The notes beneath the pieces were generated by a model that was given only the letters and a program-made list of their open reading frames with translations, did no database searches and was not told the origin of the DNA. Shown here piece after piece: positions 1 to 64,000 of a stretch of DNA of 64,000 nucleotides (position 1 is the first letter of the stretch; every line of letters begins with the position of its first letter). A program made the position numbers and the translations under genes. Source of the stretch: Actinomycetes bacterium (lineage in GTDB: Bacteria; Actinomycetota; Acidimicrobiia; Acidimicrobiales; Bog-793); NCBI GenBank assembly GCA_021797795.1, contig JAJZZB010000005.1:4514-68513 (forward strand), given 5' to 3'.

Positions 1-1
1 G

Positions 2-529
2 GGGATGACCCGATCGCCTGCCAAGGCGGAGGCTCTCGTGGCCCTCGGCGCCCGCCCCGTCGTGTGCGACGTCTTCGAGGGCGAGAGGCTCGAATCAGAG
101 CTCGTGTCGTTCGCCCCGGAGGTCCTCGTCCACCTCCTCACCGACCTCCCCGATGAGCCCTCCCGCATCGCCGAGCTCGCCGGTGTCAACAACAGGATCC
201 GCACCGAGGGGACGGCCAATCTCCTCTCGGCGGCACGGGCGGCTCGCTGTGGGAGGGTGCTCGCCGAGAGCGTCGCCTGGACGCTGCCGGGCGCTGGCGA
301 GGCTGCTGCCGCCGAGCTCGAGAGGTCGGTCCTCGCCGCCGGCGGAGTGGTGCTCCGCTACGGCCAGCTGTACGGCCCGGGCACGTACTACCCCGCCGAG
401 GCGCCGGGACCGCCCCGCGTGCACGTCGACGAGGCTGCTCACCGGACCATCGAGGCGCTCGAGGCACCGAGCGGTGTCGTCACGATCGTCGACGGGGCCG
501 GAGAGGGTGATCCTCCCCGCCGGAGCTGA
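2..529 (+). CDS. NAD(P)-binding NmrA/atypical-SDR-like oxidoreductase, 5' end outside window
   Basis: ORF 5..529. The translation begins mid-domain (AKAEALVALGARPVVCDV..., RYGQLYGPG) with no GxxGxxG N-terminus, so the ATG at 5 is probably internal. Family call by eye. Confidence 0.45.
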   Translation, partial: GMTRSPAKAEALVALGARPVVCDVFEGERLESELVSFAPEVLVHLLTDLPDEPSRIAELAGVNNRIRTEGTANLLSAARAARCGRVLAESVAWTLPGAGEAAAAELERSVLAAGGVVLRYGQLYGPGTYYPAEAPGPPRVHVDEAAHRTIEALEAPSGVVTIVDGAGEGDPPRRS

Positions 530-558
530 GCCCGTTGCCGTGCTCTGACGGCGACTCC

Positions 559-2256
559 TCAGCGCGTCGCGAGCGCCGGCCCGGGCTCACCTGCCGCTCG
601 CCGGTCGCCGAGGCTCCCGAGCAGATCCATCGCCTGGAGGGCAAGGCTGAGGCGGGTACGTGTGTCCTGGTCGTCGAGATCCTGGCGGAGGATGGCCGAG
701 ATCCGGTCGAGCCGGGCGTAGAGCGTGCGGCGCTGGATGCCGAGGGCCTGGATCGTCTCCGACTTCCGCCCGGCGTGGGCGAGGTAGGCCTCGAGGGTCG
801 GCAGCAGCTTCGACTTCCGCCCGGCGTCGTGGGCGAGGAGCGGCCGGAGCTCGGTATCGACGAAGCGGGAGAGCTCGGGGCCGCGGGCGAGCGGGAGCAG
901 CAGCTGATAGGTGCCGAGCTCTCCGAAGTGGTGCAGGCTCTGGCCCGAGGGGCCGCGCCGGCGGCCGAAGGCGAGGGCGGAGACCGCCTCGTCGAGCCCC
1001 TGGCGAAGCGAGTCGCCGTCGAGCTCGCCACTCGCCCCGGCAACGAGCTCGAGCGAGGGGTCCCTCGCCGCCGTGCGCTCGGCGACCGCCCCCACCACCG
1101 CCTCGAGGACGACGGCGATGGGGCGGCGGCCCGGTACGGCGACGAGGCCGAGGATCCGGTCGCCGTCGAGGCCGACGAGAGCCGCGCAGCCCCGTTCGCC
1201 TGCCGCCCGCCGGAGGTCCTCGGCCACCGCCAGGCGGGCCGCGAGGCGGTCCTCCTCCGTCACGGCGCGGCGTGCGGACCGCTCGTGGCCGCCCGTCGAC
1301 TCGAGCGCCAGCGCTGCCAGCCGCCCTCGCCCGAGGTCGACGCCGAGGCTCCGTGCCCGGGCCATGAGCTCGCCGCCCGAGGGGAGCCGGCCGGCGAGGA
1401 GGTCGCCGACGAGGGCGTTCCCGGCCCGGTCGGCGAGATGGGCGGCGTCCCGGTCCGAGAGCAGGGCGAGGCCGAGGGCGGCACCCGCCCGGTCGACGAG
1501 CAGCTCGCCGATCTCGTCGAGCCCGGCCCGGTCGGGGAGGACGTGCAGGCGGCCCCAGAGCTGATGGCGGAGCCAGATCCCGACGAAGAGGCAGCGCTCG
1601 TCGCCGGCCGCCTCCTGCACGCCGCCGAGCGCCGCCTCCTCGTGGCCGTGTGCCGAGTGCGCCTCCCACTCCCCGAGGGCGCCCTCGGCGCCGGCGCCGA
1701 TCGCCGCCACCTCGACCACGCGGCGGGTGGCGTCCTCGAGGACCACCGTGCAGCCGAAGATGCTCCCGAGCTCCTGGACGACCCGGCCGACGTCCGCCCC
1801 CGACAAGATGAGCTCGGTGAGCTGGCGGCTGACGCGCTCGGCGCGGCTCAGCAGCTCGTGCTGGTGGCTGATGATCGCCCGGTGGACCGTCTCGGTGAGC
1901 TCGACGTAGCGCGTCTCGTGTTCGAGGGCCACGAGGGGGAGCCCGCGGCGCTCCGCCTCGTCGACCATTTCCCGGGGGAGCTCGGCGAATCTCCGGCCGA
2001 GCTCGACGACGAGGCCCGCCACGCCCGCCCCGGCAAGCTCCCGGACGTACCGACGCTGCAGCGCCGCCGTCTCGCCGATCCCGAGCCCGGTGGTGAGGAG
2101 GAGCTCGCCGCCGCTCAGCAGGTGGGCGATGTCGGGCAGCTCGGCGACGTGCACCCAGCGCACGGGACGGTCGAGGTGATCGGAGCCGGCGAGCACGTTG
2201 GCGCCGGCGCCTGCGAGGGCGTCGCTCCCGAGCACGTCCCGGAGCGTGACGCCCAT
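559..2256 (-). CDS. PucR-family transcriptional regulator
   Basis: ORF 559..2484 trimmed to the ATG at 2256 (MGVTLRDVLG...). N-terminal purine-catabolism-regulator-like domain and C-terminal PucR-type HTH (TLEAYLAHAGRKSETIQALGIQRRTLYARLDRI). Divergent from the aminotransferase operon. Confidence 0.75.
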   Translation of the reverse strand: MGVTLRDVLGSDALAGAGANVLAGSDHLDRPVRWVHVAELPDIAHLLSGGELLLTTGLGIGETAALQRRYVRELAGAGVAGLVVELGRRFAELPREMVDEAERRGLPLVALEHETRYVELTETVHRAIISHQHELLSRAERVSRQLTELILSGADVGRVVQELGSIFGCTVVLEDATRRVVEVAAIGAGAEGALGEWEAHSAHGHEEAALGGVQEAAGDERCLFVGIWLRHQLWGRLHVLPDRAGLDEIGELLVDRAGAALGLALLSDRDAAHLADRAGNALVGDLLAGRLPSGGELMARARSLGVDLGRGRLAALALESTGGHERSARRAVTEEDRLAARLAVAEDLRRAAGERGCAALVGLDGDRILGLVAVPGRRPIAVVLEAVVGAVAERTAARDPSLELVAGASGELDGDSLRQGLDEAVSALAFGRRRGPSGQSLHHFGELGTYQLLLPLARGPELSRFVDTELRPLLAHDAGRKSKLLPTLEAYLAHAGRKSETIQALGIQRRTLYARLDRISAILRQDLDDQDTRTRLSLALQAMDLLGSLGDRRAAGEPGPALATR

Positions 2257-2359
2257 AGGTGCACAATAGTGGCGTAGTAGAGCATCTGTCTGCTCACTCT
2301 GTGCATTGTCCTTCGCAGACCCCGGTCGTACGCTTTGCGCGATCACAAGGAGCGACGCG
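2257..2359. promoter_or_regulatory. divergent control region between PucR and the aminotransferase operon
   Basis: 103-nt spacer, less GC-rich than the flanks. Direct repeat GTGCACAAT (2259-2267) / GTGCATTGT (2301-2309). SD AAGGAG at 2347-2352 lies before the ATG at 2360. Confidence 0.3.
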
Positions 2360-3700
2360 ATGAACGACGGATCACCCAGGGGCGGACTCTCGGCGAGCGA
2401 GATCGTGGAGTGGTCGACCCGGTACACCCTCTTCGACTGGGCGGTGCAGTCGAAGATCTCGCCCATCCCCGTGGCGAGCGCCAAGGGCGTCTACTTCTAC
2501 GACCCGGACGGCAAGCGGTACCTCGATTTCAACTCCCAGCTGATGAGCGTCAACATCGGCCACGGCGATCCCCGGGTGGTCGAGGCGGTGGCGAGGCAGA
2601 TCGAGACACTCTCGTACGTCAACTCAGCCGTCATGACGACCGAGGTCCGGGCTCTGCTCGGCCACAAGCTGGCCCAGCTCTTCCCCGGCGACATCGAGAA
2701 GTCCTTCTTCACCCTCGGTGGCGCCGAGGCGAACGAGAACGCCATCCGGATCGCGAAGGCCGTCACCGGGCGCCACAAGATCCTCGCCCGTTACCGCTCG
2801 TACCACGGGGCCACCGCGGGTGCCATCACGCTCACGGGCGACCCCCGGCGGTGGGCCAACGAGCCCGGCATCCCGGGCGTCGTCCACGTCCTCGACTTCT
2901 ACCACGGCACGACCCGGCCGATGGACTCCGCCGCCGAGGCGCTGCGCGCCCTCGAGGAGACCATCGAGCTCGAGGGGCCGGAGACGATCGCCGCCTTCAT
3001 CATCGAGCCGGTCACCGGCACGAACGGCATCCTCGTCCCGCCCGACGGCTACCTCGAGGGCGTCCGGGAGCTCTGCGACCGCTACGGCATCCTCATGATC
3101 GCCGACGAGGTCATGAGCGGCTTCGGCCGGACGGGCAGGTGGTTCGCCGTCGACCACTGGGGCGTCGTCCCCGACCTCATCACCTCGGCCAAGGGGCTCA
3201 CCTCGAGCTACGTCCCGCTCGGCGCCGTCGGGATCCGCCCCGAGATCGCGACCTACTTCGACGAGCACCCCTTCACCGGCGGCCTCACCTACAACTCGCA
3301 CCCCGTCGCCCTGGCAGCCGCCCTGGCCACCATCGGCGTCTACGAGGAGGACGGTCTCATCGAGCACAGCGCCAAGATGGGCGACGTGATGCGCCGCCAC
3401 CACGAGGAGCTTGCGGCCCGGCACCCCTCGGTCGGCGGGCACCGCAACATCGGGCTGTTCGGCTGCCTCGAGATCGTGCGCAACCGCGAGACCGGCGAGC
3501 CGATGGCGCCGTTCAACTCGGGGAGCCCGGAGATGGCCGAGCTCTCCCGCTTCGCCCTCGACCACGGCGTCTTTGTGAACCTGCACTGGAACCAGGTCAT
3601 GACCAACCCGCCGCTGTGCATCACCGAGGCTGAGCTGGCCGAGGGCTTCGAGGTGCTCGACCAGGCGCTCGAGGTCACCGACCGGGCCGTCACCGGCTGA
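2360..3700 (+). CDS. class III (omega) aminotransferase, beta-alanine/amine:pyruvate type
   Basis: ORF 2306..3700. I prefer the ATG at 2360, preceded by AAGGAG. Class III aminotransferase blocks: GVYFYDPDGKRYLDFNSQLMSVNIGHG, ADEVMSGFGRTGRWFA, ITSAKGLTS (PLP lysine). Confidence 0.8.
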   Translation: MNDGSPRGGLSASEIVEWSTRYTLFDWAVQSKISPIPVASAKGVYFYDPDGKRYLDFNSQLMSVNIGHGDPRVVEAVARQIETLSYVNSAVMTTEVRALLGHKLAQLFPGDIEKSFFTLGGAEANENAIRIAKAVTGRHKILARYRSYHGATAGAITLTGDPRRWANEPGIPGVVHVLDFYHGTTRPMDSAAEALRALEETIELEGPETIAAFIIEPVTGTNGILVPPDGYLEGVRELCDRYGILMIADEVMSGFGRTGRWFAVDHWGVVPDLITSAKGLTSSYVPLGAVGIRPEIATYFDEHPFTGGLTYNSHPVALAAALATIGVYEEDGLIEHSAKMGDVMRRHHEELAARHPSVGGHRNIGLFGCLEIVRNRETGEPMAPFNSGSPEMAELSRFALDHGVFVNLHWNQVMTNPPLCITEAELAEGFEVLDQALEVTDRAVTG

Positions 3701-3751
3701 GTGCCCGGCGCGCACGCCGGAACGAGAACGCCCCAGCAACGAGGAGGAATT

Positions 3752-5242
3752 GTGGATCTCATCACTCACTACGTCGGCGGGAAGTCCGTCCCCGGCGAGT
3801 CGGGCAGGCGCGGCGACGTCTTCAACCCCGCCACCGGGGAGAAGACCCACGAGGTCGACCTCGCGAGCATCGAGGAGGTGGACCGCGCCGTCAGGACAGC
3901 CCGCAGCGCCGCACCGGGCTGGCGGGCGACCTCGCTCGCCAGGCGCAACGAGATCATGTTCTCCGTCCGCCAGGTGCTCGACGCCCACCGCAGCGAGCTG
4001 GCGGCCGCCGTCACGGCCCAGCACGGCAAGGTGCTCTCCGACGCCATGGGCGAGGTTGCCCGTGGCATCGAGAACGTCGACTTCGCCTGCGGCATCCCGA
4101 ACCAGCTGGCCGGGCGCTATTCCGAGCAGGCGTCGACCGGCGTGGACGTCTACTCGATCCGCCAGCCGCTCGGCGTCGTGGCCGGAATCACGCCTTTCAA
4201 CTTCCCGGTCATGGTCCCCATGTGGATGTTCGCCAACGCCATCGCCTGCGGCAACACCTTCGTGCTGAAGCCGTCCGAGAAGGACCCGCTCGCCTCGGTG
4301 CTCCTCGCCGAGCTGCTGTCGGACGCCGGTCTTCCCGACGGCGTGTTCAACGTCGTCCACGGCGACAAGGTGGCGGTGGACGCCATCCTCGCCCACCCCG
4401 AGGTGGCGGCCGTCTCCTTCGTGGGCTCCACCCCGATCGCCCGCTACATCTACGAGGAGGCCGCCAAGGCGGGCAAGCGGGTGCAGGCCCTCGGCGGGGC
4501 GAAGAACCACATGGTGGTCCTCCCCGACGCGGACGTCGACATGGCGGCTGACGCTGCCGTCTCGGCCGGCTACGGCTCGGCGGGCGAGCGCTGCATGGCC
4601 ATCTCGGTCGTCGTCGCCGTCGGCCGGGTCGCCGACCCGCTCGTCGAGGCGATCACCTCCCGGCTCCCGAACCTGAGGATCGGCGACGGCAGCGACCCGG
4701 CGTCGGAGATGGGCCCGCTCGTCACGAGAGAGCACCGCGACAAGGTGGCGTCCTACCTCGACTCCGCCCGGGACCAGGGTGGGACGGTGCTCGTCGACGG
4801 CCGGCAGCACGAGCGCTACCGCGAGGGCGGCTTCTTCCTCGGCGCCTCGCTCGTCGACCACGTCACGACGGAGATGGACTGCTACCGGGACGAGATCTTC
4901 GGCCCGGTCCTCTCGGTGGTGCGCGTCGACTCCTACGACGAGGCGATGGAGCTCGTCAACTCCAACCCGTGGGGCAACGGGGCGGCGATCTTCACGAGGG
5001 ACGGGGGAGCGGCGCGCCGATTCCAGTTCGAGGTCGAGGCCGGGATGGTGGGCGTCAACGTGCCGATACCGGTGCCGGTCGGCTACTTCTCCTTCGGGGG
5101 CTGGAAGCACTCGCTCTTCGGCGACACCCACATCTACGGACCCGAGAGCGTGAGCTTCTACACCCGGGGCAAGGTGCTGACGAGCCGGTGGCCGGACCCG
5201 TCCACGAGCTCGATCGACCTCGGCTTCCCCCGGAACCACTGA
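3752..5242 (+). CDS. mmsA: CoA-acylating methylmalonate/malonate-semialdehyde dehydrogenase
   Basis: ORF 3701..5242 trimmed to the GTG at 3752, after GAGGAGG at 3741-3747. MmsA/IolA-like blocks: GITPFNFPVMVPMWMFANAIACGNTFVLKPSE, GERCMA, GVNVPIPVP, FGGWKHSLFGD. Confidence 0.8.
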   Translation: MDLITHYVGGKSVPGESGRRGDVFNPATGEKTHEVDLASIEEVDRAVRTARSAAPGWRATSLARRNEIMFSVRQVLDAHRSELAAAVTAQHGKVLSDAMGEVARGIENVDFACGIPNQLAGRYSEQASTGVDVYSIRQPLGVVAGITPFNFPVMVPMWMFANAIACGNTFVLKPSEKDPLASVLLAELLSDAGLPDGVFNVVHGDKVAVDAILAHPEVAAVSFVGSTPIARYIYEEAAKAGKRVQALGGAKNHMVVLPDADVDMAADAAVSAGYGSAGERCMAISVVVAVGRVADPLVEAITSRLPNLRIGDGSDPASEMGPLVTREHRDKVASYLDSARDQGGTVLVDGRQHERYREGGFFLGASLVDHVTTEMDCYRDEIFGPVLSVVRVDSYDEAMELVNSNPWGNGAAIFTRDGGAARRFQFEVEAGMVGVNVPIPVPVGYFSFGGWKHSLFGDTHIYGPESVSFYTRGKVLTSRWPDPSTSSIDLGFPRNH

Positions 5243-5246
5243 GGCG

Positions 5247-6266
5247 ATGAAGGTCCACACGGTCCTCCCGGGACCGGACGAGTACGCCTGGACCTTCGGG
5301 GGCGAGGAAGCGCGGGTGACGATCGCCCCGGGTGACGTCGTCGAGCTGTTCACAGAGGACTGCTTCGCCGGCCGGATCCAGGGCCTCGACGACCTGCCGT
5401 CACGGCGCATCACGTATCCCTACATCAATCCCCAGACCGGGCCGTTCCACGTCGAAGGGGCGGAGCCCGGCGACACGCTCGCCGTCCACCTCATCGACGT
5501 ACGCCCGGCCCGGAACTGGGCGGTGAGCACGACCGTCGAGCTGTTCGGGGCGCTCACCGGGACCAGGTACACCGCATCACTCCAGCCGCCGCTGCCCGAG
5601 CGGGTGTGGCGCTACGACATCGACGTCGTCAGCGGCGGCGTCGAGTTCGCTGCCCTCGACTCCGACCACCGCGTCCGCCTCCCGCTCGAGCCTTTCCACG
5701 GAACGATCGGCGTGGCGCCGGCGGCCTTCGAGGTCCGCAACGTCCTTGTTCCCGAGGCCTTCGGGGGCAACATGGACTCACCTGAGGTGTGCCCCGGCGC
5801 CACGGTCTATCTCGGGGTGAACGTGCCGGGGGCGCTGTTCTCGCTCGGTGACGGCCACTGCACCATGGGAGAGGGCGAGGCCTGCGGCGTGGCGGTGGAG
5901 GGCGCCATGGACACCGTCCTCACCGTCGAGGTGCTGAAAGGCACCTTCTGCGAGTGGCCCCGCATCGAGAGCGACGAGGCCGTCATGGTGGCCGGCTCGT
6001 ACCGGCCCCTCGAGGACGCCTTCCGCATCGCCCACGTCGAGATGGTGCACTGGGTGTCCGAGACGACCGGTCTCTCGGTGATGGACGCCTACCAGCTCGT
6101 CTCCCAGGCCGCCCGCTCGAGGATCGCGAACGTCTGCGATGCCAACTACACCGTGCTCGCCAAGGTCCCGAAAACCCTGTTGCCGGAGGTGGAGTGGATG
6201 GGCGGCACCCACGCCCGGCTCCGTCAGGTGGCCGCCGCCTATACGAGCAGGGGCGCCCGGGCCTGA
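5247..6266 (+). CDS. acetamidase/formamidase (FmdA/AmdA) family amidase
   Basis: 339-aa ORF starting 4 nt after mmsA. FmdA_AmdA-like motif TGPFHVEGAEPGDTLAVHLIDVRP, plus DGHCTMGEGE. Confidence 0.65.
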   Translation: MKVHTVLPGPDEYAWTFGGEEARVTIAPGDVVELFTEDCFAGRIQGLDDLPSRRITYPYINPQTGPFHVEGAEPGDTLAVHLIDVRPARNWAVSTTVELFGALTGTRYTASLQPPLPERVWRYDIDVVSGGVEFAALDSDHRVRLPLEPFHGTIGVAPAAFEVRNVLVPEAFGGNMDSPEVCPGATVYLGVNVPGALFSLGDGHCTMGEGEACGVAVEGAMDTVLTVEVLKGTFCEWPRIESDEAVMVAGSYRPLEDAFRIAHVEMVHWVSETTGLSVMDAYQLVSQAARSRIANVCDANYTVLAKVPKTLLPEVEWMGGTHARLRQVAAAYTSRGARA

Positions 6267-6279
6267 GCCCGGTGCGGCC

Positions 6280-7527
6280 TCAGGTGGCGGCCTCCTCGGT
6301 GAGCATGTCCCTCGAGTAGCCGGCGATCTCCTTGTAGCGCTCGGTGATGGCGGCGAGCTCCTCGCCGGAGATGACGTCCTCGATCCGTCCGAAGCGCCGG
6401 TCGCCGGTGCGCCGGTACACCTCTCCCAAGATGGCGTCGGGCGGCATGGTCCGGTTCGCCAGCACCACCCGACCCGTTGCGGCGATCCGCTGCTCCTCAT
6501 AGGAGCGGAGGGCGCCCTCACCGGGGCCGTTGGCGTAAAGGGCGTCGGCGAGGCAGCGAGCATCGAGGATGGCCTGACCGGCACCGTTGGAACCCCGCGG
6601 CACCATGGGGTGGGCAGCGTCGCCGAGCAGCGTTACCCTTCCCTTCCCCCACCACCCGAGCGGGTCCTGGTCGACCATCGGGTACTCGAGGACGAGCTCG
6701 GTCGCCCGGAGGAAGGCGGGGACGTCGAGCCAGTCGAAGTGCCAGTCGGCGAAGGCGGCGACGAAGTCCTCGACCGAGCCCGCCCGGTTCCAGTCCCGCT
6801 CGGCCCGCATGGGGCCGGCGATCTCCACCACCCAGTTGGCGAGCTGACGGCCCTCGGTGTCGATCGAGTTGCGAACGGGGTAGATCACGAGCTTCCCACT
6901 GGCGAGCCAGCCGGCCCGCACCATGCTCGCTCCTGACAGGATGGGTTCCCACACGGTGACGCCCCGCCACATGTTGTACCCGGAGTACTTGGGCGGGCCC
7001 TCCTCGGGGTGTAGCTGCCGGCGGATGACGGAGTGGACGCCGTCGCAGCCGACGACGACCGGGGAGGAGACCTCCTCTACGCCCCCGTTGGCCTCGAGCT
7101 TGAGCACTACCTCGGTGCCCGTCGTCGCCTCGAGGGCGAGAGCGCGCGTCCCGGTCCGCACCGGCCCGACGCGCCGCTCGACCTCCTCGTGCAGCACCGA
7201 CTGCAGGTCGCCGCGGTGGATCGACAGCTGCGGGAAGTCGTAGCCGGCGAAGCGCCCGAGCGGCTCGGTGTATACGTGCTGGCCGAATCGGTTGAAGAAG
7301 ACCGCCTGGTCGGTCGCCACGGCCACCGCCTCCAGCGCCTCGAGCAGGCCGAGGCGGCCGAGCTCCTTGGCCGCGTGGGGAAGGATGTTGATGCCTACAC
7401 CGGTGGCGGTGATCTCCGGGGCCGCCTCGTAGACCCGGCAGCCGATCCCGCGGTGGGCGAGCTCGAGCGCGAGGGTCAACCCGCCGATTCCTCCACCGAC
7501 GATCGCCACCTCTCCGTCGCTGCTCAC
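6280..7527 (-). CDS. FAD-dependent aromatic monooxygenase (salicylate / 3-hydroxybenzoate 6-hydroxylase-like)
   Basis: The 896-aa ORF 6280..8970 is trimmed to the GTG at 7527, 7 nt after GGAGG (rc of 7535-7539). FAD fingerprint VAIVGGGIGGLTLA, plus GDAAHPMVPRGSNGAGQAILDA. The upstream part of the long ORF is antisense to the dioxygenase gene. Confidence 0.75.
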   Translation of the reverse strand: MSSDGEVAIVGGGIGGLTLALELAHRGIGCRVYEAAPEITATGVGINILPHAAKELGRLGLLEALEAVAVATDQAVFFNRFGQHVYTEPLGRFAGYDFPQLSIHRGDLQSVLHEEVERRVGPVRTGTRALALEATTGTEVVLKLEANGGVEEVSSPVVVGCDGVHSVIRRQLHPEEGPPKYSGYNMWRGVTVWEPILSGASMVRAGWLASGKLVIYPVRNSIDTEGRQLANWVVEIAGPMRAERDWNRAGSVEDFVAAFADWHFDWLDVPAFLRATELVLEYPMVDQDPLGWWGKGRVTLLGDAAHPMVPRGSNGAGQAILDARCLADALYANGPGEGALRSYEEQRIAATGRVVLANRTMPPDAILGEVYRRTGDRRFGRIEDVISGEELAAITERYKEIAGYSRDMLTEEAAT

Positions 7528-7719
7528 ATCGCTACCTCCGCGCCGTGACCATCTGCATTCCGCGATGGTGGACGGCATGTCGTCCGTCGTGCGCAGAGCA
7601 GAATAACGCCGGTCGATCCGCTGCGACCCTCCGGTGTGCGGTCCGCGGTGCCCGATCGGCGTTGCGCGTGGCGAAATGGTGCTGCGTAGGATTCCGTCAC
7701 TGGACACTGGAGGGCGGAG

Positions 7720-8799
7720 ATGAGCACGGCCGACGTCAGCACCACCGAACTCGACGCCTTCTACGCCCGGGTCGCCGGCGCGCAGCTGCAGCCTCTCTGG
7801 ACCCAGGGACGCTCGCTCCAGCCCTTCGCGCCGGCGCCCAGCACCAGGGCCCACCTCTGGGAGGGCGCAACAGTGCGCCGGCTCGCCGAGGAGTCCGGCC
7901 GCCTGATCGGCATCGACCAGGGAGGGGACCGGCGAGTCCTCTCCCTGGCGAACCCGGGGCTCGGCGGCGCGCCCTTCGCTACATCCACGCTGTGGGGAGC
8001 TGTCCAGTACCTCGGCCCGCACGAGTCCGCTCCCGCCCACCGCCACTCGCAGGCGGCCCTGCGTTTCGTCCTCGAGGGCAGCGGGACCTGGACCACTGTC
8101 AACGGTGACGCCTGTGACATGGATCCCGGCGACCTCGTGCTCACGCCGGCATGGACCTGGCACGACCACACCAACGGCGGCGACGAGCCGATGATCTGGT
8201 TCGACGGCCTCGACATGCCGCTCGTCAACATGCTCGACGCCCAGTTCTTCGAGCGCTTCGGCTCCCCGCTGCAGCAGGTGGAGGGCCGCAACCTGTCGGC
8301 CACCGCCTTCGGCGGCTCGGGCGAGGGCTTCGCCGACGAGGCGCGCCCGCCGTCGGAAGAGGAGGACTGGAGTCCCCTGTTCGTCTACCGCTGGGAGCGG
8401 ACGGATGCCGAGCTGTCCCGCCGGCTCGCCGCCACCGGAGACGGTGTGGCCGAGCTCGACTTCGTGAGCCCCCGCAGCGGACGGGCGGTCCTTGCGACGC
8501 TTGGGTGCCACATGGTGCGGCTTGCAGCAGGCTCCTCCACCCTGACGAGGAGAAAGGTCGGCTCGTCGGTCTACGTCGCCTGGTCGGGAGAAGGGCGAAG
8601 CGTCATCGGTGGCACCGAGCTCACCTGGGAGGCGGGCGACTTCTTCTGCTCCCCCTCGTGGGCCTACGTCGACCACCACGCCGCCTCGCAGTCGGACCTC
8701 TTCGAGCTCTCGGACCGGCCGGCCCTCGAGGCACTTCACCTGTTTCGCCAGGAGGTCGCCCCCGATCCGCAGCCGGTGACCTCGCGCCTGTCCAGCTGA
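7720..8799 (+). CDS. gentisate 1,2-dioxygenase (bicupin)
   Basis: 359-aa ORF. GDO-like N-terminus (LDAFYARVAGAQLQPLW) and cupin His motif (HESAPAHRHSQAALRFVLEG...WHDH). Confidence 0.8.
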   Translation: MSTADVSTTELDAFYARVAGAQLQPLWTQGRSLQPFAPAPSTRAHLWEGATVRRLAEESGRLIGIDQGGDRRVLSLANPGLGGAPFATSTLWGAVQYLGPHESAPAHRHSQAALRFVLEGSGTWTTVNGDACDMDPGDLVLTPAWTWHDHTNGGDEPMIWFDGLDMPLVNMLDAQFFERFGSPLQQVEGRNLSATAFGGSGEGFADEARPPSEEEDWSPLFVYRWERTDAELSRRLAATGDGVAELDFVSPRSGRAVLATLGCHMVRLAAGSSTLTRRKVGSSVYVAWSGEGRSVIGGTELTWEAGDFFCSPSWAYVDHHAASQSDLFELSDRPALEALHLFRQEVAPDPQPVTSRLSS

Positions 8800-8828
8800 C
8801 CTCCGCGCTCGGGACGGCAACGGCACCT

Positions 8829-8849
8829 GCCAGGCGGTGAGCGCCTGGC
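8829..8849 (+). terminator. stem-loop 30 nt downstream of the dioxygenase stop
   Basis: GCCAGGCG-GTGAG-CGCCTGGC: 8-bp perfect stem with a 5-nt loop and no U-tract. It may attenuate read-through into the FAH operon, which starts 284 nt later. Confidence 0.3.
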
Positions 8850-9132
8850 GATCCCCGGCGGCCTGACCGGCAGCCGGAGGAGGGAGTTCCGTCGGCGGAG
8901 TCCCGGTCCCAGAGTCGAGTTCTCGTCGCGTGCGGGTCGGGCGTCGCCACCCTGCACGAACAAAGTGCACTGATCGCGCGCCGCGAGCGTCGCCCGGGCT
9001 CGTCCGAGCCTTGCGACCGCGGGGGCTCTGTGGTTAGGTGTTGCAGCATACGCACGCCGGGCAGCTTCACGTTCCGCATGGCGGAATAAGTTGCCGGCAA
9101 AGCCGGTCCATCGAGGGAGGAGCACGCGCAGG

Positions 9133-9969
9133 ATGAGGTTCGTCTCAGTCCGGTCGGGGGCGTCGCCGTACGCGGCGCTGCTCGAGGGCGAGGAGCTCGT
9201 CCCGCTCGGCTTCGAGGACGTCGGCGCCATGCTGAAGGCCGGCGGCGCACCCTCCTCGCCCCCGACCGGCGAGCCCGTGGCGTTCGGCGGGGCCGCCCTG
9301 GCGCCCGTGGTGCCGTCGCCGCCCCGCATCTTCTGCGTCGGCCTCAACTACCGGACCCACATCCTCGAGATGAAGCGGGAGTTGCCGGCGCATCCGACGC
9401 TGTTCGCCAAGTTCCCGGCCGCTCTCGTCGGACCGCGGGATGACATCTGCCTGCCGGCGGTCTCCGAGCGCGTCGACTGGGAGGCAGAGCTCGCCGTCAT
9501 CGTCGGCCGCTGCGGGCGCCATCTCACGAGGGACGAGGCGCGCGAGGCGATCGCCGGCTACAGCGTGATCAACGACGTAACGGCGCGCGACTTCCAGAAC
9601 CGGACGCTCCAGTGGCTGCAGGGCAAGACGTTCGAAGGCACCTGCCCGTTCGGCCCGGCTCTCGTCACACCCGACGAGATCGACGACGCACGCGACCTCG
9701 AGGTGACATGCGAGGTCGACGGTGAGGTCGTCCAGCGGGCCCGGACGAGCGACCTGCTGTTCGACCCGCCGACGCTCGTCGCCTACATCAGCCAGCTCAT
9801 GACGCTCGAACCGGGTGACGTGATCGCCACCGGGACGCCGGGTGGTGTCGGGGCCGGGATGGACCCGCCCCGGTTCCTGAAGGACGGCTCGGTCGTCCGG
9901 ACGAGAATCGAAGGGATCGGCGAGCTCGTGAACGTCTGCGTCGCCGAGCCGCCCCCCGAGCGGCCATGA
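9133..9969 (+). CDS. fumarylacetoacetate hydrolase (FAH) family protein, candidate fumaryl-/maleylpyruvate hydrolase
   Basis: ORF 9091..9969 trimmed to the ATG at 9133, after GAGGGAGG at 9113-9120. FAH-family blocks: IFCVGLNYRTH, VDWEAELAVIVG, INDVTARDFQ, GDVIATGTPGGVG. Confidence 0.75.
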   Translation: MRFVSVRSGASPYAALLEGEELVPLGFEDVGAMLKAGGAPSSPPTGEPVAFGGAALAPVVPSPPRIFCVGLNYRTHILEMKRELPAHPTLFAKFPAALVGPRDDICLPAVSERVDWEAELAVIVGRCGRHLTRDEAREAIAGYSVINDVTARDFQNRTLQWLQGKTFEGTCPFGPALVTPDEIDDARDLEVTCEVDGEVVQRARTSDLLFDPPTLVAYISQLMTLEPGDVIATGTPGGVGAGMDPPRFLKDGSVVRTRIEGIGELVNVCVAEPPPERP

Positions 9970-10508
9970 GTGGCCAAGCGGCATTCACTACCGCAGGGAT
10001 GACTGCGGTGGAGGTGGTGGCGGCGAACGAGGCGCTCGACCGGCTGCTGCTCGAGGAGCTCGGGCGCGCCGACCTCGCCCGAGCGCCCCGAAGCGGCGGC
10101 GAGTGGGTGGCGGTCGAGGTGGCGGCTCACCTGGCAGAGTTTCCGCACTTCTTCGCCGCCGAGATCGGGCGCTGGCGTGCGGACCCGGATGCCGTCGTCG
10201 GGCGTACCCACGACGACGAGAGCCGCCTGGCGGCGGTTGCCGCCGCCTGGTCGGACGACCCGTCCCGCATCCCGTCGAGGGTGGGCGAGGCGTTCTCGGC
10301 CCTTGCCGGCGCGCTCTGTCGGCTCTCCGACGGCGACATCGCGGCGGCAACCCGCAACATCAAGTATGGCGAGGAGCCGCTCAGCGCGTTCCTCGACCGC
10401 TACGTGGTCGGCCACAAGGCCGGCCATCTCGAGCAGCTGCGTGCGCTCGCCGCCGAGCGCGACCACCCACCACGAGGAGAGCCGGTGTCCGACGATGACG
10501 AACGCTGA
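9966..10508 (+). CDS. DinB/MDMPI-like protein (candidate thiol-dependent maleylpyruvate isomerase)
   Basis: 180-aa ORF; its start overlaps the FAH stop (ATGA). The segment GGEWVAVEVAAHLAEF... resembles the N-terminal DinB-fold of mycothiol-dependent maleylpyruvate isomerase family proteins. It is shorter than the characterised enzyme as I remember it. Confidence 0.4.
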   Translation: MSGQAAFTTAGMTAVEVVAANEALDRLLLEELGRADLARAPRSGGEWVAVEVAAHLAEFPHFFAAEIGRWRADPDAVVGRTHDDESRLAAVAAAWSDDPSRIPSRVGEAFSALAGALCRLSDGDIAAATRNIKYGEEPLSAFLDRYVVGHKAGHLEQLRALAAERDHPPRGEPVSDDDER

Positions 10509-12024
10509 CCCCGCCACCTACCCCACCACCTTCACGCCCTATGGCGACCGGCCGTCCGACCCGGAGCAGGTCGCCAAGCTCGCCGAGCTGGCGCGGGGGG
10601 GCACGACCCATGAGGACCTCCGGGACTGGTTGCAGCTGGTCGACTCGATCGGCGAGCTGCGCGTCCTCGAGGGCGTGGACTGGCAGGAGAACATCGGCCG
10701 GATCACCGAGATGCTCACCCACAGCGACCACGCCCCGGCGGTGCTCTTCGACGCCATTCCCGGTGCGCAGAAGGGCTTCCGCATCCTCGTGAACGCCCAG
10801 GCCGAGAGGAGCCGTCTCGCCGTCAGCCTCGGGCTCCCCTCGGACATCGGGACCTGGGAGCTCATGGACGAGTGGGAGCGCCGTCGCGACGAGACAGAGC
10901 CGGTCGCCCCGATGATGGTGGACGGCGGGCCCATCCTCGAGAACGTCCTCGAGGGCGACGACATCGACCTGCTCAAGTTCCCCACCCCCCTCTGGCACCC
11001 CCAGGATGGTGGTCGCTACATCGGGACAGGGGACGCCGTCCTCACCCGCGACCCCGAGGAGGGCTGGCTCAACATGGGGACGTACCGGGTGATGGTGCAC
11101 GACTCGACCAACGCGGCGATCTTCATGTCGCCGGGCAAGCACGGTCGCCTCCACCGGCAGAAGGCCTTCGAGCGCGGCGAGCCCTTGCCGGCCGTCGTGC
11201 TCGTCGGGCTCGACCCGCTGCTGTTCCTCGCGAGCGCCCTCGAGATGCCCTACGGCCAGTCCGAGCTCGAGTGGGTAGGCGGCATGCGCGGCCGGCCGGT
11301 CGAGTGCATCGCCGGCCGTCACACGGGCCTGCCCATCCCGGCCCGCGCCGAGATCGCCCTCGAGGGCTTCCTCATGCACGACGAGGAGCGGATGGAGGGG
11401 CCGTTCGGCGAGTGGACCGGCTACTACGCCTCGGCGAGCCGGGAGGAGCCGGTCTTCCGCCTGTCGGCCATCTACCACCGCAACGACCCGATCATCACCG
11501 GGGTCCCGCCCGAGAAGCCGCCGTACGAGGCCCACAAGTTCCGCCAGTACCTGAAGAGCGCCAACCTCCGGCGGGAAATGCGCCTCGCCGGCGTACCGGA
11601 CGTCACCGCCGCCTGGTGCCACGGCGTCGGCGGCTGCCAGCTCTTCACGGCGGTCTCGATCAAGCAGCGCTACCCGGGCCACGCCCGCCAGGCCGGTCAC
11701 ATCGCGGCCCAGTGCCGGACGGGTGCCTACCTCGGCCGCATCACCGTCGTCGTGGACGACGACATCGACGTCTCCGACCTCGACGAGGTCATCTGGGCGA
11801 TCTCCACGCGCTGTGACCCCGAGCGCTCCTTCGACATCATCCGCCGGGCCTGGAGCGGGCCGCTCGACCCGGCGATCGAGCCGGGCAAGAAGGGGTTCAA
11901 CTCCCGGGTCGTCATCGACGCGACCAAGCCGTACGAGTGGATCGACCAGTTCCCCGAGGCCATCGGGCCGACTCCCGAGGAGAAGGCCGTCACCCGACAG
12001 CGGTGGTCGTGGATCCTCAGGTGA
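10495..12024 (+). CDS. UbiD-family (prFMN-dependent) aromatic acid decarboxylase, copy 1
   Basis: ORF 10177..12024 trimmed to the ATG at 10495 (MTNADP...), a 14-nt overlap with the DinB-like gene. UbiD blocks: GGRYIGTGDAVLTRDPE, NMGTYR, EGPFGEWTGYY. Confidence 0.8.
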   Translation: MTNADPATYPTTFTPYGDRPSDPEQVAKLAELARGGTTHEDLRDWLQLVDSIGELRVLEGVDWQENIGRITEMLTHSDHAPAVLFDAIPGAQKGFRILVNAQAERSRLAVSLGLPSDIGTWELMDEWERRRDETEPVAPMMVDGGPILENVLEGDDIDLLKFPTPLWHPQDGGRYIGTGDAVLTRDPEEGWLNMGTYRVMVHDSTNAAIFMSPGKHGRLHRQKAFERGEPLPAVVLVGLDPLLFLASALEMPYGQSELEWVGGMRGRPVECIAGRHTGLPIPARAEIALEGFLMHDEERMEGPFGEWTGYYASASREEPVFRLSAIYHRNDPIITGVPPEKPPYEAHKFRQYLKSANLRREMRLAGVPDVTAAWCHGVGGCQLFTAVSIKQRYPGHARQAGHIAAQCRTGAYLGRITVVVDDDIDVSDLDEVIWAISTRCDPERSFDIIRRAWSGPLDPAIEPGKKGFNSRVVIDATKPYEWIDQFPEAIGPTPEEKAVTRQRWSWILR

Positions 12025-12593
12025 GCGACCCGGCGCCGCGCCGCCTCGTGGTCGGCATCACCGGCTCGAGCGGCCCTCAGCTCGGCGTGCGGCTGCTCGA
12101 GGTGCTCCAAGACCGGCGGGACGTCGAGACGCACCTCGTCCTCTCGGCCGGGAGCGCCGAGAGCCTCCGCCTCGAGATGGACCGCACCCCAGACTCCGTC
12201 GCCAAGCTGGCGGATACCTGCTACGACGTCCACGACCTCGCTGCCGCCGTCTCCTCCGGCTCGTTCGTCACGATGGGGATGGTCGTCATGCCGTGCTCGA
12301 TGCGGACCCTCGGGGCGGTCGCCGCCGGCGTGACGGGCGACCTCGTCTCGCGTGCTGCCGACGTCTGCCTGAAAGAGCGGCGGCGCCTCGTCCTCGTGCC
12401 CCGCGAGACGCCGCTCAACCTCATCCACCTCCGGAACATGGAGACGCTCACCCTGGCCGGTGCCACGATCCTGCCGCCGGTGCCGGCCTTCTACCATCGG
12501 CCCGAGACGATCAACGATCTCGTGGATCACGTCGTCGGCAAGGTGCTCGACCAATTCGGCATCGAGCACGACCTGTTCCGCCGCTGGCGCTAG
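12021..12593 (+). CDS. ubiX: UbiX-family flavin prenyltransferase
   Basis: ORF 11937..12593 trimmed to the GTG at 12021, which overlaps the UbiD stop (GTGA). Motifs: LVVGITGSSG, MVVMPCSMRTLGAVA, VLVPRETPL, PPVPAFYHRP. Confidence 0.85.
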   Translation: MSDPAPRRLVVGITGSSGPQLGVRLLEVLQDRRDVETHLVLSAGSAESLRLEMDRTPDSVAKLADTCYDVHDLAAAVSSGSFVTMGMVVMPCSMRTLGAVAAGVTGDLVSRAADVCLKERRRLVLVPRETPLNLIHLRNMETLTLAGATILPPVPAFYHRPETINDLVDHVVGKVLDQFGIEHDLFRRWR

Positions 12594-12614
12594 GCAAGGG
12601 GCCCCGCCATCCCC

Positions 12615-12644
12615 GGGCCCTCGGGTCCGTCTCCGAGGGGGCCC
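12615..12644. terminator. GC-rich hairpin between convergent ubiX and the IclR gene
   Basis: GGGCCCTCGG-GTCCGTCT-CCGAGGGGGCCC: 7 bp plus 3 bp of stem with a 2-nt bulge and an 8-nt loop. It lies 22 nt after the ubiX stop and could act in either direction. Confidence 0.35.
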
Positions 12645-12762
12645 CGACCGGTGATGCGTATGGGCCCGGTCCCGACCTCGAGATCCTCACCGTACGCGTC
12701 GACGTCGATCAGGTGCGGGCAAACGGACTGTCTCCGGCGAGCCGCCGACATCGGCTCCACAG

Positions 12763-13542
12763 TCACCCGGACGAACCATGCAGGTCGGCCGCGATGGCCT
12801 CGGCGGCCGCAGTGGCGGCGGTGGCGATCTCCGCCACGCGCCGGCTGTCGAGCCGGGCGGCCGGCGCCGATACTCCGATGGCAGCCACGACGTGTCCTCG
12901 GGCGTCGGTGATCGGCACCGCCACGGCCGAGAGGCCGACCGTGCTCTGCTCGAAGCTCGTGGCGTACCCGTTGCGCGCTATCTCGGCGAGCTCCTCGTCG
13001 AGCGTCGTCCGGTCGGTGGTGGACCGGTCCGTCAGCCCGGGCAGGCTCCCGCCCCCGAGCACGTCCTGGAGATGGCGGCGGTCGAGTGCCGCCAGCAGCA
13101 CCTTCCCCCCTGCCGTGCAGTGAGCCGGGAGAACAGTCCCGGTCCTCGCGCTCACCCGGACCGCCTCGGGACCCTCGATCGAGTCGATGAAGCGGATGAG
13201 CGGGCCGTCGAGCACGATGAGGTTGACCGTCTCGCGGACCTCGGCCGTGAGCCGTTCGAGGTGGGGGCGCGCCGCACGCCGGACGTCGATGCCCTTCAGC
13301 GCGCCGAGTGCGATGTCGAGCAGCGCCGGCCCGGGCCGGTAGCGGCGGGTCGCCGGATCCTGCGAGACGAATCCCCGGGCCAGGAGGGTGACGAGCAGGC
13401 GGTGGACCGTGGACGGCGAGACGCCGAGCAGCTCCGCACCCTCTTTCACCGACAGGGTCGGATGATCGCCGAAGCTGCCGAGGAGGCGCAAGGCGCTATC
13501 GACCGATGCGACCGTACGGCTCCGTCGGTTGGTGACCTCCAC
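12763..13542 (-). CDS. IclR-family transcriptional regulator
   Basis: 259-aa ORF. N-terminal wHTH (SVKEGAELLGVSPSTVHRLLVTL) and an IclR effector domain. IclR regulators control gentisate genes in other Actinobacteria. Confidence 0.8.
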   Translation of the reverse strand: MEVTNRRSRTVASVDSALRLLGSFGDHPTLSVKEGAELLGVSPSTVHRLLVTLLARGFVSQDPATRRYRPGPALLDIALGALKGIDVRRAARPHLERLTAEVRETVNLIVLDGPLIRFIDSIEGPEAVRVSARTGTVLPAHCTAGGKVLLAALDRRHLQDVLGGGSLPGLTDRSTTDRTTLDEELAEIARNGYATSFEQSTVGLSAVAVPITDARGHVVAAIGVSAPAARLDSRRVAEIATAATAAAEAIAADLHGSSG

Positions 13543-13697
13543 GGGAAGGGCAACCTACCGCGCCTGGGTCCGGTTCGAAAGCAGCGCGACCTCGGGACGC
13601 GGGAGAGGCGATCCGCCCGCCTGCCGCGGGCCAGGGTGCGAAAGAATCTCGAAGAACCTATTGACCGTATTGAAACTAGTCATTACCGTGGTTAGTA
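13543..13697. promoter_or_regulatory. AT-enriched divergent control region (IclR gene <-> GntR-led operon)
   Basis: 155-nt spacer. 13640-13700 is clearly less GC-rich (GAAAGAATCTCGAAGAACCTATTGACCGTATTGAAACTAGTCATTACCGTGGTTAGTAGTG). TTGACC at 13661; short inverted repeats TGAC..GTCA and ACC-GT-GGT. Confidence 0.35.
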
Positions 13698-14438
13698 GTG
13701 ACAACCTTCGACGGGAGCACGACGTTCGACGGCACCTTCACCACCCGTGCCGAGGAGGTGGCGAACCGCCTGGCGGCGCTCGCCGAAGGGTCGCCCGCAG
13801 CCACGAGGCTCGGCACGAAGGCGGAGCTGCGTGCCCGCTTCGGGGTCTCGAGTGCCACGATGAGCGAGGCGTTGCGGTTGCTGCAGGCTCGCGGGCTCGT
13901 GACCCTCCGCACCGGGCCGAGCGGCGGCGTCTTCACCGCCGAGCCGTCCGGACGGCTGCTGCTGAGCAACCTCCTCGTCGGCTTTCGCAGCGGGACGCTC
14001 ACGGTGAGGAACGTCCTCGAGAGCCGTGAGGCCCTCGAGCCCGCCATCGGCCAGCTCGCCGCCCGCCGGCGGAGCATCGACGACCTGAACCGCCTCGGCG
14101 AGGTGCTGGAGGCGATGCAGCGCCACCTCGGCGAGCCGGCCGCCTACCTACGGCTCAACTGGCAGCTGCACCGGGTGATCGCCGAGGCGACGGGAAACGA
14201 GGTGCTGAGTGGGCTGTACGGCTCGCTCGTCCGCTTCCTCGAGGAGGAGCTGACCCAGGCGCTGGCGGCGGCGAGCTTCGCCGAGCACCGCAGGGAGAAC
14301 TTCGACCTGCACGCCCGCCTCGTCCAGGCGATCCGCCGCCGGGAAGAGGGGGAGGCGGGCGCCCTCGCCGCCCACCACGCGCCTGCCAGCATGCTCGGCC
14401 AGGTCGGCGGCCGCGACGGCAAGGGGGCCCCGAGATGA
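13698..14438 (+). CDS. GntR/FadR-family transcriptional regulator
   Basis: 246-aa ORF with a GTG start. wHTH (LGTKAELRARFGVSSATMSEALRLLQARGLV) plus an FCD-type C-terminal domain. Its stop overlaps the next start (ATGA). Confidence 0.8.
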   Translation: MTTFDGSTTFDGTFTTRAEEVANRLAALAEGSPAATRLGTKAELRARFGVSSATMSEALRLLQARGLVTLRTGPSGGVFTAEPSGRLLLSNLLVGFRSGTLTVRNVLESREALEPAIGQLAARRRSIDDLNRLGEVLEAMQRHLGEPAAYLRLNWQLHRVIAEATGNEVLSGLYGSLVRFLEEELTQALAAASFAEHRRENFDLHARLVQAIRRREEGEAGALAAHHAPASMLGQVGGRDGKGAPR

Positions 14439-15232
14439 TGACCGACTCCGAGGTGGCGGAGATGGCGGGCGCCCTCGTGACCGCCCATGAGCGGCTCCGG
14501 CCCATCCACCCGGTCGTGGAGGCTCATCCGGAGGCGACGCTCGAGGACGCCTACGGCATCCAGCGCGCCCTCGTCGCCGGCCTCACGGCCAAGGGTGCCA
14601 AGTTGAAGGGTCGCAAGGTGGGGCTCACCTCCGCTGTGATGCAGCGGGCGTTCTCGGTGAGCGAGCCCGACTTCGGCTGCCTGCTCGACGTCATGTTCCA
14701 TCCCGACGGCGGCGGCATCGCCGCCGACCGGTTCATCGCCCCCCGGATCGAGCCTGAGGTCGCCTTCGTCCTCCGTCGGGAGCTGGCCGGTCCCGGCGTG
14801 ACGATGGCGGAGGCGATCGCGGCCGTCGACTTCGTCCTGCCGGCGCTCGAGATCATCGACAGCCGGATCATCGACTGGCGGATCAGCCTGGTCGACACGG
14901 TGGCCGACAACGCCTCCTCCGGCGGAGTGGTGCTCGGCGGCAGTCCGCGGCACCTCGACGGCCTCGACCTCCGACTTCTCGGGTGCAACGTCTGGCGCAA
15001 CGGGGCGCTCGCCGCCACCGGGGCGTCCGGTGCCGTCCTCGGTAACCCGCTCAACGCGCTCGTCTGGCTCGCCAACCGCCTGGCGACCTTCTCCGAGGGG
15101 ATCGAGGCGGGCGCGGTCGTGATGCCGGGCTCGTGCACGGCGGCGACGCCGGTGGTGCCAGGAGACGTCGTCTCGGCATCGTTCGCGGGGCTCGGCCAGG
15201 TGAGCGCCAGATTCGAAGGACGCGGGTCGTGA
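14435..15232 (+). CDS. 2-keto-4-pentenoate hydratase (MhpD/XylJ family)
   Basis: 265-aa ORF. Hydratase/decarboxylase family blocks: [37 protein letters not shown]. Confidence 0.7.
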
Positions 15233-16137
15233 CGGGCGAGAAGGTGGTGGCCGCCATCGTCGGCACCGGAAACATCGGGTCTGACCTCATGGCGAAGCTG
15301 CGTCGGTCCGACCACGTCGATCTGCGGTACGTCGTCGGCATCGACCCGTCCTCCGACGGTCTGGCGAGAGCACGGCGCGAAGGGCTGGAAGCCTCCTCAG
15401 GTGGCGTCGCGTGGCTCCTCGATCGTGAGGAGCTCCCCGGGCTCGTCTTCGAGGCCACCTCGGCGCGGGCCCACCTCGCCAACGCGCCGCTCTACAAGGA
15501 GAGCGGGATCCAGGCGATCGACCTCACCCCGGCCGCCATCGGTCCCTATGTGGTGCCCGCCGTCAACCTCCCCGACGAGCTCGATGCCCCGAACCTCAAC
15601 CTCATCACCTGCGGCGGGCAGGCGACGATACCGATCGTCGCCGCCATCAGCGTCGTGACACCGGTCAGCTACGCCGAGATCGTCGCCTCGATCGCCTCCC
15701 GCTCGGCCGGGCCGGGCACGCGGGCGAACATCGACGAGTTCACCAAGACGACCGCCCACGGGCTCGAGCGCGTCGGAGGTGCCGCCCGGGGCAAGGCGAT
15801 CATCATCCTCAACCCGGCCGAGCCTCCGCTCGTCATGCGGGACACGGTGTTCTGCGCCCTCGAGGAGGGCGCCGACCGGGCCGCTGTCACCGAGTCCATC
15901 GTCGAGATGGTGGACAGGGTGCGACGCTTCGTGCCGGGCTACCGCCTGAAGGCGGACCCCCAGTTCGACGATCCCCGGCCCGAGTGGGATGGCCACCAGC
16001 GGGTGGGTGTCTTCCTCGAGGTGGAGGGGAGGGCCGACTACCTCCCGTCCTACGCCGGCAACCTCGACATCATGACGGCGGCTGCGGCCTGGGTCGGCGA
16101 AGAGCTGGCTCTGGCGCGGCTCGGGGCGGTGCGATGA
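15229..16137 (+). CDS. acetaldehyde dehydrogenase (acetylating)
   Basis: ORF 15133..16137 trimmed to the GTG at 15229 (GTGA overlap). [29 protein letters not shown] and a DmpF/MhpF-like C-terminus. Confidence 0.85.
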
Positions 16138-17207
16138 CCGAGCACGCCGCGACCGGTGCGGCGCCGGTCCGGATCACCGACTCGACGCTTCGTGACGGCA
16201 GCCACGCCATGGCGCACCGCTTCTCGGTCGACCAGGTGCGGGCCACCGTCGCCGCCCTCGACGGCGCCGGCGTCCCGGTGCTCGAGGTGACCCACGGTGA
16301 CGGGCTCGGCGGCTCGTCGTTCAACTACGGCTTCTCGGCGGTAGCCGAGCTCGACCTCGTGGCCGTCGCCGCCGGAACGGCCGAGCGTGCCCGCATCGCC
16401 GTCCTCATGCTGCCGGGCCTGGGCACCGTCGAGGACCTCCGGCGGGCCGCTTCGGCCGGTGCCTCGATCGCCCGGATCGCCACGCACTGCACGGAGGCTG
16501 ACATCGCGATCCAGCACTTCGGGCTTGCCCGGAGCATGGGGCTCGAGACGGTCGGCTTCCTCATGCTCTCGCACATGCTCGATCCGGACGGCCTCGCCCG
16601 CCAGGCGCGGATCATGGTGGACGCCGGCGCCCAGTGCGTCTACGTCGTGGACTCGGCCGGTGCCCTCGTGCTGGAGGAGGTCACGGACCGGGTGTCGGCC
16701 CTCGTGGCCGAGATCGGCTCGGAGGGGGAGGTGGGCTTCCACGGCCACAACAACCTCGGGCTGGGTGTGGCCAACTCCGTGCTGGCCTATCGGGCCGGGG
16801 CCCGTCAGATCGACGGTGCCACCTGCTCGCTCGGGGCCGGCTCGGGAAACAGCGCCACGGAGTTGCTGACTGCGGTCTTCGACCGGCTCGGCGTGCCGAC
16901 CGGGATCGAGCTGTCGAAGGTGCTGGCAGCCGCCGACGAGGTGGTCCGCCCGTTCATGGAGCGTGAGCCGGTGGCGGATCGCAACGCCATCATCATGGGC
17001 CATGCCGGCGTCTACTCGAGCTTCCTCCTTCATGCCGAGCGCGCCGGTCGGCGCTACGACGTTCCTACCCACGAGGTGCTGGCCGAGGCCGGCCGTCGTC
17101 GCTACGTCGGTGGGCAGGAGGACATGCTCATCGACATCGCCATCGAGTTGTCGACCCGGGACAGCCCGGCTCGAGCCGGCTCTCCAGCCACAGGGGGTGA
17201 GCGGTGA
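16134..17207 (+). CDS. dmpG: 4-hydroxy-2-oxovalerate aldolase
   Basis: ORF 15984..17207 trimmed to the ATG at 16134 (ATGA overlap). [37 protein letters not shown]. Confidence 0.85.
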
Positions 17208-17992
17208 ATCTCGCAGGTGCCGCCGAGATGCTTCTCGATGCCGAGGCCAACGCGACGGCGCTCGAGCCCTTGAGCGACCAGTGGAAGGAGCTTGACGCCG
17301 AGGCGGCCATGGCGCTGCAACGCCTCACGCTCTCGCGCCGCCTCGCAAGGGGCGAGCGCCTGACCGGTCTCAAACTCGGGCTCACCTCGCGCGCCAAGCA
17401 GCAGCGGATGGGCATCGACCGCCCCATCACCGCCTTCCTCACCGACGCCATGGCGCTCCGCCTCGGCGAGCCGCTCGAGGCGCACCAGCTGGTCCATCCA
17501 CGGGCAGAGCCCGAGATCGTCTTCGAGATGGGCAGGCGGCTCTCGGGTCCGGGAGCCACGGCTCTCGAGGCGCTCGCGGCGGTGGCCGCCGTGCGTTGCG
17601 GGGTCGAGGTGATCGACAGCCGTTTCAAGGACTTCCGCTTCACCCTCCCCGACGTGGTGGCAGACAATGCCTCGGCGGCCCGGTACGTCCTTGGTCCGAT
17701 GAGGCGTGTCCCGGACTCGCTCGACCTCAGCCTCGAGGCCTGTCTTGTCGAGCTGAACGGCCGGGTCGTGGACTCGGCGACGGGCGCCGCCGTCCAGGGC
17801 CACCCCGCCGAGGCGCTCGCCGAGGCGGCGAACACCCTGGCGCGCGAGGGCGTCGCCATCGAGGCGGGGTGGGTCGTGCTCACCGGCGGGATGACCGACG
17901 CCGTCGAGCTCTCGCCCGGCTCGAGCCTCCGGGTGGACTTCACCAGCCTCGGCTCAATCCTGATCCAGACGATCGGGGGGGGTGCGAAGTGA
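17204..17992 (+). CDS. 4-oxalocrotonate decarboxylase / second hydratase-family paralog
   Basis: 262-aa ORF with a GTG start overlapping the aldolase stop (GTGA). Same fold family as 14435..15232 ([28 protein letters not shown]). Decarboxylase versus hydratase cannot be decided by eye. Confidence 0.6.
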
Positions 17993-19518
17993 CGCTCGTG
18001 CGCCATGTGATCGGCGGCGAGGAGGTCGATTCCCTCGGCGGCGGCCGCTTCGAGTCGGTCAACCCCTGGACCCGGCAGCCGTGGGCCGAGGTGGCCCTCG
18101 GCGAGCAGAAGGACGCCGAGCGGGCGGTGGAGGCGGCGCGGCGGGCCTTCGACGAGGGGCCATGGCCCCGCATGGGCAACGCCGAGCGGCGCGCCGTCCT
18201 GCACCGCTTGGCCGACCTCATCGTGGAGCACGCCGCTGAGCTCGCGCTCGCCGACACGAGCGACATGGGCAAGCCGATCAGCGACATGCTCGAGCGAGAC
18301 GTCCCCCGGGCAGCCCACAACTTCGGGTTCTTCGCCGACCACGCTGCCCTCTCGACCGGCGAGATCTTCCCCATGGACTCCGGCCATCACGCCTACGAGC
18401 AGTTCGACCCCGCCGGAGTCGTGGTCGCCATCTCACCGTGGAACTTCCCACTGATGCTCGAGAGCTGGAAGGTGGCTCCGGCGCTCGCCTGGGGCAACAC
18501 CGTCGTGCTGAAGCCGGCGGAGGAGTCGCCCGCCTCGGCCTCCCTGCTCGCCCGCCTCGGCCTCGAGGCCGGCCTCCCGCCCGGCGTGCTGAACGTCCTT
18601 CACGGCTTCGGTCCGAACGGAGCCGGCGAGGCCCTCACGACTCACCCGCAGGTGGACCGCGTGACCTTCACCGGAGAGTCGGCGACCGGTCGGGCCGTGG
18701 CTGCTGCCGCCGCCTCGCACCTCGCGCCGGTCAGCCTCGAGCTCGGCGGCAAGGGGGCGAGCATCGTCTTCGCCGACGCCGACCTCGATCATGCCGTCTC
18801 CTGGTCCGTAAGGGCGGCCTTCTCCAACGCCGGTCAGGTCTGTCTCGCAGGCAGTCGCCTCTTTGTCGAGGCCTCGGTGCGCGACGAATTCGTCGAACGG
18901 CTGGTCGCCGCCGCGGAGGCGCTCGTCCTCGGCGATCCGGGCGACCCCGGGACCAGCGTCGGTCCGCTCTCGTCCCAGCAGCAGCACGCCAAGGTCGTCG
19001 CGTATCTCGACGAGGTACCCCTCACCGGGGGCAAGGTGCTCACCGGGGGCAGGAGGGACGGTTGGTTTGTGGCCCCGACGGTCGTCACCGGCCTTGCTCC
19101 CGACGCCAGGGCCTGCCGGGAGGAGATCTTCGGCCCTATCGTCCCGGTCCTCTCCTTCGAGGACGAGGACGAAGCGGTACGACTGGCAAACGACTCGCCG
19201 TTCGGCTTAAATGCGATGTGCTTTACTACCAACCTAAGTAGGGGGCACAGAGTCGCACGACGGCTCCGTGCCGGCACGGTGTGGGTCAATTGCTTCTTCG
19301 TCCGGGATCTCCGTGCCCCCTTCGGCGGGGTCGGCGACTCGGGCGTGGGTCGGGAAGGAGGCAGATACAGCCGGGAGTTCTTCACCGAGCCGAAGGCGGT
19401 GGTCATGGAGATCGATCCGACGTCGTCCCGTCTCCCAGGGGGGGCACCGGCTCACGGGACGACGGGCCGCCGCACGGAGGAGAGGACAGCAGATTCTCAA
19501 CGAAGGGGAGTCAAATGA
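17989..19518 (+). CDS. NAD+-dependent aldehyde dehydrogenase, 2-hydroxymuconic-semialdehyde dehydrogenase-like
   Basis: ORF 17596..19518 trimmed to the GTG at 17989 (GTGA overlap). ALDH motifs: SPWNFPL, VVLKPAEESP, ELGGKGA, EEIFGP. About 30 extra C-terminal residues. Contains a rare-codon patch at 19207-19257. Confidence 0.75.
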   Translation: MTLVRHVIGGEEVDSLGGGRFESVNPWTRQPWAEVALGEQKDAERAVEAARRAFDEGPWPRMGNAERRAVLHRLADLIVEHAAELALADTSDMGKPISDMLERDVPRAAHNFGFFADHAALSTGEIFPMDSGHHAYEQFDPAGVVVAISPWNFPLMLESWKVAPALAWGNTVVLKPAEESPASASLLARLGLEAGLPPGVLNVLHGFGPNGAGEALTTHPQVDRVTFTGESATGRAVAAAAASHLAPVSLELGGKGASIVFADADLDHAVSWSVRAAFSNAGQVCLAGSRLFVEASVRDEFVERLVAAAEALVLGDPGDPGTSVGPLSSQQQHAKVVAYLDEVPLTGGKVLTGGRRDGWFVAPTVVTGLAPDARACREEIFGPIVPVLSFEDEDEAVRLANDSPFGLNAMCFTTNLSRGHRVARRLRAGTVWVNCFFVRDLRAPFGGVGDSGVGREGGRYSREFFTEPKAVVMEIDPTSSRLPGGAPAHGTTGRRTEERTADSQRRGVK

Positions 19519-20816
19519 GAGCGAAGAGATCAGCCGCGGTGGGCCTCGCGCTCGCCGCAGGAATCGGGCTGGCTGCCTGCGGCACGTCGAACGTCAGCAG
19601 CACCGGAACAGGCAGTAGCTCGGCCAAGGGGCCCATCGTCGAAGGTGCCGTCATTGCCTACACCGGCACCAACGCCTTCGAAGGCGGCGTCACCGACTCC
19701 GGGGTCTACCCGGCGATGTACGAGATCAACAAGGCGGGTGGCATCCTCGGTCACCAGCTCAACATCGAGACGGTGGACACCCGGGGCGACCCGGCGGACG
19801 CCCTGCCGGCTGCGCAGAAGCTGCTCGCCACGACGAGCAACCTCGTCGGGATCACCGGAGCCGGCACCACGTCGGGGCCGACGCTCATCCCGCTGTTCAA
19901 CTCGAACAAGATGGTCGTGATGAGCTCGGCCGGCGAGGCGAGGTACGACCGCAGCGCCTACCAGTACTTCTGGCGGCTCGTCCCGCCGGACCCGGCGAAC
20001 GGCGAGGCGATGGCCCTGTGGGCGCAGAAGCACGGCTTCACCCGGATCGCGGCGGTGTTCGGCACCGACAGCGGCTCCCAGGGTGACCTGCCCGGCGTTC
20101 TCCAGGGAATCTCCAAGATCCACGCCAAGCTCGTGGCCAACGTGTCGCTCACCCCTGACCAGCCGTCCTACCGGCCAGAGGTCGAGCAGGTGCTCGCCGC
20201 CCACCCACAGGTCATCATGACCGAGTCGGACGGAGCCACAGCTGCCACGTTCTTCGGTGAGATGAAGCAGCTCGGTCAGCTCGTGCCGATCTACGGGACG
20301 CAGGGGACCGTGACCAATAGCTGGCTGAACCCGGTGCGGGGCGCCATCGGCGCGAGCAACTTCCAGAAGTACTACACCGCCATCGTCGGTGGCACGCCGA
20401 AGCCGAGTCCGGCTCTCCAGGCCTTCGTCCAGGGTGTGAAGGCCGAGTCCTCCAAGGTTCCGTCCCCTGCCTCGCAGTGGTTCGGCAACCCCTACGCCCA
20501 GGCCTTCTACGACGGCGTCATCGTGCAGGCGCTTGCCATGCAGGCGGCGAAGAGCACGAGCCCATCCGTCTACAACAACTACATCATGAAGGTCACGGCG
20601 CCGGGTCCCGGCAAGGAGAAGGTCTACACCTTCGCCCAGGGCAAGGCCGCACTGGCTGCGGGCAAGCAGATCCAGTACATGGGTGCTTCGGGGCCGGTGC
20701 TGTTCGACAAGTACCACAACTCCTTCGGGAACGAGGCGGCTGAGAGTCTTTCGGCCAACGGGACCCCGACGGTGCTCGGAATCATCACAGAGCGAGCGAT
20801 CGAGAAGCTCGGCTAG
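19515..20816 (+). CDS. ABC transporter substrate-binding lipoprotein, LivJ/type-1 PBP family
   Basis: ORF 19281..20816 trimmed to the ATG at 19515 (ATGA overlap). Signal peptide with lipobox GLAAC, followed by a Liv-type periplasmic binding fold. Confidence 0.75.
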   Translation: MRAKRSAAVGLALAAGIGLAACGTSNVSSTGTGSSSAKGPIVEGAVIAYTGTNAFEGGVTDSGVYPAMYEINKAGGILGHQLNIETVDTRGDPADALPAAQKLLATTSNLVGITGAGTTSGPTLIPLFNSNKMVVMSSAGEARYDRSAYQYFWRLVPPDPANGEAMALWAQKHGFTRIAAVFGTDSGSQGDLPGVLQGISKIHAKLVANVSLTPDQPSYRPEVEQVLAAHPQVIMTESDGATAATFFGEMKQLGQLVPIYGTQGTVTNSWLNPVRGAIGASNFQKYYTAIVGGTPKPSPALQAFVQGVKAESSKVPSPASQWFGNPYAQAFYDGVIVQALAMQAAKSTSPSVYNNYIMKVTAPGPGKEKVYTFAQGKAALAAGKQIQYMGASGPVLFDKYHNSFGNEAAESLSANGTPTVLGIITERAIEKLG

Positions 20817-20888
20817 GTGTCCGGCCGGGGAGGCTCAGCCTCCCCGGCCGACCGCCTCGTGCCGGCAGTCCGCAGACACAGGAGCGAC

Positions 20889-21776
20889 ATGCATCTTTTC
20901 GTCCAGTCACTCGGGTTCGGGGTTGTGACGGCGTCCATCATCGCCATCGGCGCCATGGGTTTCACCCTCCAGTTCGGCCTCACCAACGTGCTCAACCTGA
21001 GCTTCGGCAGCCTCATGACGGTCGGGGGGTTCGTCGCCTACCTGGCCGAGTCCGCCGGCATCAACGTCTGGATCGGCCTTGTGCTCGGAGGCCTCGCCGG
21101 GGCTGCCAGCACGCTGATCATCGGCAAGACGATCTTCAAGGTCTACGCGCGCCGGGGCACCCGCCTGTTCGAGATGGTGATGGTGACCCTCGCCCTCGCC
21201 CTCATCATCGAGTACGCCGTCGACGCCATCTCTCGCGATCAGATCTATCAGCTGACCTTCCCCCAGGGGACGACCTTCAACGTCGGTGCCATCAGCATCA
21301 CCGCCGCCCAGCTGGCCATCGTCATCATCGGCATCGGGATCTTCATCGCTCTCGAGGTGATGCTCAAGATGACGCGTCTCGGCAAGGCGCTCCGGGCGAT
21401 GGCGGTCGACCCGAGCCTCGCCCGCTCGTGCGGGATCCCGACCGACCGCATCATCAACACGACCTGGCTCGTGAGCGGGTTCCTCTGCGGCGTGGCCGGC
21501 GTCGTGTTCGTCATCAATGCCCTGAGCGTCGACTCCTACACGGGAACCCTCTTCCTGCCGTCGGTCCTGGCGGCCGCCATCCTCGGAGGGGTGGGCTCGC
21601 CGGGGGGTGCGCTCGTGGCGTCCCTCGTGCTCGGTGTCGTCACCGAGCTCGTGGCGGCGGCGGGAGGGTCGGCCTACTCGACGGTGGCGGCCTTCGGTGT
21701 CCTCGTCGTGGTCCTGTTGAGTCGGCCGTCGGGAGTGCTCACGGCGGCTTCGCGGAAGGTCGAGCTGACCGTCTGA
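20889..21776 (+). CDS. branched-chain-amino-acid-type ABC permease (LivH-like)
   Basis: ORF 20817..21776 trimmed to the ATG at 20889 (MHLFVQSLGFGVV...). Multi-pass hydrophobic protein with a LivH-like N-terminus. Confidence 0.8.
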   Translation: MHLFVQSLGFGVVTASIIAIGAMGFTLQFGLTNVLNLSFGSLMTVGGFVAYLAESAGINVWIGLVLGGLAGAASTLIIGKTIFKVYARRGTRLFEMVMVTLALALIIEYAVDAISRDQIYQLTFPQGTTFNVGAISITAAQLAIVIIGIGIFIALEVMLKMTRLGKALRAMAVDPSLARSCGIPTDRIINTTWLVSGFLCGVAGVVFVINALSVDSYTGTLFLPSVLAAAILGGVGSPGGALVASLVLGVVTELVAAAGGSAYSTVAAFGVLVVVLLSRPSGVLTAASRKVELTV

Positions 21777-21810
21777 CGGCGCGGCCGTCGGCGGACCGGA
21801 AGGGACAACC

Positions 21811-22941
21811 TTGGGAGCTTTCACCTATTACATCTCGACGCTCGTCGTCTACTTCGGGATCGACCTGCTGTCGGCGTGGTCGCTCAACCTGCAGTACGGC
21901 TATGCGGGCGTCATCAACTTCTCGTTCATCATCTTCCAGGCGATCGGGGCATACATCGCCTCCACGGTGGTGCTGGGGCCGGACACCGGGATCAACGCCT
22001 ACCAGACCTACCTGTTCGGCGCGAACCTTCCCTGGCCGGTGCCGCTCATACTGGCCGCACTCGCCGGGGCGGCGCTCTCGGCGGTGATCGGCGTCTTCGC
22101 GCTGCGGCGCATCCGCAGGGACTACCAGGCGGCCGTCATGCTGATCGTCTCCCTGATCGCCCTCCAGGTGGTCTCGGCGGACGTCCACCTCTTCAACGGC
22201 TCGAACGGGCTTACCGGGATCCCGAAGCCGCTCGAGGGCGCGCTCAACGTGTCGCTCGCCAGCTACCAGTGGATCTACGCCGCCTTCGTTCTCGCGATCT
22301 GTGCCGTCGTCTACGTCATCGTCCAGAAGCTCTGCCGGTCCTCCTGGGGGCGCTCTCTGAGGGCGATTCGCGACCAGGAGGACGCGGCCATCTCCATCGG
22401 CCTCAACCCGACGCTGCTGCGCCTCGAGGTCTTCATCCTCGGCGGCGCCATCGCCGGCCTGAGCGGAGGACTCCTCGTCGAGTTCATCGGGGCATGGTCG
22501 CCCGGGGCATGGGGGTACGCGGAGACCTTCGTCATCTTCACCGCTGTCCTGGTGGGCGGTGTCGGCAACAACCGGGGCGTCATCCTCGGCATCTTCCTCG
22601 TGCCGATCCTCTTCCTCGAGCTGCCCCGCTTCCTGCCCGCCTTCGGGTACCCGGGGCTCATCGACGCCATCGAGTGGATGGTGATCGGTGCCCTCTGGAT
22701 GCTCGGGCTGCTCGTGCGCCCGCGCGGCCTCATCCCCGAGCGGCGGTTCGTCGCCGTCCGGGGCGGGTCGGGTGCGATCGCCTTCGACGGCGCCGCCCCG
22801 GGGTTCTTCGGACGGCTGCTCATGGTGGGCCGGGGAGACGGCGTGCCGATGCGCCGGCGTGCGGCGACCGTCGCGCAGCCGGCCCCTCCAGCCGACAAGG
22901 CGACGGCGGGCAGTGCCAGCGAGAGGACGGAGCTGTCATGA
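21811..22941 (+). CDS. branched-chain-amino-acid-type ABC permease (LivM-like)
   Basis: 376-aa ORF with a TTG start. Hydrophobic, LivM-like, with a C-terminal cytoplasmic extension. Confidence 0.75.
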   Translation: MGAFTYYISTLVVYFGIDLLSAWSLNLQYGYAGVINFSFIIFQAIGAYIASTVVLGPDTGINAYQTYLFGANLPWPVPLILAALAGAALSAVIGVFALRRIRRDYQAAVMLIVSLIALQVVSADVHLFNGSNGLTGIPKPLEGALNVSLASYQWIYAAFVLAICAVVYVIVQKLCRSSWGRSLRAIRDQEDAAISIGLNPTLLRLEVFILGGAIAGLSGGLLVEFIGAWSPGAWGYAETFVIFTAVLVGGVGNNRGVILGIFLVPILFLELPRFLPAFGYPGLIDAIEWMVIGALWMLGLLVRPRGLIPERRFVAVRGGSGAIAFDGAAPGFFGRLLMVGRGDGVPMRRRAATVAQPAPPADKATAGSASERTELS

Positions 22942-23747
22942 GCGTTCAGACCGAGGCCGGGCGGGGCGAGCTCGCAGCACGAGACAGCAACGGGGCGCCC
23001 GTCCTCGAGGCGGAGGACGTCTCGGTCCGCTACGGCGGGGTGATGGCCGTCACCCACGTGTCGCTGCAGGCCTACCGGGCGGAGACGCTCGGGCTCATCG
23101 GACCGAACGGAGCGGGCAAATCTTCACTCCTCGGTGCGCTCGGCGGCCAGCTCAAGGTGTCCGGGGGCTCCATCCGCCTGCACGGGCGCGACGTCACCCG
23201 TTCCCCTTCCTACGCCAGGGCACGGGGAGGCATCACCCGGACGTTCCAGACGACGAGCGAGTTTGAGGCCATGACCGTCTTCGAGAACCTCATGGTCTCA
23301 GCGCGCGGGGCGAAAGGTGCTTCCCTCGGCCACACCGTGCTCGCCTGGCGCTCCAACAAGGCGGAGGAGGCGGCCGCCCGGGCGCACGCCTGGGAGATCC
23401 TCGACCGCTTCGAGATGGCGGACACGGCCAGCGCGTACGGGCGCGAGCTGTCGGGTGGCCAGCGGCGCCTGGTGGAGATCATGAGGTGTCTCATGCGGCG
23501 CCCGGACGTCCTGCTGCTCGACGAACCCATGGTGGGCGTCGCACCGCATCTCGTGGCGCGCCTCGTCGCCGATCTCCGCCGGATCGCCGACGACGGCATC
23601 GCCCTCGTCATCGTGGAGCACGCGCTGGAGGTGGTGCGCGAGCTCTGCGACCGTGTCGTGGTCATGGCACAGGGGCGGGTGATCGCCGGGGGCACCTACG
23701 ACGAGGTCGTGCGAGACGAGGAGGTGCGACGTGCCTACATCGGCTGA
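22938..23747 (+). CDS. ABC transporter ATP-binding protein (LivG-like)
   Basis: ORF 21876..23747 trimmed to the ATG at 22938 (ATGA overlap). Walker A GPNGAGKSS, signature LSGGQRR, Walker B LLLDEP. Confidence 0.85.
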   Translation: MSVQTEAGRGELAARDSNGAPVLEAEDVSVRYGGVMAVTHVSLQAYRAETLGLIGPNGAGKSSLLGALGGQLKVSGGSIRLHGRDVTRSPSYARARGGITRTFQTTSEFEAMTVFENLMVSARGAKGASLGHTVLAWRSNKAEEAAARAHAWEILDRFEMADTASAYGRELSGGQRRLVEIMRCLMRRPDVLLLDEPMVGVAPHLVARLVADLRRIADDGIALVIVEHALEVVRELCDRVVVMAQGRVIAGGTYDEVVRDEEVRRAYIG

Positions 23748-24504
23748 GACCGCGGACGGGACGGCATCGCAGCGCTGCGAGCCCTACCTCCGCGGCGATC
23801 ACATGACGAGCGGATACAACAAGGTGCCCGTCGTGCGGGACGTCTCGGTCCAGGTCGGTATCGGCGAGATCGTGCTGGTCATGGGCCCGAACGGCGCCGG
23901 CAAGAGCACCCTTGTGAAGACGGTGACCGGCAAGCTTCCGCTCATGTCCGGCCGCATCATCTTCGCCGGTGAGGACATATCGAGCATGCGCGAGGAGACC
24001 CGCGCTGCACGCGGCGTCGGCTACGTGCCCCAGAGCGGCGACGTCTTCCCGACTCTCACGGTGACCGAGAACCTCGAGATGGGCGGGTACCGGATGAAGC
24101 CGAAGGAGGTCCGCGACCGGATCGAGGAGATCTTCGCGCTCTTCCCGACGCTGCGGGAGCTGAGGCGACGCCACGCCCGGACGCTGTCGGGAGGTGAGCG
24201 CAAGACGCTCGGGATCTGCAGGGCGCTCGTCTCCACGCCGACGCTGCTCATCCTCGACGAGCCGACGGCGAATCTCGCGCCGCTCATCGCCTCGAGCGTC
24301 CTGCACCAGGTCGTGGAGTCGCTCGCCGGAGCGGGGACGGCGCTGCTCTTGATCGAGCAGCGGGTGAGCCTCGGCCTCGAGGTGGCCACGTGGGGATACG
24401 TGCTCACCGACGGGAAGCTCCGGCTCAGCTCGAGCGCCGACGAGCTGAGGGCGATGGGAGACCTGAGCAGCCTCTTCCTCAACGCGCCGTTGGAGGTGGC
24501 CTGA
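23731..24504 (+). CDS. ABC transporter ATP-binding protein (LivF-like)
   Basis: GTG at 23731 is 7 nt after GAGGAGG, a 17-nt overlap with the LivG-like gene. Walker A GPNGAGKST, signature LSGGERK, Walker B LILDEP. Confidence 0.85.
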   Translation: MPTSAETADGTASQRCEPYLRGDHMTSGYNKVPVVRDVSVQVGIGEIVLVMGPNGAGKSTLVKTVTGKLPLMSGRIIFAGEDISSMREETRAARGVGYVPQSGDVFPTLTVTENLEMGGYRMKPKEVRDRIEEIFALFPTLRELRRRHARTLSGGERKTLGICRALVSTPTLLILDEPTANLAPLIASSVLHQVVESLAGAGTALLLIEQRVSLGLEVATWGYVLTDGKLRLSSSADELRAMGDLSSLFLNAPLEVA

Positions 24505-25811
24505 TGACCGCCGGCAGGTTCGAGGTCGAGCGCTACGTCAGCCCGACCGGCATCCACTCCGACACCTACACCGACCCGGAGGTGTTCCGGCTCGAGATGG
24601 AGCGGGTCTTCGAGTCCGGGTGGGTCTACGTCGGCCACGAGAGCGAGGTGCCCGAGAAGGGCGATTACCGCACGACCTTCATGGGACGCCAGCCCGTCAT
24701 CTTCGCGAGGGGCGACGACGGCGAGGTGCGCCTCCTGCTCAACCGGTGCCGCCACCGCGGCGCCACGGTCTGCCAGGACCAGGCCGGGAATTCCACCTTC
24801 TTCCGCTGCCACTACCACGGCTGGACCTACAAGAACACGGGCGAGCTCGCCGGGGTCACCCTCCCGGACGGCTACGCCGCCTGCGGGTTCGACGTGAAGA
24901 CGCTCGCCCTCGTGGCTGCACCGAGATGCGACAGATACCGCGGCTTCGTCTTCGGCTCGCTGTCTCCCGCCGTCGAGCCCCTCGAGGAGTACCTCGGGCC
25001 AGCCGCCACCTACATCGACCGGTTCGTCGACTCGGGGTCCGGGCTCGGGGTGAGGGTGCGGCGAGGGGTCCCGCACCGCTACCGCTTCCGGGCGAACTGG
25101 AAGCTCCAGATGGAGAACACGGTCGACGGCTACCACCCGGGCTTCACCCACCGGTCCTTCTTCGACATGATGGCGGACCAGACGGGGAAGAAGGCCAACC
25201 CCTACTTCAAGCGGGGGGAGTCCCCGATCCGCTCCAAGGCGCTGCGCAACGGGCACGCCGCCCTCGACTTCGGAGCCGGTCGCTCGGCCGAGGAGTTCGG
25301 CGACACCTTCTACGAGCGGGTGCGGAACGCCCCGGGGGCGGCCGCGATCCTGGAGGAGTTCGAGTCCGAGCTCGGCGCCGAGGTCGCCCGCAAGGAGCTC
25401 AACCGGGTGATCGCGACCGGCCTCAACGTCGCCATCTTCCCGAACCTCGGCCTCATCCAGTCACAGATCCGCGTCACCCGCCCGGTTTCGGTCGACGAGA
25501 CGGAGGTGACGCTCTACCCCACCGAGCTCATCGGTGCCGACCCCCGCGTCAACTACCTCCGTCGTCGAGCCCAGGAGGTGTTCTTCGGCCCGGCCGGGAT
25601 GGGCGGCCCGGACGACGTCGAGATGTTCCGCCGCTGCCAGGTCGGACTGGCCGCCGGTGCCGTCGGCTGGACCGTGCTGGCCCGCGGCTACGACACCGCC
25701 ATCGAGGAGGGCGACGGCAGCGAGGGGGACTTCGCCGCCGAGAACGCCCAGCGTGCCCAGTACCGCCAGTGGAGGCGGCTCATGGACGCCGGCCCGGGAG
25801 ACGGGCGATGA
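24504..25811 (+). CDS. Rieske non-haem-iron ring-hydroxylating oxygenase, alpha subunit
   Basis: ORF 24390..25811 trimmed to the ATG at 24504 (1-nt TGATG overlap). Rieske CRH-x17-CHYH and mononuclear-iron YHPGFTH (H-x4-H). Confidence 0.85.
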   Translation: MTAGRFEVERYVSPTGIHSDTYTDPEVFRLEMERVFESGWVYVGHESEVPEKGDYRTTFMGRQPVIFARGDDGEVRLLLNRCRHRGATVCQDQAGNSTFFRCHYHGWTYKNTGELAGVTLPDGYAACGFDVKTLALVAAPRCDRYRGFVFGSLSPAVEPLEEYLGPAATYIDRFVDSGSGLGVRVRRGVPHRYRFRANWKLQMENTVDGYHPGFTHRSFFDMMADQTGKKANPYFKRGESPIRSKALRNGHAALDFGAGRSAEEFGDTFYERVRNAPGAAAILEEFESELGAEVARKELNRVIATGLNVAIFPNLGLIQSQIRVTRPVSVDETEVTLYPTELIGADPRVNYLRRRAQEVFFGPAGMGGPDDVEMFRRCQVGLAAGAVGWTVLARGYDTAIEEGDGSEGDFAAENAQRAQYRQWRRLMDAGPGDGR

Positions 25812-26317
25812 CCGCTGTCCTCACCGCACCTGACGCCGAGCTCCTCGCCGCTTGGACCGAGCGTGCGAGCCGTCTGCTCGCCACGGAGTCCCTCCTCCTC
25901 GACTCCCGCCGCTACGAGGAGTGGATCGAGCTGTTCGAGGAGGATGCCCTCTACTGGATCCCGCTCGACGGCTCGAGCACCGAGGGCGGCGAGTCGCTCA
26001 ACATCGCGTTCGAGGGCCCCGCCCGCCTCCGCCAGCGGGTCGCCAGGCTGCGCAGCGGCATCGCGCATGCCCAGGAGCCGCCCTCGTCGACAGTCCACTG
26101 CTACAGCTCTGTTCTCGTAGAGGACCTCTCACAAGAGACTGCGACCGTGCGCTCCGCGCTACTCGTCGTCCACTGCCGCTTCGGCGAGCAGCTCCTCGTG
26201 GCCGCACGCTGCGAGCACCGGCTCGTCGCTCGGGACGGCCGCGTCCGCATCGGGCGCAAGCGGGTCGACCTCGCCGACGTCGACCAGGCGCAGAACGACC
26301 TGAGCTTCGTCCTGTGA
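25808..26317 (+). CDS. ring-hydroxylating oxygenase beta subunit (NTF2/SnoaL fold)
   Basis: ORF 24620..26317 trimmed to the ATG at 25808 (ATGA overlap). 169 aa; contains YEEWIELFEEDALYWIP, typical of beta subunits. Confidence 0.8.
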   Translation: MTAVLTAPDAELLAAWTERASRLLATESLLLDSRRYEEWIELFEEDALYWIPLDGSSTEGGESLNIAFEGPARLRQRVARLRSGIAHAQEPPSSTVHCYSSVLVEDLSQETATVRSALLVVHCRFGEQLLVAARCEHRLVARDGRVRIGRKRVDLADVDQAQNDLSFVL

Positions 26318-26571
26318 GCGAGCCGGGAGAGAAGGCGGGCGACTCGATCCTGCTCGAGAACGAGTTCGCCCGCGTTCTGGTCCGGGTCGACCGGGAGGGG
26401 AACTCACCTCGCCTGCGTATCGAGGTCCCCGAGACCGGGGAGGTCGGCTACCTGGACGCGCTCAGCCTCGAGCGGCTGGCCGGGCTGAGCCAGGACGAGC
26501 TCGCAGGGCTCTTCGCGGTCGGTCAGTACCGGTCCATGAGAGCCGCCAGAGAGGAGAGGAGCGATGGCTGA
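26314..26571 (+). CDS. small conserved hypothetical protein (85 aa)
   Basis: GTG at 26314 overlaps the beta-subunit stop (GTGA), and its 3' end overlaps the next gene by 8 nt. ENEFARVLVRVDREGNSPRLRIEVPETGEVGYLDALSLERL resembles small ORFs I recall beside actinobacterial ring-oxygenase genes, sometimes mislabelled dihydrodiol dehydrogenase. Confidence 0.5.
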   Translation: MSEPGEKAGDSILLENEFARVLVRVDREGNSPRLRIEVPETGEVGYLDALSLERLAGLSQDELAGLFAVGQYRSMRAAREERSDG

Positions 26572-27625
26572 GGTGCTCGGAGTGGGTCTGTCGCACTACC
26601 CGCTTCTCGGAGGCCTTGACGAGGACATGGCGTCGATCCTTCGCTACACCCTGGAGGACCCCGACATTCCAGCGGCGGAGAAGGACCCCGCAGGCTGGCC
26701 CGAGGAGATGAGGGTCGAGTGGGGCGTCGACGGCGGAGTGGCTGCGGCGGCGGCGCACCGCGTCCGGCTCGTCGAGGGATTCGCCCGCCTGCGCCGCGAG
26801 ATCGACGAGTTCGCTCCCGACGCCCTTGTGGTCTGGGGCGACGACCAGTACGAGAACTTCCAAGAGGACCTCATCCCCGCCTTCACGGTGCAGATCTACG
26901 GCGACCGGGAGATCTACCCGTGGCGCCATGCCAAGGAGTCCTCGGCCCTCCTCGGCCGTCCCAACGCCTGGGGCGAGGACGCCGACACGCGCGTGGTGGT
27001 GCGGGGCGCACCCGAGGTCGGCCGGTTGCTCACCGAGGGACTGCTCGAGCGGGACGTCGACGTCGCCTACGCCTACCGGCCCCTGCACCACGAGAGCCTG
27101 CCGCATGCCTTCCTCAACACGATCCTCTACCTCGACTACGCCCGCACGGGGTTTCCGTATCCCGTAGTCCCCTTCCCCATCAACTGCTACGGGCGGCGGG
27201 TGGTCAGCTACAAGGGCTTCGTCTCACGTTTCGGAGACCGCCAGCGCCTCGACCCGCCCTCGCCGTCGCCCTCGAGGGCGATGCAGGTCGGCGCCGCCGT
27301 GGCCGACGTGCTTGTTGCCAGCTCCTACCGGGTGGTGCTCGTCGCGTCGAGCAGCTGGTCGCACGCCTTCCTCTGCGACAAGACGTGGCGGCTCCGGCCC
27401 GACGGCGAGGCAGACCGCAGGTTCTACGAGGCGCTGCAGGCTGACGACTTCGACTTCTGGCGCGCGACGACGGTGAGGGATCTCGAGGACTCCGGTCAAC
27501 AGGAGATGCTCAACTGGTTCGTCCTCCTCGGAGCCATGGAGCGCCTCGGCCGGAGCCTCAGCTGGTCGTCATACGTCGCCACGGACGTCTTCAATTCCGA
27601 CAAGGTCTTCGCCCTCTACCGATGA
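26564..27625 (+). CDS. class III (LigB-superfamily) extradiol ring-cleavage dioxygenase
   Basis: 353-aa ORF. LigB-like blocks: VGLSHYPLL, DALVVWGDDQYENF, SSSWSHAFL. Confidence 0.65.
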   Translation: MAEVLGVGLSHYPLLGGLDEDMASILRYTLEDPDIPAAEKDPAGWPEEMRVEWGVDGGVAAAAAHRVRLVEGFARLRREIDEFAPDALVVWGDDQYENFQEDLIPAFTVQIYGDREIYPWRHAKESSALLGRPNAWGEDADTRVVVRGAPEVGRLLTEGLLERDVDVAYAYRPLHHESLPHAFLNTILYLDYARTGFPYPVVPFPINCYGRRVVSYKGFVSRFGDRQRLDPPSPSPSRAMQVGAAVADVLVASSYRVVLVASSSWSHAFLCDKTWRLRPDGEADRRFYEALQADDFDFWRATTVRDLEDSGQQEMLNWFVLLGAMERLGRSLSWSSYVATDVFNSDKVFALYR

Positions 27626-27630
27626 GAAGA

Positions 27631-27822
27631 TCAGGAGCCCCGTTCCGCGATGGTCACGTCCCCGGCCGCCCAGTGCGTCGTCGGCACCTCCCGGATCACG
27701 ACGCGGATGCTCGACCTCGGTGCGTCGAGCGAGTGCTCAGCCGCCGCCGTCAGCTCGGAGATGAGACTCCGGAGGCGCTCGTATGGCCTGCCCTCGACGA
27801 GGGTCACTTCGATGAGAGGCAC
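27631..27822 (-). CDS. 4-oxalocrotonate tautomerase family enzyme
   Basis: ORF 27631..27912 trimmed to the GTG at 27822, 7 nt after AAGGAG. The 63-aa product begins (M)PLIEVTLVEGR, giving catalytic Pro1 after Met removal. Its stop is 5 nt from the stop of the convergent LigB-type gene. Confidence 0.8.
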   Translation of the reverse strand: MPLIEVTLVEGRPYERLRSLISELTAAAEHSLDAPRSSIRVVIREVPTTHWAAGDVTIAERGS

Positions 27823-27841
27823 GTCGTCGCTCCTTGTTCGT

Positions 27842-27858
27842 GGCGTCGGTCCGACGCC
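27842..27858. promoter_or_regulatory. 17-bp perfect palindrome in the 4-OT / LLM divergent region
   Basis: GGCGTCGG-T-CCGACGCC, 7 nt upstream of the tautomerase SD. The 9-mer CGTCGGTCC (27844-27852) recurs at 27893-27901. Confidence 0.4.
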
Positions 27859-27953
27859 GGCGGGGTGCGCTGCAGCCGCCCGTGTCCTAGTTCGTCGGTC
27901 CCCGCCGCGCAAGCACGAGGGCTCACCGGCTCTGAGGAAAGGAGAGCACGTAC

Positions 27954-28973
27954 ATGACTGGAGAACCGATCGGGGTCATGCTCCACACCGGAGACCTGAG
28001 CTACCCCGACATCGCCTCGTTTGCGAGGCAGGCAGAGGCGCTCGGGTACGACGGCTTCTTCCTCACCGAGGAGTCGGGGAAGGAGGCCTTCTCGCTCCTC
28101 GCACTGCTGGCCGAGAAGACCGAGTCGATCCACCTCGGCACGAGCATCGTGAACTTCTACTCGCGGACGCCCACGCTGCTCGCGATGGCCGCCCGCTCGA
28201 TGCACGACCTCTCCGGTGGGCGGTTCGGTCCGCTCGGACTCGGCACGGGCGGGATCGGCTTCATGAACCGGGGCCATGGCATCGAGTTCGACCGCCCGGT
28301 CGGCAGGGCGCGCGAGACGGTCGAGATCGTGCGGAGCCTGCTCACCGAGAAGCGGACCACCTACGCGGGCAAGTGGTTCCACGTGGACGACTTCCACCTG
28401 CGGGAGGGGCCGCTGCCCGAGGGCGCCTCGATCCCGCTCTGGCTGGCGGCGCTCGGGCCGCAGATGGCGGCGATGAGCGCCAAGGTGGCCGACGGGCTGA
28501 TCACCAACTGGCTCATCCCCGAGTCGCTCGAGGAGTTCCGCAACCTCATCAAACTCGAGTGCGACAAGATCGGGCGCAATCCGGCGGAGGTGACCATCGC
28601 CACGCTGCTCATGGTCTGCACCGACTCCACCGACGAGCAGGCACGTCGAGCCGCCCGCCGCGGCGTCGCGTTCTACTGCGCGAGCGAGCACTACCTGCAC
28701 ATCGCGGATCTCGCCGGGCTTGGCGATCGTGCCCGTGAGGTGAAGGCCGTCTGGGAGACCCGCGACTTCGCGGGCGCCGCCGAGCTCGTCACCGACGAGA
28801 TGCTCGAGCGCTTCATCGTCTTCGGCACCGAGGATCAGTGCCGCCAACGGGTGCGCTGGCTACTCGACGAGGGTGTCTATCCGATCGTCTACCCCCTGCC
28901 CCGCCATGACCGCATGTACGACGACCATGTGACGGCCGCGCGCAACGTGGCTCGCTGGGCAAAGGCGGGCTGA
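27954..28973 (+). CDS. LLM-class (luciferase-like) flavin/F420-dependent oxidoreductase
   Basis: 339-aa ORF with SD AAAGGAGAG upstream. LLM-family layout: GYDGFFLTE, LGTSIVNFYSRTP, LGLGTGG. Confidence 0.75.
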   Translation: MTGEPIGVMLHTGDLSYPDIASFARQAEALGYDGFFLTEESGKEAFSLLALLAEKTESIHLGTSIVNFYSRTPTLLAMAARSMHDLSGGRFGPLGLGTGGIGFMNRGHGIEFDRPVGRARETVEIVRSLLTEKRTTYAGKWFHVDDFHLREGPLPEGASIPLWLAALGPQMAAMSAKVADGLITNWLIPESLEEFRNLIKLECDKIGRNPAEVTIATLLMVCTDSTDEQARRAARRGVAFYCASEHYLHIADLAGLGDRAREVKAVWETRDFAGAAELVTDEMLERFIVFGTEDQCRQRVRWLLDEGVYPIVYPLPRHDRMYDDHVTAARNVARWAKAG

Positions 28974-28975
28974 GG

Positions 28976-30634
28976 ATGGCGATGGAGGGCGTCACGCCGT
29001 TCCCGCAGGAGTTCGCCGCACGCTACCGCCAGCTCGGCTACTGGCGAGACGAGACCCTCGGGAACGTCATCGGCGGGTGGATGCGGGAGCACGCCGAACG
29101 GGTGGCCATCCGCCATCCCGTCGAGTGGACCTACGGCGAGCTCGACGCCCGGGCGGGGCGTCTCGCCCGGAACCTCCTCGCGCTCGGCCTCGGCCCGCGT
29201 TCGCGCGTCGTCGTCCACCTTCCCAACGTGCCCGAGTTCCTGGAGCTGTACCTGGCTCTGCAGTACATCGGCGCCATCCCCCTGATGGCACTGCCGGCCC
29301 ACCGGGAGCACGAGATCGGCCACTACGTCGAGTTCGTCGAGGCGGAGGCGTACGCCGTGCCGGCATCGTTCGGCCGCTTCGACTTCCTCGAGTTCGCCCG
29401 TGGGATCAGGTCCAACTCGACCTGCCTGCGACACGTGCTCGTGGCCGGCCCGGCGCCGGCGGACGAGGGCTTCGTCTCGATCGGCGACCTCGCCGAGCAG
29501 GACCCGGCCTTCGGCCCGGAGGCACTCGAGGCGCTCGAGATCGACCCGGACGACCCGTGTGTCTTCCAGCTCTCGGGAGGGACGACCGGGATCCCGAAGG
29601 TCATTCCGCGCACCCACAACGACTACGCCTTCAACAGCCACCTGATCGGCTCGGTGAACGACATCCGGCCCGACGACGTGCTCCTCGTCGCTGCTCCCAT
29701 CGGGCACAACTTTCCGCTCGCCTCGCCGGGCGTCCAGGCGTTCTTCGAGTTCGGCGCGAGCGTGGCCTTGTCAACGACACCGAGGGCGGCCGAGGTGATG
29801 CCGATCATCGAGCGGTGCCGGGTCACCCACCTCGAGGTGGTCCCGGCCATGATCATCGGCTGGCTGAACGACGAGCACCTGGCCGATCACGACCTGTCGT
29901 CGGTGCGGGTCATCAACTCCGGCGGGCAGAAGTACCAGCGCGAAACCAAGATCCGCACCGAGGAGGCCTTCGCGAACGCCAAGGTGCAGGAGGTCTTCGG
30001 CATGGCCGAGGGCCTGCTCATGATCTCCCGGCTGGACGACCCGGCCGACGTCCGTTACGAGACGGCCGGCCGGCCGATCTGCCCCGAGGACGAGGTCCAA
30101 CTCGTCGGCGAGGACGGGGGGCCGGTCGAGCCGGGAGAGGTCGGGGAGCTGATCTGCCGCGGGCCGTACACCCTGCGCGGGTACTACAAGGTGCCCGAGG
30201 TGAATGCTCGGTCGTTCACGGCCGACGGTTTCTACATGAGCGGCGACCTGCTCCGGCTTCACCCGAGCGGCAACTACATCGTGGAGGGCCGCAGGAAGGA
30301 TCTCGTCAACCGCGGCGGCGAGAAGATCAGCGCCGAGGAGGTCGAGGACCTGCTCCTCTCCCACCCGGCGGTGAAGATGGTGGCGTGCGTCCCGATGCCC
30401 GATCCGGTGCTCGGGGAGCGCATGTGCGCCTTCGTCGTGCCGCGGGGAGCTCCGCCGGCGCTGGCGGACCTGACGGGCCTGCTCGCCGAGCGGGGCCTGG
30501 CTCGTTTCAAGCACCCCGAGCGCGTCGAGGTCGTCGACGAGCTGCCGCTGTCACCCTTTGGAAAGGTGCAGAAGAACGTCCTCGCGAAGCGGGTCGCCGA
30601 CCTTCTCGAGGTGGAGTCACTCTCACGAGCCTGA
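28976..30634 (+). CDS. DhbE/EntE-type aryl-acid adenylating enzyme / aryl-CoA ligase, paralog 1
   Basis: 552-aa ORF starting 2 nt after the LLM gene. Motifs: QLSGGTTGIPKVIPRTHNDY, GHNFPLASPG, FGMAEGLL, GDL..L.PSGNYIVEGRRKDLVNRGGEKISAEEVE, GKVQK. Confidence 0.8.
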   Translation: MAMEGVTPFPQEFAARYRQLGYWRDETLGNVIGGWMREHAERVAIRHPVEWTYGELDARAGRLARNLLALGLGPRSRVVVHLPNVPEFLELYLALQYIGAIPLMALPAHREHEIGHYVEFVEAEAYAVPASFGRFDFLEFARGIRSNSTCLRHVLVAGPAPADEGFVSIGDLAEQDPAFGPEALEALEIDPDDPCVFQLSGGTTGIPKVIPRTHNDYAFNSHLIGSVNDIRPDDVLLVAAPIGHNFPLASPGVQAFFEFGASVALSTTPRAAEVMPIIERCRVTHLEVVPAMIIGWLNDEHLADHDLSSVRVINSGGQKYQRETKIRTEEAFANAKVQEVFGMAEGLLMISRLDDPADVRYETAGRPICPEDEVQLVGEDGGPVEPGEVGELICRGPYTLRGYYKVPEVNARSFTADGFYMSGDLLRLHPSGNYIVEGRRKDLVNRGGEKISAEEVEDLLLSHPAVKMVACVPMPDPVLGERMCAFVVPRGAPPALADLTGLLAERGLARFKHPERVEVVDELPLSPFGKVQKNVLAKRVADLLEVESLSRA

Positions 30635-30643
30635 GGAGGAAGA

Positions 30644-31627
30644 GTGGTCATTGACTTCTATTCGCACGTCTGCCCCCGCAACCTGATGGACGCCCTGGCA
30701 GAGGAGTACCCGAGCGACGAGAGCGCGGCGCTCTTCCGCAAGCCGTACCTGTACGACGCCGAGAAGCGCCTCGCCTTCATGGACGAGGTGGGAATCGACA
30801 CCCAGGTGCTGGTCATGGTGCGGCCACCGATGTGGCTCGGCATGCCGCGGGAGATCATGTACCGCATGCTGCGGGCGGCCCACGACGGGATCGCCCAGAT
30901 GGCAGAGGCCCACCCGGGGCGCTTCCGGGGAGTGGCGGTTGCCCCCCGGGTCGACGACGGGGTACTCGAGGAGCTCCGGCGGGCGTGGGGTGAGCTCGGG
31001 CTCCGCGGCGTGCTGATCTTCTCGAACATCGAGGGCAAGCCGGTCGACGACAAGGAGATGTGGCCCCTCTATGACGAGTGCGAACGCCAGGACCAGCCGG
31101 TCTGGGTCCACCCTCAGCACACCGAGCACCTTTACCCGTGGATCAAGGAGTCGCTCCTGGACCGGAGCCTCGGCTGGCCCTTCGACACCTCGCTCGCCAT
31201 GGCCCGGCTCGTCTACGGCGGGGTCATGGAGCGACACCCCGACCTGAAGGTCGTGACCCACCACCTCGGCGGCATGATCCCGTACTTCGGCGCCCGCCTC
31301 GAGGCGTTCGATGCCGAGATCAACGAGTACTCGAGCCTCAAGCTCACCAAGGAGCGCAGCGTCGAGCTGTCCCGTCCCGTCGGTGAGTACTTCCGGCGCT
31401 TCTACAACGACACCGCGATCAGCTACGCACCGGGGACCCTCGAGTGCGGCGTCGGCTACTTCGGCGACAGGCACGTCCTGTTCGGCACAGACTTCCCGAT
31501 GGGCTCCGCCAGCGGGGAGCAGTGGACCCGCGACATCCTGAGGGCGATCGACGACGCCGCACTCGACCCTGCGAGCAAGGAGCGCATCCTCTCGGGCAAC
31601 GCCCGGGAGATGCTGGGGCTCGGATGA
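30644..31627 (+). CDS. amidohydrolase-2 (ACMSD-type) family protein, candidate non-oxidative aromatic decarboxylase or hydratase
   Basis: 327-aa ORF with a GTG start 3-9 nt after GAGGAGGA. VIDFYSHVCP near the N-terminus (metal His), VWVHP, GWPFDTSLA, VVTHHLGGMIPY, LFGTDFP. Confidence 0.65.
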   Translation: MVIDFYSHVCPRNLMDALAEEYPSDESAALFRKPYLYDAEKRLAFMDEVGIDTQVLVMVRPPMWLGMPREIMYRMLRAAHDGIAQMAEAHPGRFRGVAVAPRVDDGVLEELRRAWGELGLRGVLIFSNIEGKPVDDKEMWPLYDECERQDQPVWVHPQHTEHLYPWIKESLLDRSLGWPFDTSLAMARLVYGGVMERHPDLKVVTHHLGGMIPYFGARLEAFDAEINEYSSLKLTKERSVELSRPVGEYFRRFYNDTAISYAPGTLECGVGYFGDRHVLFGTDFPMGSASGEQWTRDILRAIDDAALDPASKERILSGNAREMLGLG

Positions 31628-31631
31628 GGTC

Positions 31632-32321
31632 TTGAGCGCGCTGCCGACAGCCTCGGACGAGCGCGTCGTGCGGGTGGCGGCTCGGGCCCTCGGGAGGGCA
31701 GGTCTCGTCCACGCCTACGGCCACTGCTCGGTGCGACTCGACGACTCGCACTTCCTCGTCTGCGCCGCCCGGCCGATGGCTCTCATCGCACCTGGCGAAC
31801 ACGGCACGGTCTGCGGGGTCGATGGCGAGCTTCCCGACGGCGTGCTCGGAGAGGTGAGGATCCACCAGGCGGTCTACCGTCGCCGTCCGGAGATCGGGGG
31901 CATCTGCCGGACGCAGCCCCCGTCCGTCATGACGCTCTCGGCGGCCGGGCTCACACCGGTCCCGCGTCACGGTTTCGGTGCCTACCTCGGCTCCCCACCC
32001 CCTCTACACGACGACGTCCGTCTCGTCCGCGACAGGGAGACGGCAGAGCGCGTCGCCGGGACGATGGCGGAACACGCCGCCATCGTCCTCAGGGGGAACG
32101 GTGCGGTCGTCGCTGCCGAGTCACTGGAGCGGGCGGTCGTGCTGACGTGGTACCTCGAGGACGCCGCCCGGGTCGAGCTCGCGCTGAGGTCGGCCGGCAT
32201 CGCCGACGGGGGCCTCACGCCGGAGCAGGCACGCTCCCGCGCGTCCTGGAGCGGCCGCATCGGCGAGCGGATGTGGGAGTACCTCACAGCCGGAGATCCC
32301 GAGACTGCGGCGCAGGGATGA
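31632..32321 (+). CDS. class II aldolase/adducin-fold protein, candidate ring-fission-product decarboxylase
   Basis: 229-aa ORF with a TTG start 4 nt after the previous stop. Aldolase_II-like blocks: GLVHAYGHCSVR, EVRIHQAVYRRRPEIGGICRTQPP, VLRGNGAVV. Confidence 0.55.
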   Translation: MSALPTASDERVVRVAARALGRAGLVHAYGHCSVRLDDSHFLVCAARPMALIAPGEHGTVCGVDGELPDGVLGEVRIHQAVYRRRPEIGGICRTQPPSVMTLSAAGLTPVPRHGFGAYLGSPPPLHDDVRLVRDRETAERVAGTMAEHAAIVLRGNGAVVAAESLERAVVLTWYLEDAARVELALRSAGIADGGLTPEQARSRASWSGRIGERMWEYLTAGDPETAAQG

Positions 32322-32400
32322 ACCGCCCGGGTGCGTTCTTGACAGGACGTTTCGGGCGGCCATACCGTGCCGCCGTGGGTCACTGCCGAGGTGGCTACTG

Positions 32401-33597
32401 ATGCCGGTGCGGGCGGGCAGAGTCCACGTCGTCGATGCGCTCCGGACGCCCATCGGCAAGGCCCGCGGCGTCCTGAGTTCGGTGCGTCCCGACGACCTTG
32501 CTGCCACCGTGCTGCGGGCCGTCGTGGCCCGGAACCCCACCCTCCCGCCCGAGGCGATCGAGGACGTCGCCTTCGGCAACGTCAACCAGGCCGGTGAGGA
32601 CAACCGCAACGTAGGCCGGATGGCCGTGCTCCTGGCGGGACTGCCGATCACCACGGCGGGCGTGACGGTGAACCGGCTCTGCGGTTCGAGTCTCGACGCC
32701 TTTCTCCACGCCTACAGGTCGATCGCCCTCGGCGAGGCGGAGGTGGCGGTCGCCGGTGGTGTCGAGTCGATGAGCCGGTCACCGTTCGTCATCGCCCGGC
32801 CGGATCGGGCACTGCCTCGGGTCCTCGACATGGTCGACACGACGATCGGGTGGCGGTTCACGAACCCGGACATGCCAGAGGAGTGGACCGTCTCGATGGG
32901 CGAGACGGCCGAGCGGCTGGCCGAGCAGTACGGCATCGCGCGGGAGCGCCAGGACCTCTTCGCGCTGGCGAGCCACGAGCGAGCCGTCGAAGCGAGGTCG
33001 AAGGGTGGCTTCGACAACGAGATCGTGCCCGTCGCCGTCGGGGGCGACAGCGTCCTTCACGACGAGGGGCCCCGCGCCTCGACCTCGCTCGCGGCGCTCG
33101 CCGCTCTCCGCCCGGCCTTCCGCCCGGGCGGGTCCGTCACGGCGGGCAACTCCTCCTCCATCAACGACGGGGCCTCCGCCACCCTGCTCGTGTCCGACGA
33201 GGCGCTCGAGCGCTACGGCCTGACCTCGATGGCGACGGTCCTAGGGGGAGCCGTGGCAGGGGTGCGGCCCGACATCATGGGGATCGGACCGGTTCCGGCC
33301 ACGGGCAAGCTTCTCGACCGCCTCGACTGGTCGGTGCAGGACCTTGCGGCTGTCGAGCTCAACGAGGCGTTCGCCGCTCAGAGCCTCGCCGTTCTGGCGG
33401 AGTGGGGAGTCCCCGACGACTGGACGCCGCTCAACGCCAACGGCGGTGCCATCGCCCTCGGGCACCCGCTCGGCTGCAGCGGCGTCCGGCTCATCGCCAC
33501 GCTGGTCCACCGGCTTCACGCCCGCGGCGGCGGCCGCGGACTCGCGACGATGTGCATCGGTGTCGGGCAGGGGATCGCCGTTGCCCTCGAGGCCTGA
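32401..33597 (+). CDS. acetyl-CoA C-acyltransferase (thiolase; beta-ketoadipyl/3-oxoacyl-CoA thiolase-like)
   Basis: 398-aa ORF. Thiolase blocks: VNRLCGSSLDA (active-site Cys), NEAFAAQ, NGGAIALGHPLGCSG, CIGVGQG. Confidence 0.85.
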   Translation: MPVRAGRVHVVDALRTPIGKARGVLSSVRPDDLAATVLRAVVARNPTLPPEAIEDVAFGNVNQAGEDNRNVGRMAVLLAGLPITTAGVTVNRLCGSSLDAFLHAYRSIALGEAEVAVAGGVESMSRSPFVIARPDRALPRVLDMVDTTIGWRFTNPDMPEEWTVSMGETAERLAEQYGIARERQDLFALASHERAVEARSKGGFDNEIVPVAVGGDSVLHDEGPRASTSLAALAALRPAFRPGGSVTAGNSSSINDGASATLLVSDEALERYGLTSMATVLGGAVAGVRPDIMGIGPVPATGKLLDRLDWSVQDLAAVELNEAFAAQSLAVLAEWGVPDDWTPLNANGGAIALGHPLGCSGVRLIATLVHRLHARGGGRGLATMCIGVGQGIAVALEA

Positions 33598-33693
33598 GCT
33601 CCCGCCGGCGGTGCCTGGCGGAAGGGCGCGCCCTTCCCCGGACACCCTGCGGGCTCCTCGTCGACGCCCGCCCGCACCCTCCTGGTCGCAGCG

Positions 33694-35469
33694 GTGAGCA
33701 TGTTCGGCCCAGACTGGTCCACCTCTCCCCGGGAGTACGAGGTGACAGTCGAGCGGGACGTGACTGTCCCGGGCAGCGACGGGGTGGAGCTTGTCGGTGA
33801 CCTCTTTCGGCCGACGACCGACCAGCCCGTGCCGGTCATCGCAGGTTTCCACCCGTACAACAACGAGTTCCAGACCGCCCCGATCACCCCTGAGGGCTTC
33901 AGCCTCCAGAGGGGATGGATGGAGTCGGGCGATCCCCACTTCTTCGCCCGCCGCGGCTACGCCCATCTCGTCGCCAACGTCCGCGGCACGGGGAAGTCGG
34001 GTGGCACCTACCAGGCGATGGGCCCGAAGGAGTCGCTCGACGTGGCAGCGGCCATCGAGTGGCTGGCGCGCCAGCCGTTCTCGAGCGGAGCTGTCGGGCT
34101 GTTCGGGATCTCCTACTTCTCGTGGCTGCACCTGCAGACGGCGATGCACCATCCGCCGGCGCTGAAGGCGGTCTTCGCCCCGTTCGGGGCGACGGACTTC
34201 TACCGCGACTTCCTCTATCACGGTGGCATCCTCTCCTACCGGTTCCTCCTCGGGTGGAAGGACAAGCTGGACGGCGTCCGCTACGACAGTTGGCACCGCC
34301 AGCGCCTCGGCGCCGACGGCTTCGAGCAGGCGATCTCACAGGCCCTCGCCGACGAGGAGATCGCTGCCGTCCCGGAGCTCGTCTCCTGCCTGCGGACGCC
34401 CACCGGCGCCGACGCCCTCGTCGCCGACGTCGTCCTCGCCTCACTCGACGGTCAGTTCTGGCAGGAGCGGAGCGTGGACTACTCCCGGACCTCCGTCCCC
34501 GTCTACCTCGGGGCCTGCTGGGGGCTCGATGGCCTCCATCTCCCTGCAGCCTTCAGGAGCTATCTCGCGTGGAGCGGTCCGGCACGCCTGATGGTCGGCC
34601 CCGACGTCTACCTCGATCGACCGCTCTACCAGCTGCAGCACGAGGCCGTGCGCTTCTTCGACCAGTATCTGAAGGGGAACGACACCGGGCGGTCGAAGGA
34701 TCCGCCCATCGAGCTGTTCGTCTCGAGAACCGGAAGGTGGAAGAGGACGACCGCCTGGCCGCTCCCCGAGACCCGGTTCACGCCGTTCCATCTCCATGCG
34801 GCAGGGTTGCTGAGCGAACGCGAGCCGGCACCGGCTCCGTCACAGGCGGCCTACGAGGACTCCCCCTTTCTCCACGGTGAGCTCCGCTTCTCGACACCCA
34901 CGCTCGTCGAGGAGACCGAGCTCGTCGGACCGGCGGTGCTCAACCTGTACTGCTCGAGCAGCGACGACGATGCTCTCGTGTTCGCCTCGTTACACGCCGT
35001 CGGCGGAGACGGGGTCGCCCGGGAGCTGGCGCGCAGCTGGCTGCGCGCCTCCCAGCGGGAGAAGGATCCCTCCTCGCCGCCATACGCCCCCCGCCAACTG
35101 CACGAGCGCCGCCAGCCGCTCGCGAGGGACCAGGTTGTCCTTCTCGAGATCGGCTTCAGCGGGATGGCGGTCAGGTTGCGGCCGGGCGAGCGTCTCATGC
35201 TCCGCCTCACGAGCTCCGACGACGAGCCGCCGCCGGACCCGCTTCGCGCCACCGGATGCGGTCATGTGAGCCGCCAGCGGGCCTCGGTGGTGACGGTCCA
35301 CCACGACGCGAGGTACCCCTCCTCGCTCGTCCTCCCCGTCACGGAGGGCAACCTGCTCGGGACCTTCCTCTCGGGAGGCGTGCTGCCCGGAAGGACGGGG
35401 CCCATCCCGACGGCGAAGATCAAGCGGCTGAAGACGGCTGCCGCGCCGGACGGCACCTCGACGAGCTGA
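33694..35469 (+). CDS. CocE/NonD-family (S15) alpha/beta hydrolase
   Basis: 591-aa ORF (GTG at 33694; alternative ATG at 33700). VRGTGKSGG, GISYFSW nucleophile elbow and a long C-terminal beta-domain. Confidence 0.65.
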   Translation: MSMFGPDWSTSPREYEVTVERDVTVPGSDGVELVGDLFRPTTDQPVPVIAGFHPYNNEFQTAPITPEGFSLQRGWMESGDPHFFARRGYAHLVANVRGTGKSGGTYQAMGPKESLDVAAAIEWLARQPFSSGAVGLFGISYFSWLHLQTAMHHPPALKAVFAPFGATDFYRDFLYHGGILSYRFLLGWKDKLDGVRYDSWHRQRLGADGFEQAISQALADEEIAAVPELVSCLRTPTGADALVADVVLASLDGQFWQERSVDYSRTSVPVYLGACWGLDGLHLPAAFRSYLAWSGPARLMVGPDVYLDRPLYQLQHEAVRFFDQYLKGNDTGRSKDPPIELFVSRTGRWKRTTAWPLPETRFTPFHLHAAGLLSEREPAPAPSQAAYEDSPFLHGELRFSTPTLVEETELVGPAVLNLYCSSSDDDALVFASLHAVGGDGVARELARSWLRASQREKDPSSPPYAPRQLHERRQPLARDQVVLLEIGFSGMAVRLRPGERLMLRLTSSDDEPPPDPLRATGCGHVSRQRASVVTVHHDARYPSSLVLPVTEGNLLGTFLSGGVLPGRTGPIPTAKIKRLKTAAAPDGTSTS

Positions 35470-35537
35470 GCAGCCTTGACACCCTCGCCAGCCCCCGCTT
35501 ACCGTTCCCACGTGGGTACCTACCGGAGTAACTACTG

Positions 35538-36308
35538 ATGAGCAGCCAAGCAGGCAGACCGGTGGTGCTCGTCACCGGAGCATCCCGCGGCATCGGGCGG
35601 AGCGCCGCCCTCACTTTCGCCCGCCACGGCCTCGACGTCGCGCTCAATTTCTCGAGGAGCGAGCCGGAGGCCCAGACGGTGGCGAAGGAGGTTGCCGCGC
35701 TCGGCGGGCGGGCCGAGCTCTACCGGGCCGACGTGGCCGATGACCGCGCCGTCCGGGCCATGCTCGAGAGGATCGGCTCCGACTTCGGCAGGCTCGACGT
35801 CCTGATCGACAACGCCGGCACAACGATCGACACCCCGCCATCGGACCTCGAAGGCCTGGACCTCGACGCGTGGGACCGCGTCTTCGCCGTGAACGTCCGA
35901 GGTCTGTTCTCGGTCGCCCGGGCGTGCGTGCCGTGGCTGCGTGCATCTCCGGTCGCCTCGATCGTCACGACCTGCAGCGTCGCCGGCCTGCGTCCGGGTC
36001 CCCAACCCCTTCCCTACGCCGCCAGCAAGGCGGCCGTGGCGAACCTCACCCACACGCTTGCGGGTGCCCTGGCGCCGGAGATCCGCGTGAACGGCGTGGC
36101 GCCCGGCTGGATGGTCGGCGAGTGGATGGAGCACCAGCTCGGGGAGCACTACGACCGCCTGATAGAGCGGCGGGCGAGGATGACCCCCCTGAAGCGGGTG
36201 GCCACCCCCGACGACGTTGCCGAGGCGATGGTGCCGCTCGCACTCTCGAACCGATTCGTGACCGGCCAGATCCTCGTCGTTGACGGCGGCTTCACTTCGG
36301 TCACCTGA
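35538..36308 (+). CDS. SDR-family oxidoreductase (3-hydroxyacyl-CoA / 3-oxoacyl reductase-like)
   Basis: 256-aa ORF. TGASRGIG, NNAG, YAASKAA and a classical SDR C-terminus. Confidence 0.8.
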   Translation: MSSQAGRPVVLVTGASRGIGRSAALTFARHGLDVALNFSRSEPEAQTVAKEVAALGGRAELYRADVADDRAVRAMLERIGSDFGRLDVLIDNAGTTIDTPPSDLEGLDLDAWDRVFAVNVRGLFSVARACVPWLRASPVASIVTTCSVAGLRPGPQPLPYAASKAAVANLTHTLAGALAPEIRVNGVAPGWMVGEWMEHQLGEHYDRLIERRARMTPLKRVATPDDVAEAMVPLALSNRFVTGQILVVDGGFTSVT

Positions 36309-36361
36309 TCGCACCGCCACCGTCCCGGCTCTCACGCCCGGGCTGCCATCACGAAGGAGGC

Positions 36362-38014
36362 ATGTTGCTCGAAGGAGTCACACCCTTTCCGGCCACCGAC
36401 GCACAGCGCTTCGTCGAGAAGGGGTACTGGGAGGAGCGCCCGCTGATCGACGGGTTCCGTGAGGTGTTCAGCCGGAACGCCGAGCGGGTCGCTCTCGTCG
36501 ACGACCACGAGCAGGTGACCTACCGAGAGCTCGACGAGCGTTCCAGCCTGCTGGCGCGCCACCTGCTCGATCTCGGCTTCCAGCCCCTCGACCGGATCGT
36601 GGTCCAGCTGCCGAACACGGTCATGTTCGCCTACCTGTACTTCGCGATGCAGAAGATCGGCGCCATCCCGATCCTGGCCCTCCCCGTGCACCGTCGCCGC
36701 GAGGTGAGCCAGTTCGTGGAGATCGCCGGGGCGAGGGCGTGCGCTGTCCCCGCCTTTGCCCGGGGCTTCGACTTCCGCCAGATGGTCCGAGAGCTCATGG
36801 GCGCCCATGAGAGCCTCGAGCTCTGCCTGGTCCAGGGCGCAGATCCTGACGAGGGCGCAGACGGCTTCATCTCGCTCGAGTCGCTGCTCGTGGGCGAGCC
36901 GAGGACGCCGGAGTCGGCGCTCGACGAGGTGGTCATCGACCCCTACGACCCGGCCGTCTTCCTCCTCTCGGGCGGCACGACGGGGATCCCGAAGCTGATC
37001 CCGCGCAGCCACAACGACTACCTCTACAACTCCAAGCTGGCCGGGTCCGTCACCGACATCCGTGACGGCGACGTGCTGCTGCTCGTGCTGCCGATCGAGC
37101 ACAACCTGCCGCTCGCCTGTCCGGGGATGCAGGGCTTCCTCCTCAAAGGGGCGACCGCGGTCCTCTCGACCTCGACCCGGCCCGAGGACGTCTTCCGGCT
37201 CGTCGAGACCCACCGGGCCACCCACATCCACGTCGTGCCTGCGCTGCTCATCCGTTGGATCAACGACCCGGCGGTTGCCGCGTACGACCTCTCCTCGATC
37301 CGCGTCATCCAGTCGGGCGGTCAGCGCCTCCAGCCCGAGACTCGCCACAAGGCGGAGTCGCTGCTCCCCAATCTGTTCATCCAGGAGAACTTCGGCATGG
37401 CGGAGGGTCTCATCATGTTCGTCCGCTCCGACGACCCCGAGGTCGTCCGACGGGAGACCTGCGGCCGGCCGATCTGTCCCGACGACGAGGTCCTGCTCGT
37501 CGACGAGGACGGCGCCGTCGTGCCCGAGGGCGAGGTCGGGGAGCTCCTCGTCCGGGGCCCCTGCACCCTGCGGGGCTACTTCCGGGCGCCGGAGTACAAC
37601 CAGAGGGCCTTCACGCCGGACGGCTTCTACCGTTCCGGCGACCTGCTGAGGCTGCATCCGTCGGGCAACTACGTCGTCGAGGGTCGGCGGAAGGACCTCA
37701 TCAACCGGGGCGGCGAGAAGATCAGCGCCGAAGAGGTCGAGAACCTGATTCTCGCCCACCCGAGCGTGCTGAACGTCGCCTGCGTCCCCTGGCCCGACGA
37801 GCTCCTCGGAGAACGCATGTGCGCCTGCGCCGTGCTGAAGCCCGGAGCGAGGCTCTCCCTGGAGGAGCTTGTGTCGTTCCTCACGGACTTCGAGATCGCG
37901 AAGTTCAAGCTGCCCGAGCGTCTCGAGATCATGGCCTCGCTCCCCCTTTCGGGGTTCGGGAAGGTCTCGAAGAAGGACCTCGCCGCCTCCCTCGCGAGGA
38001 GGCCCGGTGGCTGA
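36362..38014 (+). CDS. DhbE/EntE-type aryl-acid adenylating enzyme / aryl-CoA ligase, paralog 2
   Basis: 550-aa ORF. LLSGGTTGIPKLIPRSHNDY, EHNLPLACPG, FGMAEGLI, PSGNYVVEGRRKDLINRGGEKISAEEVE, GKVSKK. Confidence 0.8.
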   Translation: MLLEGVTPFPATDAQRFVEKGYWEERPLIDGFREVFSRNAERVALVDDHEQVTYRELDERSSLLARHLLDLGFQPLDRIVVQLPNTVMFAYLYFAMQKIGAIPILALPVHRRREVSQFVEIAGARACAVPAFARGFDFRQMVRELMGAHESLELCLVQGADPDEGADGFISLESLLVGEPRTPESALDEVVIDPYDPAVFLLSGGTTGIPKLIPRSHNDYLYNSKLAGSVTDIRDGDVLLLVLPIEHNLPLACPGMQGFLLKGATAVLSTSTRPEDVFRLVETHRATHIHVVPALLIRWINDPAVAAYDLSSIRVIQSGGQRLQPETRHKAESLLPNLFIQENFGMAEGLIMFVRSDDPEVVRRETCGRPICPDDEVLLVDEDGAVVPEGEVGELLVRGPCTLRGYFRAPEYNQRAFTPDGFYRSGDLLRLHPSGNYVVEGRRKDLINRGGEKISAEEVENLILAHPSVLNVACVPWPDELLGERMCACAVLKPGARLSLEELVSFLTDFEIAKFKLPERLEIMASLPLSGFGKVSKKDLAASLARRPGG

Positions 38015-38780
38015 GGCGGGAGCGACCCGCAGGATCACGGTCGAACGCCACAGCGGCTTCGCCGTCGTCGTCCTCGACGATCCGGGGCGTCGCAACGCGC
38101 TCTCGCTCGAGATGTCGTCCGATCTCACCGAGGCGGTGTCGGCGCTCGAGGAGTCGGGCGAGGTGTGCGCCTTCATCGTCACCGGAGCGCCGCCGGCGTT
38201 CTGCGCCGGCGCCGATCTCGGACAGCTCGGCTCGGCCGACGAGGACCGTCTCCGCGCGATCTATGCGGGCTTCGAGCGGGTCGTGCGCTCGCCGCTGCTG
38301 ACCGTCGCCGCTGTGAACGGGGCGGCGGTCGGGGCCGGCATCAATCTGGCGCTCGCCTGCGACGTGCGGCTCGCCGCCGAGAGCGCCCGCTTCGACACCC
38401 GCTTTCTCGCCCTCGGCCTGCATCCCGGTGGCGGCCACAGCTGGATGCTCGAGCGCGCCCTCACCTATCCGGGAGCCGTGGCCATGCTGTTCGGGGGCGA
38501 GGCGATCCCGGGCGCGGAGGCCGAGCGGATCGGGCTGGCGCACCGCTGCGTCCCAGACGACGAGCTGCTCGAGACGGCCGAGGCGTTCGTCGCCACCGCC
38601 GCGGCGGCACCGCGCGAACTGGTGGCGCGCATGAAGGCCACCCTCTCCCTCGCCCGCCGGTCCTCCTACGACGAGGCCCTCGGGCACGAGGTGACCGAGC
38701 AGCTCTGGTCGACCGGCCAGCCGGCCTTCGCCGAACGGCTGGCCATGCTTCGCTCCAGAATCTCGTCGTCAGGTCGCTGA
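38007..38780 (+). CDS. enoyl-CoA hydratase/isomerase (crotonase) family protein
   Basis: ORF 37869..38780 trimmed to the GTG at 38007, an 8-nt overlap with ligase 2. RRNALS, FCAGADL, AAVNGAAVGAGINLALACD. Confidence 0.8.
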   Translation: MAEAGATRRITVERHSGFAVVVLDDPGRRNALSLEMSSDLTEAVSALEESGEVCAFIVTGAPPAFCAGADLGQLGSADEDRLRAIYAGFERVVRSPLLTVAAVNGAAVGAGINLALACDVRLAAESARFDTRFLALGLHPGGGHSWMLERALTYPGAVAMLFGGEAIPGAEAERIGLAHRCVPDDELLETAEAFVATAAAAPRELVARMKATLSLARRSSYDEALGHEVTEQLWSTGQPAFAERLAMLRSRISSSGR

Positions 38781-39667
38781 TGCCCATCTCCTACCTGTCC
38801 ATCGTGAACGAGATCACAGCACCCCTCCCGCCCATGCCGGTCGCCCGACTCGGCCCTCCACCGCTCGTCCCGCTGGCCGTCCCGCTCGAGGAGGCGACGG
38901 TCCTCATCGCGAGCAGCGTCGGCGTGCACCTGCGCTCTGATCCGCCCTTCGCATCCGTCGACGACCTCAGCTGCCGGCGTCTCGCACAGGACGTCGATCC
39001 CTCGGAAGTCCGGCCGTCTCACCCGAGCCCGATCCGCCGTCCCGGCCGTCAGGACGTGAACGTCGTGCATCCCTACCAGCGCCTCGCTGAGCTCGCCGAG
39101 CAGAAGGTGATCGGGAGCCCGAGCCCTTTCCACCTCTCCATGCTCGGGGCGATCAAGCAGTTGACCCGGATCGTCACCGAACTCGGTCCCGCCGTCGTCT
39201 CGGCGGCCGGCGACGCGGGCGCCGACCTCGTCCTCGTGGTACCGCTCTGTCCTGCCTGCCACCAGGCGATGGGATTGCTCGCCCGCGTCGTCGAGCGAGG
39301 CGGCGTTCCGACGGTCTCGGTCACCGGCGCGCGGGACGTGACCGAGATGGTCCGGCCTCCCCGGGCTGCGTACCTCAACTACCCGCTCGGCTACAGCCTC
39401 GGGAGGCCGGGAGACGCCGCCGAGCAGCGGGTGATCGTGAGAGACGTGCTCGAGCTCGCCGAGGCGGACCTGCAGCCCGGCGCGATCGTTGACCTCGACC
39501 ACGCCTGGCCGGACCCTGGTTGGGAGGGGCAGGTTCTCGACCGTTACCGGAAGGAGGCCGACACGGTGCGCAGCCAACGGGAGAAGGAGTTCGGCCCCGA
39601 CGGTCGCCATCTCGCGCTCGAGGAGGTGGCCGCTGTGGAGCAGATGGCCGCCGACGGGCTGCTCTGA
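38780..39667 (+). CDS. glycine/sarcosine/betaine/D-proline reductase component-B-like (GrdB/PrdB family) protein, Cys-type, function unknown
   Basis: ORF 38165..39667 trimmed to the ATG at 38780 (1-nt TGATG overlap with the crotonase gene). Block order as I recall for this family: VGVHLRSDPPF, SHPSP...DVNVVHPYQRLAEL..KVIGS, HLSMLGA, DLVLVVPLCPACH (CxxC; Cys157 is TGT), GVPTVSVTG, RPPRAAYLNYPLGYSLGRP. Not verified by HMM. Confidence 0.55.
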   Translation: MPISYLSIVNEITAPLPPMPVARLGPPPLVPLAVPLEEATVLIASSVGVHLRSDPPFASVDDLSCRRLAQDVDPSEVRPSHPSPIRRPGRQDVNVVHPYQRLAELAEQKVIGSPSPFHLSMLGAIKQLTRIVTELGPAVVSAAGDAGADLVLVVPLCPACHQAMGLLARVVERGGVPTVSVTGARDVTEMVRPPRAAYLNYPLGYSLGRPGDAAEQRVIVRDVLELAEADLQPGAIVDLDHAWPDPGWEGQVLDRYRKEADTVRSQREKEFGPDGRHLALEEVAAVEQMAADGLL

Positions 39668-39670
39668 GCC

Positions 39671-40189
39671 GTGGCGGTGTACGCCCTCGGGAAGCTCACT
39701 CCCGAGATCGCCCCCACGGCCTTTGTCCATCCCGACGCGGTCGTCATCGGTGCGGTGCGGCTCGGTCCTCACGCGAGCGTCTGGCCGGCGGCCGTGCTGC
39801 GAGGCGACTACGGCGAGATCACTGTCGGCGAGGCCACCTCCATCCAGGACGGCTCCGTGCTGCACACCCACCACGACGCACCGACGGTGCTCGGTCGGGG
39901 CTGCATCGTCGGACACCTCGCGTACCTCGAAGGTTGTGTCGTCGAGGACGACTGCCTCATCGGCGCGGGCGCCCTCGTGCTGCGCGATGCCTCGATCGGG
40001 GCAGGGGCCACGGTGGCGGCCGGAGCACTGGTCCAGGAGCGGGCGGTGGTGCCGCCCGCCCACCTCGCCGCAGGCGTACCGGCCCGCGTCACCGCAGGCG
40101 GATGGAGTATCGAGGCGATCCGTCGTGGCGCCGCCGTCTACGTGGAGAACTCGCGTCGCTTCGTCGCCGAGCTTCGCAGGATCGATTGA
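39671..40189 (+). CDS. gamma-carbonic-anhydrase-like / PaaY-like left-handed beta-helix protein
   Basis: 172-aa ORF with a GTG start 3 nt after the previous stop. Hexapeptide repeats and VWPAAVLRGDYGEITVGEATSIQDGSVLH..GHLAYLEGC. Confidence 0.75.
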   Translation: MAVYALGKLTPEIAPTAFVHPDAVVIGAVRLGPHASVWPAAVLRGDYGEITVGEATSIQDGSVLHTHHDAPTVLGRGCIVGHLAYLEGCVVEDDCLIGAGALVLRDASIGAGATVAAGALVQERAVVPPAHLAAGVPARVTAGGWSIEAIRRGAAVYVENSRRFVAELRRID

Positions 40190-40264
40190 CCCTCGTCGCG
40201 CCGCGGCGGTCTGCTGGGCCTGCATCGACGCGCCGGCGGCGCAGGGGCCGGCAGGCACCCGTGT

Positions 40265-41158
40265 TCAGGCGGTCTGGACTCGCTTCCGGTTGCGGGTGGA
40301 GACGACGCTGACCCTTTTGGCCACGGCCCGTCGCTCGCCGGCGACGTCGCGGCTCAAGGCGGCGAGCTGCTCGAGGCCGGGGCCGTAACAGGCCTCGAGC
40401 TGCTCCCCGAAGTCCTGGGAGATCTGCTGGACGTACATGTCGTGGCGGATGTAGCCCTTCACGGCTGCCGCGAGGAGAGCGTCGTCGGCGTAGAGAGCCT
40501 GCCAGTCACGACCTCCCGGCGCGAGGGCCCAGAGGACCCTCGTGCTGTCGGCTACGACGGCGAGGTGGCGGGCCTGGTGGTGGCGGTACACGACGCCGTC
40601 GGTCGTCACATGGCGGATGCTTCGTCCGTGCTCGATGGAGAACTCTTCCTTGCCGAAGTGCAGGGTGTCGGTGGCCACCCCTCGTTCGTCGGCGCGGGCG
40701 ACCGACTCGAGGAACGCCGTGGTGTCGCAATTGATCGACATGTACACGTGCCGGTCAGCGGTGTCGAGCAACTCGATCGCCCGGCGCTCGATCGCCGGCC
40801 AGTCAGACAACGCCTCGAACGCCCGTACCTGCTGGCCGGGGTCCCCGGCCTCACGCATGAGACTCACCTCGGCGTCGGCGAGCCGGCGGCGGAAGCTCGT
40901 GTCCAGCTGGGTGAGAACCTGGGTCGGCGGGACCGCCACGAAGCGGAGCGGCTCTCCCTCGATGGCGATCGCCACCCCCTTGCGTGCCAGCCGCCGCAGG
41001 GTCTCGTACACCTTCGGCTGCGGGATCCCCGTCTCGTTCGCCAGGGCGTAGCCGGTCATCGGCGGGTTCCCGAGCAGGCCGATGTACGCCCTTGCCTCGT
41101 ACTGGGAGAAGCCGAGTTCGACAAGGCGCTCCACCGTTCCCGAACCGGTCTCCGCCAT
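40265..41158 (-). CDS. TrmB-family transcriptional regulator
   Basis: ORF 40265..41164. I prefer the ATG at 41158, 5 nt after AGGGAG. N-terminal TrmB HTH: LVELGFSQYEARAYIGLLGNPPMTGYALANETGIPQPKVYETLRRL. Confidence 0.7.
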   Translation of the reverse strand: MAETGSGTVERLVELGFSQYEARAYIGLLGNPPMTGYALANETGIPQPKVYETLRRLARKGVAIAIEGEPLRFVAVPPTQVLTQLDTSFRRRLADAEVSLMREAGDPGQQVRAFEALSDWPAIERRAIELLDTADRHVYMSINCDTTAFLESVARADERGVATDTLHFGKEEFSIEHGRSIRHVTTDGVVYRHHQARHLAVVADSTRVLWALAPGGRDWQALYADDALLAAAVKGYIRHDMYVQQISQDFGEQLEACYGPGLEQLAALSRDVAGERRAVAKRVSVVSTRNRKRVQTA

Positions 41159-41227
41159 GCTCACTCCCTACGGTAGAAAGAAGGACGAGGCCACTCTACC
41201 GGCAGCCCGCCTGGGTGAGGCGGCTGC

Positions 41228-42070
41228 TCACAGGCCGAGGACCGCCTCGGCGTTCTCGTGGAAGACGGCGTGCATCACTTCATCGCCGAAGCCGAGTTCG
41301 TCCCACTCTCTGAGGATCCGCTCGTAGGTCATCGAAGGGTGGTCGCTGCCGAACATGATCTTGCTCCGCAACCGGGCCCGGATGTCGGTGCGCAGACTCG
41401 GCGGGAAGTATTTCGGCGCCCAGCCCGACAACTCCCAGTACACGTTGCCCTTGTGGAGGGCCACGGCCGTCATCTCGTCGATCCACGGCCATCCCGGGTG
41501 GGCAGCGATGATCGTGAGATCCGGGAAGCGGGCCGCAAGACGGTCGATGGCTGCTGGGTGAGCGTGCCGGAGAATGGCCCCCATGCCGCCCGGCGTGCCA
41601 GCGCCCATCCCGGTGGTGCCCACGTCGACCATGACCGGAACCCTGAGTCCCGTGATGGTCTCGAACAGCGGGCTCAGCTCCTCGTCGTCGACTGAGTAGT
41701 GGCCCATTATCGGGTGGAAGTGGAAGCCGAGGGCCCGGTACTCTCGGACCGCCTGCTCCGCCTCCTTGATGGCGACGTCGCCCTTCAGGGGATCGACCGT
41801 GGCCCATGCCTGGATGAAGGTGTCCTGGTAGCGGTCCCTGAGATCGGCCACGTAGCTGTTCGAGCACGGGGGAGCTCCGCTGAGCGACTCGATGTCGAAG
41901 GCGACGAGCACGGCCTCGACCCCGACCCTTCGGATATCGGCCACCACGTCGGTCTCGCTCCGGGCGACCCACGGCTTCGACCAGTAGTCCTCGAGAGCGG
42001 CGACGTAGGGACCCTGCGAGGCCAGCCAGACGTCGGTACCGGGATAGCAGTGGAGGTCGATGCGTCTCAT
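41228..42070 (-). CDS. amidohydrolase-2 family metal-dependent hydrolase
   Basis: 280-aa ORF. RIDLHCYP at the N-terminus, HFHP, AAHPGWPW, MFGSDHP. Confidence 0.65.
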   Translation of the reverse strand: MRRIDLHCYPGTDVWLASQGPYVAALEDYWSKPWVARSETDVVADIRRVGVEAVLVAFDIESLSGAPPCSNSYVADLRDRYQDTFIQAWATVDPLKGDVAIKEAEQAVREYRALGFHFHPIMGHYSVDDEELSPLFETITGLRVPVMVDVGTTGMGAGTPGGMGAILRHAHPAAIDRLAARFPDLTIIAAHPGWPWIDEMTAVALHKGNVYWELSGWAPKYFPPSLRTDIRARLRSKIMFGSDHPSMTYERILREWDELGFGDEVMHAVFHENAEAVLGL

Positions 42071-42173
42071 GTCTCTCCTTCCACCCTACTGAGGTAGGTG
42101 GGCATGGCCACTATATATACCGACGACGTCTCACAGGTAGCCGCCGGCGGGCCGGGAGCCTCGCTCCGCTGGC

Positions 42174-42944
42174 TCAGTGGAAGGCACTGCCACCGTCGAC
42201 GACGACTGTCTGGCCCGTGATGAAGCCCGCCCCAGGACCGCAGAGGAACCGGGCCGCACAGGCGAGGTCGGCGGGCACCTCGTCCCGGACGAGGCTGCGA
42301 GAGGCGGCGGACTGTCGGATCGAGTCCGTGAAGCCCTCAGCGTTCGCGAGCACGCCGTCGCTCATGGTGAAACCCGGTGCGATGGCGTTCACCCGGATGT
42401 TGTCCGTCCCGAGCTCCCTGGCGAGCGACCTTGTGAAAGCGACGATGGCACCCTTGCTGGCGACGTAGTGGAGGCGCCAGGGGACGCCCTTGAAGACGGT
42501 CCCCGACGCCAGGTTCAAGATCGCCCCTCCGCCGCGCTCTCGCATCGAGCCGGTGACGGCACGCGAGCAGAGGTACGTGCCGAGCACGTTGATCTCGAAC
42601 ACGCGCCGCCACTCCTCCAGGGGGATCATCTCGAATGGGCCCCCCGTGGTCTCTGCGAACAGGGCGGCGTTGTTGACGAGGATGTCGACCCCGCCGAAGT
42701 GGTGGCGGACCCCGTCCATCATCTCCCCGACCGACTGTTCCGAGGAGACGTCGGCATACACGCCGAGGATCTGTGGGGAGGCGTCCTCGGGCAACGTCGC
42801 CGCCATGATCGACGCAGCCTCCTCGGCGCGCCTCACGTCGGCGATCACGATGTGGGCGCCCGCCCGTGCGAGTTCGGCGGCGATGGCACGACCGATTCCG
42901 GAGGCACCTCCCGTCACGATCGCGACCTTCCCCAGTAGCTCCAT
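42174..42944 (-). CDS. SDR-family oxidoreductase
   Basis: 256-aa ORF. TGGASGIG, NNAA, YVASKGA, ITGQTVVVDGG. Confidence 0.8.
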   Translation of the reverse strand: MELLGKVAIVTGGASGIGRAIAAELARAGAHIVIADVRRAEEAASIMAATLPEDASPQILGVYADVSSEQSVGEMMDGVRHHFGGVDILVNNAALFAETTGGPFEMIPLEEWRRVFEINVLGTYLCSRAVTGSMRERGGGAILNLASGTVFKGVPWRLHYVASKGAIVAFTRSLARELGTDNIRVNAIAPGFTMSDGVLANAEGFTDSIRQSAASRSLVRDEVPADLACAARFLCGPGAGFITGQTVVVDGGSAFH

Positions 42945-43009
42945 CGGCTGCCTGCGTCTCCCAGCCCCTGCCGGGGGATCGACTTGCTCTCAGTCGCTCC
43001 CCTGTTGGA

Positions 43010-43027
43010 TACCTACGATAGTAGATA
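43010..43027. promoter_or_regulatory. imperfect inverted repeat upstream of the SDR-amidohydrolase-TrmB operon
   Basis: TACCTAC-GATA-GTAGATA (6 of 7 positions pair) in a locally AT-enriched stretch, 66-83 nt upstream of the SDR start at 42944. Candidate operator. Confidence 0.25.
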
Positions 43028-43240
43028 GGCAAGACGGGTAGCGACCCATCGAGAGCGCGGGTCCGCCGGGAAGCGATCGGCGAGAAGCGCCAGGACCAGC
43101 CGGAGCGCTCGCCGTCCCACCCGGAGGCGGCTGATCCCGCAGCGGGCAGCGCACCGAGCCGGCCGTGCGTGCCGGCCGGCAACTACGCTCCTCTCCCGGT
43201 TGCGTCGGTGCCCACACCGTCCCGGCCCCGCGCCTGCGAG

Positions 43241-43729
43241 CTAGGCGGGCGAGGCGAGGTGCTTTCGCATCTGGAGGGTCGTGATCTCGTAGCCGGAGCC
43301 CTCATAGAGGTGACGAGCGACCGTGTTGGAGCCGAAGACGTTGAGCCCGAGGGCCGCGACGCCGCGGCCGGCCGCCTCTCGTTCGCCTGCTTCGAGCAGC
43401 ACCCTGCCGTAGCCCTTCCCACGGAGCTGCTCGGCCACCTCGATGTCGTAGATCCACCCGCCCTGTCCTGACCCGGGCCGGTGCTCGAGGGCGATCCAGA
43501 TGATCCCGGCGGGCTCGCCCTCGAGGGTCTCGGCGATGCGGAGCAGCATCCCCGGAGAGTCGGCGCCGCCGGGAAGCAGGCGGTCGGTCTCCTCTGAGGC
43601 GAGCGTCTCGGCCTCTGCAAGGCTCCAATCGCCGGCGCGGACGTGCTCGGCGGCGTAGCCGGTGACGAGACGCGATCTGTACTGCGCGAACTCTTCACCG
43701 GTCATCGGGCGCAGACGGATCTCTGGCAT
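43241..43729 (-). CDS. GNAT-family N-acetyltransferase
   Basis: ORF 43241..43861. In-frame ATGs at 43756, 43738 and 43729; the start is uncertain. GNAT core: IYDIEVAEQLRGKGYGRVLLEAGEREAAGRG...LNVFGSNTVARHLYEGSGY. Confidence 0.7.
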   Translation of the reverse strand: MPEIRLRPMTGEEFAQYRSRLVTGYAAEHVRAGDWSLAEAETLASEETDRLLPGGADSPGMLLRIAETLEGEPAGIIWIALEHRPGSGQGGWIYDIEVAEQLRGKGYGRVLLEAGEREAAGRGVAALGLNVFGSNTVARHLYEGSGYEITTLQMRKHLASPA

Positions 43730-44298
43730 GGGGTGCATTCTGACCTCGGGCAGCATGGGTGTGACGGCTCCCGCCCGAGTTGCGCCCGGCTTCCTGGCAG
43801 ACGAGCCCTGACGGGGCTCTCGTTTGACGACTCTCTCGTCTTGCACCTTGGAGGATGGCAAGCTCGCGGTGAAGCGGTATGGCTCGTTCCGTTCTCCTCG
43901 CCCGGTACGACACCGGTGCGCTCGATCACCGAGGGCGCGGTCGGGGTAACCGGGAGCCTTGAGGACGGGAGGAGGATCGGCACCGAGGCGACGGGTGCCG
44001 CACGAACCGGAACGAGCTTGCGCTACGAGTGGCCCCGCCGCTCTTCGGAGGCCCTCTCGGCTCAGGCTTCACCGAGGGTAGGAGAGCCTGCCGCGCCGTC
44101 GGAGGTGCTCGGCGCAGGCACGACTCGGGCGGCTCGACCGTTCCGGACGATGCGCCGCCCAGGTCGAGGAGCCGGGCCGGCTCTGAGCACCCAAGGTGGA
44201 CGCCGAGGTTCGTGGCGCCAACGTGCCGTCCGGCCGTCCCGCCTCGAACAGCGAGATGGCGCGAGCCTGGGCCGCCCGTTCGGTGTTTGGATGGAGTC

Positions 44299-44757
44299 AT
44301 GACGATCGAGCAGGACGGGATCCGGGTGGCGAGCGCCGCCCGCGAGATCGACGCTGAGGCGGGTCGCATCTTCGAGCTCATCGCGGACCCGGCACAGCAG
44401 CCTCGCTGGGATGGCAACGACAACCTGGCCGTGGCCGAGGAGGGCCAGCGGGTCCGCTCCGTCGGCGACGTGTTCACCACGAGGCTGACAGGTGGCGCCG
44501 TTCGCGAGAACCATGTGGTGGACTTCGTGGAGGGAAGGCGGATCGCCTGGAAGCCGGCAGAGCCCGGTCGCGAGCCACCTGGGCATCTCTGGGCTTGGAC
44601 CCTGGAGCCACTCGGGCCGTCCCGGACGCACGTCACGCACACCTACGACTGGACCGAGCTGACCGACGAGCAGCGCTACGCACGGGCTCGGGCGACGACG
44701 CCCGAACGACTCCACGCCTCGCTCGACCGGCTCGCTGCGCTCGCCGAGGGCAGCTGA
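44299..44757 (+). CDS. SRPBCC (START/polyketide-cyclase-like) family protein
   Basis: ORF 44029..44757 trimmed to the ATG at 44299 (MTIEQDGIRV...). 152 aa with a SRPBCC-like pattern (IFELIADPAQQPRWDG, HLWAWTLEP). Confidence 0.6.
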   Translation: MTIEQDGIRVASAAREIDAEAGRIFELIADPAQQPRWDGNDNLAVAEEGQRVRSVGDVFTTRLTGGAVRENHVVDFVEGRRIAWKPAEPGREPPGHLWAWTLEPLGPSRTHVTHTYDWTELTDEQRYARARATTPERLHASLDRLAALAEGS

Positions 44758-45247
44758 GACTGGGCCGCGAGCCGCCCGTTGAGGAGGCCAGCCGGGATGC
44801 TCTGGTTGTGTCGTTCCATGACCGTTCGCGGGCCCAGATAGCGTCACCCGGCCAGCAGAGATCGCTCCCGCTCCCGCTGAGACGGCGCGATCAGGTTCGA
44901 CCGGGTGCAAAGACCGGGCGGGCGGTGAACGCCTCATGATGGGCGGTATCGGCCGCTGAGCTGCTGCACCTCGAGCCGCGCCTTGCCACGCGAGCGAAGC
45001 CGGGATTCGATGACGAGCGATGGGAGCCCTCCGGACATGAAGCTCTCCCCGGTGGGCGCTTGGTCACTACCGCCCGCGCTCGGTGGGACCGGGGCGCGGG
45101 TGACCGGCCGTGGCCTGCGGCCGTCGCCTCTCGGTGGCCTGACAGGGCCGGAGGCCGGGCGCCGGTCCGACCGGCATGCAGCTGGTGCCCGGTTCGATCG
45201 GAGTGTTCCAGCTGTGGGACCAACGACGAGGCATAGCCTGCCTGGCG

Positions 45248-46390
45248 ATGGAGACCTCGACTGACCCCGACCCTCGCTGGGAGAGCTGGAGGCGGGCGAG
45301 ACCCGAGCCCCTCGGACTGCACCTCGACACGGCCGCCGCCGGGAGGAGCTCGCGCGCCGTGCTGTCTGCGGTCTCCGACCATGCACTTCTCGAGGCGCGG
45401 GCGGGCGCTTACGTGGCGCAGGAGATGGCGGCCGACGCCCTCGCCGCAAGCCGGGCCGCAATCGGCCGGTTGCTCGGCATGCCGGAAGGCGGCATCGCCT
45501 TCGTCGAGAGCGCGAGCGTGGCGCTCAGCACGCTGCTCCAGGCCTGGCCCTTCGAGCAGGGAGCGACCGTCGCCGTGGCACCGAGCGAGTGGGGTCCCAA
45601 CCTGGCGACCTTCACACGACATGGACTCGGGATGGTCGACCTGCGCGTCGATGCCGATGGCCATGTCGATCTGGCCGAGCTGGAAGACCTGCTCGCCTCG
45701 TCACCGCCGTCTATGGTCCACATCACCCAGGTGGCCTCGCACCGCCCGCTCGTCCAGCCCGCGACCGAGATCGCCACCGTGTGCCGACAGGCGGGAGTGC
45801 CGCTCATCGTCGACGCCGCCCAGGCTCTCGGGCACGTGGACACCGCCACCGGCGCCGACATCATCTACGCCACCAGTCGCAAGTGGCTCACCGGGCCCCG
45901 GGGGGTCGGCGTCCTCGCCGCCGCCCCGCAGTGCTCGGACCGGCTGCGGGCGACGCTCACGGCCTCGCATCAAGACCCGGCCGACGAGACGATCGGTGCC
46001 GCCCTCAGCTCGCGAGAGGCGCACCTGGCGGGGCGTCTCGGCCTCGGCCGTGCCGCCCAGGACCTCCTCGAAATGGGCCCGGCGGCGGTCTTCGAGAGGC
46101 TGGCGGCCGTCGGCCGTGCCACCCGCCGCATTCTCGGCAGCCTGGACAACTGGCGGGTGATCGGGCCCACTGACGAGGCGAGCGCCATCACGGCCCTCGA
46201 GCCCGCCGCGGGTCAGGACGTCATGGGAGTGCGCTCGCGCCTTCTTCGCGACCACGGCACGGTGACGACGGCCCAGCAGGTCTTCCGGGCGCCCCGCGAC
46301 ATGTCCTCGCTCACGTTGCGCGTGAGCCCTCACGTCGACTGCACCAGCGACGACCTCGTCCGCCTGAGAGAGGCGCTGGCGTCGTTGTGA
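45248..46390 (+). CDS. class V PLP-dependent enzyme (cysteine-desulfurase fold), EgtE-like
   Basis: ORF 45176..46390. I prefer the ATG at 45248; no clear SD for either start. LHLDTAAAGRSS, YATSRKWLTGPRGVGVL (PLP lysine), which I recall as EgtE-type. No egtA-D nearby. Confidence 0.55.
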   Translation: METSTDPDPRWESWRRARPEPLGLHLDTAAAGRSSRAVLSAVSDHALLEARAGAYVAQEMAADALAASRAAIGRLLGMPEGGIAFVESASVALSTLLQAWPFEQGATVAVAPSEWGPNLATFTRHGLGMVDLRVDADGHVDLAELEDLLASSPPSMVHITQVASHRPLVQPATEIATVCRQAGVPLIVDAAQALGHVDTATGADIIYATSRKWLTGPRGVGVLAAAPQCSDRLRATLTASHQDPADETIGAALSSREAHLAGRLGLGRAAQDLLEMGPAAVFERLAAVGRATRRILGSLDNWRVIGPTDEASAITALEPAAGQDVMGVRSRLLRDHGTVTTAQQVFRAPRDMSSLTLRVSPHVDCTSDDLVRLREALASL

Positions 46391-46990
46391 GAGGTGTCCG
46401 GGGCGGCAGAGGCGCGGACGGCGCGCCTTCGGCCGGACGTGCGCCGGCCGCCGGATGCTCCTCGTGCCACCGGGATGGACACGACCTCGCCGCCCTCAAG
46501 GTTGAGCAGCGCCCGCGGGCGTGGCGCGCGATCTCGTCCGCGAAGTCCGACAGGGCTCTTCTCACGAGGCGGACGGCGCCATCGGGATGGGCACACAGGC
46601 GCCACGCGGTGCTCGACGGCTACGAAGAGCTGGGCGAGCGCTGCGACCAGATGGCGCTCTCGACGCCCGTCGGGCTCGACCTCGACGGCGATGGCCGGAG
46701 CCCGAGGGCGCAGGGGTCGCACTGCGCGCCGGAACGCGGGCTCGGTATCTCGCCACCCCGCCCGCCTCTGCCAGTCCGCAGGCGTCCTCCGGCGGAAGCG
46801 GTGGCGCCGAGGTACGGATCGAGGTTCCCGGCACCCTCGCCCCGTCCCTGGTGGAGGGAGCCGGCGCCAGCACGGGCGAGGCGAAATCACCCGACCGGGC
46901 CGGCCGGCCGGCGCCAGGCCGGCGCGAACCGGCTGTCGCCCGTCGGATCCCCCGGCAAAGAGGGCGGCGAGGCTTCGATACCCTTTGGCC

Positions 46991-48886
46991 ATGGACGCCG
47001 GGAGCATCCGACACGCATATCTCGACTACTTCCGCGAGCGCGGCCATGTCCGCATCGCGCGGGCCAACCTCGTCCCCCGCGAGGACCCGACCACGCTCTT
47101 CACCGGCTCGGGGATGCAGCCACTCATCCCCTACCTGCTCGGGGCGCCCCATCCCGACGGCACGCGGCTCGTCGACTCGCAGCCCTGCTTTCGAGCGGAG
47201 GACATCGACGAGGTCGGTGACGCCCGGCACACGACGATGTTCGAGATGCTCGGCAACTGGTCGCTCGGCGACTACTTCAAGGCCGAGCAGCTGCCATGGC
47301 TGTTCAGCTTCCTGACCGAGGTCCTTGACCTCGACCCCGGACGGCTCTACGTCAGCGCCTTCGCCGGATCGCCCCGGTGGGGGATCCCCCGGGACGATGA
47401 GTCGATCGAGATCTGGGCCGGACTGCTCTCCAAGGCAGGTGTGAGCGCCGAGGTGGTCGACCTCGGGACGGCCGAGGAGGCGGCGCGCCGGGGCATCGGG
47501 CAGGGCCGGATCATCCTCTACGACGAGTCGCAGTGCTGGTGGAGCCGCTCCGGCCCGCCGGCGTCGATGCCCGCGGGTGAGCCCGGCGGCATCGACTCGG
47601 AAGTCTTCTACCTCTTCCCGCAGGTCGTCCACGACGCCGCCTTCGGGGTGCACTGCCACCCCCACTGCGACTGCGGTCGCTTCGTCGAGATCGGCAACTC
47701 GGTGTTCATGCAGTACCGGCGGACGGAGAGCGGCTTCGAGCGGCTCCCCCAGCCGAACGTCGATTTCGGCGGCGGCCTCGAGCGCCTCGCCATGGCGTCG
47801 ATCGACGCTGACGACGTCTTCGAGGTCGACCTGTTGAAGTCCGTGACGGCTGCCATCGACGCCATGCTCCCGGCCGCCTCGAGCGGTGACCGCCGCGCCA
47901 AGCGGATCATCGCCGACCACGCCCGCGCGGTCGTCTTCCTCGCTCTCGACGGCGTCGAGCCCTCCAACAACACCCAGGGCTATGTCATGCGTCGCTTCGC
48001 CCGCCGGGCAGTGCGCCAGGGCCTTCTTCTCGGGATCGACTCCGGGCTCCTGTCGGCGCTCGTCGCCCCGATCGCCGCCAGCTACCAGTCCGCCTACCCG
48101 GACCTGGCGGACCGTGCCGGCCACATCACTGCGGTGCTCGACCGCGAGGAGAGCCTCTTCCGCAGGACCCTCGCCCGTGGCGTCCGGGAGCTCCCGAAGC
48201 TGGCCGGCCCGCTCCTCACCGGCGACGTCGTCTTCACCCTCTTCGACACCTACGGCTTCCCGCCCGAGCTCAGCGTGGAGGAGGCCCAGTCGGCCGGCCT
48301 CCCGGTGGAAGAGGGCTGGCGAGCGCGCTACGACCAGCTCATGGCCGAGCAGCGGGAGCGGTCCCGCACGGCGGCAGCCGGCATGTTCAAGGGGGGCCTG
48401 GCGGACCAGTCGGAGGCGACCACCCGCCTGCACACCGCCACCCACCTCCTCTACAAGGCGCTCCGGCTGGTCCTCGGTGACCATGTCGTCCAGCGGGGCA
48501 GCAACATCACGCCCGAGCGGCTGCGTTTCGACTTCTCCCACCCGGCCAAAATGACCCCGGAGCAGGTTGCCGAGGTCGAGCGGATCGTCAACCAGAACAT
48601 CGCCCGCGACTGGCCGATGAACATCTCGCAGATGTCGCCCGACGAGGCCTTCGCCGCAGGCGCTCTTGGTGCCTTCGGCGACCGCTACGGACCCGTGGTC
48701 TCCGTCTACACAGCCGGCGATCCTTCCGGCGAGTGGTACAGCAAGGAGATCTGTGGTGGCCCACACGTCCGCCACACCGGCGAGCTCGGGCGCTTCCGGA
48801 TCGTGAAGGAGGAGTCCTCCTCGGCCGGCGTCCGGCGCATCCGGGCGGTGGTCGAGGCCGCGGAGAGGGCGACCGTCTCGTCCTGA
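46991..48886 (+). CDS. alaS: alanine--tRNA ligase, compact form (631 aa) lacking the C-Ala domain
   Basis: ORF 46394..48886 trimmed to the ATG at 46991 (MDAGSIRHAYLDYFRERGH...). Class II core with FEMLGNWSLGDYFK. Editing-domain HTATH (HxxxH) and CGGPH (CxxxH); only about 44 aa follow CGGPH. Confidence 0.8.
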   Translation: MDAGSIRHAYLDYFRERGHVRIARANLVPREDPTTLFTGSGMQPLIPYLLGAPHPDGTRLVDSQPCFRAEDIDEVGDARHTTMFEMLGNWSLGDYFKAEQLPWLFSFLTEVLDLDPGRLYVSAFAGSPRWGIPRDDESIEIWAGLLSKAGVSAEVVDLGTAEEAARRGIGQGRIILYDESQCWWSRSGPPASMPAGEPGGIDSEVFYLFPQVVHDAAFGVHCHPHCDCGRFVEIGNSVFMQYRRTESGFERLPQPNVDFGGGLERLAMASIDADDVFEVDLLKSVTAAIDAMLPAASSGDRRAKRIIADHARAVVFLALDGVEPSNNTQGYVMRRFARRAVRQGLLLGIDSGLLSALVAPIAASYQSAYPDLADRAGHITAVLDREESLFRRTLARGVRELPKLAGPLLTGDVVFTLFDTYGFPPELSVEEAQSAGLPVEEGWRARYDQLMAEQRERSRTAAAGMFKGGLADQSEATTRLHTATHLLYKALRLVLGDHVVQRGSNITPERLRFDFSHPAKMTPEQVAEVERIVNQNIARDWPMNISQMSPDEAFAAGALGAFGDRYGPVVSVYTAGDPSGEWYSKEICGGPHVRHTGELGRFRIVKEESSSAGVRRIRAVVEAAERATVSS

Positions 48887-49487
48887 GCGCGGCTGCTCCG
48901 CCTCGGTCCACCGCCGACAGCATCACGGCTTCCTCGAGCCGGAGGCCGTCTCCGAGCAGTGACGACGGCACGCCGGCCGGGGTCTTGCCCCGGTGGGGCC
49001 GTCTCGCTCCGCGGACACCACCTGAACGGACCGATCGTCGCCGAGGGCTCCTCTGAGCGTTGGTGGCTGGTCGACTCCCACGACCGAGTGTCCCGCCACC
49101 GAGCGGCGAGGTTCCGCGGCTCGCCCGTGAGCGGTCCCGCCTACGCCATCGCAGACCGGAGCCGTCGTCATCTTCACGGCGGCCACCACCTCGTCGACAT
49201 GCACGGCGGAGTGATCGCCTCCAGCGGCTGCCGACCGTTCCCGCCGGCTGCGCGGCGAGAGTCCATCGCGGCCGAGCGGTGGTCCTTGGCTTGACGGGCC
49301 AGGCCGTGGGCAACCTCGAGCCGGGTCCGGCGTCGAGCGTCGCGGCATCTTCATCGCCGCGGATCGTCATCGAGCCCAGTTGGGGAATCCGGACACCCAA
49401 TGACCATGGTGTCCCAGGACTCCCTGCGGCCGACCACCCCGGCAGCGGCGCCAGCAGGAGCTGTGTCGTAGCGGCGAGAAGGGTCTC

Positions 49488-49545
49488 CTTTGAACCGAAT
49501 AAATTCAAGTATTTGAGTTGACGTAGGGCCAGAGAGATAAGGTAG
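49488..49545 (+). promoter_or_regulatory. AT-rich island upstream of UbiD copy 2 (candidate promoter/operator)
   Basis: TTTGAACCGAATAAATTCAAGTATTTGAGTTGACGTAGGGCCAGAGAGATAAGGTAGG stands out from the GC-rich surroundings. TTGAGT/TTGACG -35-like hexamers and TAAGGT -10-like, but the spacings (19 or 14 nt) are not canonical. GAAT-AA-ATTC mini-palindrome. Confidence 0.3.
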
Positions 49546-49719
49546 GAGAGGTCCGAAAACTGGCCCACGGGACCGCCGGTCGCCTGTGACCGTCCATTGT
49601 GCTCCTCGATGTTCGAGAAGGGCGGGGGAGTGATCCGGCGGCGGAGTGCGGCGTGCGACGGGCGTTGTCGGGAGAGCGTGTTCGCTGCGGCAGCACCATA
49701 GAGGATCCGGGAGGAACTG

Positions 49720-51306
49720 ATGAGTGTCACCGAAGTCACCGAGCAAGCAGAGGTGCGAACGAGTGACGACCTTCGGGGCTGGCTCGGGCAGGTGGAGGAG
49801 ATCGGCGAGCTGCACACGATCGAGTCGGAGGTCGATCCGGTCGAGGAGATGGCCGCGACGACCTATCTCGCCGCTCAAGCCGAGGACGCACCGGCGATTC
49901 TCTTCACCAACGTGAGAGGTTCGCGCCCGGGGAGTCGAGCGTTGTTCAACATGGTGGGAAGCAGCCTGCGCCGCTACGCTCTCGCCTTCGGGCTCGACCC
50001 CGGCCTCGACGCACTCACGCTCGTCCAGGCGACGCGAGACCTGCTCCGGCGGCGGGTCGCGCCGGTGACGGTCGACGCCAACCGCGCGCCGATCAACGAG
50101 ACGGTGCTGACGGGCGCCGACATCGACCTCGAGTCGCTTCCTGTTCCCCAGCACTGGCCACTCGATGGCGGCCGTTACATCGGCACCGCAGACGTCGTGC
50201 TCACCCGGGACCCCGACCTCGGGCACGTCAACATGGGCACGTACCGGATGATGCTGCATGACCGCAACCATGTGGGCCTGTATCTGAGCCCGGGCAAGGA
50301 CGCGCGCCTGCACGTCGCGAGGAGCTGGGAGCAGGGAAAAGACGTCGAGGTCGTCGCCGTCTACGGCGTCCATCCGCTGTGGATGATCCTCGGTTCACAG
50401 GCCTTCCCGAAGAACCTCTCCGAGCTCGACGCGGTGGGCGGTGTGCTCGGAAGGCCCTTCGAGCTGGTGAACGGGACCGTGAACGATCTACCGATACCAG
50501 CAGCGGCTGAGATCGCCATCGAGGGAGTGATCCACGTGGGGGCGACGCGCCCCGAGGGTCCTTTCGGCGAGTTCACCGGCTACTACGGGCGTCCCGAGGG
50601 AAGCGCGCCTCTCGTCGAGGTGACAGCAGTCCATCTGCGGCGCGAGCCGATTCTGACCAACGCGCTCATGGCCGACCACCCGAGTTGCGAGATGGGCCTG
50701 TTCAACTGTGTCGCCAGATCGGCCCGTCTCTGGGATGACCTGGATCGCCTGGGCATTCCCGGGATCCGTGGCGTGTGGGCTCCTCCCGAAGCCGCCTCGG
50801 CCTTCGGCGTGCTCGTCGTCTCCCTCGAGCAGCGGTACGCGGGGCACGCGGCGCAGGTGTTGGCCCTCGCCGCTCAGGCGCCGGCGACCGCCTACTTCAC
50901 GAAGTGGATCATCGCCGTGGACGAGGATGTCGACCCCACGGACTTCTCCCAGGTTCTCTGGGCCTTGAGCACCCGCTGCAGCCCTGCCAATGACATCGAC
51001 GTCCTCCACGACACGTGGAGCACGTGGCTCGACCCCACTCTCAACCCGCCGGAGATCCGAGCGTGGGGCTCCAAGGGCCTCATCAACGCCTGTAGGGAGC
51101 ATCGCTACCTCGCCCAGTTCTCGACGCGGACCGCGCTGTCGTCGGCGACCTTCGAGCGCGTGGCAAGCCGCTGGAGCCGGGACTTCGGCCTCCCCGGCGA
51201 GGCGCCTCGCCCCCTTGCCTTCGAAGGAGGGGTCTCTGACCTGTACCGCTATCACGAGACCGGTGAGCGTCTCTCTGGCCGTGAGAACGGTGCCAGCAGC
51301 CTCTGA
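49720..51306 (+). CDS. UbiD-family (prFMN-dependent) decarboxylase, copy 2
   Basis: 528-aa ORF with GGGAGG 6 nt upstream. GGRYIGTADVVLTRDPD, NMGTYR, EGPFGEFTGYYG. No adjacent ubiX. Confidence 0.8.
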   Translation: MSVTEVTEQAEVRTSDDLRGWLGQVEEIGELHTIESEVDPVEEMAATTYLAAQAEDAPAILFTNVRGSRPGSRALFNMVGSSLRRYALAFGLDPGLDALTLVQATRDLLRRRVAPVTVDANRAPINETVLTGADIDLESLPVPQHWPLDGGRYIGTADVVLTRDPDLGHVNMGTYRMMLHDRNHVGLYLSPGKDARLHVARSWEQGKDVEVVAVYGVHPLWMILGSQAFPKNLSELDAVGGVLGRPFELVNGTVNDLPIPAAAEIAIEGVIHVGATRPEGPFGEFTGYYGRPEGSAPLVEVTAVHLRREPILTNALMADHPSCEMGLFNCVARSARLWDDLDRLGIPGIRGVWAPPEAASAFGVLVVSLEQRYAGHAAQVLALAAQAPATAYFTKWIIAVDEDVDPTDFSQVLWALSTRCSPANDIDVLHDTWSTWLDPTLNPPEIRAWGSKGLINACREHRYLAQFSTRTALSSATFERVASRWSRDFGLPGEAPRPLAFEGGVSDLYRYHETGERLSGRENGASSL

Positions 51307-51785
51307 GCTCGCGGTAGGCGGTGCGCGCCCTTGGAGGGTGCGTGCCGCTTGGCTCAACCCCGTGCCGATGTCCCGCTTGGCCGGTGGGCCGGTCCGCCCG
51401 CTCGGCACCCGCGCCGTAGGTCGGCTGGAGGCCGCCTGGCGTATCGCAGTGTGGCAGCCCGAGGGACTGCCGTCGTCCACCCGACAGGTCGGGAGGTGCT
51501 GCGGTAGCTGGCCGGCTCTGTGGCGCGAGGCGGCGGATCCCGATCCGGTCGGGACAACGACCTCACCTCCGGCCTCGGCATCACGCGGTCACGCCGGATC
51601 CAACGTGCTGTTCCATGCCACCATGGGCAATGTCGCCGTGCTCGACGACGCGTGGTCGAGCACGGGCTCGGAGCGGTCGGGAGGGCGCTCCGGCAGATGC
51701 ACAAAGTGGCTCGACGCCCGGGACCGCCTGCAGGCAGGGCCATCAGACGCGACGCCGTGAGAGGTGCGGAGGAAGAAGGGGAAGC

Positions 51786-53444
51786 ATGGTTCGGCCTATC
51801 ACCGACGGCTTCGTGCCGTGGTCGCAGGAGGAGTCGGAGCGCTACCGGCGGGCGGGCTGGTGGGCTGGCCGCTCGCTCGGGGACGAGCTCTGGGATGTGG
51901 CCGCCAATCGCGCCGAACATCCGGCACTCGTGGACGGGGACATCCGCCTGACATACGCGGAGCTCGCCGCGCGATCTGACGCGGCTGCGGGGCGGCTGCT
52001 GGACCTCGGCCTCGAGCCTGGAGACCGCCTCCTCGTCCAGCTGCCCAACACGTGGCACTTCGTCGTCCTCAGCCTGGCCTGCTTGCGGACTGGTGTCGTG
52101 CCGATCATGGCGCTGCCGGCTCACCGGGAGCTCGAGTTGGCGCACCTCGCCCAGCTGTCGGAGGCCCGGGGGATCGCGGTGCCGTCTGTCTGGCGCGGCT
52201 TCGACCATCAGGCCTTGGCGGGCAAGCTGGCCGATGCCCTGCCGGATCTCGAGCACGTCCTTGTCGCCGGGGGTGCTCGTGACGGCTCCATCGACCTCGA
52301 CGTCGTGTGCGCCGGCCCCGAGGGGCGACCGCCGGAGTTGGCGTCGCCGAGTGGCGGGGACATCGCGCTCTTCCTCCTCTCCGGCGGCACGACCGGTCTG
52401 CCGAAGCTCATCAGCCGCACGCACCAGGACTACGCCTACAACGCCAGGTGCAGCGCGGTGACGAGCGGCATGAGCGGCGACACGGTGTACCTGGCCGCGT
52501 TGCCAGCCAGCCACAACTTCGCACTGGCCTGCCCGGGCGTCCTCGGTACCCTGCTGAGCGGCGGCACGGTCGTCATGCTGGCCTCACCGGAGCCAGCTGG
52601 CGCATTTGCAACCATCGCCCGCGAGCACGTGACCCACACTGCCGTTGTACCTGCTGTGGCGCAGCGCTGGATGGAGCGCCGGGAGCAGGGGGCCGGCGAT
52701 GATCTGAGCTCGCTCGAGGTTCTCCAGGTCGGAGGGGCGCGAATCGCCGATGAGCTCGCACGGCGTGTCACCCCGCTGCTCGGATGCACCCTCCAGCAGG
52801 TTTTCGGCATGGCCGAGGGGCTCATCAACATGACCCGCCTCGATGACCCGCCGGACGTGATCTGCTCGACCCAGGGCCGCCCCATGAGCCCGGGCGACGA
52901 GGTGCGCCTGGTCGACATAGAGGGTAGGGGGGTCGGGCCCGACGAGTCCGGACTGCTCCTGACCCGCGGGCCGTACACGCCCCGCGGCTACTACCGAGCG
53001 GAGGAGCAGAACGCGAGGGCGTTCACCCCGGAGGGTTGGTACCGCAGCGGAGACGTCTGCCGCACGACCCCGGAGGGCAATCTCGTCGTCGAGGGCCGCG
53101 ACAAGGACATCATCAACCGCGGCGGCGAGAAGGTGTCAGCGGAGGTGGTCGAGAACCTCGCGTACCAGGTCGCCGACGTGCGAGAGGCGGCCGCTGTCGC
53201 CATGCCCGACCCGGTGCTCGGTGAGCGGGTGTGCCTCTATGCCGTCCTCAGGCCAGGGGCGAGTCTGGACCTCACGTCCCTGCGCGCTCGGATGACCGAG
53301 GCAGGGGTGGCCGCCTACATGCTGCCCGAGCGGCTCGAGCTCTGCGACGAGATCCCGAAGACTCAGGTGGGAAAGATCGACAAGAAGGCCCTGCGCGAGC
53401 GAGTTGCCCGGCTGGCTGCAGCCGGAGAGCTGTCTGCGCACTGA
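51786..53444 (+). CDS. DhbE/EntE-type aryl-acid adenylating enzyme / aryl-CoA ligase, paralog 3
   Basis: ORF 51615..53444 trimmed to the ATG at 51786, after a purine-rich GGAGGAAGAAGGGGAAGC. LLSGGTTGLPKLISRTHQDY, SHNFALACPG, LQQVFGMAEGLINMTRLDDP, RGGEKVSAEVVE, GKIDKK. Confidence 0.8.
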   Translation: MVRPITDGFVPWSQEESERYRRAGWWAGRSLGDELWDVAANRAEHPALVDGDIRLTYAELAARSDAAAGRLLDLGLEPGDRLLVQLPNTWHFVVLSLACLRTGVVPIMALPAHRELELAHLAQLSEARGIAVPSVWRGFDHQALAGKLADALPDLEHVLVAGGARDGSIDLDVVCAGPEGRPPELASPSGGDIALFLLSGGTTGLPKLISRTHQDYAYNARCSAVTSGMSGDTVYLAALPASHNFALACPGVLGTLLSGGTVVMLASPEPAGAFATIAREHVTHTAVVPAVAQRWMERREQGAGDDLSSLEVLQVGGARIADELARRVTPLLGCTLQQVFGMAEGLINMTRLDDPPDVICSTQGRPMSPGDEVRLVDIEGRGVGPDESGLLLTRGPYTPRGYYRAEEQNARAFTPEGWYRSGDVCRTTPEGNLVVEGRDKDIINRGGEKVSAEVVENLAYQVADVREAAAVAMPDPVLGERVCLYAVLRPGASLDLTSLRARMTEAGVAAYMLPERLELCDEIPKTQVGKIDKKALRERVARLAAAGELSAH

Positions 53445-53720
53445 TCGGCTGCCCGGCATGCGCCGGTGGTGCCGCGAAGTCAAGGGGGGCGAGCCATCGG
53501 CCGACACCTGGTACGCGAAGCACTCGCCGCGTGGGGCGCTTGAGCGACTTGCTGGCGGGCCGTGAGAGCGACGAAGGACCGGGTCCCTTCGGGCTCCCAC
53601 TGCAGTCTTCCAGGTCGGCCGTTGAGCATGCTTGCCGACAGGGACCGGGCCGGAGAGGCGCCTCCGGACAGCCACGGCCGGAGCGGCGGTCGCCCCCGAA
53701 TGCCCTGACGCCGTCGCCGC

Positions 53721-54953
53721 TCACGAGCTCTCCTCTGCGCCGCCGAACCCCCGAGGGGTCTGAGCTCTCCACAGCGGGATGAACGCCAGGACGGCGACGC
53801 ACTGGACCGCCACCACGAAGTAGATGGCGTCGTCGATCGAGATGTCGTAGAAGACGCCGATGAGGGCGGAGCCAGCCAGCCAGGCCACCCCGTAGACGGC
53901 GGTGAAGGTCCCGAAGCCCACGCCGCGCCGGCCGGCGGGGACGAGGTCGGCCACCGCCGCCCGCATGGTCGACTCGTGCACGCCCATCACCGCTCCCCAC
54001 AGCACGGCACCGGCCGAGACGAGCGGTACCGCCGTCGAGAACGACAAGAACGGCACCGCAGCTCCGAGGAGGGGAAGCACCACGAGGCCACGCAGGCCGA
54101 ACCGGTCGTACACCCGTCCCGAGACGAGGGCAGTAAGGGCGGCGACCCCCATGGCGAGCGCGTACAGCACGGGGATGACCGGTTCCGAGACGACGTGGTG
54201 GCGCTGAAGGTGGTAGGCGAGTACGGCGAAGGTGGAGAAGCCGGCGAGCGTGGCGGCGCTGAAGGCGGCGTACTGCCAGTAGCGACGGCTGAAGCCCCGC
54301 AACGACACCGCCCTCGTCTGGGGTGCCCGGACGCCCCGGTCGTAGGCGGCGGGCACCGGGACCCGGCGGCGCAGGTACCCGAGCACCGCCAAGGCGGCCA
54401 CTCCGGGGACGGCCAGCACCACGAAGGCGTCATGGTAACCGTGGTGGGTCGCGAGCACCGCGGCCACGACGAGCGGTCCGACCATGGCGCCCGACTGGTC
54501 GAGTGCCTCGTGCGCGGCGAAGGCGCGGCCCCGGCCGAGGTCGACGCTCGCCTCGGCGAGCATCGTGTCACGGGCCGGGGTCCGCACCGCCTTGCCGAAT
54601 CGCTCCGCCACGACGAGCAGGCAGGCGACGCCGAGCGGGCCACCCGCGCCGAGCAAGGGCACCGATACCACTGTGATGGCGTAGCCGGTGATGCTGATGG
54701 CCCACTGCCGGCCGCTGCGGTCCGACCAGCGACCGCTCGCGAGGCGGAAGACGAGCGCCACTGCCTCGCCGAGTCCTGTGATGACACCGACGAGCGCTGC
54801 GGAGGCTCCGTAGGTGGCCAGATAGGGACCGACGATGCTGCGCGCCCCTTCGTACACGAAGTCGGCGAGGCCGCTCACGACGCCGAAGACGAGCACGAAG
54901 CGGAGTGGACCGAGCCGGTTCGGGCCGGTCGTCTCCCGCACACCCTCGCTCAT
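53721..54953 (-). CDS. MFS transporter
   Basis: ORF 53721..54989. I prefer the ATG at 54953 (MSEGV...); the start is uncertain. About 12 hydrophobic segments and an MFS-type loop motif (GRWSDRSGR). Confidence 0.75.
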   Translation of the reverse strand: MSEGVRETTGPNRLGPLRFVLVFGVVSGLADFVYEGARSIVGPYLATYGASAALVGVITGLGEAVALVFRLASGRWSDRSGRQWAISITGYAITVVSVPLLGAGGPLGVACLLVVAERFGKAVRTPARDTMLAEASVDLGRGRAFAAHEALDQSGAMVGPLVVAAVLATHHGYHDAFVVLAVPGVAALAVLGYLRRRVPVPAAYDRGVRAPQTRAVSLRGFSRRYWQYAAFSAATLAGFSTFAVLAYHLQRHHVVSEPVIPVLYALAMGVAALTALVSGRVYDRFGLRGLVVLPLLGAAVPFLSFSTAVPLVSAGAVLWGAVMGVHESTMRAAVADLVPAGRRGVGFGTFTAVYGVAWLAGSALIGVFYDISIDDAIYFVVAVQCVAVLAFIPLWRAQTPRGFGGAEESS

Positions 54954-55135
54954 CGGCTCCTGCCTACCCCACCGGGGATCGCGGTGCACCCGCGCCGCCG
55001 CTCTCCATCGCCGTGGGCCTGGCGGAGGCCGGTGTGCCTACGACTGCCGCCAGCCCCGGCGAGCGGCGCCGGTCACACGTAGCCCACCGAGGTCCAGATT
55101 GCCGCGCCCGCCCCGATCCGGTAGTCATCTTCTCC

Positions 55136-56470
55136 ATGGCAACCGCCTCCCTCGAACAGCGCTATCGGGGGCGCAGTCTCTGGCTCGACCACGCGCCCGG
55201 GCCGCTCTCGCCTCGTCCGTCCCTCTCGGGTGACGCCCAGTTCGATGTGGCCGTCGTCGGAGCGGGCTTCACTGGGCTGTGGACCGCGTACTACGTGAAG
55301 CGAGACCGGCCCGACGCCCGAGTCGCCGTCGTCGAACCGGAGATTGCCGGCTTCGGGCCGTCGGGCAGGAACGGCGGCTGGGTGTCGGCCAGGATCGCTG
55401 GCAGCCCGAGCGTCTATGCCGAGCGGCACGGGCCCGAGGCGGTCCGGCGGGCGGAGCGGGAGACCTTCTCGACGGTGGACGAGATCGGCCGCGTGGCGCG
55501 AGAAGAGAGGATCGACTGCGGCTTCGAGAAGGCGGGCACCGTCGACCTCGCCATGACGGCGCCTCAGGTCTCGCGCGCCCGCAGCGAGATCGATGCGGCC
55601 CGAAGGATCGGCCTCGGCGAGGACGACGTGCGGGTGCTCGAGGCGAGCGAGCTCGAGCAACTCGTGTGCGTCCCCGGCTGCCGGCTCGCCCTCTACTCTC
55701 CCCACTCCGCCAGGATCGACCCGGGCGCGGCTGGCGAGGGGAGTGGCCGAGGCATGCGAACGCGCCGGCGTGGTCATCTTCGAGCGGACCGAAGCGCTGC
55801 AGGTCGTCCCGGGGCGGGTGCGGTGCCGCCAGGGCACACTGACCGCGGACCACGTCCTTCGCGCCACGGAGTCGTACACCACCGAGCTGGCGGGAGAGAA
55901 GCGCCGCTACCTCCCCCTCTACAGCCTGATGATCGCGACCGAGCCGTTGTCGGAGGCGACCTGGCGGGAGCTCGGCTGGCGTGACGGGCTGACCATCCGG
56001 GACAAGCACCACGTCTTCTTCTATGCGCAGCGCACGACCGACGGCCGGATCGCGATCGGCGGCCGCGGCGCGCCCTACCACCTCGACAAGCCGATCGATG
56101 AGGCGAGGGAGCGCAACGCCGGCGTATACGAGCGTCTGCAGGCGACGATCCGTCGGCACTTCCCGGCGGCCGGCGATGCGGCCGTCACGCACCACTGGGG
56201 TGGCCCGCTCGCCGTTCCGAGAGACTGGTGCATGAGTGTCCACTACGAGCGGTCGACCGGCTTCGGCTGGGCAGGCGGCTACTCGGGTCATGGGCTCGTC
56301 GCGTCCAACATCTCCGGCCGCACGCTCGCGGACCTCGTTCTCGGCCACGACAGTGATCTCGTGACGCTGCCGTGGGTCGGCCACCGGGCTCGCCCCTGGG
56401 AGCCGGAGCCGCTGCGCTACCTGGCGTCGCAGGCGATCGTCAACGTCCTCGCACACGGCGCAGCCGTGCG
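55136..56470 (+). pseudogene. FAD-dependent (DAO-family, PuuB-like) oxidoreductase, frameshifted and 3'-truncated
   Basis: The N-terminal part is in the frame of ORF 54905 (FDVAVVGAGFTGLWTAYY ... HSARIDP). It continues in the frame of ORF 55593 (ARLARGVAEACERAGVVIFE ... PWEPEPLRYLA) if one G of the GGG run at 55722-55724 is skipped. Homology fades near 56455-56490. Confidence 0.7.
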
Positions 56471-56499
56471 GGTCTGGCCCGGTGACGACGAGGGTGACC

Positions 56500-57001
56500 A
56501 CCCCTTCCAGGGCCGACTGGCGGCTCTACCAGGCTCAGTCGCTGACCCTCGCCGCCCAGGTCGAGGCGTTCCAGTCGGCCGCAGCCAAGGCCGGCATCGA
56601 CATCGTGCTCAGCCCCCAGACCGTCCCGACCATGGACTCCCTCGGCGGCGTCTGCCCGGGTTCCCCGCCGTGCAACTGGGGGATCAAGATGTTCGCCAAC
56701 TGGCTCTGGGACTACGGCGACACGGACGTCGAGCCGACGGGAGGACAGTCGTTCGGCACGGGCAACTACTGGGGCGGGGGCTTCAGCTCCAAGCAGGCTG
56801 ACGCGCTGATCAAGGCGAACGCACCGGGTGTCCGGGCTCGCTCCTCTCTACGCCTACCAGAACTACATCTCCCGCCAGGTAGCTGCTCTCTGGTTCCCCA
56901 CCTGGGCCAACCAGATCTCGGTCGTGAAGAGCACGCTGCACGGGTGGCAGCCTCAGCAGACCTTCGGGTTCCCCGAGTGGTCGAACTGGTACTACGGCTG
57001 A
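56500..57001 (+). pseudogene. 3' remnant of a family-5 (peptide/nickel type) ABC substrate-binding protein gene, frameshifted
   Basis: AKAGIDIVL...WLWDYGDTDVEPTGGQSFGTGNYWGGGFSSKQADALIKANAPG (frame of ORF 56482), then LAPLYAYQNYISRQVAALWFPTWANQISVVKSTLHGWQPQ...WYYG* in the +1 frame. The shift is near 56825-56835. No N-terminal two thirds of the gene. Confidence 0.6.
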
Positions 57002-57409
57002 GGGGGCGGTCGGTGGTGTCGTGGGCTCGGGTCGCCCCGTCCCCGTCGGGCTCGCTTCGAGCAGACCGAGCGGCCTGAGCCCACCACGACCGGGCTGGTC
57101 CCCTCCGGCCCGGTGGCATGGCCGACCGCGGACCGTCGCCGTCCATGGCGGCTCACCGCCCTGCTCCGACACTCTTCCGGACCGCACCGGGGTGGATCGC
57201 TGTTCTCTCACCGCCGCCAACGGCGTGCCCCGGCCAGAACCGGGCGAGGGCTGCAGGCGGTCGGGACGACACCGCGAGGGCGCGCCACGCCGAGAGCCTG
57301 TCGGCCTGCCCGACCGCCGTGGGCCTCGGCGCTCCTCGGGGGCATCGGGTCGCCATGGCGTCCACCGATGCAGCTGCGCCCGCACGGGCCGGGACCCGAC
57401 GACCGGTAG

Positions 57410-57887
57410 GCCGGATGCCCGGCCAAGCCGTCCGACGTCGAGTGCCTTCGTGCGCTCGCCGTCCTGGCCGTGGTCGCCTTCCGCGCCGGCGTGCCCCGGG
57501 GTCGGCGGCGGTTGTGCCGGCGTAGACGTCTCCGTCGTCATCTCGGGATACCTCATCGGCGACGACCTCTTCGACGGGCTGCGCGCCCGGGGCCGGCTCT
57601 CCTCGGCCGGCTTCTGCACCCGGCGTGCACGCCGTCTCCGGCCCTCGGCTGTCCTCGTCCTCGTGGTGACGACAGCAGTCTCGGCCGCCGTCCTGCGGCC
57701 GCCCGAGGTGCCCCCTGTCGAGCGGGACGCACTGGCGGCCACGGCCTATGTCGCCGACCACCGCTTCGCTGCCGAGGCGAAGAACTACCTGTCCGGCCAC
57801 GCCACGAGCCCGTTCCTGCACCCGAAGGCCGGTCGCCGGCCCGGGCGGTCTCTTGATCGCCGTCACTTTCCTGGCTGCCACAACTGA
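57410..57887 (+). pseudogene. acyltransferase-3 (OafA/YrhL-type) gene fragment, frameshifted, lacking start and 3' part
   Basis: DVECLRALAVLAVVAFRAGVP in one frame, then GGCAGVDVSVVISGYLIG...FCTRRARRLRPSAVLVLVV...AATAYVADHRF...SPFLH in the +1 frame. The shift is in the CCCCGGG run at 57494-57500. No in-frame start after the stop at 57407-57409, and it is truncated where H.WSL is expected. Confidence 0.55.
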
Positions 57888-57931
57888 GCACCGGGCCAGA
57901 GGCCCGAGCCGGGCTCTGGCGCCCACAGGTC

Positions 57932-57959
57932 TTGACTATCTCTCCAAGGTGGTCATACT
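57932..57959 (+). promoter_or_regulatory. sigma-70-like promoter for the SARP-ATPase-TPR regulator
   Basis: TTGACT (57932-57937), a 16-nt spacer, then CATACT (57954-57959). An in-frame GTG at 57968 lies 8 nt after the -10, so a leaderless transcript is possible. Confidence 0.4.
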
Positions 57960-57967
57960 TCGGGGCT

Positions 57968-60940
57968 GTGGGTGCGGGGGCTGTCGTCCTCACGCCGCCG
58001 ACGAAGGTGGGCGACGCAGAGAGTCGTCCGCCGCCTGTGTCGGCGCGGCTGCTGGGTTCTTTCGCGGTGTGGGTGGAGGAGCGAGAGGTGGAGGGCTGGC
58101 CGCGCCCTCCGGCTCGGCGGCTGGTGCAGCTGCTGTTGATGGCAGAGGGGCACAGGGTCACCAGGGTCGAGGCGGCGGGGGCGGTGCTGCCTGACGCTCC
58201 CCCCGAGCAGTGCCGGCGGGCGGTGAGCAAGGCGTTGAGCCAGGCCCGCGAGGTGTTGGGGGCGAGGGCGATCGTGGCCGAAGGCGCCTATTTGCGCCTG
58301 GGCGGCGAGGTGGGAACCGACCTGGACGAGGTTCGTGGCGGGTTGCGCTCGGCGTTGGGGATGGGGTCCGGGGCGGCAAGGCGACGGCTGCTCGAGAGGG
58401 AGTTGGAGCGAGTGTCGCCGCTGCTGCCAGGCGAAGCGGACGCCGACTGGGTGGGTAGTCCGCGCCGGCAGCTCGGGGAGCTGGTGAGGGCTGGGCGGGT
58501 GGCCTTGGCAGAGGAGATCGAGTCGGCGTCGGGATCGACGGAGGGGTGGGAGAGTGCCTTCGAGGTGGACCGCTCCGACGAGGAGGTTGCGGTCGGCCTG
58601 ATCGGGGCTCTTCGCCGGACCGGCGCGGACGCCCGGGCCGTCCAGGTGTACCGGGCGTGCCGCGCCGAGCTGACCCGGCATGCCGGTGCGAGTCCTTCGG
58701 CCCAGCTCCAAGACGCGGTTCGGGGTCTCTTCCCGGTCGCCCCCGAGCCGATGGGTGTCGGGGGTGGCCTGTTGGGGCGCGACGCTGAGATGAAGTCGAT
58801 GCTGGGATGGCTGCGCGGGGCCGAGGACCACGCCGGGGGGGCGGTGTTGGTGTCGGGGCTGGCGGGGATCGGCAAGACGGCGATCCTGGAGGCGGTGTCC
58901 GCCTCGCTGCGCCAGCAGGGCTGGCGGGTGGGTTGGGCGGTGGCCGGTGCCGGCGACGAGCTGGTGCCCTATTCGGCCCTGCGGGCGGCGTTGGCCGATG
59001 TGCTGGGCTCGGCTCCATCGGGGGTGGGGGTCCCTGCTTCCATCCGGGCGCTTCTCAGGACGGGCGGTCGTCGACGATCAGAGGTCCGCTGGGCACTGCC
59101 GATCCTTGCGGCGGATCTGGCCGGTTTGTTGGATCGCCTGGCTGCGGCCGCCCCGGTGCTGTTGGTCATTGACGATGTGCACCGCTGTGATTCCGCGACC
59201 CATGACCTGGTTGGTCGGGCAGTGACCGCCAGACCGGCCCGGTCGTGGTCGCTGCTCATGTCGGCTCGAACCGACGAGCCGGGTCGTGCGGTGCCGGTGC
59301 TTCCCAACGAGGTGTTGGTGCTTGGCCTGGGAGGCCTTGAGGTGTCGGTGGCGCAGGCACTGGCCCGCCGCCACCTGGAGTCGGCGGGGGTGGCGCCGGA
59401 GCGGCGGGAGGAGCTGGCGACCCTCGTGGGAGGCTGGAGCGGGGGTAACCCGTTGTTTCTGGTCGAGCTGGTCCGCCACGTGGCCGCAGGGGGGGTGGTG
59501 TCGGCTCAACAGATCGGCTCGGTGCCCGCACGGGTGGTGGAGCTCTTCGAGCAGCGGCTGGCAGGGTGTTCGACCGGGGCGCGGTCGACCCTGCCGCTCG
59601 TCGCGCTGGCCGAGCCGCACACCGACTTGGCGCTGGTTGCCGAGCTGGAGCAGACCCTGGGCCTCGACCGGGCTTTGGCGGCGGGGGTGATCGACGAGCT
59701 GGTCTCCTCGGCGGTCGTGGTCTGGACGAGAGGGAGGCTGCGTCTGTCGCACCCTTTGTGGCGCCAAGCCGCCCTCTCGAGGTTGAACCCGCTGCGCCTG
59801 GCCAGCTTGCACAGTCAGATCGCCGACGCCTTGGACCGCCTTCCCGGCCGGGAGCTTGTGGCAGCCGGCCACCGCATCGGGGCGTTTCGCTCCGTGCCGG
59901 TGGCGGACTATGCCGAGGCCGCTGCGCGCGCCGGGCTGGACGCCGGGCACGTTGCGCGCAGCCTGGTGGCTGACGACTCAGCGTTGCAGCTGCTGGCAGC
60001 AGCCCTGGCCGCGTTCGAGGCGGTTCCGGCCAGCCGCCGTCGGAAGCTCCGCCGAGCGGCATTTGCGGGGTGGATGGACATCGGCCATATCCGCAGCGAC
60101 CGACTGGAGCTCGACGCTGCCGCCGCCGCATTCGAGCAGGCGCTTGGGCTGGCAGGGGGTAACAACGAGTTTGCCGCCGGCTGCAGCGCCTTGGGCGGGG
60201 TGTGCTACAAGCGCGGCGACTTCGAGCAGGCTGAGGCCACCTATGAGCGTGGGCTGCGCCTGGTTGCCGGGAGATCGGTGTGGGCCCAGGCTCGTCTCGG
60301 GGCTGACATTGCCTGGGCTCGCCACCGCCGTGGCGATGTCGACGCTGCCCTTTCGGGTCTGGCCGCCGCCGCTGCTCAGTTCGCCTCGACCAAGGACAAG
60401 GTGAGCACGTCTCGCTGTTTCGATCTGCTCGCGGTGCTGTTGCAGGCGGCGGGTCGTCTCGACCAGGCGTTCGCCGCCTCCGACAGGGCCTTGGCCATCG
60501 CCGAGCGCTGCAGGGACGTTCGTCTGGTCCCCAGCCTGGCCATTCACCGCTCGGGGCTGTTGCTCGCCGCCGGCTCGGCCGCCCAGGCCGAGAGCGAGGC
60601 TCGCCGCGCGCTTCGAGCGGCCCGCCGTATCGGCGACCGTTATGTGGAGACAGTGGCCCAATGGCAGCTGGCGGATTGTCTTGACGCCACCGGCGATCTC
60701 CAGGGTGCGCTCGCATGCCGTCGGAGCGAGCAGGCGGTGCTGGCCGAGCTGGGCAACAAGGTCCACCTGTCTCGCTGCCTGTCCCATCAGGCCAGCCTGC
60801 TCCACCGGCTGGGCCGAGGCCGCGAGGCCCTCGATCACGCCGCCCGGGCGCGACAGGCAGCGGCCGACACCGGCGACGCCGGTCTCTGCGAGCTTGTGGA
60901 AGAGAGGCTGGCGACCATGGGCGGGGCTCGGGTGTCATAG
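57968..60940 (+). CDS. AfsR-like regulator: SARP (OmpR-wHTH + BTAD) - AAA/P-loop ATPase - TPR
   Basis: ORF 57932..60940. The TTG at 57932 coincides with the -35 box, so I prefer the GTG at 57968 (alternative GTG at 58007 has no spaced SD). SARP N-terminus (ARLLGSFAVWVEEREV...), BTAD (AVQVYRACRAELTRHAG), Walker A GLAGIGKT, Walker B LLVIDDVH and C-terminal TPR-like repeats. Confidence 0.7.
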   Translation: MGAGAVVLTPPTKVGDAESRPPPVSARLLGSFAVWVEEREVEGWPRPPARRLVQLLLMAEGHRVTRVEAAGAVLPDAPPEQCRRAVSKALSQAREVLGARAIVAEGAYLRLGGEVGTDLDEVRGGLRSALGMGSGAARRRLLERELERVSPLLPGEADADWVGSPRRQLGELVRAGRVALAEEIESASGSTEGWESAFEVDRSDEEVAVGLIGALRRTGADARAVQVYRACRAELTRHAGASPSAQLQDAVRGLFPVAPEPMGVGGGLLGRDAEMKSMLGWLRGAEDHAGGAVLVSGLAGIGKTAILEAVSASLRQQGWRVGWAVAGAGDELVPYSALRAALADVLGSAPSGVGVPASIRALLRTGGRRRSEVRWALPILAADLAGLLDRLAAAAPVLLVIDDVHRCDSATHDLVGRAVTARPARSWSLLMSARTDEPGRAVPVLPNEVLVLGLGGLEVSVAQALARRHLESAGVAPERREELATLVGGWSGGNPLFLVELVRHVAAGGVVSAQQIGSVPARVVELFEQRLAGCSTGARSTLPLVALAEPHTDLALVAELEQTLGLDRALAAGVIDELVSSAVVVWTRGRLRLSHPLWRQAALSRLNPLRLASLHSQIADALDRLPGRELVAAGHRIGAFRSVPVADYAEAAARAGLDAGHVARSLVADDSALQLLAAALAAFEAVPASRRRKLRRAAFAGWMDIGHIRSDRLELDAAAAAFEQALGLAGGNNEFAAGCSALGGVCYKRGDFEQAEATYERGLRLVAGRSVWAQARLGADIAWARHRRGDVDAALSGLAAAAAQFASTKDKVSTSRCFDLLAVLLQAAGRLDQAFAASDRALAIAERCRDVRLVPSLAIHRSGLLLAAGSAAQAESEARRALRAARRIGDRYVETVAQWQLADCLDATGDLQGALACRRSEQAVLAELGNKVHLSRCLSHQASLLHRLGRGREALDHAARARQAAADTGDAGLCELVEERLATMGGARVS

Positions 60941-61034
60941 AGAGCAGTTGAAACTCGCCGCGCGCGGGAACACTTCGGGAACACCTTCCTCTTACGGTCA
61001 GCGCTGACGAGACCCGGTGCCCAGGGAGGTGGCC

Positions 61035-61475
61035 ATGTCGGCGGTGCAGACCCGGAAGGTGGTCGAGGGGTTTCTCGGCGAGCACGGCAGCGAGTGGCTG
61101 GCCGAGGCTGTCGAGTTCTACGAGCCGGCCGCCGCGGAGCCCCACCGGGGCAGAAGCGACGTGGCCCAGTGGCTGGCCGGCTTCTACGGCGCGGCCTTCG
61201 ACGGGGCCAGGGCCGAGCCTGTGGCACTGATCGTCGACGGCGAGCGCGCCGGCTACCAGTTCGTCTTCTCAGGCGTGCACAGCGGCTCGCTCTTCGGCGA
61301 AGCCCCCACCGGCCGGGCCGTGCGGGTACCGATGGCCGTCTTCTACGAGGTCAAAGACGGCGAGATCGTGAGTGCAAGTTTGTACTACGACACCGCCGGT
61401 CTGAGCGCCCAGCTCGGCTGGCCGGGCCAGCCGACGGGCCTCAACCCCGCGCACGACACGGCGAGGCAACCCTGA
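61035..61475 (+). CDS. SnoaL-like / ester-cyclase (NTF2-fold) protein
   Basis: ORF 61017..61475 trimmed to the ATG at 61035, 5 nt after GGGAGG. PTGRAVRVPMAVFYEVKDGEIVSASLYYD is typical of the SnoaL/ester-cyclase family. Confidence 0.55.
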   Translation: MSAVQTRKVVEGFLGEHGSEWLAEAVEFYEPAAAEPHRGRSDVAQWLAGFYGAAFDGARAEPVALIVDGERAGYQFVFSGVHSGSLFGEAPTGRAVRVPMAVFYEVKDGEIVSASLYYDTAGLSAQLGWPGQPTGLNPAHDTARQP

Positions 61476-61581
61476 TGAGTCCCTCCCCCCGGTCTCTCAG
61501 CCAGACCGCCGCGGCCACCGCCGACGTGGAGCAGCTGCTCGTTCGACGCTGAAACCGTAGAAGGAAGAGAAAGGAAGAGAG

Positions 61582-62109
61582 ATGTCGAGATTTCGCTTCT
61601 TAGCGGTAGTGCCACTTGTCGGTGCCCTGTCGGGCGCTCCTGTGCTGGCTGGCGCGGCCCGGGCGGCGAGCGGCCCGGTGGCCTGCAGCGGCACGGGGTC
61701 GTTCGGTCCGAGCGGAGCGGTGATCGGCAGATCGGCGGGCGGCGAGGTGATCGTCTCGTTCCCGTTCGACGGAGTGCACCCGTACTGCCCGGCACCGGGA
61801 GGCGTGGATGACGTTCAGGCGAGCATCGCCGGTACCTTGAGCGAAGAGATCACGGCGCAGGGCCACTTCGCCCTGCAATTCGCCGAGACCTTGACGCTCC
61901 CGGGCGGCTCTGGAGCCGACCAGTGGCGTGGGGAGGCATCGGGGACGATCTCCAACGGCTTGCCGGTCGTCTTGGTGAGTGAGGTACGCACGGTCGGAAC
62001 GGGTACGGGCGAACTCGCAGGCGTGGTCGGCCACGGCAGGTTCCAGATCACCGGATTCGGTGGCTATGGCCTGGAGTTCTCAGACGAGATCTTCTACTTG
62101 TACCCGTGA
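61582..62109 (+). CDS. secreted hypothetical protein
   Basis: 175-aa ORF. Signal peptide MSRFRFLAVVPLVGALSGAPVLAGAARA-AS. Gly/Thr-rich mature part with 2 Cys. I recognise no family. Confidence 0.5.
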   Translation: MSRFRFLAVVPLVGALSGAPVLAGAARAASGPVACSGTGSFGPSGAVIGRSAGGEVIVSFPFDGVHPYCPAPGGVDDVQASIAGTLSEEITAQGHFALQFAETLTLPGGSGADQWRGEASGTISNGLPVVLVSEVRTVGTGTGELAGVVGHGRFQITGFGGYGLEFSDEIFYLYP

Positions 62110-62486
62110 GCTCTCGTTGCCTCAGTCGGCGGCCACCAACCTGGCCCGGCGGCGGTTGCCCGTAGCTGTCCGCCGACGCGGATGGGGTTTCCCGGCACCT
62201 CTGCCATCGGTGTGGCCTGCTCCACAACGCCGGCTGCCGCACCTGCCGGCTGGACGGGGACCGAGCGTTCCACTCGTACCGCGAGCCTTGGCCGGACCTC
62301 AGCGACCCACGCAGCCCGATGCGTACCGGCTCCAGTCCGAGCTGACCGTCCAGAGGTGGCCTCGGCGCTAGGTGGCCAGGGACCGACCCTGCGTCTTCGC
62401 CCGACGGGCTCGACTCCGATGTCGTCGACACCGTCAGAACACGAGCGCTCACGGCGCCCTCCGAGGCGGTCGCTCCCACTCCCGGC

Positions 62487-63065
62487 TCAGGCGGCTGCCG
62501 ACTTGGCGCCGCCTGTGGCGAACACCTCGACGAGCTTCGAGCAGAAGGCGTCGAGGTCGTCCGGCTTCCGGCTCGTCACGAGCACGTTCGGCCCGGTCGG
62601 ACAGACGAAGACCTCCTCGTCCACCCAATTCCCGCCGGCGTTGGAGATGTCGGTCCTGAGACTCGGCCAGGACGTGAGGGTGCGTCCCCGGACGAGGTCG
62701 GCCTCGACGAGGGTCCAGGGGCCGTGGCAGATGACCGCCGCCGGCTTGCCGGCCTGGAAGAAGCTCTTCACGAACGAGACCGCCTTCTCGTCGGTCCGCA
62801 GCTGGTCGGGGTTGGCCACCCCGCCGGGGAGCACGATCCCGCCGTAGTCCTCCACCTTCAGATCACCGGTCGAGAGGTCGGCCTGGAAGACCTCGCCCTT
62901 GTCGAGGTGGTTGAAGGCCTGCACCTTGCCCCTCGCCGGGGCGGCCAGGACCGGTGTGCCGCCGGCCTGCTCGACCGCTCGCCAGGGCCTCGTCAGCTCC
63001 ACCTGCTCGACGCCCTCGTTCGCCGTGAGGAACGCGATGGTACGACCAGAGAGTTCGTTCGCCAT
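62487..63065 (-). CDS. DJ-1/PfpI-family protein (type 1 glutamine amidotransferase-like)
   Basis: ORF 62487..63281 trimmed to the ATG at 63065 (MANELSGRTIAFL...). Nucleophile elbow AAVICHGPW. Confidence 0.8.
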   Translation of the reverse strand: MANELSGRTIAFLTANEGVEQVELTRPWRAVEQAGGTPVLAAPARGKVQAFNHLDKGEVFQADLSTGDLKVEDYGGIVLPGGVANPDQLRTDEKAVSFVKSFFQAGKPAAVICHGPWTLVEADLVRGRTLTSWPSLRTDISNAGGNWVDEEVFVCPTGPNVLVTSRKPDDLDAFCSKLVEVFATGGAKSAAA

Positions 63066-63160
63066 TGAGACACGCCTTTCCGCCGCGGGATCCCGCGGCC
63101 TCGGCTCGCGCGCTACCCGGCCCGGCGTCGCCCCAACCACGCGGCGCCCGCGGGCAAGGA

Positions 63161-64000
63161 TCAGCCTGCGTCCGGAAACAGGGGGGCGCGCCGGGAGAGG
63201 AAGCGCCCCATGCCCGGCTCGCCCACGAAGCGGCCGCCCTCGGCCACGCGCCGTCCCCGTGAGAAGACGAACGCCGGCCATCCCGTCGCCGTCATGCCTT
63301 CGTAGGGTGAGTGGTCCGTCGCCATGTGCAGCGCCGAGGCGTCGAGACGCTGCCGGGCGGCAGGGTCCCAGACGACGACGTCACCGTCGGCCCCGGGACG
63401 GAGCGAGCCCTTCTCCGGCCAGAGCCCGAAGAGCTTGGCCGGCGCCTCGGCGCACAGCCTCACCCAGTCCGACCGGCTGAGGCGCCCGGCGACGACCCCC
63501 TGCCATACAAGGCTCATCCTCGTCTCTATGCCCGGGAGGCCGCCCGGGATCTCGGTGAAGTCGGCGTATCCCTCCTCTCGCCCGCGCACCCCGGCGCGCC
63601 GGTCCTTCTGCCAGAAGGGGCAGTGGTCGGTGGCGACGGTCTGGATCTCACCCCGCCCGAGCCCCTCCCACAGCTCCTCGACGTGCCAGGGGTCACGCAG
63701 CGGCGGTGTGCACACGAAGTCGGCGCCCTCCTCGGAGGCGAGGGCGGTGGTGTCGAGGTAGAGGTACTGCGGGCAGGTCTCCGCCAGGATCTGGACCCCG
63801 CGCTCCCGGGCCCGGCGCACCTGCTCGAGCGCGGGGGCGGCCGAGAGGTGGACCACGTAGACGGGACAGCCCGCGACCTCCGCCAGCGCGGCGGCACGCC
63901 CCGTCGCCTCACCCTCGAGGACAGCCGGCCGGGTGGTGGCGTGCTCGATGACGCCGGTTCGGCCCTCCTCGACTGCCCGCCGCCTGAGCGCCTCGATGGC
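63161..64000 (-). CDS. hydA: dihydropyrimidinase / D-hydantoinase, 5' end outside window
   Basis: The reading frame is open from 64000 down to the stop at 63161; the listed ORF start at 63856 is internal (…CPVYVVHLSA…). Cyclic-amidohydrolase blocks: FVCTPPLR, ATDHCPF, GADGDVVVWDP. Confidence 0.75.
   Translation of the reverse strand, partial: AIEALRRRAVEEGRTGVIEHATTRPAVLEGEATGRAAALAEVAGCPVYVVHLSAAPALEQVRRARERGVQILAETCPQYLYLDTTALASEEGADFVCTPPLRDPWHVEELWEGLGRGEIQTVATDHCPFWQKDRRAGVRGREEGYADFTEIPGGLPGIETRMSLVWQGVVAGRLSRSDWVRLCAEAPAKLFGLWPEKGSLRPGADGDVVVWDPAARQRLDASALHMATDHSPYEGMTATGWPAFVFSRGRRVAEGGRFVGEPGMGRFLSRRAPLFPDAG

Follow-up and report, generated by a model that had tools for sequence, protein, structure and literature searches.

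Gene content of the locus

We analysed a 64,000-nt stretch of DNA (the window), in which four plus-strand ORFs, encoding an aryl-acid ligase (ligase 2), a crotonase-fold protein, a 295-aa PrdB-like protein and a left-handed beta-helix (LbH) protein, are packed together (Table 1). The junctions are those given in a preliminary description of this DNA: the crotonase gene begins with the GTG at 38007, preceded by a GAGGAGG Shine-Dalgarno sequence, and shares 8 nt with the ligase gene, whose stop is at 38012-38014; the crotonase and PrdB-like genes overlap by 1 nt (cTGATG at 38780); and a 3-nt gap precedes the GTG at 39671 of the LbH gene, the start of which is ambiguous because an independent gene call chose the in-frame GTG at 39677. 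GC3 of the four genes is 0.83-0.92, and all four are therefore coding.

Table 1. Coordinates of the features discussed (positions in the window) and the basis of each assignment
Feature	Position	Strand	Basis
Liv-type ABC importer (Peripla_BP_6 binding protein, two permeases, ATPase), recurrent partner	19242..24504	+	Pfam
CocE/NonD (S15) family hydrolase, occasional partner	33694..35469	+	Pfam Peptidase_S15 + PepX_C
Short-chain dehydrogenase/reductase (SDR1), conserved partner	35538..36308	+	Pfam adh_short_C2, E=1e-54
Salicylate-type aryl-acid adenylating / CoA ligase (DhbE family), ligase 2	36362..38014	+	Pfam AMP-binding
Crotonase-fold protein, non-canonical	38007..38780	+	Pfam ECH_1, E=3e-44
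Cys-type PrdB-like (selenoprotein-B superfamily) protein, 295 aa	38780..39667	+	NCBIfam TIGR04483, hhalign
C157-P-A-C160 redox motif, TGT CCT GCC TGC	39248..39259	+	PLCPACH conservation, in-frame TGA in relatives
LbH protein, gamma-CA / PaaY / CaiE group	39671..40189	+	Pfam Hexapep
TrmB-family transcriptional regulator, conserved partner	40265..41164	-	Pfam TrmB, E=2e-20
Amidohydro_2 (PF04909) metal-dependent hydrolase/decarboxylase-family enzyme, conserved partner	41228..42070	-	Pfam, E=1.8e-38

Ligase 2 scores 483 bits against TIGR02275, under the cut-off, and among solved proteins its closest match, at 484 bits, is the salicylate-AMP ligase 5wm2. Its pocket residues (DhbE numbering) are N235/L236/C240/N329/G331/I337, and the signature HN[L/M]PLAC...QENFGM is common to the ligases linked to PrdB-like genes (2 of 25 differ), apart from variation at 236 (L or M) and 337 (I or L). 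DhbE-type enzymes may go no further than the acyl-adenylate, or may transfer the acyl group to a carrier protein and not to CoA. The crotonase-fold protein reaches 263 bits against PRK05870 (cut-off 285), and its alignment to EchA8 shows that both catalytic glutamates of enoyl-CoA hydratases are replaced (by Asn113 and Phe133). The LbH protein scores under the NCBIfam cut-off for gamma-CA (125 bits), PaaY (121 bits) and CaiE (100 bits) alike.

The 295-aa protein is a cysteine-type member of the PrdB/GrdB superfamily

All six sequence blocks quoted in the preliminary description are present in the 295-aa product, and the PrdB/GrdB homology proposed there is borne out by profile comparison. The PrdB profile TIGR04483 matches the protein with E=1.7e-30 and 106 bits, a score far below the equivalog cut-off of 300 bits. 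Comparison of the ortholog alignment to a bona fide PrdB (P0202, a PrdB equivalog with 453 bits against the same cut-off) by hhalign gave a probability of 99.7% (E=3e-25, 228 columns, 26% identity), with VPLCPACHQ falling on ..C..CH. of P0202 and C157-P-A-C160 on the CxxC of PrdB. The GrdH profile aligns residues 91-221 with profile positions 282-410 (E=3.6e-4), and Pfam GRDB has no match to the protein or to any member of the ortholog alignment. We identified 124 close homologs; no relative was found among solved structures, and the AF2 model has a pLDDT of 95.3. The protein belongs to the selenoprotein-B (PrdB/GrdB) superfamily, as a stand-alone member of the cysteine type.

The homology covers essentially all of PrdB, the Sec-containing 26-kDa subunit of clostridial D-proline reductase, and includes an identically placed U/C-x-x-C-H motif as well as the PPR/PR motif and further core residues; there are Sec as well as Cys forms. 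Unlike PrdB, the 295-aa protein carries an extra C-terminal extension of ~50 residues, lacks the pyruvoyl partner PrdA and the PrdC-F genes, and comes from aerobic-type soil lineages, where it lies within an aryl-acid ligase / SDR / Amidohydro_2 module. Its similarity to GrdB/GrdF/GrdH, the substrate-specific selenoprotein B of glycine, sarcosine and betaine reductases, is weak but specific and is located in the C-terminal half, Sec-motif region included, whereas the N-terminal half of the ~435-residue GrdB proteins is missing and no GrdA, GrdC or GrdE genes accompany it. The JGI pipeline labels relatives 'D-proline reductase (dithiol) PrdB' and the top NCBIfam match is PrdB, but the role of a true D-proline, glycine, sarcosine or betaine reductase subunit is hardly credible for a protein that scores 106 bits against a cut-off of 300 and is encoded amid aromatic-acid catabolic genes in soil Actinomycetota/Dormibacterota. 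Neither the window nor any of five annotated ortholog loci showed a PrdA, GrdE, GrdA, GrdC or PrdC gene. Identity as D-proline or glycine reductase was rejected on the lack of a pyruvoyl-proprotein partner (PrdA/GrdE), of GrdA or GrdC, and of a Pfam GRDB match.

Cys157 occupies a selenocysteine site

Cys157 (TGT, 39248-39250) and Cys160 (TGC, 39257-39259), in the context L-C-P-A-C-H, are present as first described, and PLCPACH is found without exception in 47 orthologs. At the exact codon of Cys157, 40 related loci have an in-frame TGA: L038-L041 (49-55% identity, U-P-A-C) and 36 more distant loci. A SECIS-like hairpin of 8 bp begins 11 nt 3' of the TGA and is 97.6% paired; it has two compensatory pairs, and its covariation score was reached by 0 of 500 shuffles. 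Since 40 loci carry TGA there and the hairpin covaries, Cys157 is the Sec-site residue, in agreement with the initial proposal. Many database relatives end exactly before residue 157. Sec is probably the ancestral state at this site. The use of TGT for Cys157 had been singled out as a disfavoured codon one substitution from TGA; TGT is indeed the minor Cys codon locally (12 TGT vs 65 TGC in 17 genes), but TGC is equally one step from TGA, and Cys-type orthologs have TGC 26 times and TGT 13 times at site 157 (30 and 9 at site 160), so that TGT carries no special signal.

Cys160 is the resolving cysteine of the U/C-x-x-C centre, with a counterpart in 78% of superfamily representatives. Six Sec homologs read U-P-L-D, without the second Cys, and a resolving Cys is therefore not required universally. 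In some full-length superfamily members residue 157 is neither Cys nor Sec; the superfamily thus does not consist of redox enzymes throughout. Residues D92, P98, E172, P194, R195, G204 and G208 are near-invariant superfamily-wide, a pattern that suits an enzyme.

These data bear on whether the thiol chemistry involves net electron transfer at all. Cys157 (Sec in relatives) might instead be a covalent nucleophile in an isomerisation or lyase step, for example the cis-trans isomerisation of a ring-cleavage product, as in thiol-dependent maleylpyruvate isomerases. The U-P-L-D homologs would fit such a role, as would the nature of the window, a catabolic island with gentisate-type genes, and a module without a reductant-regenerating gene. 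We nevertheless consider it unlikely: Cys160 is invariant in the ortholog clade and widespread beyond it, U/CxxC together with Sec usage is typical of redox centres (PMC1088965, Table 3), and those relatives that have been characterised are reductases.

UxxC selenoproteins similar to PrdB have been on record since 2005 (Zhang & Gladyshev, Sargasso Sea 2005, PMC1088965; GOS 2008, PMC2398784), when a stand-alone 'Proline reductase PrdB' family, with Cys homologs too, was described from aerobic marine metagenomes with no function given. The statement in the preliminary description that stand-alone homologs have no assigned function agrees with this selenoproteome literature (also PMC13188914). 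Our distant U-P-V-C loci (33-41% identity) fit the description of the marine family. The 295-aa protein falls in a distinct clade of soil MAGs, mostly of the Cys type (C-P-A-C), with a conserved operon context that is missing from the distant Sec homologs.

Conserved gene neighbourhood

All orthologs come from MAGs or metagenomes, and those of the main clade, all Cys-type, from soil MAGs of Actinomycetota, Acidimicrobiia and Dormibacterota. Among 34 well-flanked main-clade loci (at least 8 kb of flank), an SDR gene occurs in 24, a ligase gene in 23, Amidohydro_2 and ABC ATPase genes in 21 each and a TrmB gene in 18; 29 of the 34 contain at least one of SDR, ligase and Amidohydro_2. The ortholog loci span three phyla, and gene order is shuffled. 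Sequence identity to the window's proteins is 52-86% for the SDR1 orthologs and 69-92% for those of the Amidohydro_2 enzyme, which matches no named NCBIfam family and whose sole solved relative is uncharacterised. Binding-protein and permease genes of the Liv-type importer are found in 8-9 loci, and the CocE/NonD hydrolase (242 bits against TIGR00976, over the cut-off) in 7-8. The SDR, Amidohydro_2 enzyme, TrmB regulator and ABC importer, the most constant partners, had not figured in the preliminary description. The window also contains gentisate-type genes (cupin dioxygenase, 7690-8799; FAA hydrolase, 8974-9969). No thioredoxin or thioredoxin reductase gene was found among the module genes inspected. 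In its clade the PrdB-like gene is part of a conserved catabolic gene set, and from this co-occurrence we infer a common function. The ligase/SDR/Amidohydro_2 module is absent both from the basal branch of the ortholog clade, part of which contains Sec, and from the distant Sec homologs; it may mark one recruitment rather than a general family role.

The window's own cluster had suggested that an ortho-substituted benzoyl-CoA made by ligase 2 is reduced on the aromatic ring (deamination, dehalogenation or dehydroxylation), that the crotonase processes the product and that the LbH protein is a CoA-rescuing thioesterase. The tight packing of the four genes, the salicylate-type pocket (Asn235, Cys240) of a conserved partner and an LbH score nearly as high for PaaY as for gamma-carbonic anhydrase are in keeping with this proposal. 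Of the predicted linkages, that to the ligase recurs. The crotonase is a minority partner, its gene lying near the PrdB-like gene in 5 of the 34 loci by clustering, or ~10 by tblastn, and the protein is without both hydratase glutamates; a conserved 'safety-valve' role of LbH is unsupported because the gene adjoins the PrdB-like gene only in the window and one 87%-identical relative (L001/L081). Moreover, the carbon acted on in PrdB/GrdB chemistry is sp3 and in alpha position to a carbonyl rather than aromatic, and the proposal leaves the more constant SDR and Amidohydro_2 partners without a role. We therefore judge it distinctly unlikely, although on the three points set beforehand as grounds for abandoning it we found a family match, an invariant CxxC and recurrent ligase linkage.

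The TrmB gene raises a further alternative, in which the PrdB-like domain, through binding of a pathway ligand or redox sensing, would modulate the regulator without catalysing a step. In L020, L026, L028, L032 and L033, TrmB directly precedes the PrdB-like gene in the same orientation, in L083 the TrmB stop and the PrdB-like start share 4 nt, and the superfamily representative P0143 is an XRE-type HTH domain fused to a PrdB-like domain. Yet TrmB is apart or on the other strand in many loci, the window included, TrmB does not neighbour the gene in Sec homologs or basal-clade members, and the dense invariant polar residues and Sec usage favour catalysis, which makes a sensor role quite improbable.

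Proposed function

The explanation that we prefer, with about even confidence, is that aryl-acid catabolism includes a reductive cleavage step driven by a dithiol and catalysed by the PrdB-like protein. An ortho-hydroxy (hetero)aromatic acid, which in some genomes could be supplied by the CocE-type esterase or by a benzoylformate-decarboxylase-like enzyme with a molybdenum oxidoreductase, would be imported and then activated by the ligase, and the ring would be processed by the SDR and the Amidohydro_2 enzyme. The PrdB-like protein would then perform a cofactor-free two-electron reductive cleavage of a carbon-heteroatom bond beside an activated carbonyl, on either a CoA ester or the free acid. 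Thiolase and crotonase neighbours are compatible with a CoA-ester route; Arg195, invariant in the superfamily, would match a free carboxylate no less well than a thioester. The Cys157 thiolate would attack and Cys160 would resolve the adduct, so that a Cys157-Cys160 disulfide forms, to be re-reduced by a system of the thioredoxin or mycoredoxin type.

Precedent for this chemistry comes from PrdB and GrdB (Kabisch et al. 1999, as cited in PMC1088965; review PMC13188914). A functional analogy, with no sequence relationship to the 295-aa protein, may exist with the beta-etherase system and PcpC, in which an SDR would make or keep a carbonyl, a thiolate displace the alpha substituent and a second thiol free the product as a disulfide forms. 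In LigD (an SDR) / LigE,F / LigG and in PcpC, the glutathione transferases use free glutathione. The link of the PrdB-like family to a salicylate-type operon appears to be undescribed so far, and the aromatic-acid gene set provides a testable handle on the function of this large family outside clostridia.

A gene cluster in an aromatic catabolic island

The four genes of the cluster (see table) lie in a window of ~70% G+C, and their GC3 values of 0.83-0.92 indicate that all four ORFs are coding. Their tight chaining, reported in the preliminary description, is seen at each junction: the ligase and crotonase genes overlap by 8 nt, the crotonase GTG at 38007 overlapping the ligase stop and following a Shine-Dalgarno sequence, GAGGAGG; the crotonase and PrdB-like genes overlap by 1 nt at 38780 (cTGATG); and a 3-nt gap precedes the GTG of the LbH gene at 39671, for which an independent gene call picked a second GTG, at 39677, as the start.

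The whole window forms a catabolic island for aromatic compounds, its wider gene content comprising a cupin dioxygenase, an FAA hydrolase, two UbiD decarboxylases, a Rieske oxygenase, a LigB-like protein and three aryl/acyl ligases. The UbiD-family decarboxylase encoded near the gentisate-type cupin dioxygenase has a ~200-residue N-terminal extension. Elsewhere in the window, the gene immediately after a class-V aminotransferase-like one encodes an 830-aa alanyl-tRNA-synthetase-family protein, whose Pfam match begins only at residue 205, so that it may be something other than a housekeeping AlaRS.

Window features and occurrence of their counterparts in 34 main-clade loci flanked by 8 kb or more of sequence
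Feature	Window position	Strand	Type	Main-clade loci
Cupin dioxygenase (gentisate-type), FAA-family hydrolase, UbiD-family decarboxylase	7690-12024
Second DhbE-type ligase	28976-30634
SDR	35538-36308			24/34
Ligase 2	36362-38014	+	ORF	23/34 (ligase)
Crotonase-fold protein	38007-38780	+	ORF	5/34 (about 10 by tblastn)
PrdB-like protein, 295 aa	38780-39667	+	ORF
LbH protein	39671-40189	+	ORF
TrmB regulator	40265-41164			18/34
Amidohydro_2	41228-42070			21/34
Class-V aminotransferase-like gene, alanyl-tRNA-synthetase-family protein	45176-48886
UbiD gene, third AMP-ligase	49720-53444
Liv-type ABC ATPase				21/34
Second Amidohydro_2				12/34
Xanthine-dehydrogenase-family Mo enzyme				7/34
CocE/NonD hydrolase				7/34
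Malate synthase				7/34
Benzoylformate-decarboxylase-like TPP enzyme				6/34

Relationship to PrdB

The peptide blocks on which membership of the GrdB/PrdB family had been proposed were all found in the 295-aa product, and sequence comparison places this protein in the PrdB superfamily. It matches the NCBIfam PrdB profile TIGR04483 (E = 1.7e-30, residues 26-232 aligned to positions 17-223 of 238) with 106 bits, far short of the equivalog cut-off of 300 bits; the GrdH match is confined to profile positions 282-410 (E = 3.6e-4), and the GrdF match is also weak. A library-wide profile search identified 2566 relatives, among them a bona fide PrdB equivalog, P0202 (241 aa, 453 bits), to which the ortholog alignment aligns by hhalign over 228 columns with a probability of 99.7% (E = 3e-25), VPLCPACHQ falling over ..C..CH. 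and PPR over.PR. This coverage indicates that the protein is a homolog of full-length PrdB, extended at its C-terminus by ~50 residues. The Pfam GRDB model (PF07355) did not match the protein at E<=0.1 and, with the threshold relaxed to E<=10, missed all 47 orthologs, and appears too narrow for the PrdB-like family; of the proposed assignment, homology to the selenoprotein-B superfamily thus stands on the NCBIfam and hhalign results, despite the Pfam miss. The AlphaFold2 model (pLDDT 95.3) retrieved nothing from the PDB with Foldseek at E<=1e-3, and the ortholog profile, searched against PDB sequences, returned no relative, only one spurious match at 0.08.

Classical D-proline or glycine reductase is excluded by the missing PrdA, GrdE, GrdA and GrdC, the sub-threshold score and an unfitting ecology. 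Genes for the PrdA pyruvoyl proprotein and for PrdC-F are absent among the annotated window genes between ~7.7 and 53 kb and from the ortholog loci L082-L086, and no GrdA, GrdC or GrdE partner was found among the annotated genes around the PrdB-like gene. GrdB, GrdF and GrdH are, moreover, two-domain proteins of ~435 residues, unlike the 295-residue PrdB-like protein.

Cysteine and selenocysteine at residue 157

The C157-P-A-C160 motif aligns with the CxxC of PrdB (hhalign), and PLCPACH is invariant in all 47 orthologs. Scanning 185,579 species genomes for homologs, we identified 80 loci, of which 40 carry an in-frame TGA at the codon aligned with Cys157, with protein similarity running on past the TGA. 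Four of these (L038-L041) are orthologs with 49-55% identity and a U-P-A-C motif, which confirms that Sec-containing orthologs exist; the other 36 (L045-L080) are more distant, with U-P-V-C in 30 and U-P-L-D in six, the latter being selenoprotein genes without the second Cys. In all 40 TGA loci a hairpin begins 11 nt past the TGA (A[C/U]CAG[U/A]C[C/G]-GUN-GG[A/U/G]CUG[G/A]U), in a position and form that match those of a bacterial SECIS element. Pairing holds in 97.6% of cells across the 36 distinct hairpin sequences, with compensatory changes at two pairs (UA 19 / CG 15, and UA 27 / AU 4 / UG 5), and none of 500 shuffles reached the observed covariation score. The hairpin is lost in the Cys-type genes, that of the window included. 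Cys157 therefore occupies the Sec site of the family.

The forty selenoprotein genes are unannotated, and gene callers break them into pieces of ~156 and ~130 residues. Many database relatives are likewise fragments of 156-158 residues stopping right before residue 157, or pieces beginning right after it, as follows from gene callers stopping at UGA.

In a neighbour-joining tree the outgroup is all-Sec, the basal ortholog branch contains both Sec and Cys, and the main clade, to which the window protein belongs, is all-Cys. This distance-based pattern indicates that Sec is probably ancestral and was exchanged for Cys at least twice. The codons add nothing to the history of the site. Cys157 is indeed encoded by TGT (39248-39250) and Cys160 by TGC (39257-39259), and TGT is the minor Cys codon locally (12 TGT vs 65 TGC); its one-step distance from TGA, pointed out earlier, is shared by TGC. 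Codon use in the orthologs is similar at site 157 (26 TGC, 13 TGT) and site 160 (30 TGC, 9 TGT), so the Cys157 codon is uninformative and we rejected TGT157 as the trace of a recent TGA to TGT change.

Arg195, Asp92 and Glu172 are invariant or nearly so across the superfamily, which suggests that a site for binding an acid group is conserved; the substrate may accordingly be either a CoA ester or a free acid. In a neighbouring subfamily (P0121, P0124, P0125, P0128 and P0149) the motif is C-P-[QMA]-C and the proteins end in C-x-C (…IRCNC, …IRCAC, …KCNC), which could form a further redox or metal site.

Distribution and gene neighbourhood

The 124 close homologs (at least 53% identity) come solely from metagenomes and MAGs (Actinomycetes, Acidimicrobiales and Dormibacterota) and are labelled 'hypothetical protein' or 'PrdB' in their sources. 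We compared gene neighbourhoods by tblastn with window proteins, by unsupervised clustering of neighbouring ORFs and, in five loci, by gene calls with Pfam labels. In the main clade the PrdB-like gene has conserved companions (see table), namely a dedicated ligase for aryl acids, an SDR, Amidohydro_2, TrmB and an ABC importer, and at least one of SDR, ligase and Amidohydro_2 is present in 29 of the 34 loci. Gene order among these partners varies from one phylum to another, an argument for selection acting on their co-occurrence. The linkage to ligase, crotonase and LbH genes envisaged in the preliminary description is accordingly retained for the ligase; the crotonase is infrequent and the LbH gene near-private to the window, adjoining the PrdB-like gene only there and in an 87%-identical relative. 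The ligase/SDR/Amidohydro_2 module is absent from the basal branch, Sec orthologs included, and from the distant Sec homologs. Around the 36 distant Sec homologs we found no conserved partner, the neighbours including crotonase (6 loci), ADP-forming acyl-CoA synthetase (5 loci) and acyl-CoA dehydrogenase (4 loci).

The position of the regulator bears on a different role, in which the PrdB-like protein may be a sensor linked to TrmB. TrmB is encoded directly upstream of the PrdB-like gene in six examined loci, and in one of them (L083) its stop overlaps the PrdB-like start. Furthermore, P0143 (495 aa) fuses an XRE/RstR-type helix-turn-helix to a PrdB-like domain with C-P-V-C, so that the domain may serve a regulator in some lineages.

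Loci from Dormibacterota have genes for malate synthase A (732 bits, above cut-off) and an aldehyde dehydrogenase that separate the PrdB-like gene from the TrmB/Amidohydro_2/SDR/ligase block (L082, 10910-13962), a placement that hints at glyoxylate or an aldehyde as a pathway product. Adjoining a basal-clade Cys homolog in L086 (1578-5239) is a BKACE / 3-hydroxyacyl-CoA dehydrogenase / SDR / cupin / cyclase set that resembles the phloroglucinol degradation pathway; a transposase stands between the PrdB-like gene and the remaining neighbours of this locus.

The ligase and other partner enzymes

The nearest solved relatives of ligase 2 are salicylate-AMP and 2,3-dihydroxybenzoate-AMP ligases (484-419 bits). 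Alignment to DhbE (1md9), a CahJ-type ligase (5wm2) and PchD (7tyb) places its HNLPLAC segment and gives a pocket, in DhbE numbering, of Asn235, Leu236, Cys240, Gly331 and Ile337, with an unusual Asn replacing Val329. Ligase 2 thus combines the DhbE-family fold with Asn235 and a Cys in the place of Ser240, the exchange typical of the salicylate type, with residue roles as reported for the DhbE structure (May et al. 2002). The pocket signature is common to 23 of the 25 ligases encoded near PrdB-like genes (those in L016 and L019 differ) and is missing in the window's paralogous ligase; this sharing suggests a single, specific ortho-hydroxy acid, which may carry additional substituents or be heteroaromatic, as the predicted substrate. 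The paralog, with ~55% identity to ligase 2 and another pocket (HNFPLAS...QEVFGM), is followed downstream by Amidohydro_2, class II aldolase/decarboxylase-like and 3-oxoadipyl-CoA-thiolase-like genes, and together these may form a parallel aryl-acid branch.

The crotonase has the crotonase fold (Pfam), but in alignment to M. tuberculosis EchA8 Asn113 and Phe133 take the place of the two catalytic glutamates, so it is not a canonical enoyl-CoA hydratase and is probably no hydratase at all; Asp130 lies nearby. The upstream thiolase resembles 3-oxoadipyl-CoA thiolase. In NCBIfam and PDB searches neither the TrmB protein nor the conserved Amidohydro_2 enzymes could be given a name. The Mo enzyme of some loci is a generic member of the xanthine-dehydrogenase family, with glyceraldehyde dehydrogenase as its best match, below cut-off, and is not recognisable as a 4-hydroxybenzoyl-CoA reductase.

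Proposed function

From the precedent of PrdB/GrdB chemistry, we infer that the PrdB-like protein cleaves a carbon-heteroatom bond beside an activated carbonyl in a two-electron reduction driven by a dithiol, with an intermediate of this pathway as the substrate. Cys157 would act as the nucleophile and Cys160 as the resolving thiol, and the electrons would come from a disulfide reductase of the cell. Less probable alternatives are non-redox thiol catalysis and, as first proposed, a reduction at an aromatic carbon of an aryl-CoA. A more specific form of the reductive-cleavage reading, which we put forward as speculative and rather improbable in its full detail, is that the protein is the founding PrdA-independent, cofactor-free 'selenoprotein-B-like' reductase, using Cys157 and Cys160 alone (Sec/Cys in relatives) to break a C-N or C-O bond alpha to the carbonyl carried by a salicylate-like or N-heteroaromatic 2-carboxylic acid in its CoA-activated form, after ring processing by SDR and Amidohydro_2, in aerobic soil bacteria.

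Implications for an orphan selenoprotein family

Stand-alone UxxC PrdB homologs have, like their Cys counterparts, been on record since 2005 as one of the most abundant selenoprotein families of oxic seawater, the function given to them being the inherited name alone (PMC1088965, PMC2398784, PMC13188914). The PrdB-like UxxC proteins ranked third in abundance in the Sargasso Sea (PMC1088965), and in the GOS data the family had 235 sequences with Sec and 110 with Cys (PMC2398784). Such proteins are labelled 'proline reductase' by homology alone, although they come from aerobic environments, in which Stickland fermentation is not to be expected. In the literature searched, we found no functional study of stand-alone PrdB homologs and no description of the Cys-type clade, its Sec orthologs or the ligase/SDR/Amidohydro_2/TrmB module.

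The value of the Cys-type clade is that it makes an old orphan family experimentally approachable: its members can be expressed without Sec machinery, and fixed partner enzymes and a dedicated ligase with a screenable pocket render the annotation gap tractable. Should the proposed cleavage prove true, it would add thiol-driven reductive bond cleavage to the aerobic catabolism of aromatic and heteroaromatic acids and would explain why relatives use selenocysteine; a founding reductase of this kind would give a first biochemical function to the PrdB-like UxxC selenoproteins, an orphan family that is very abundant in aerobic environments.
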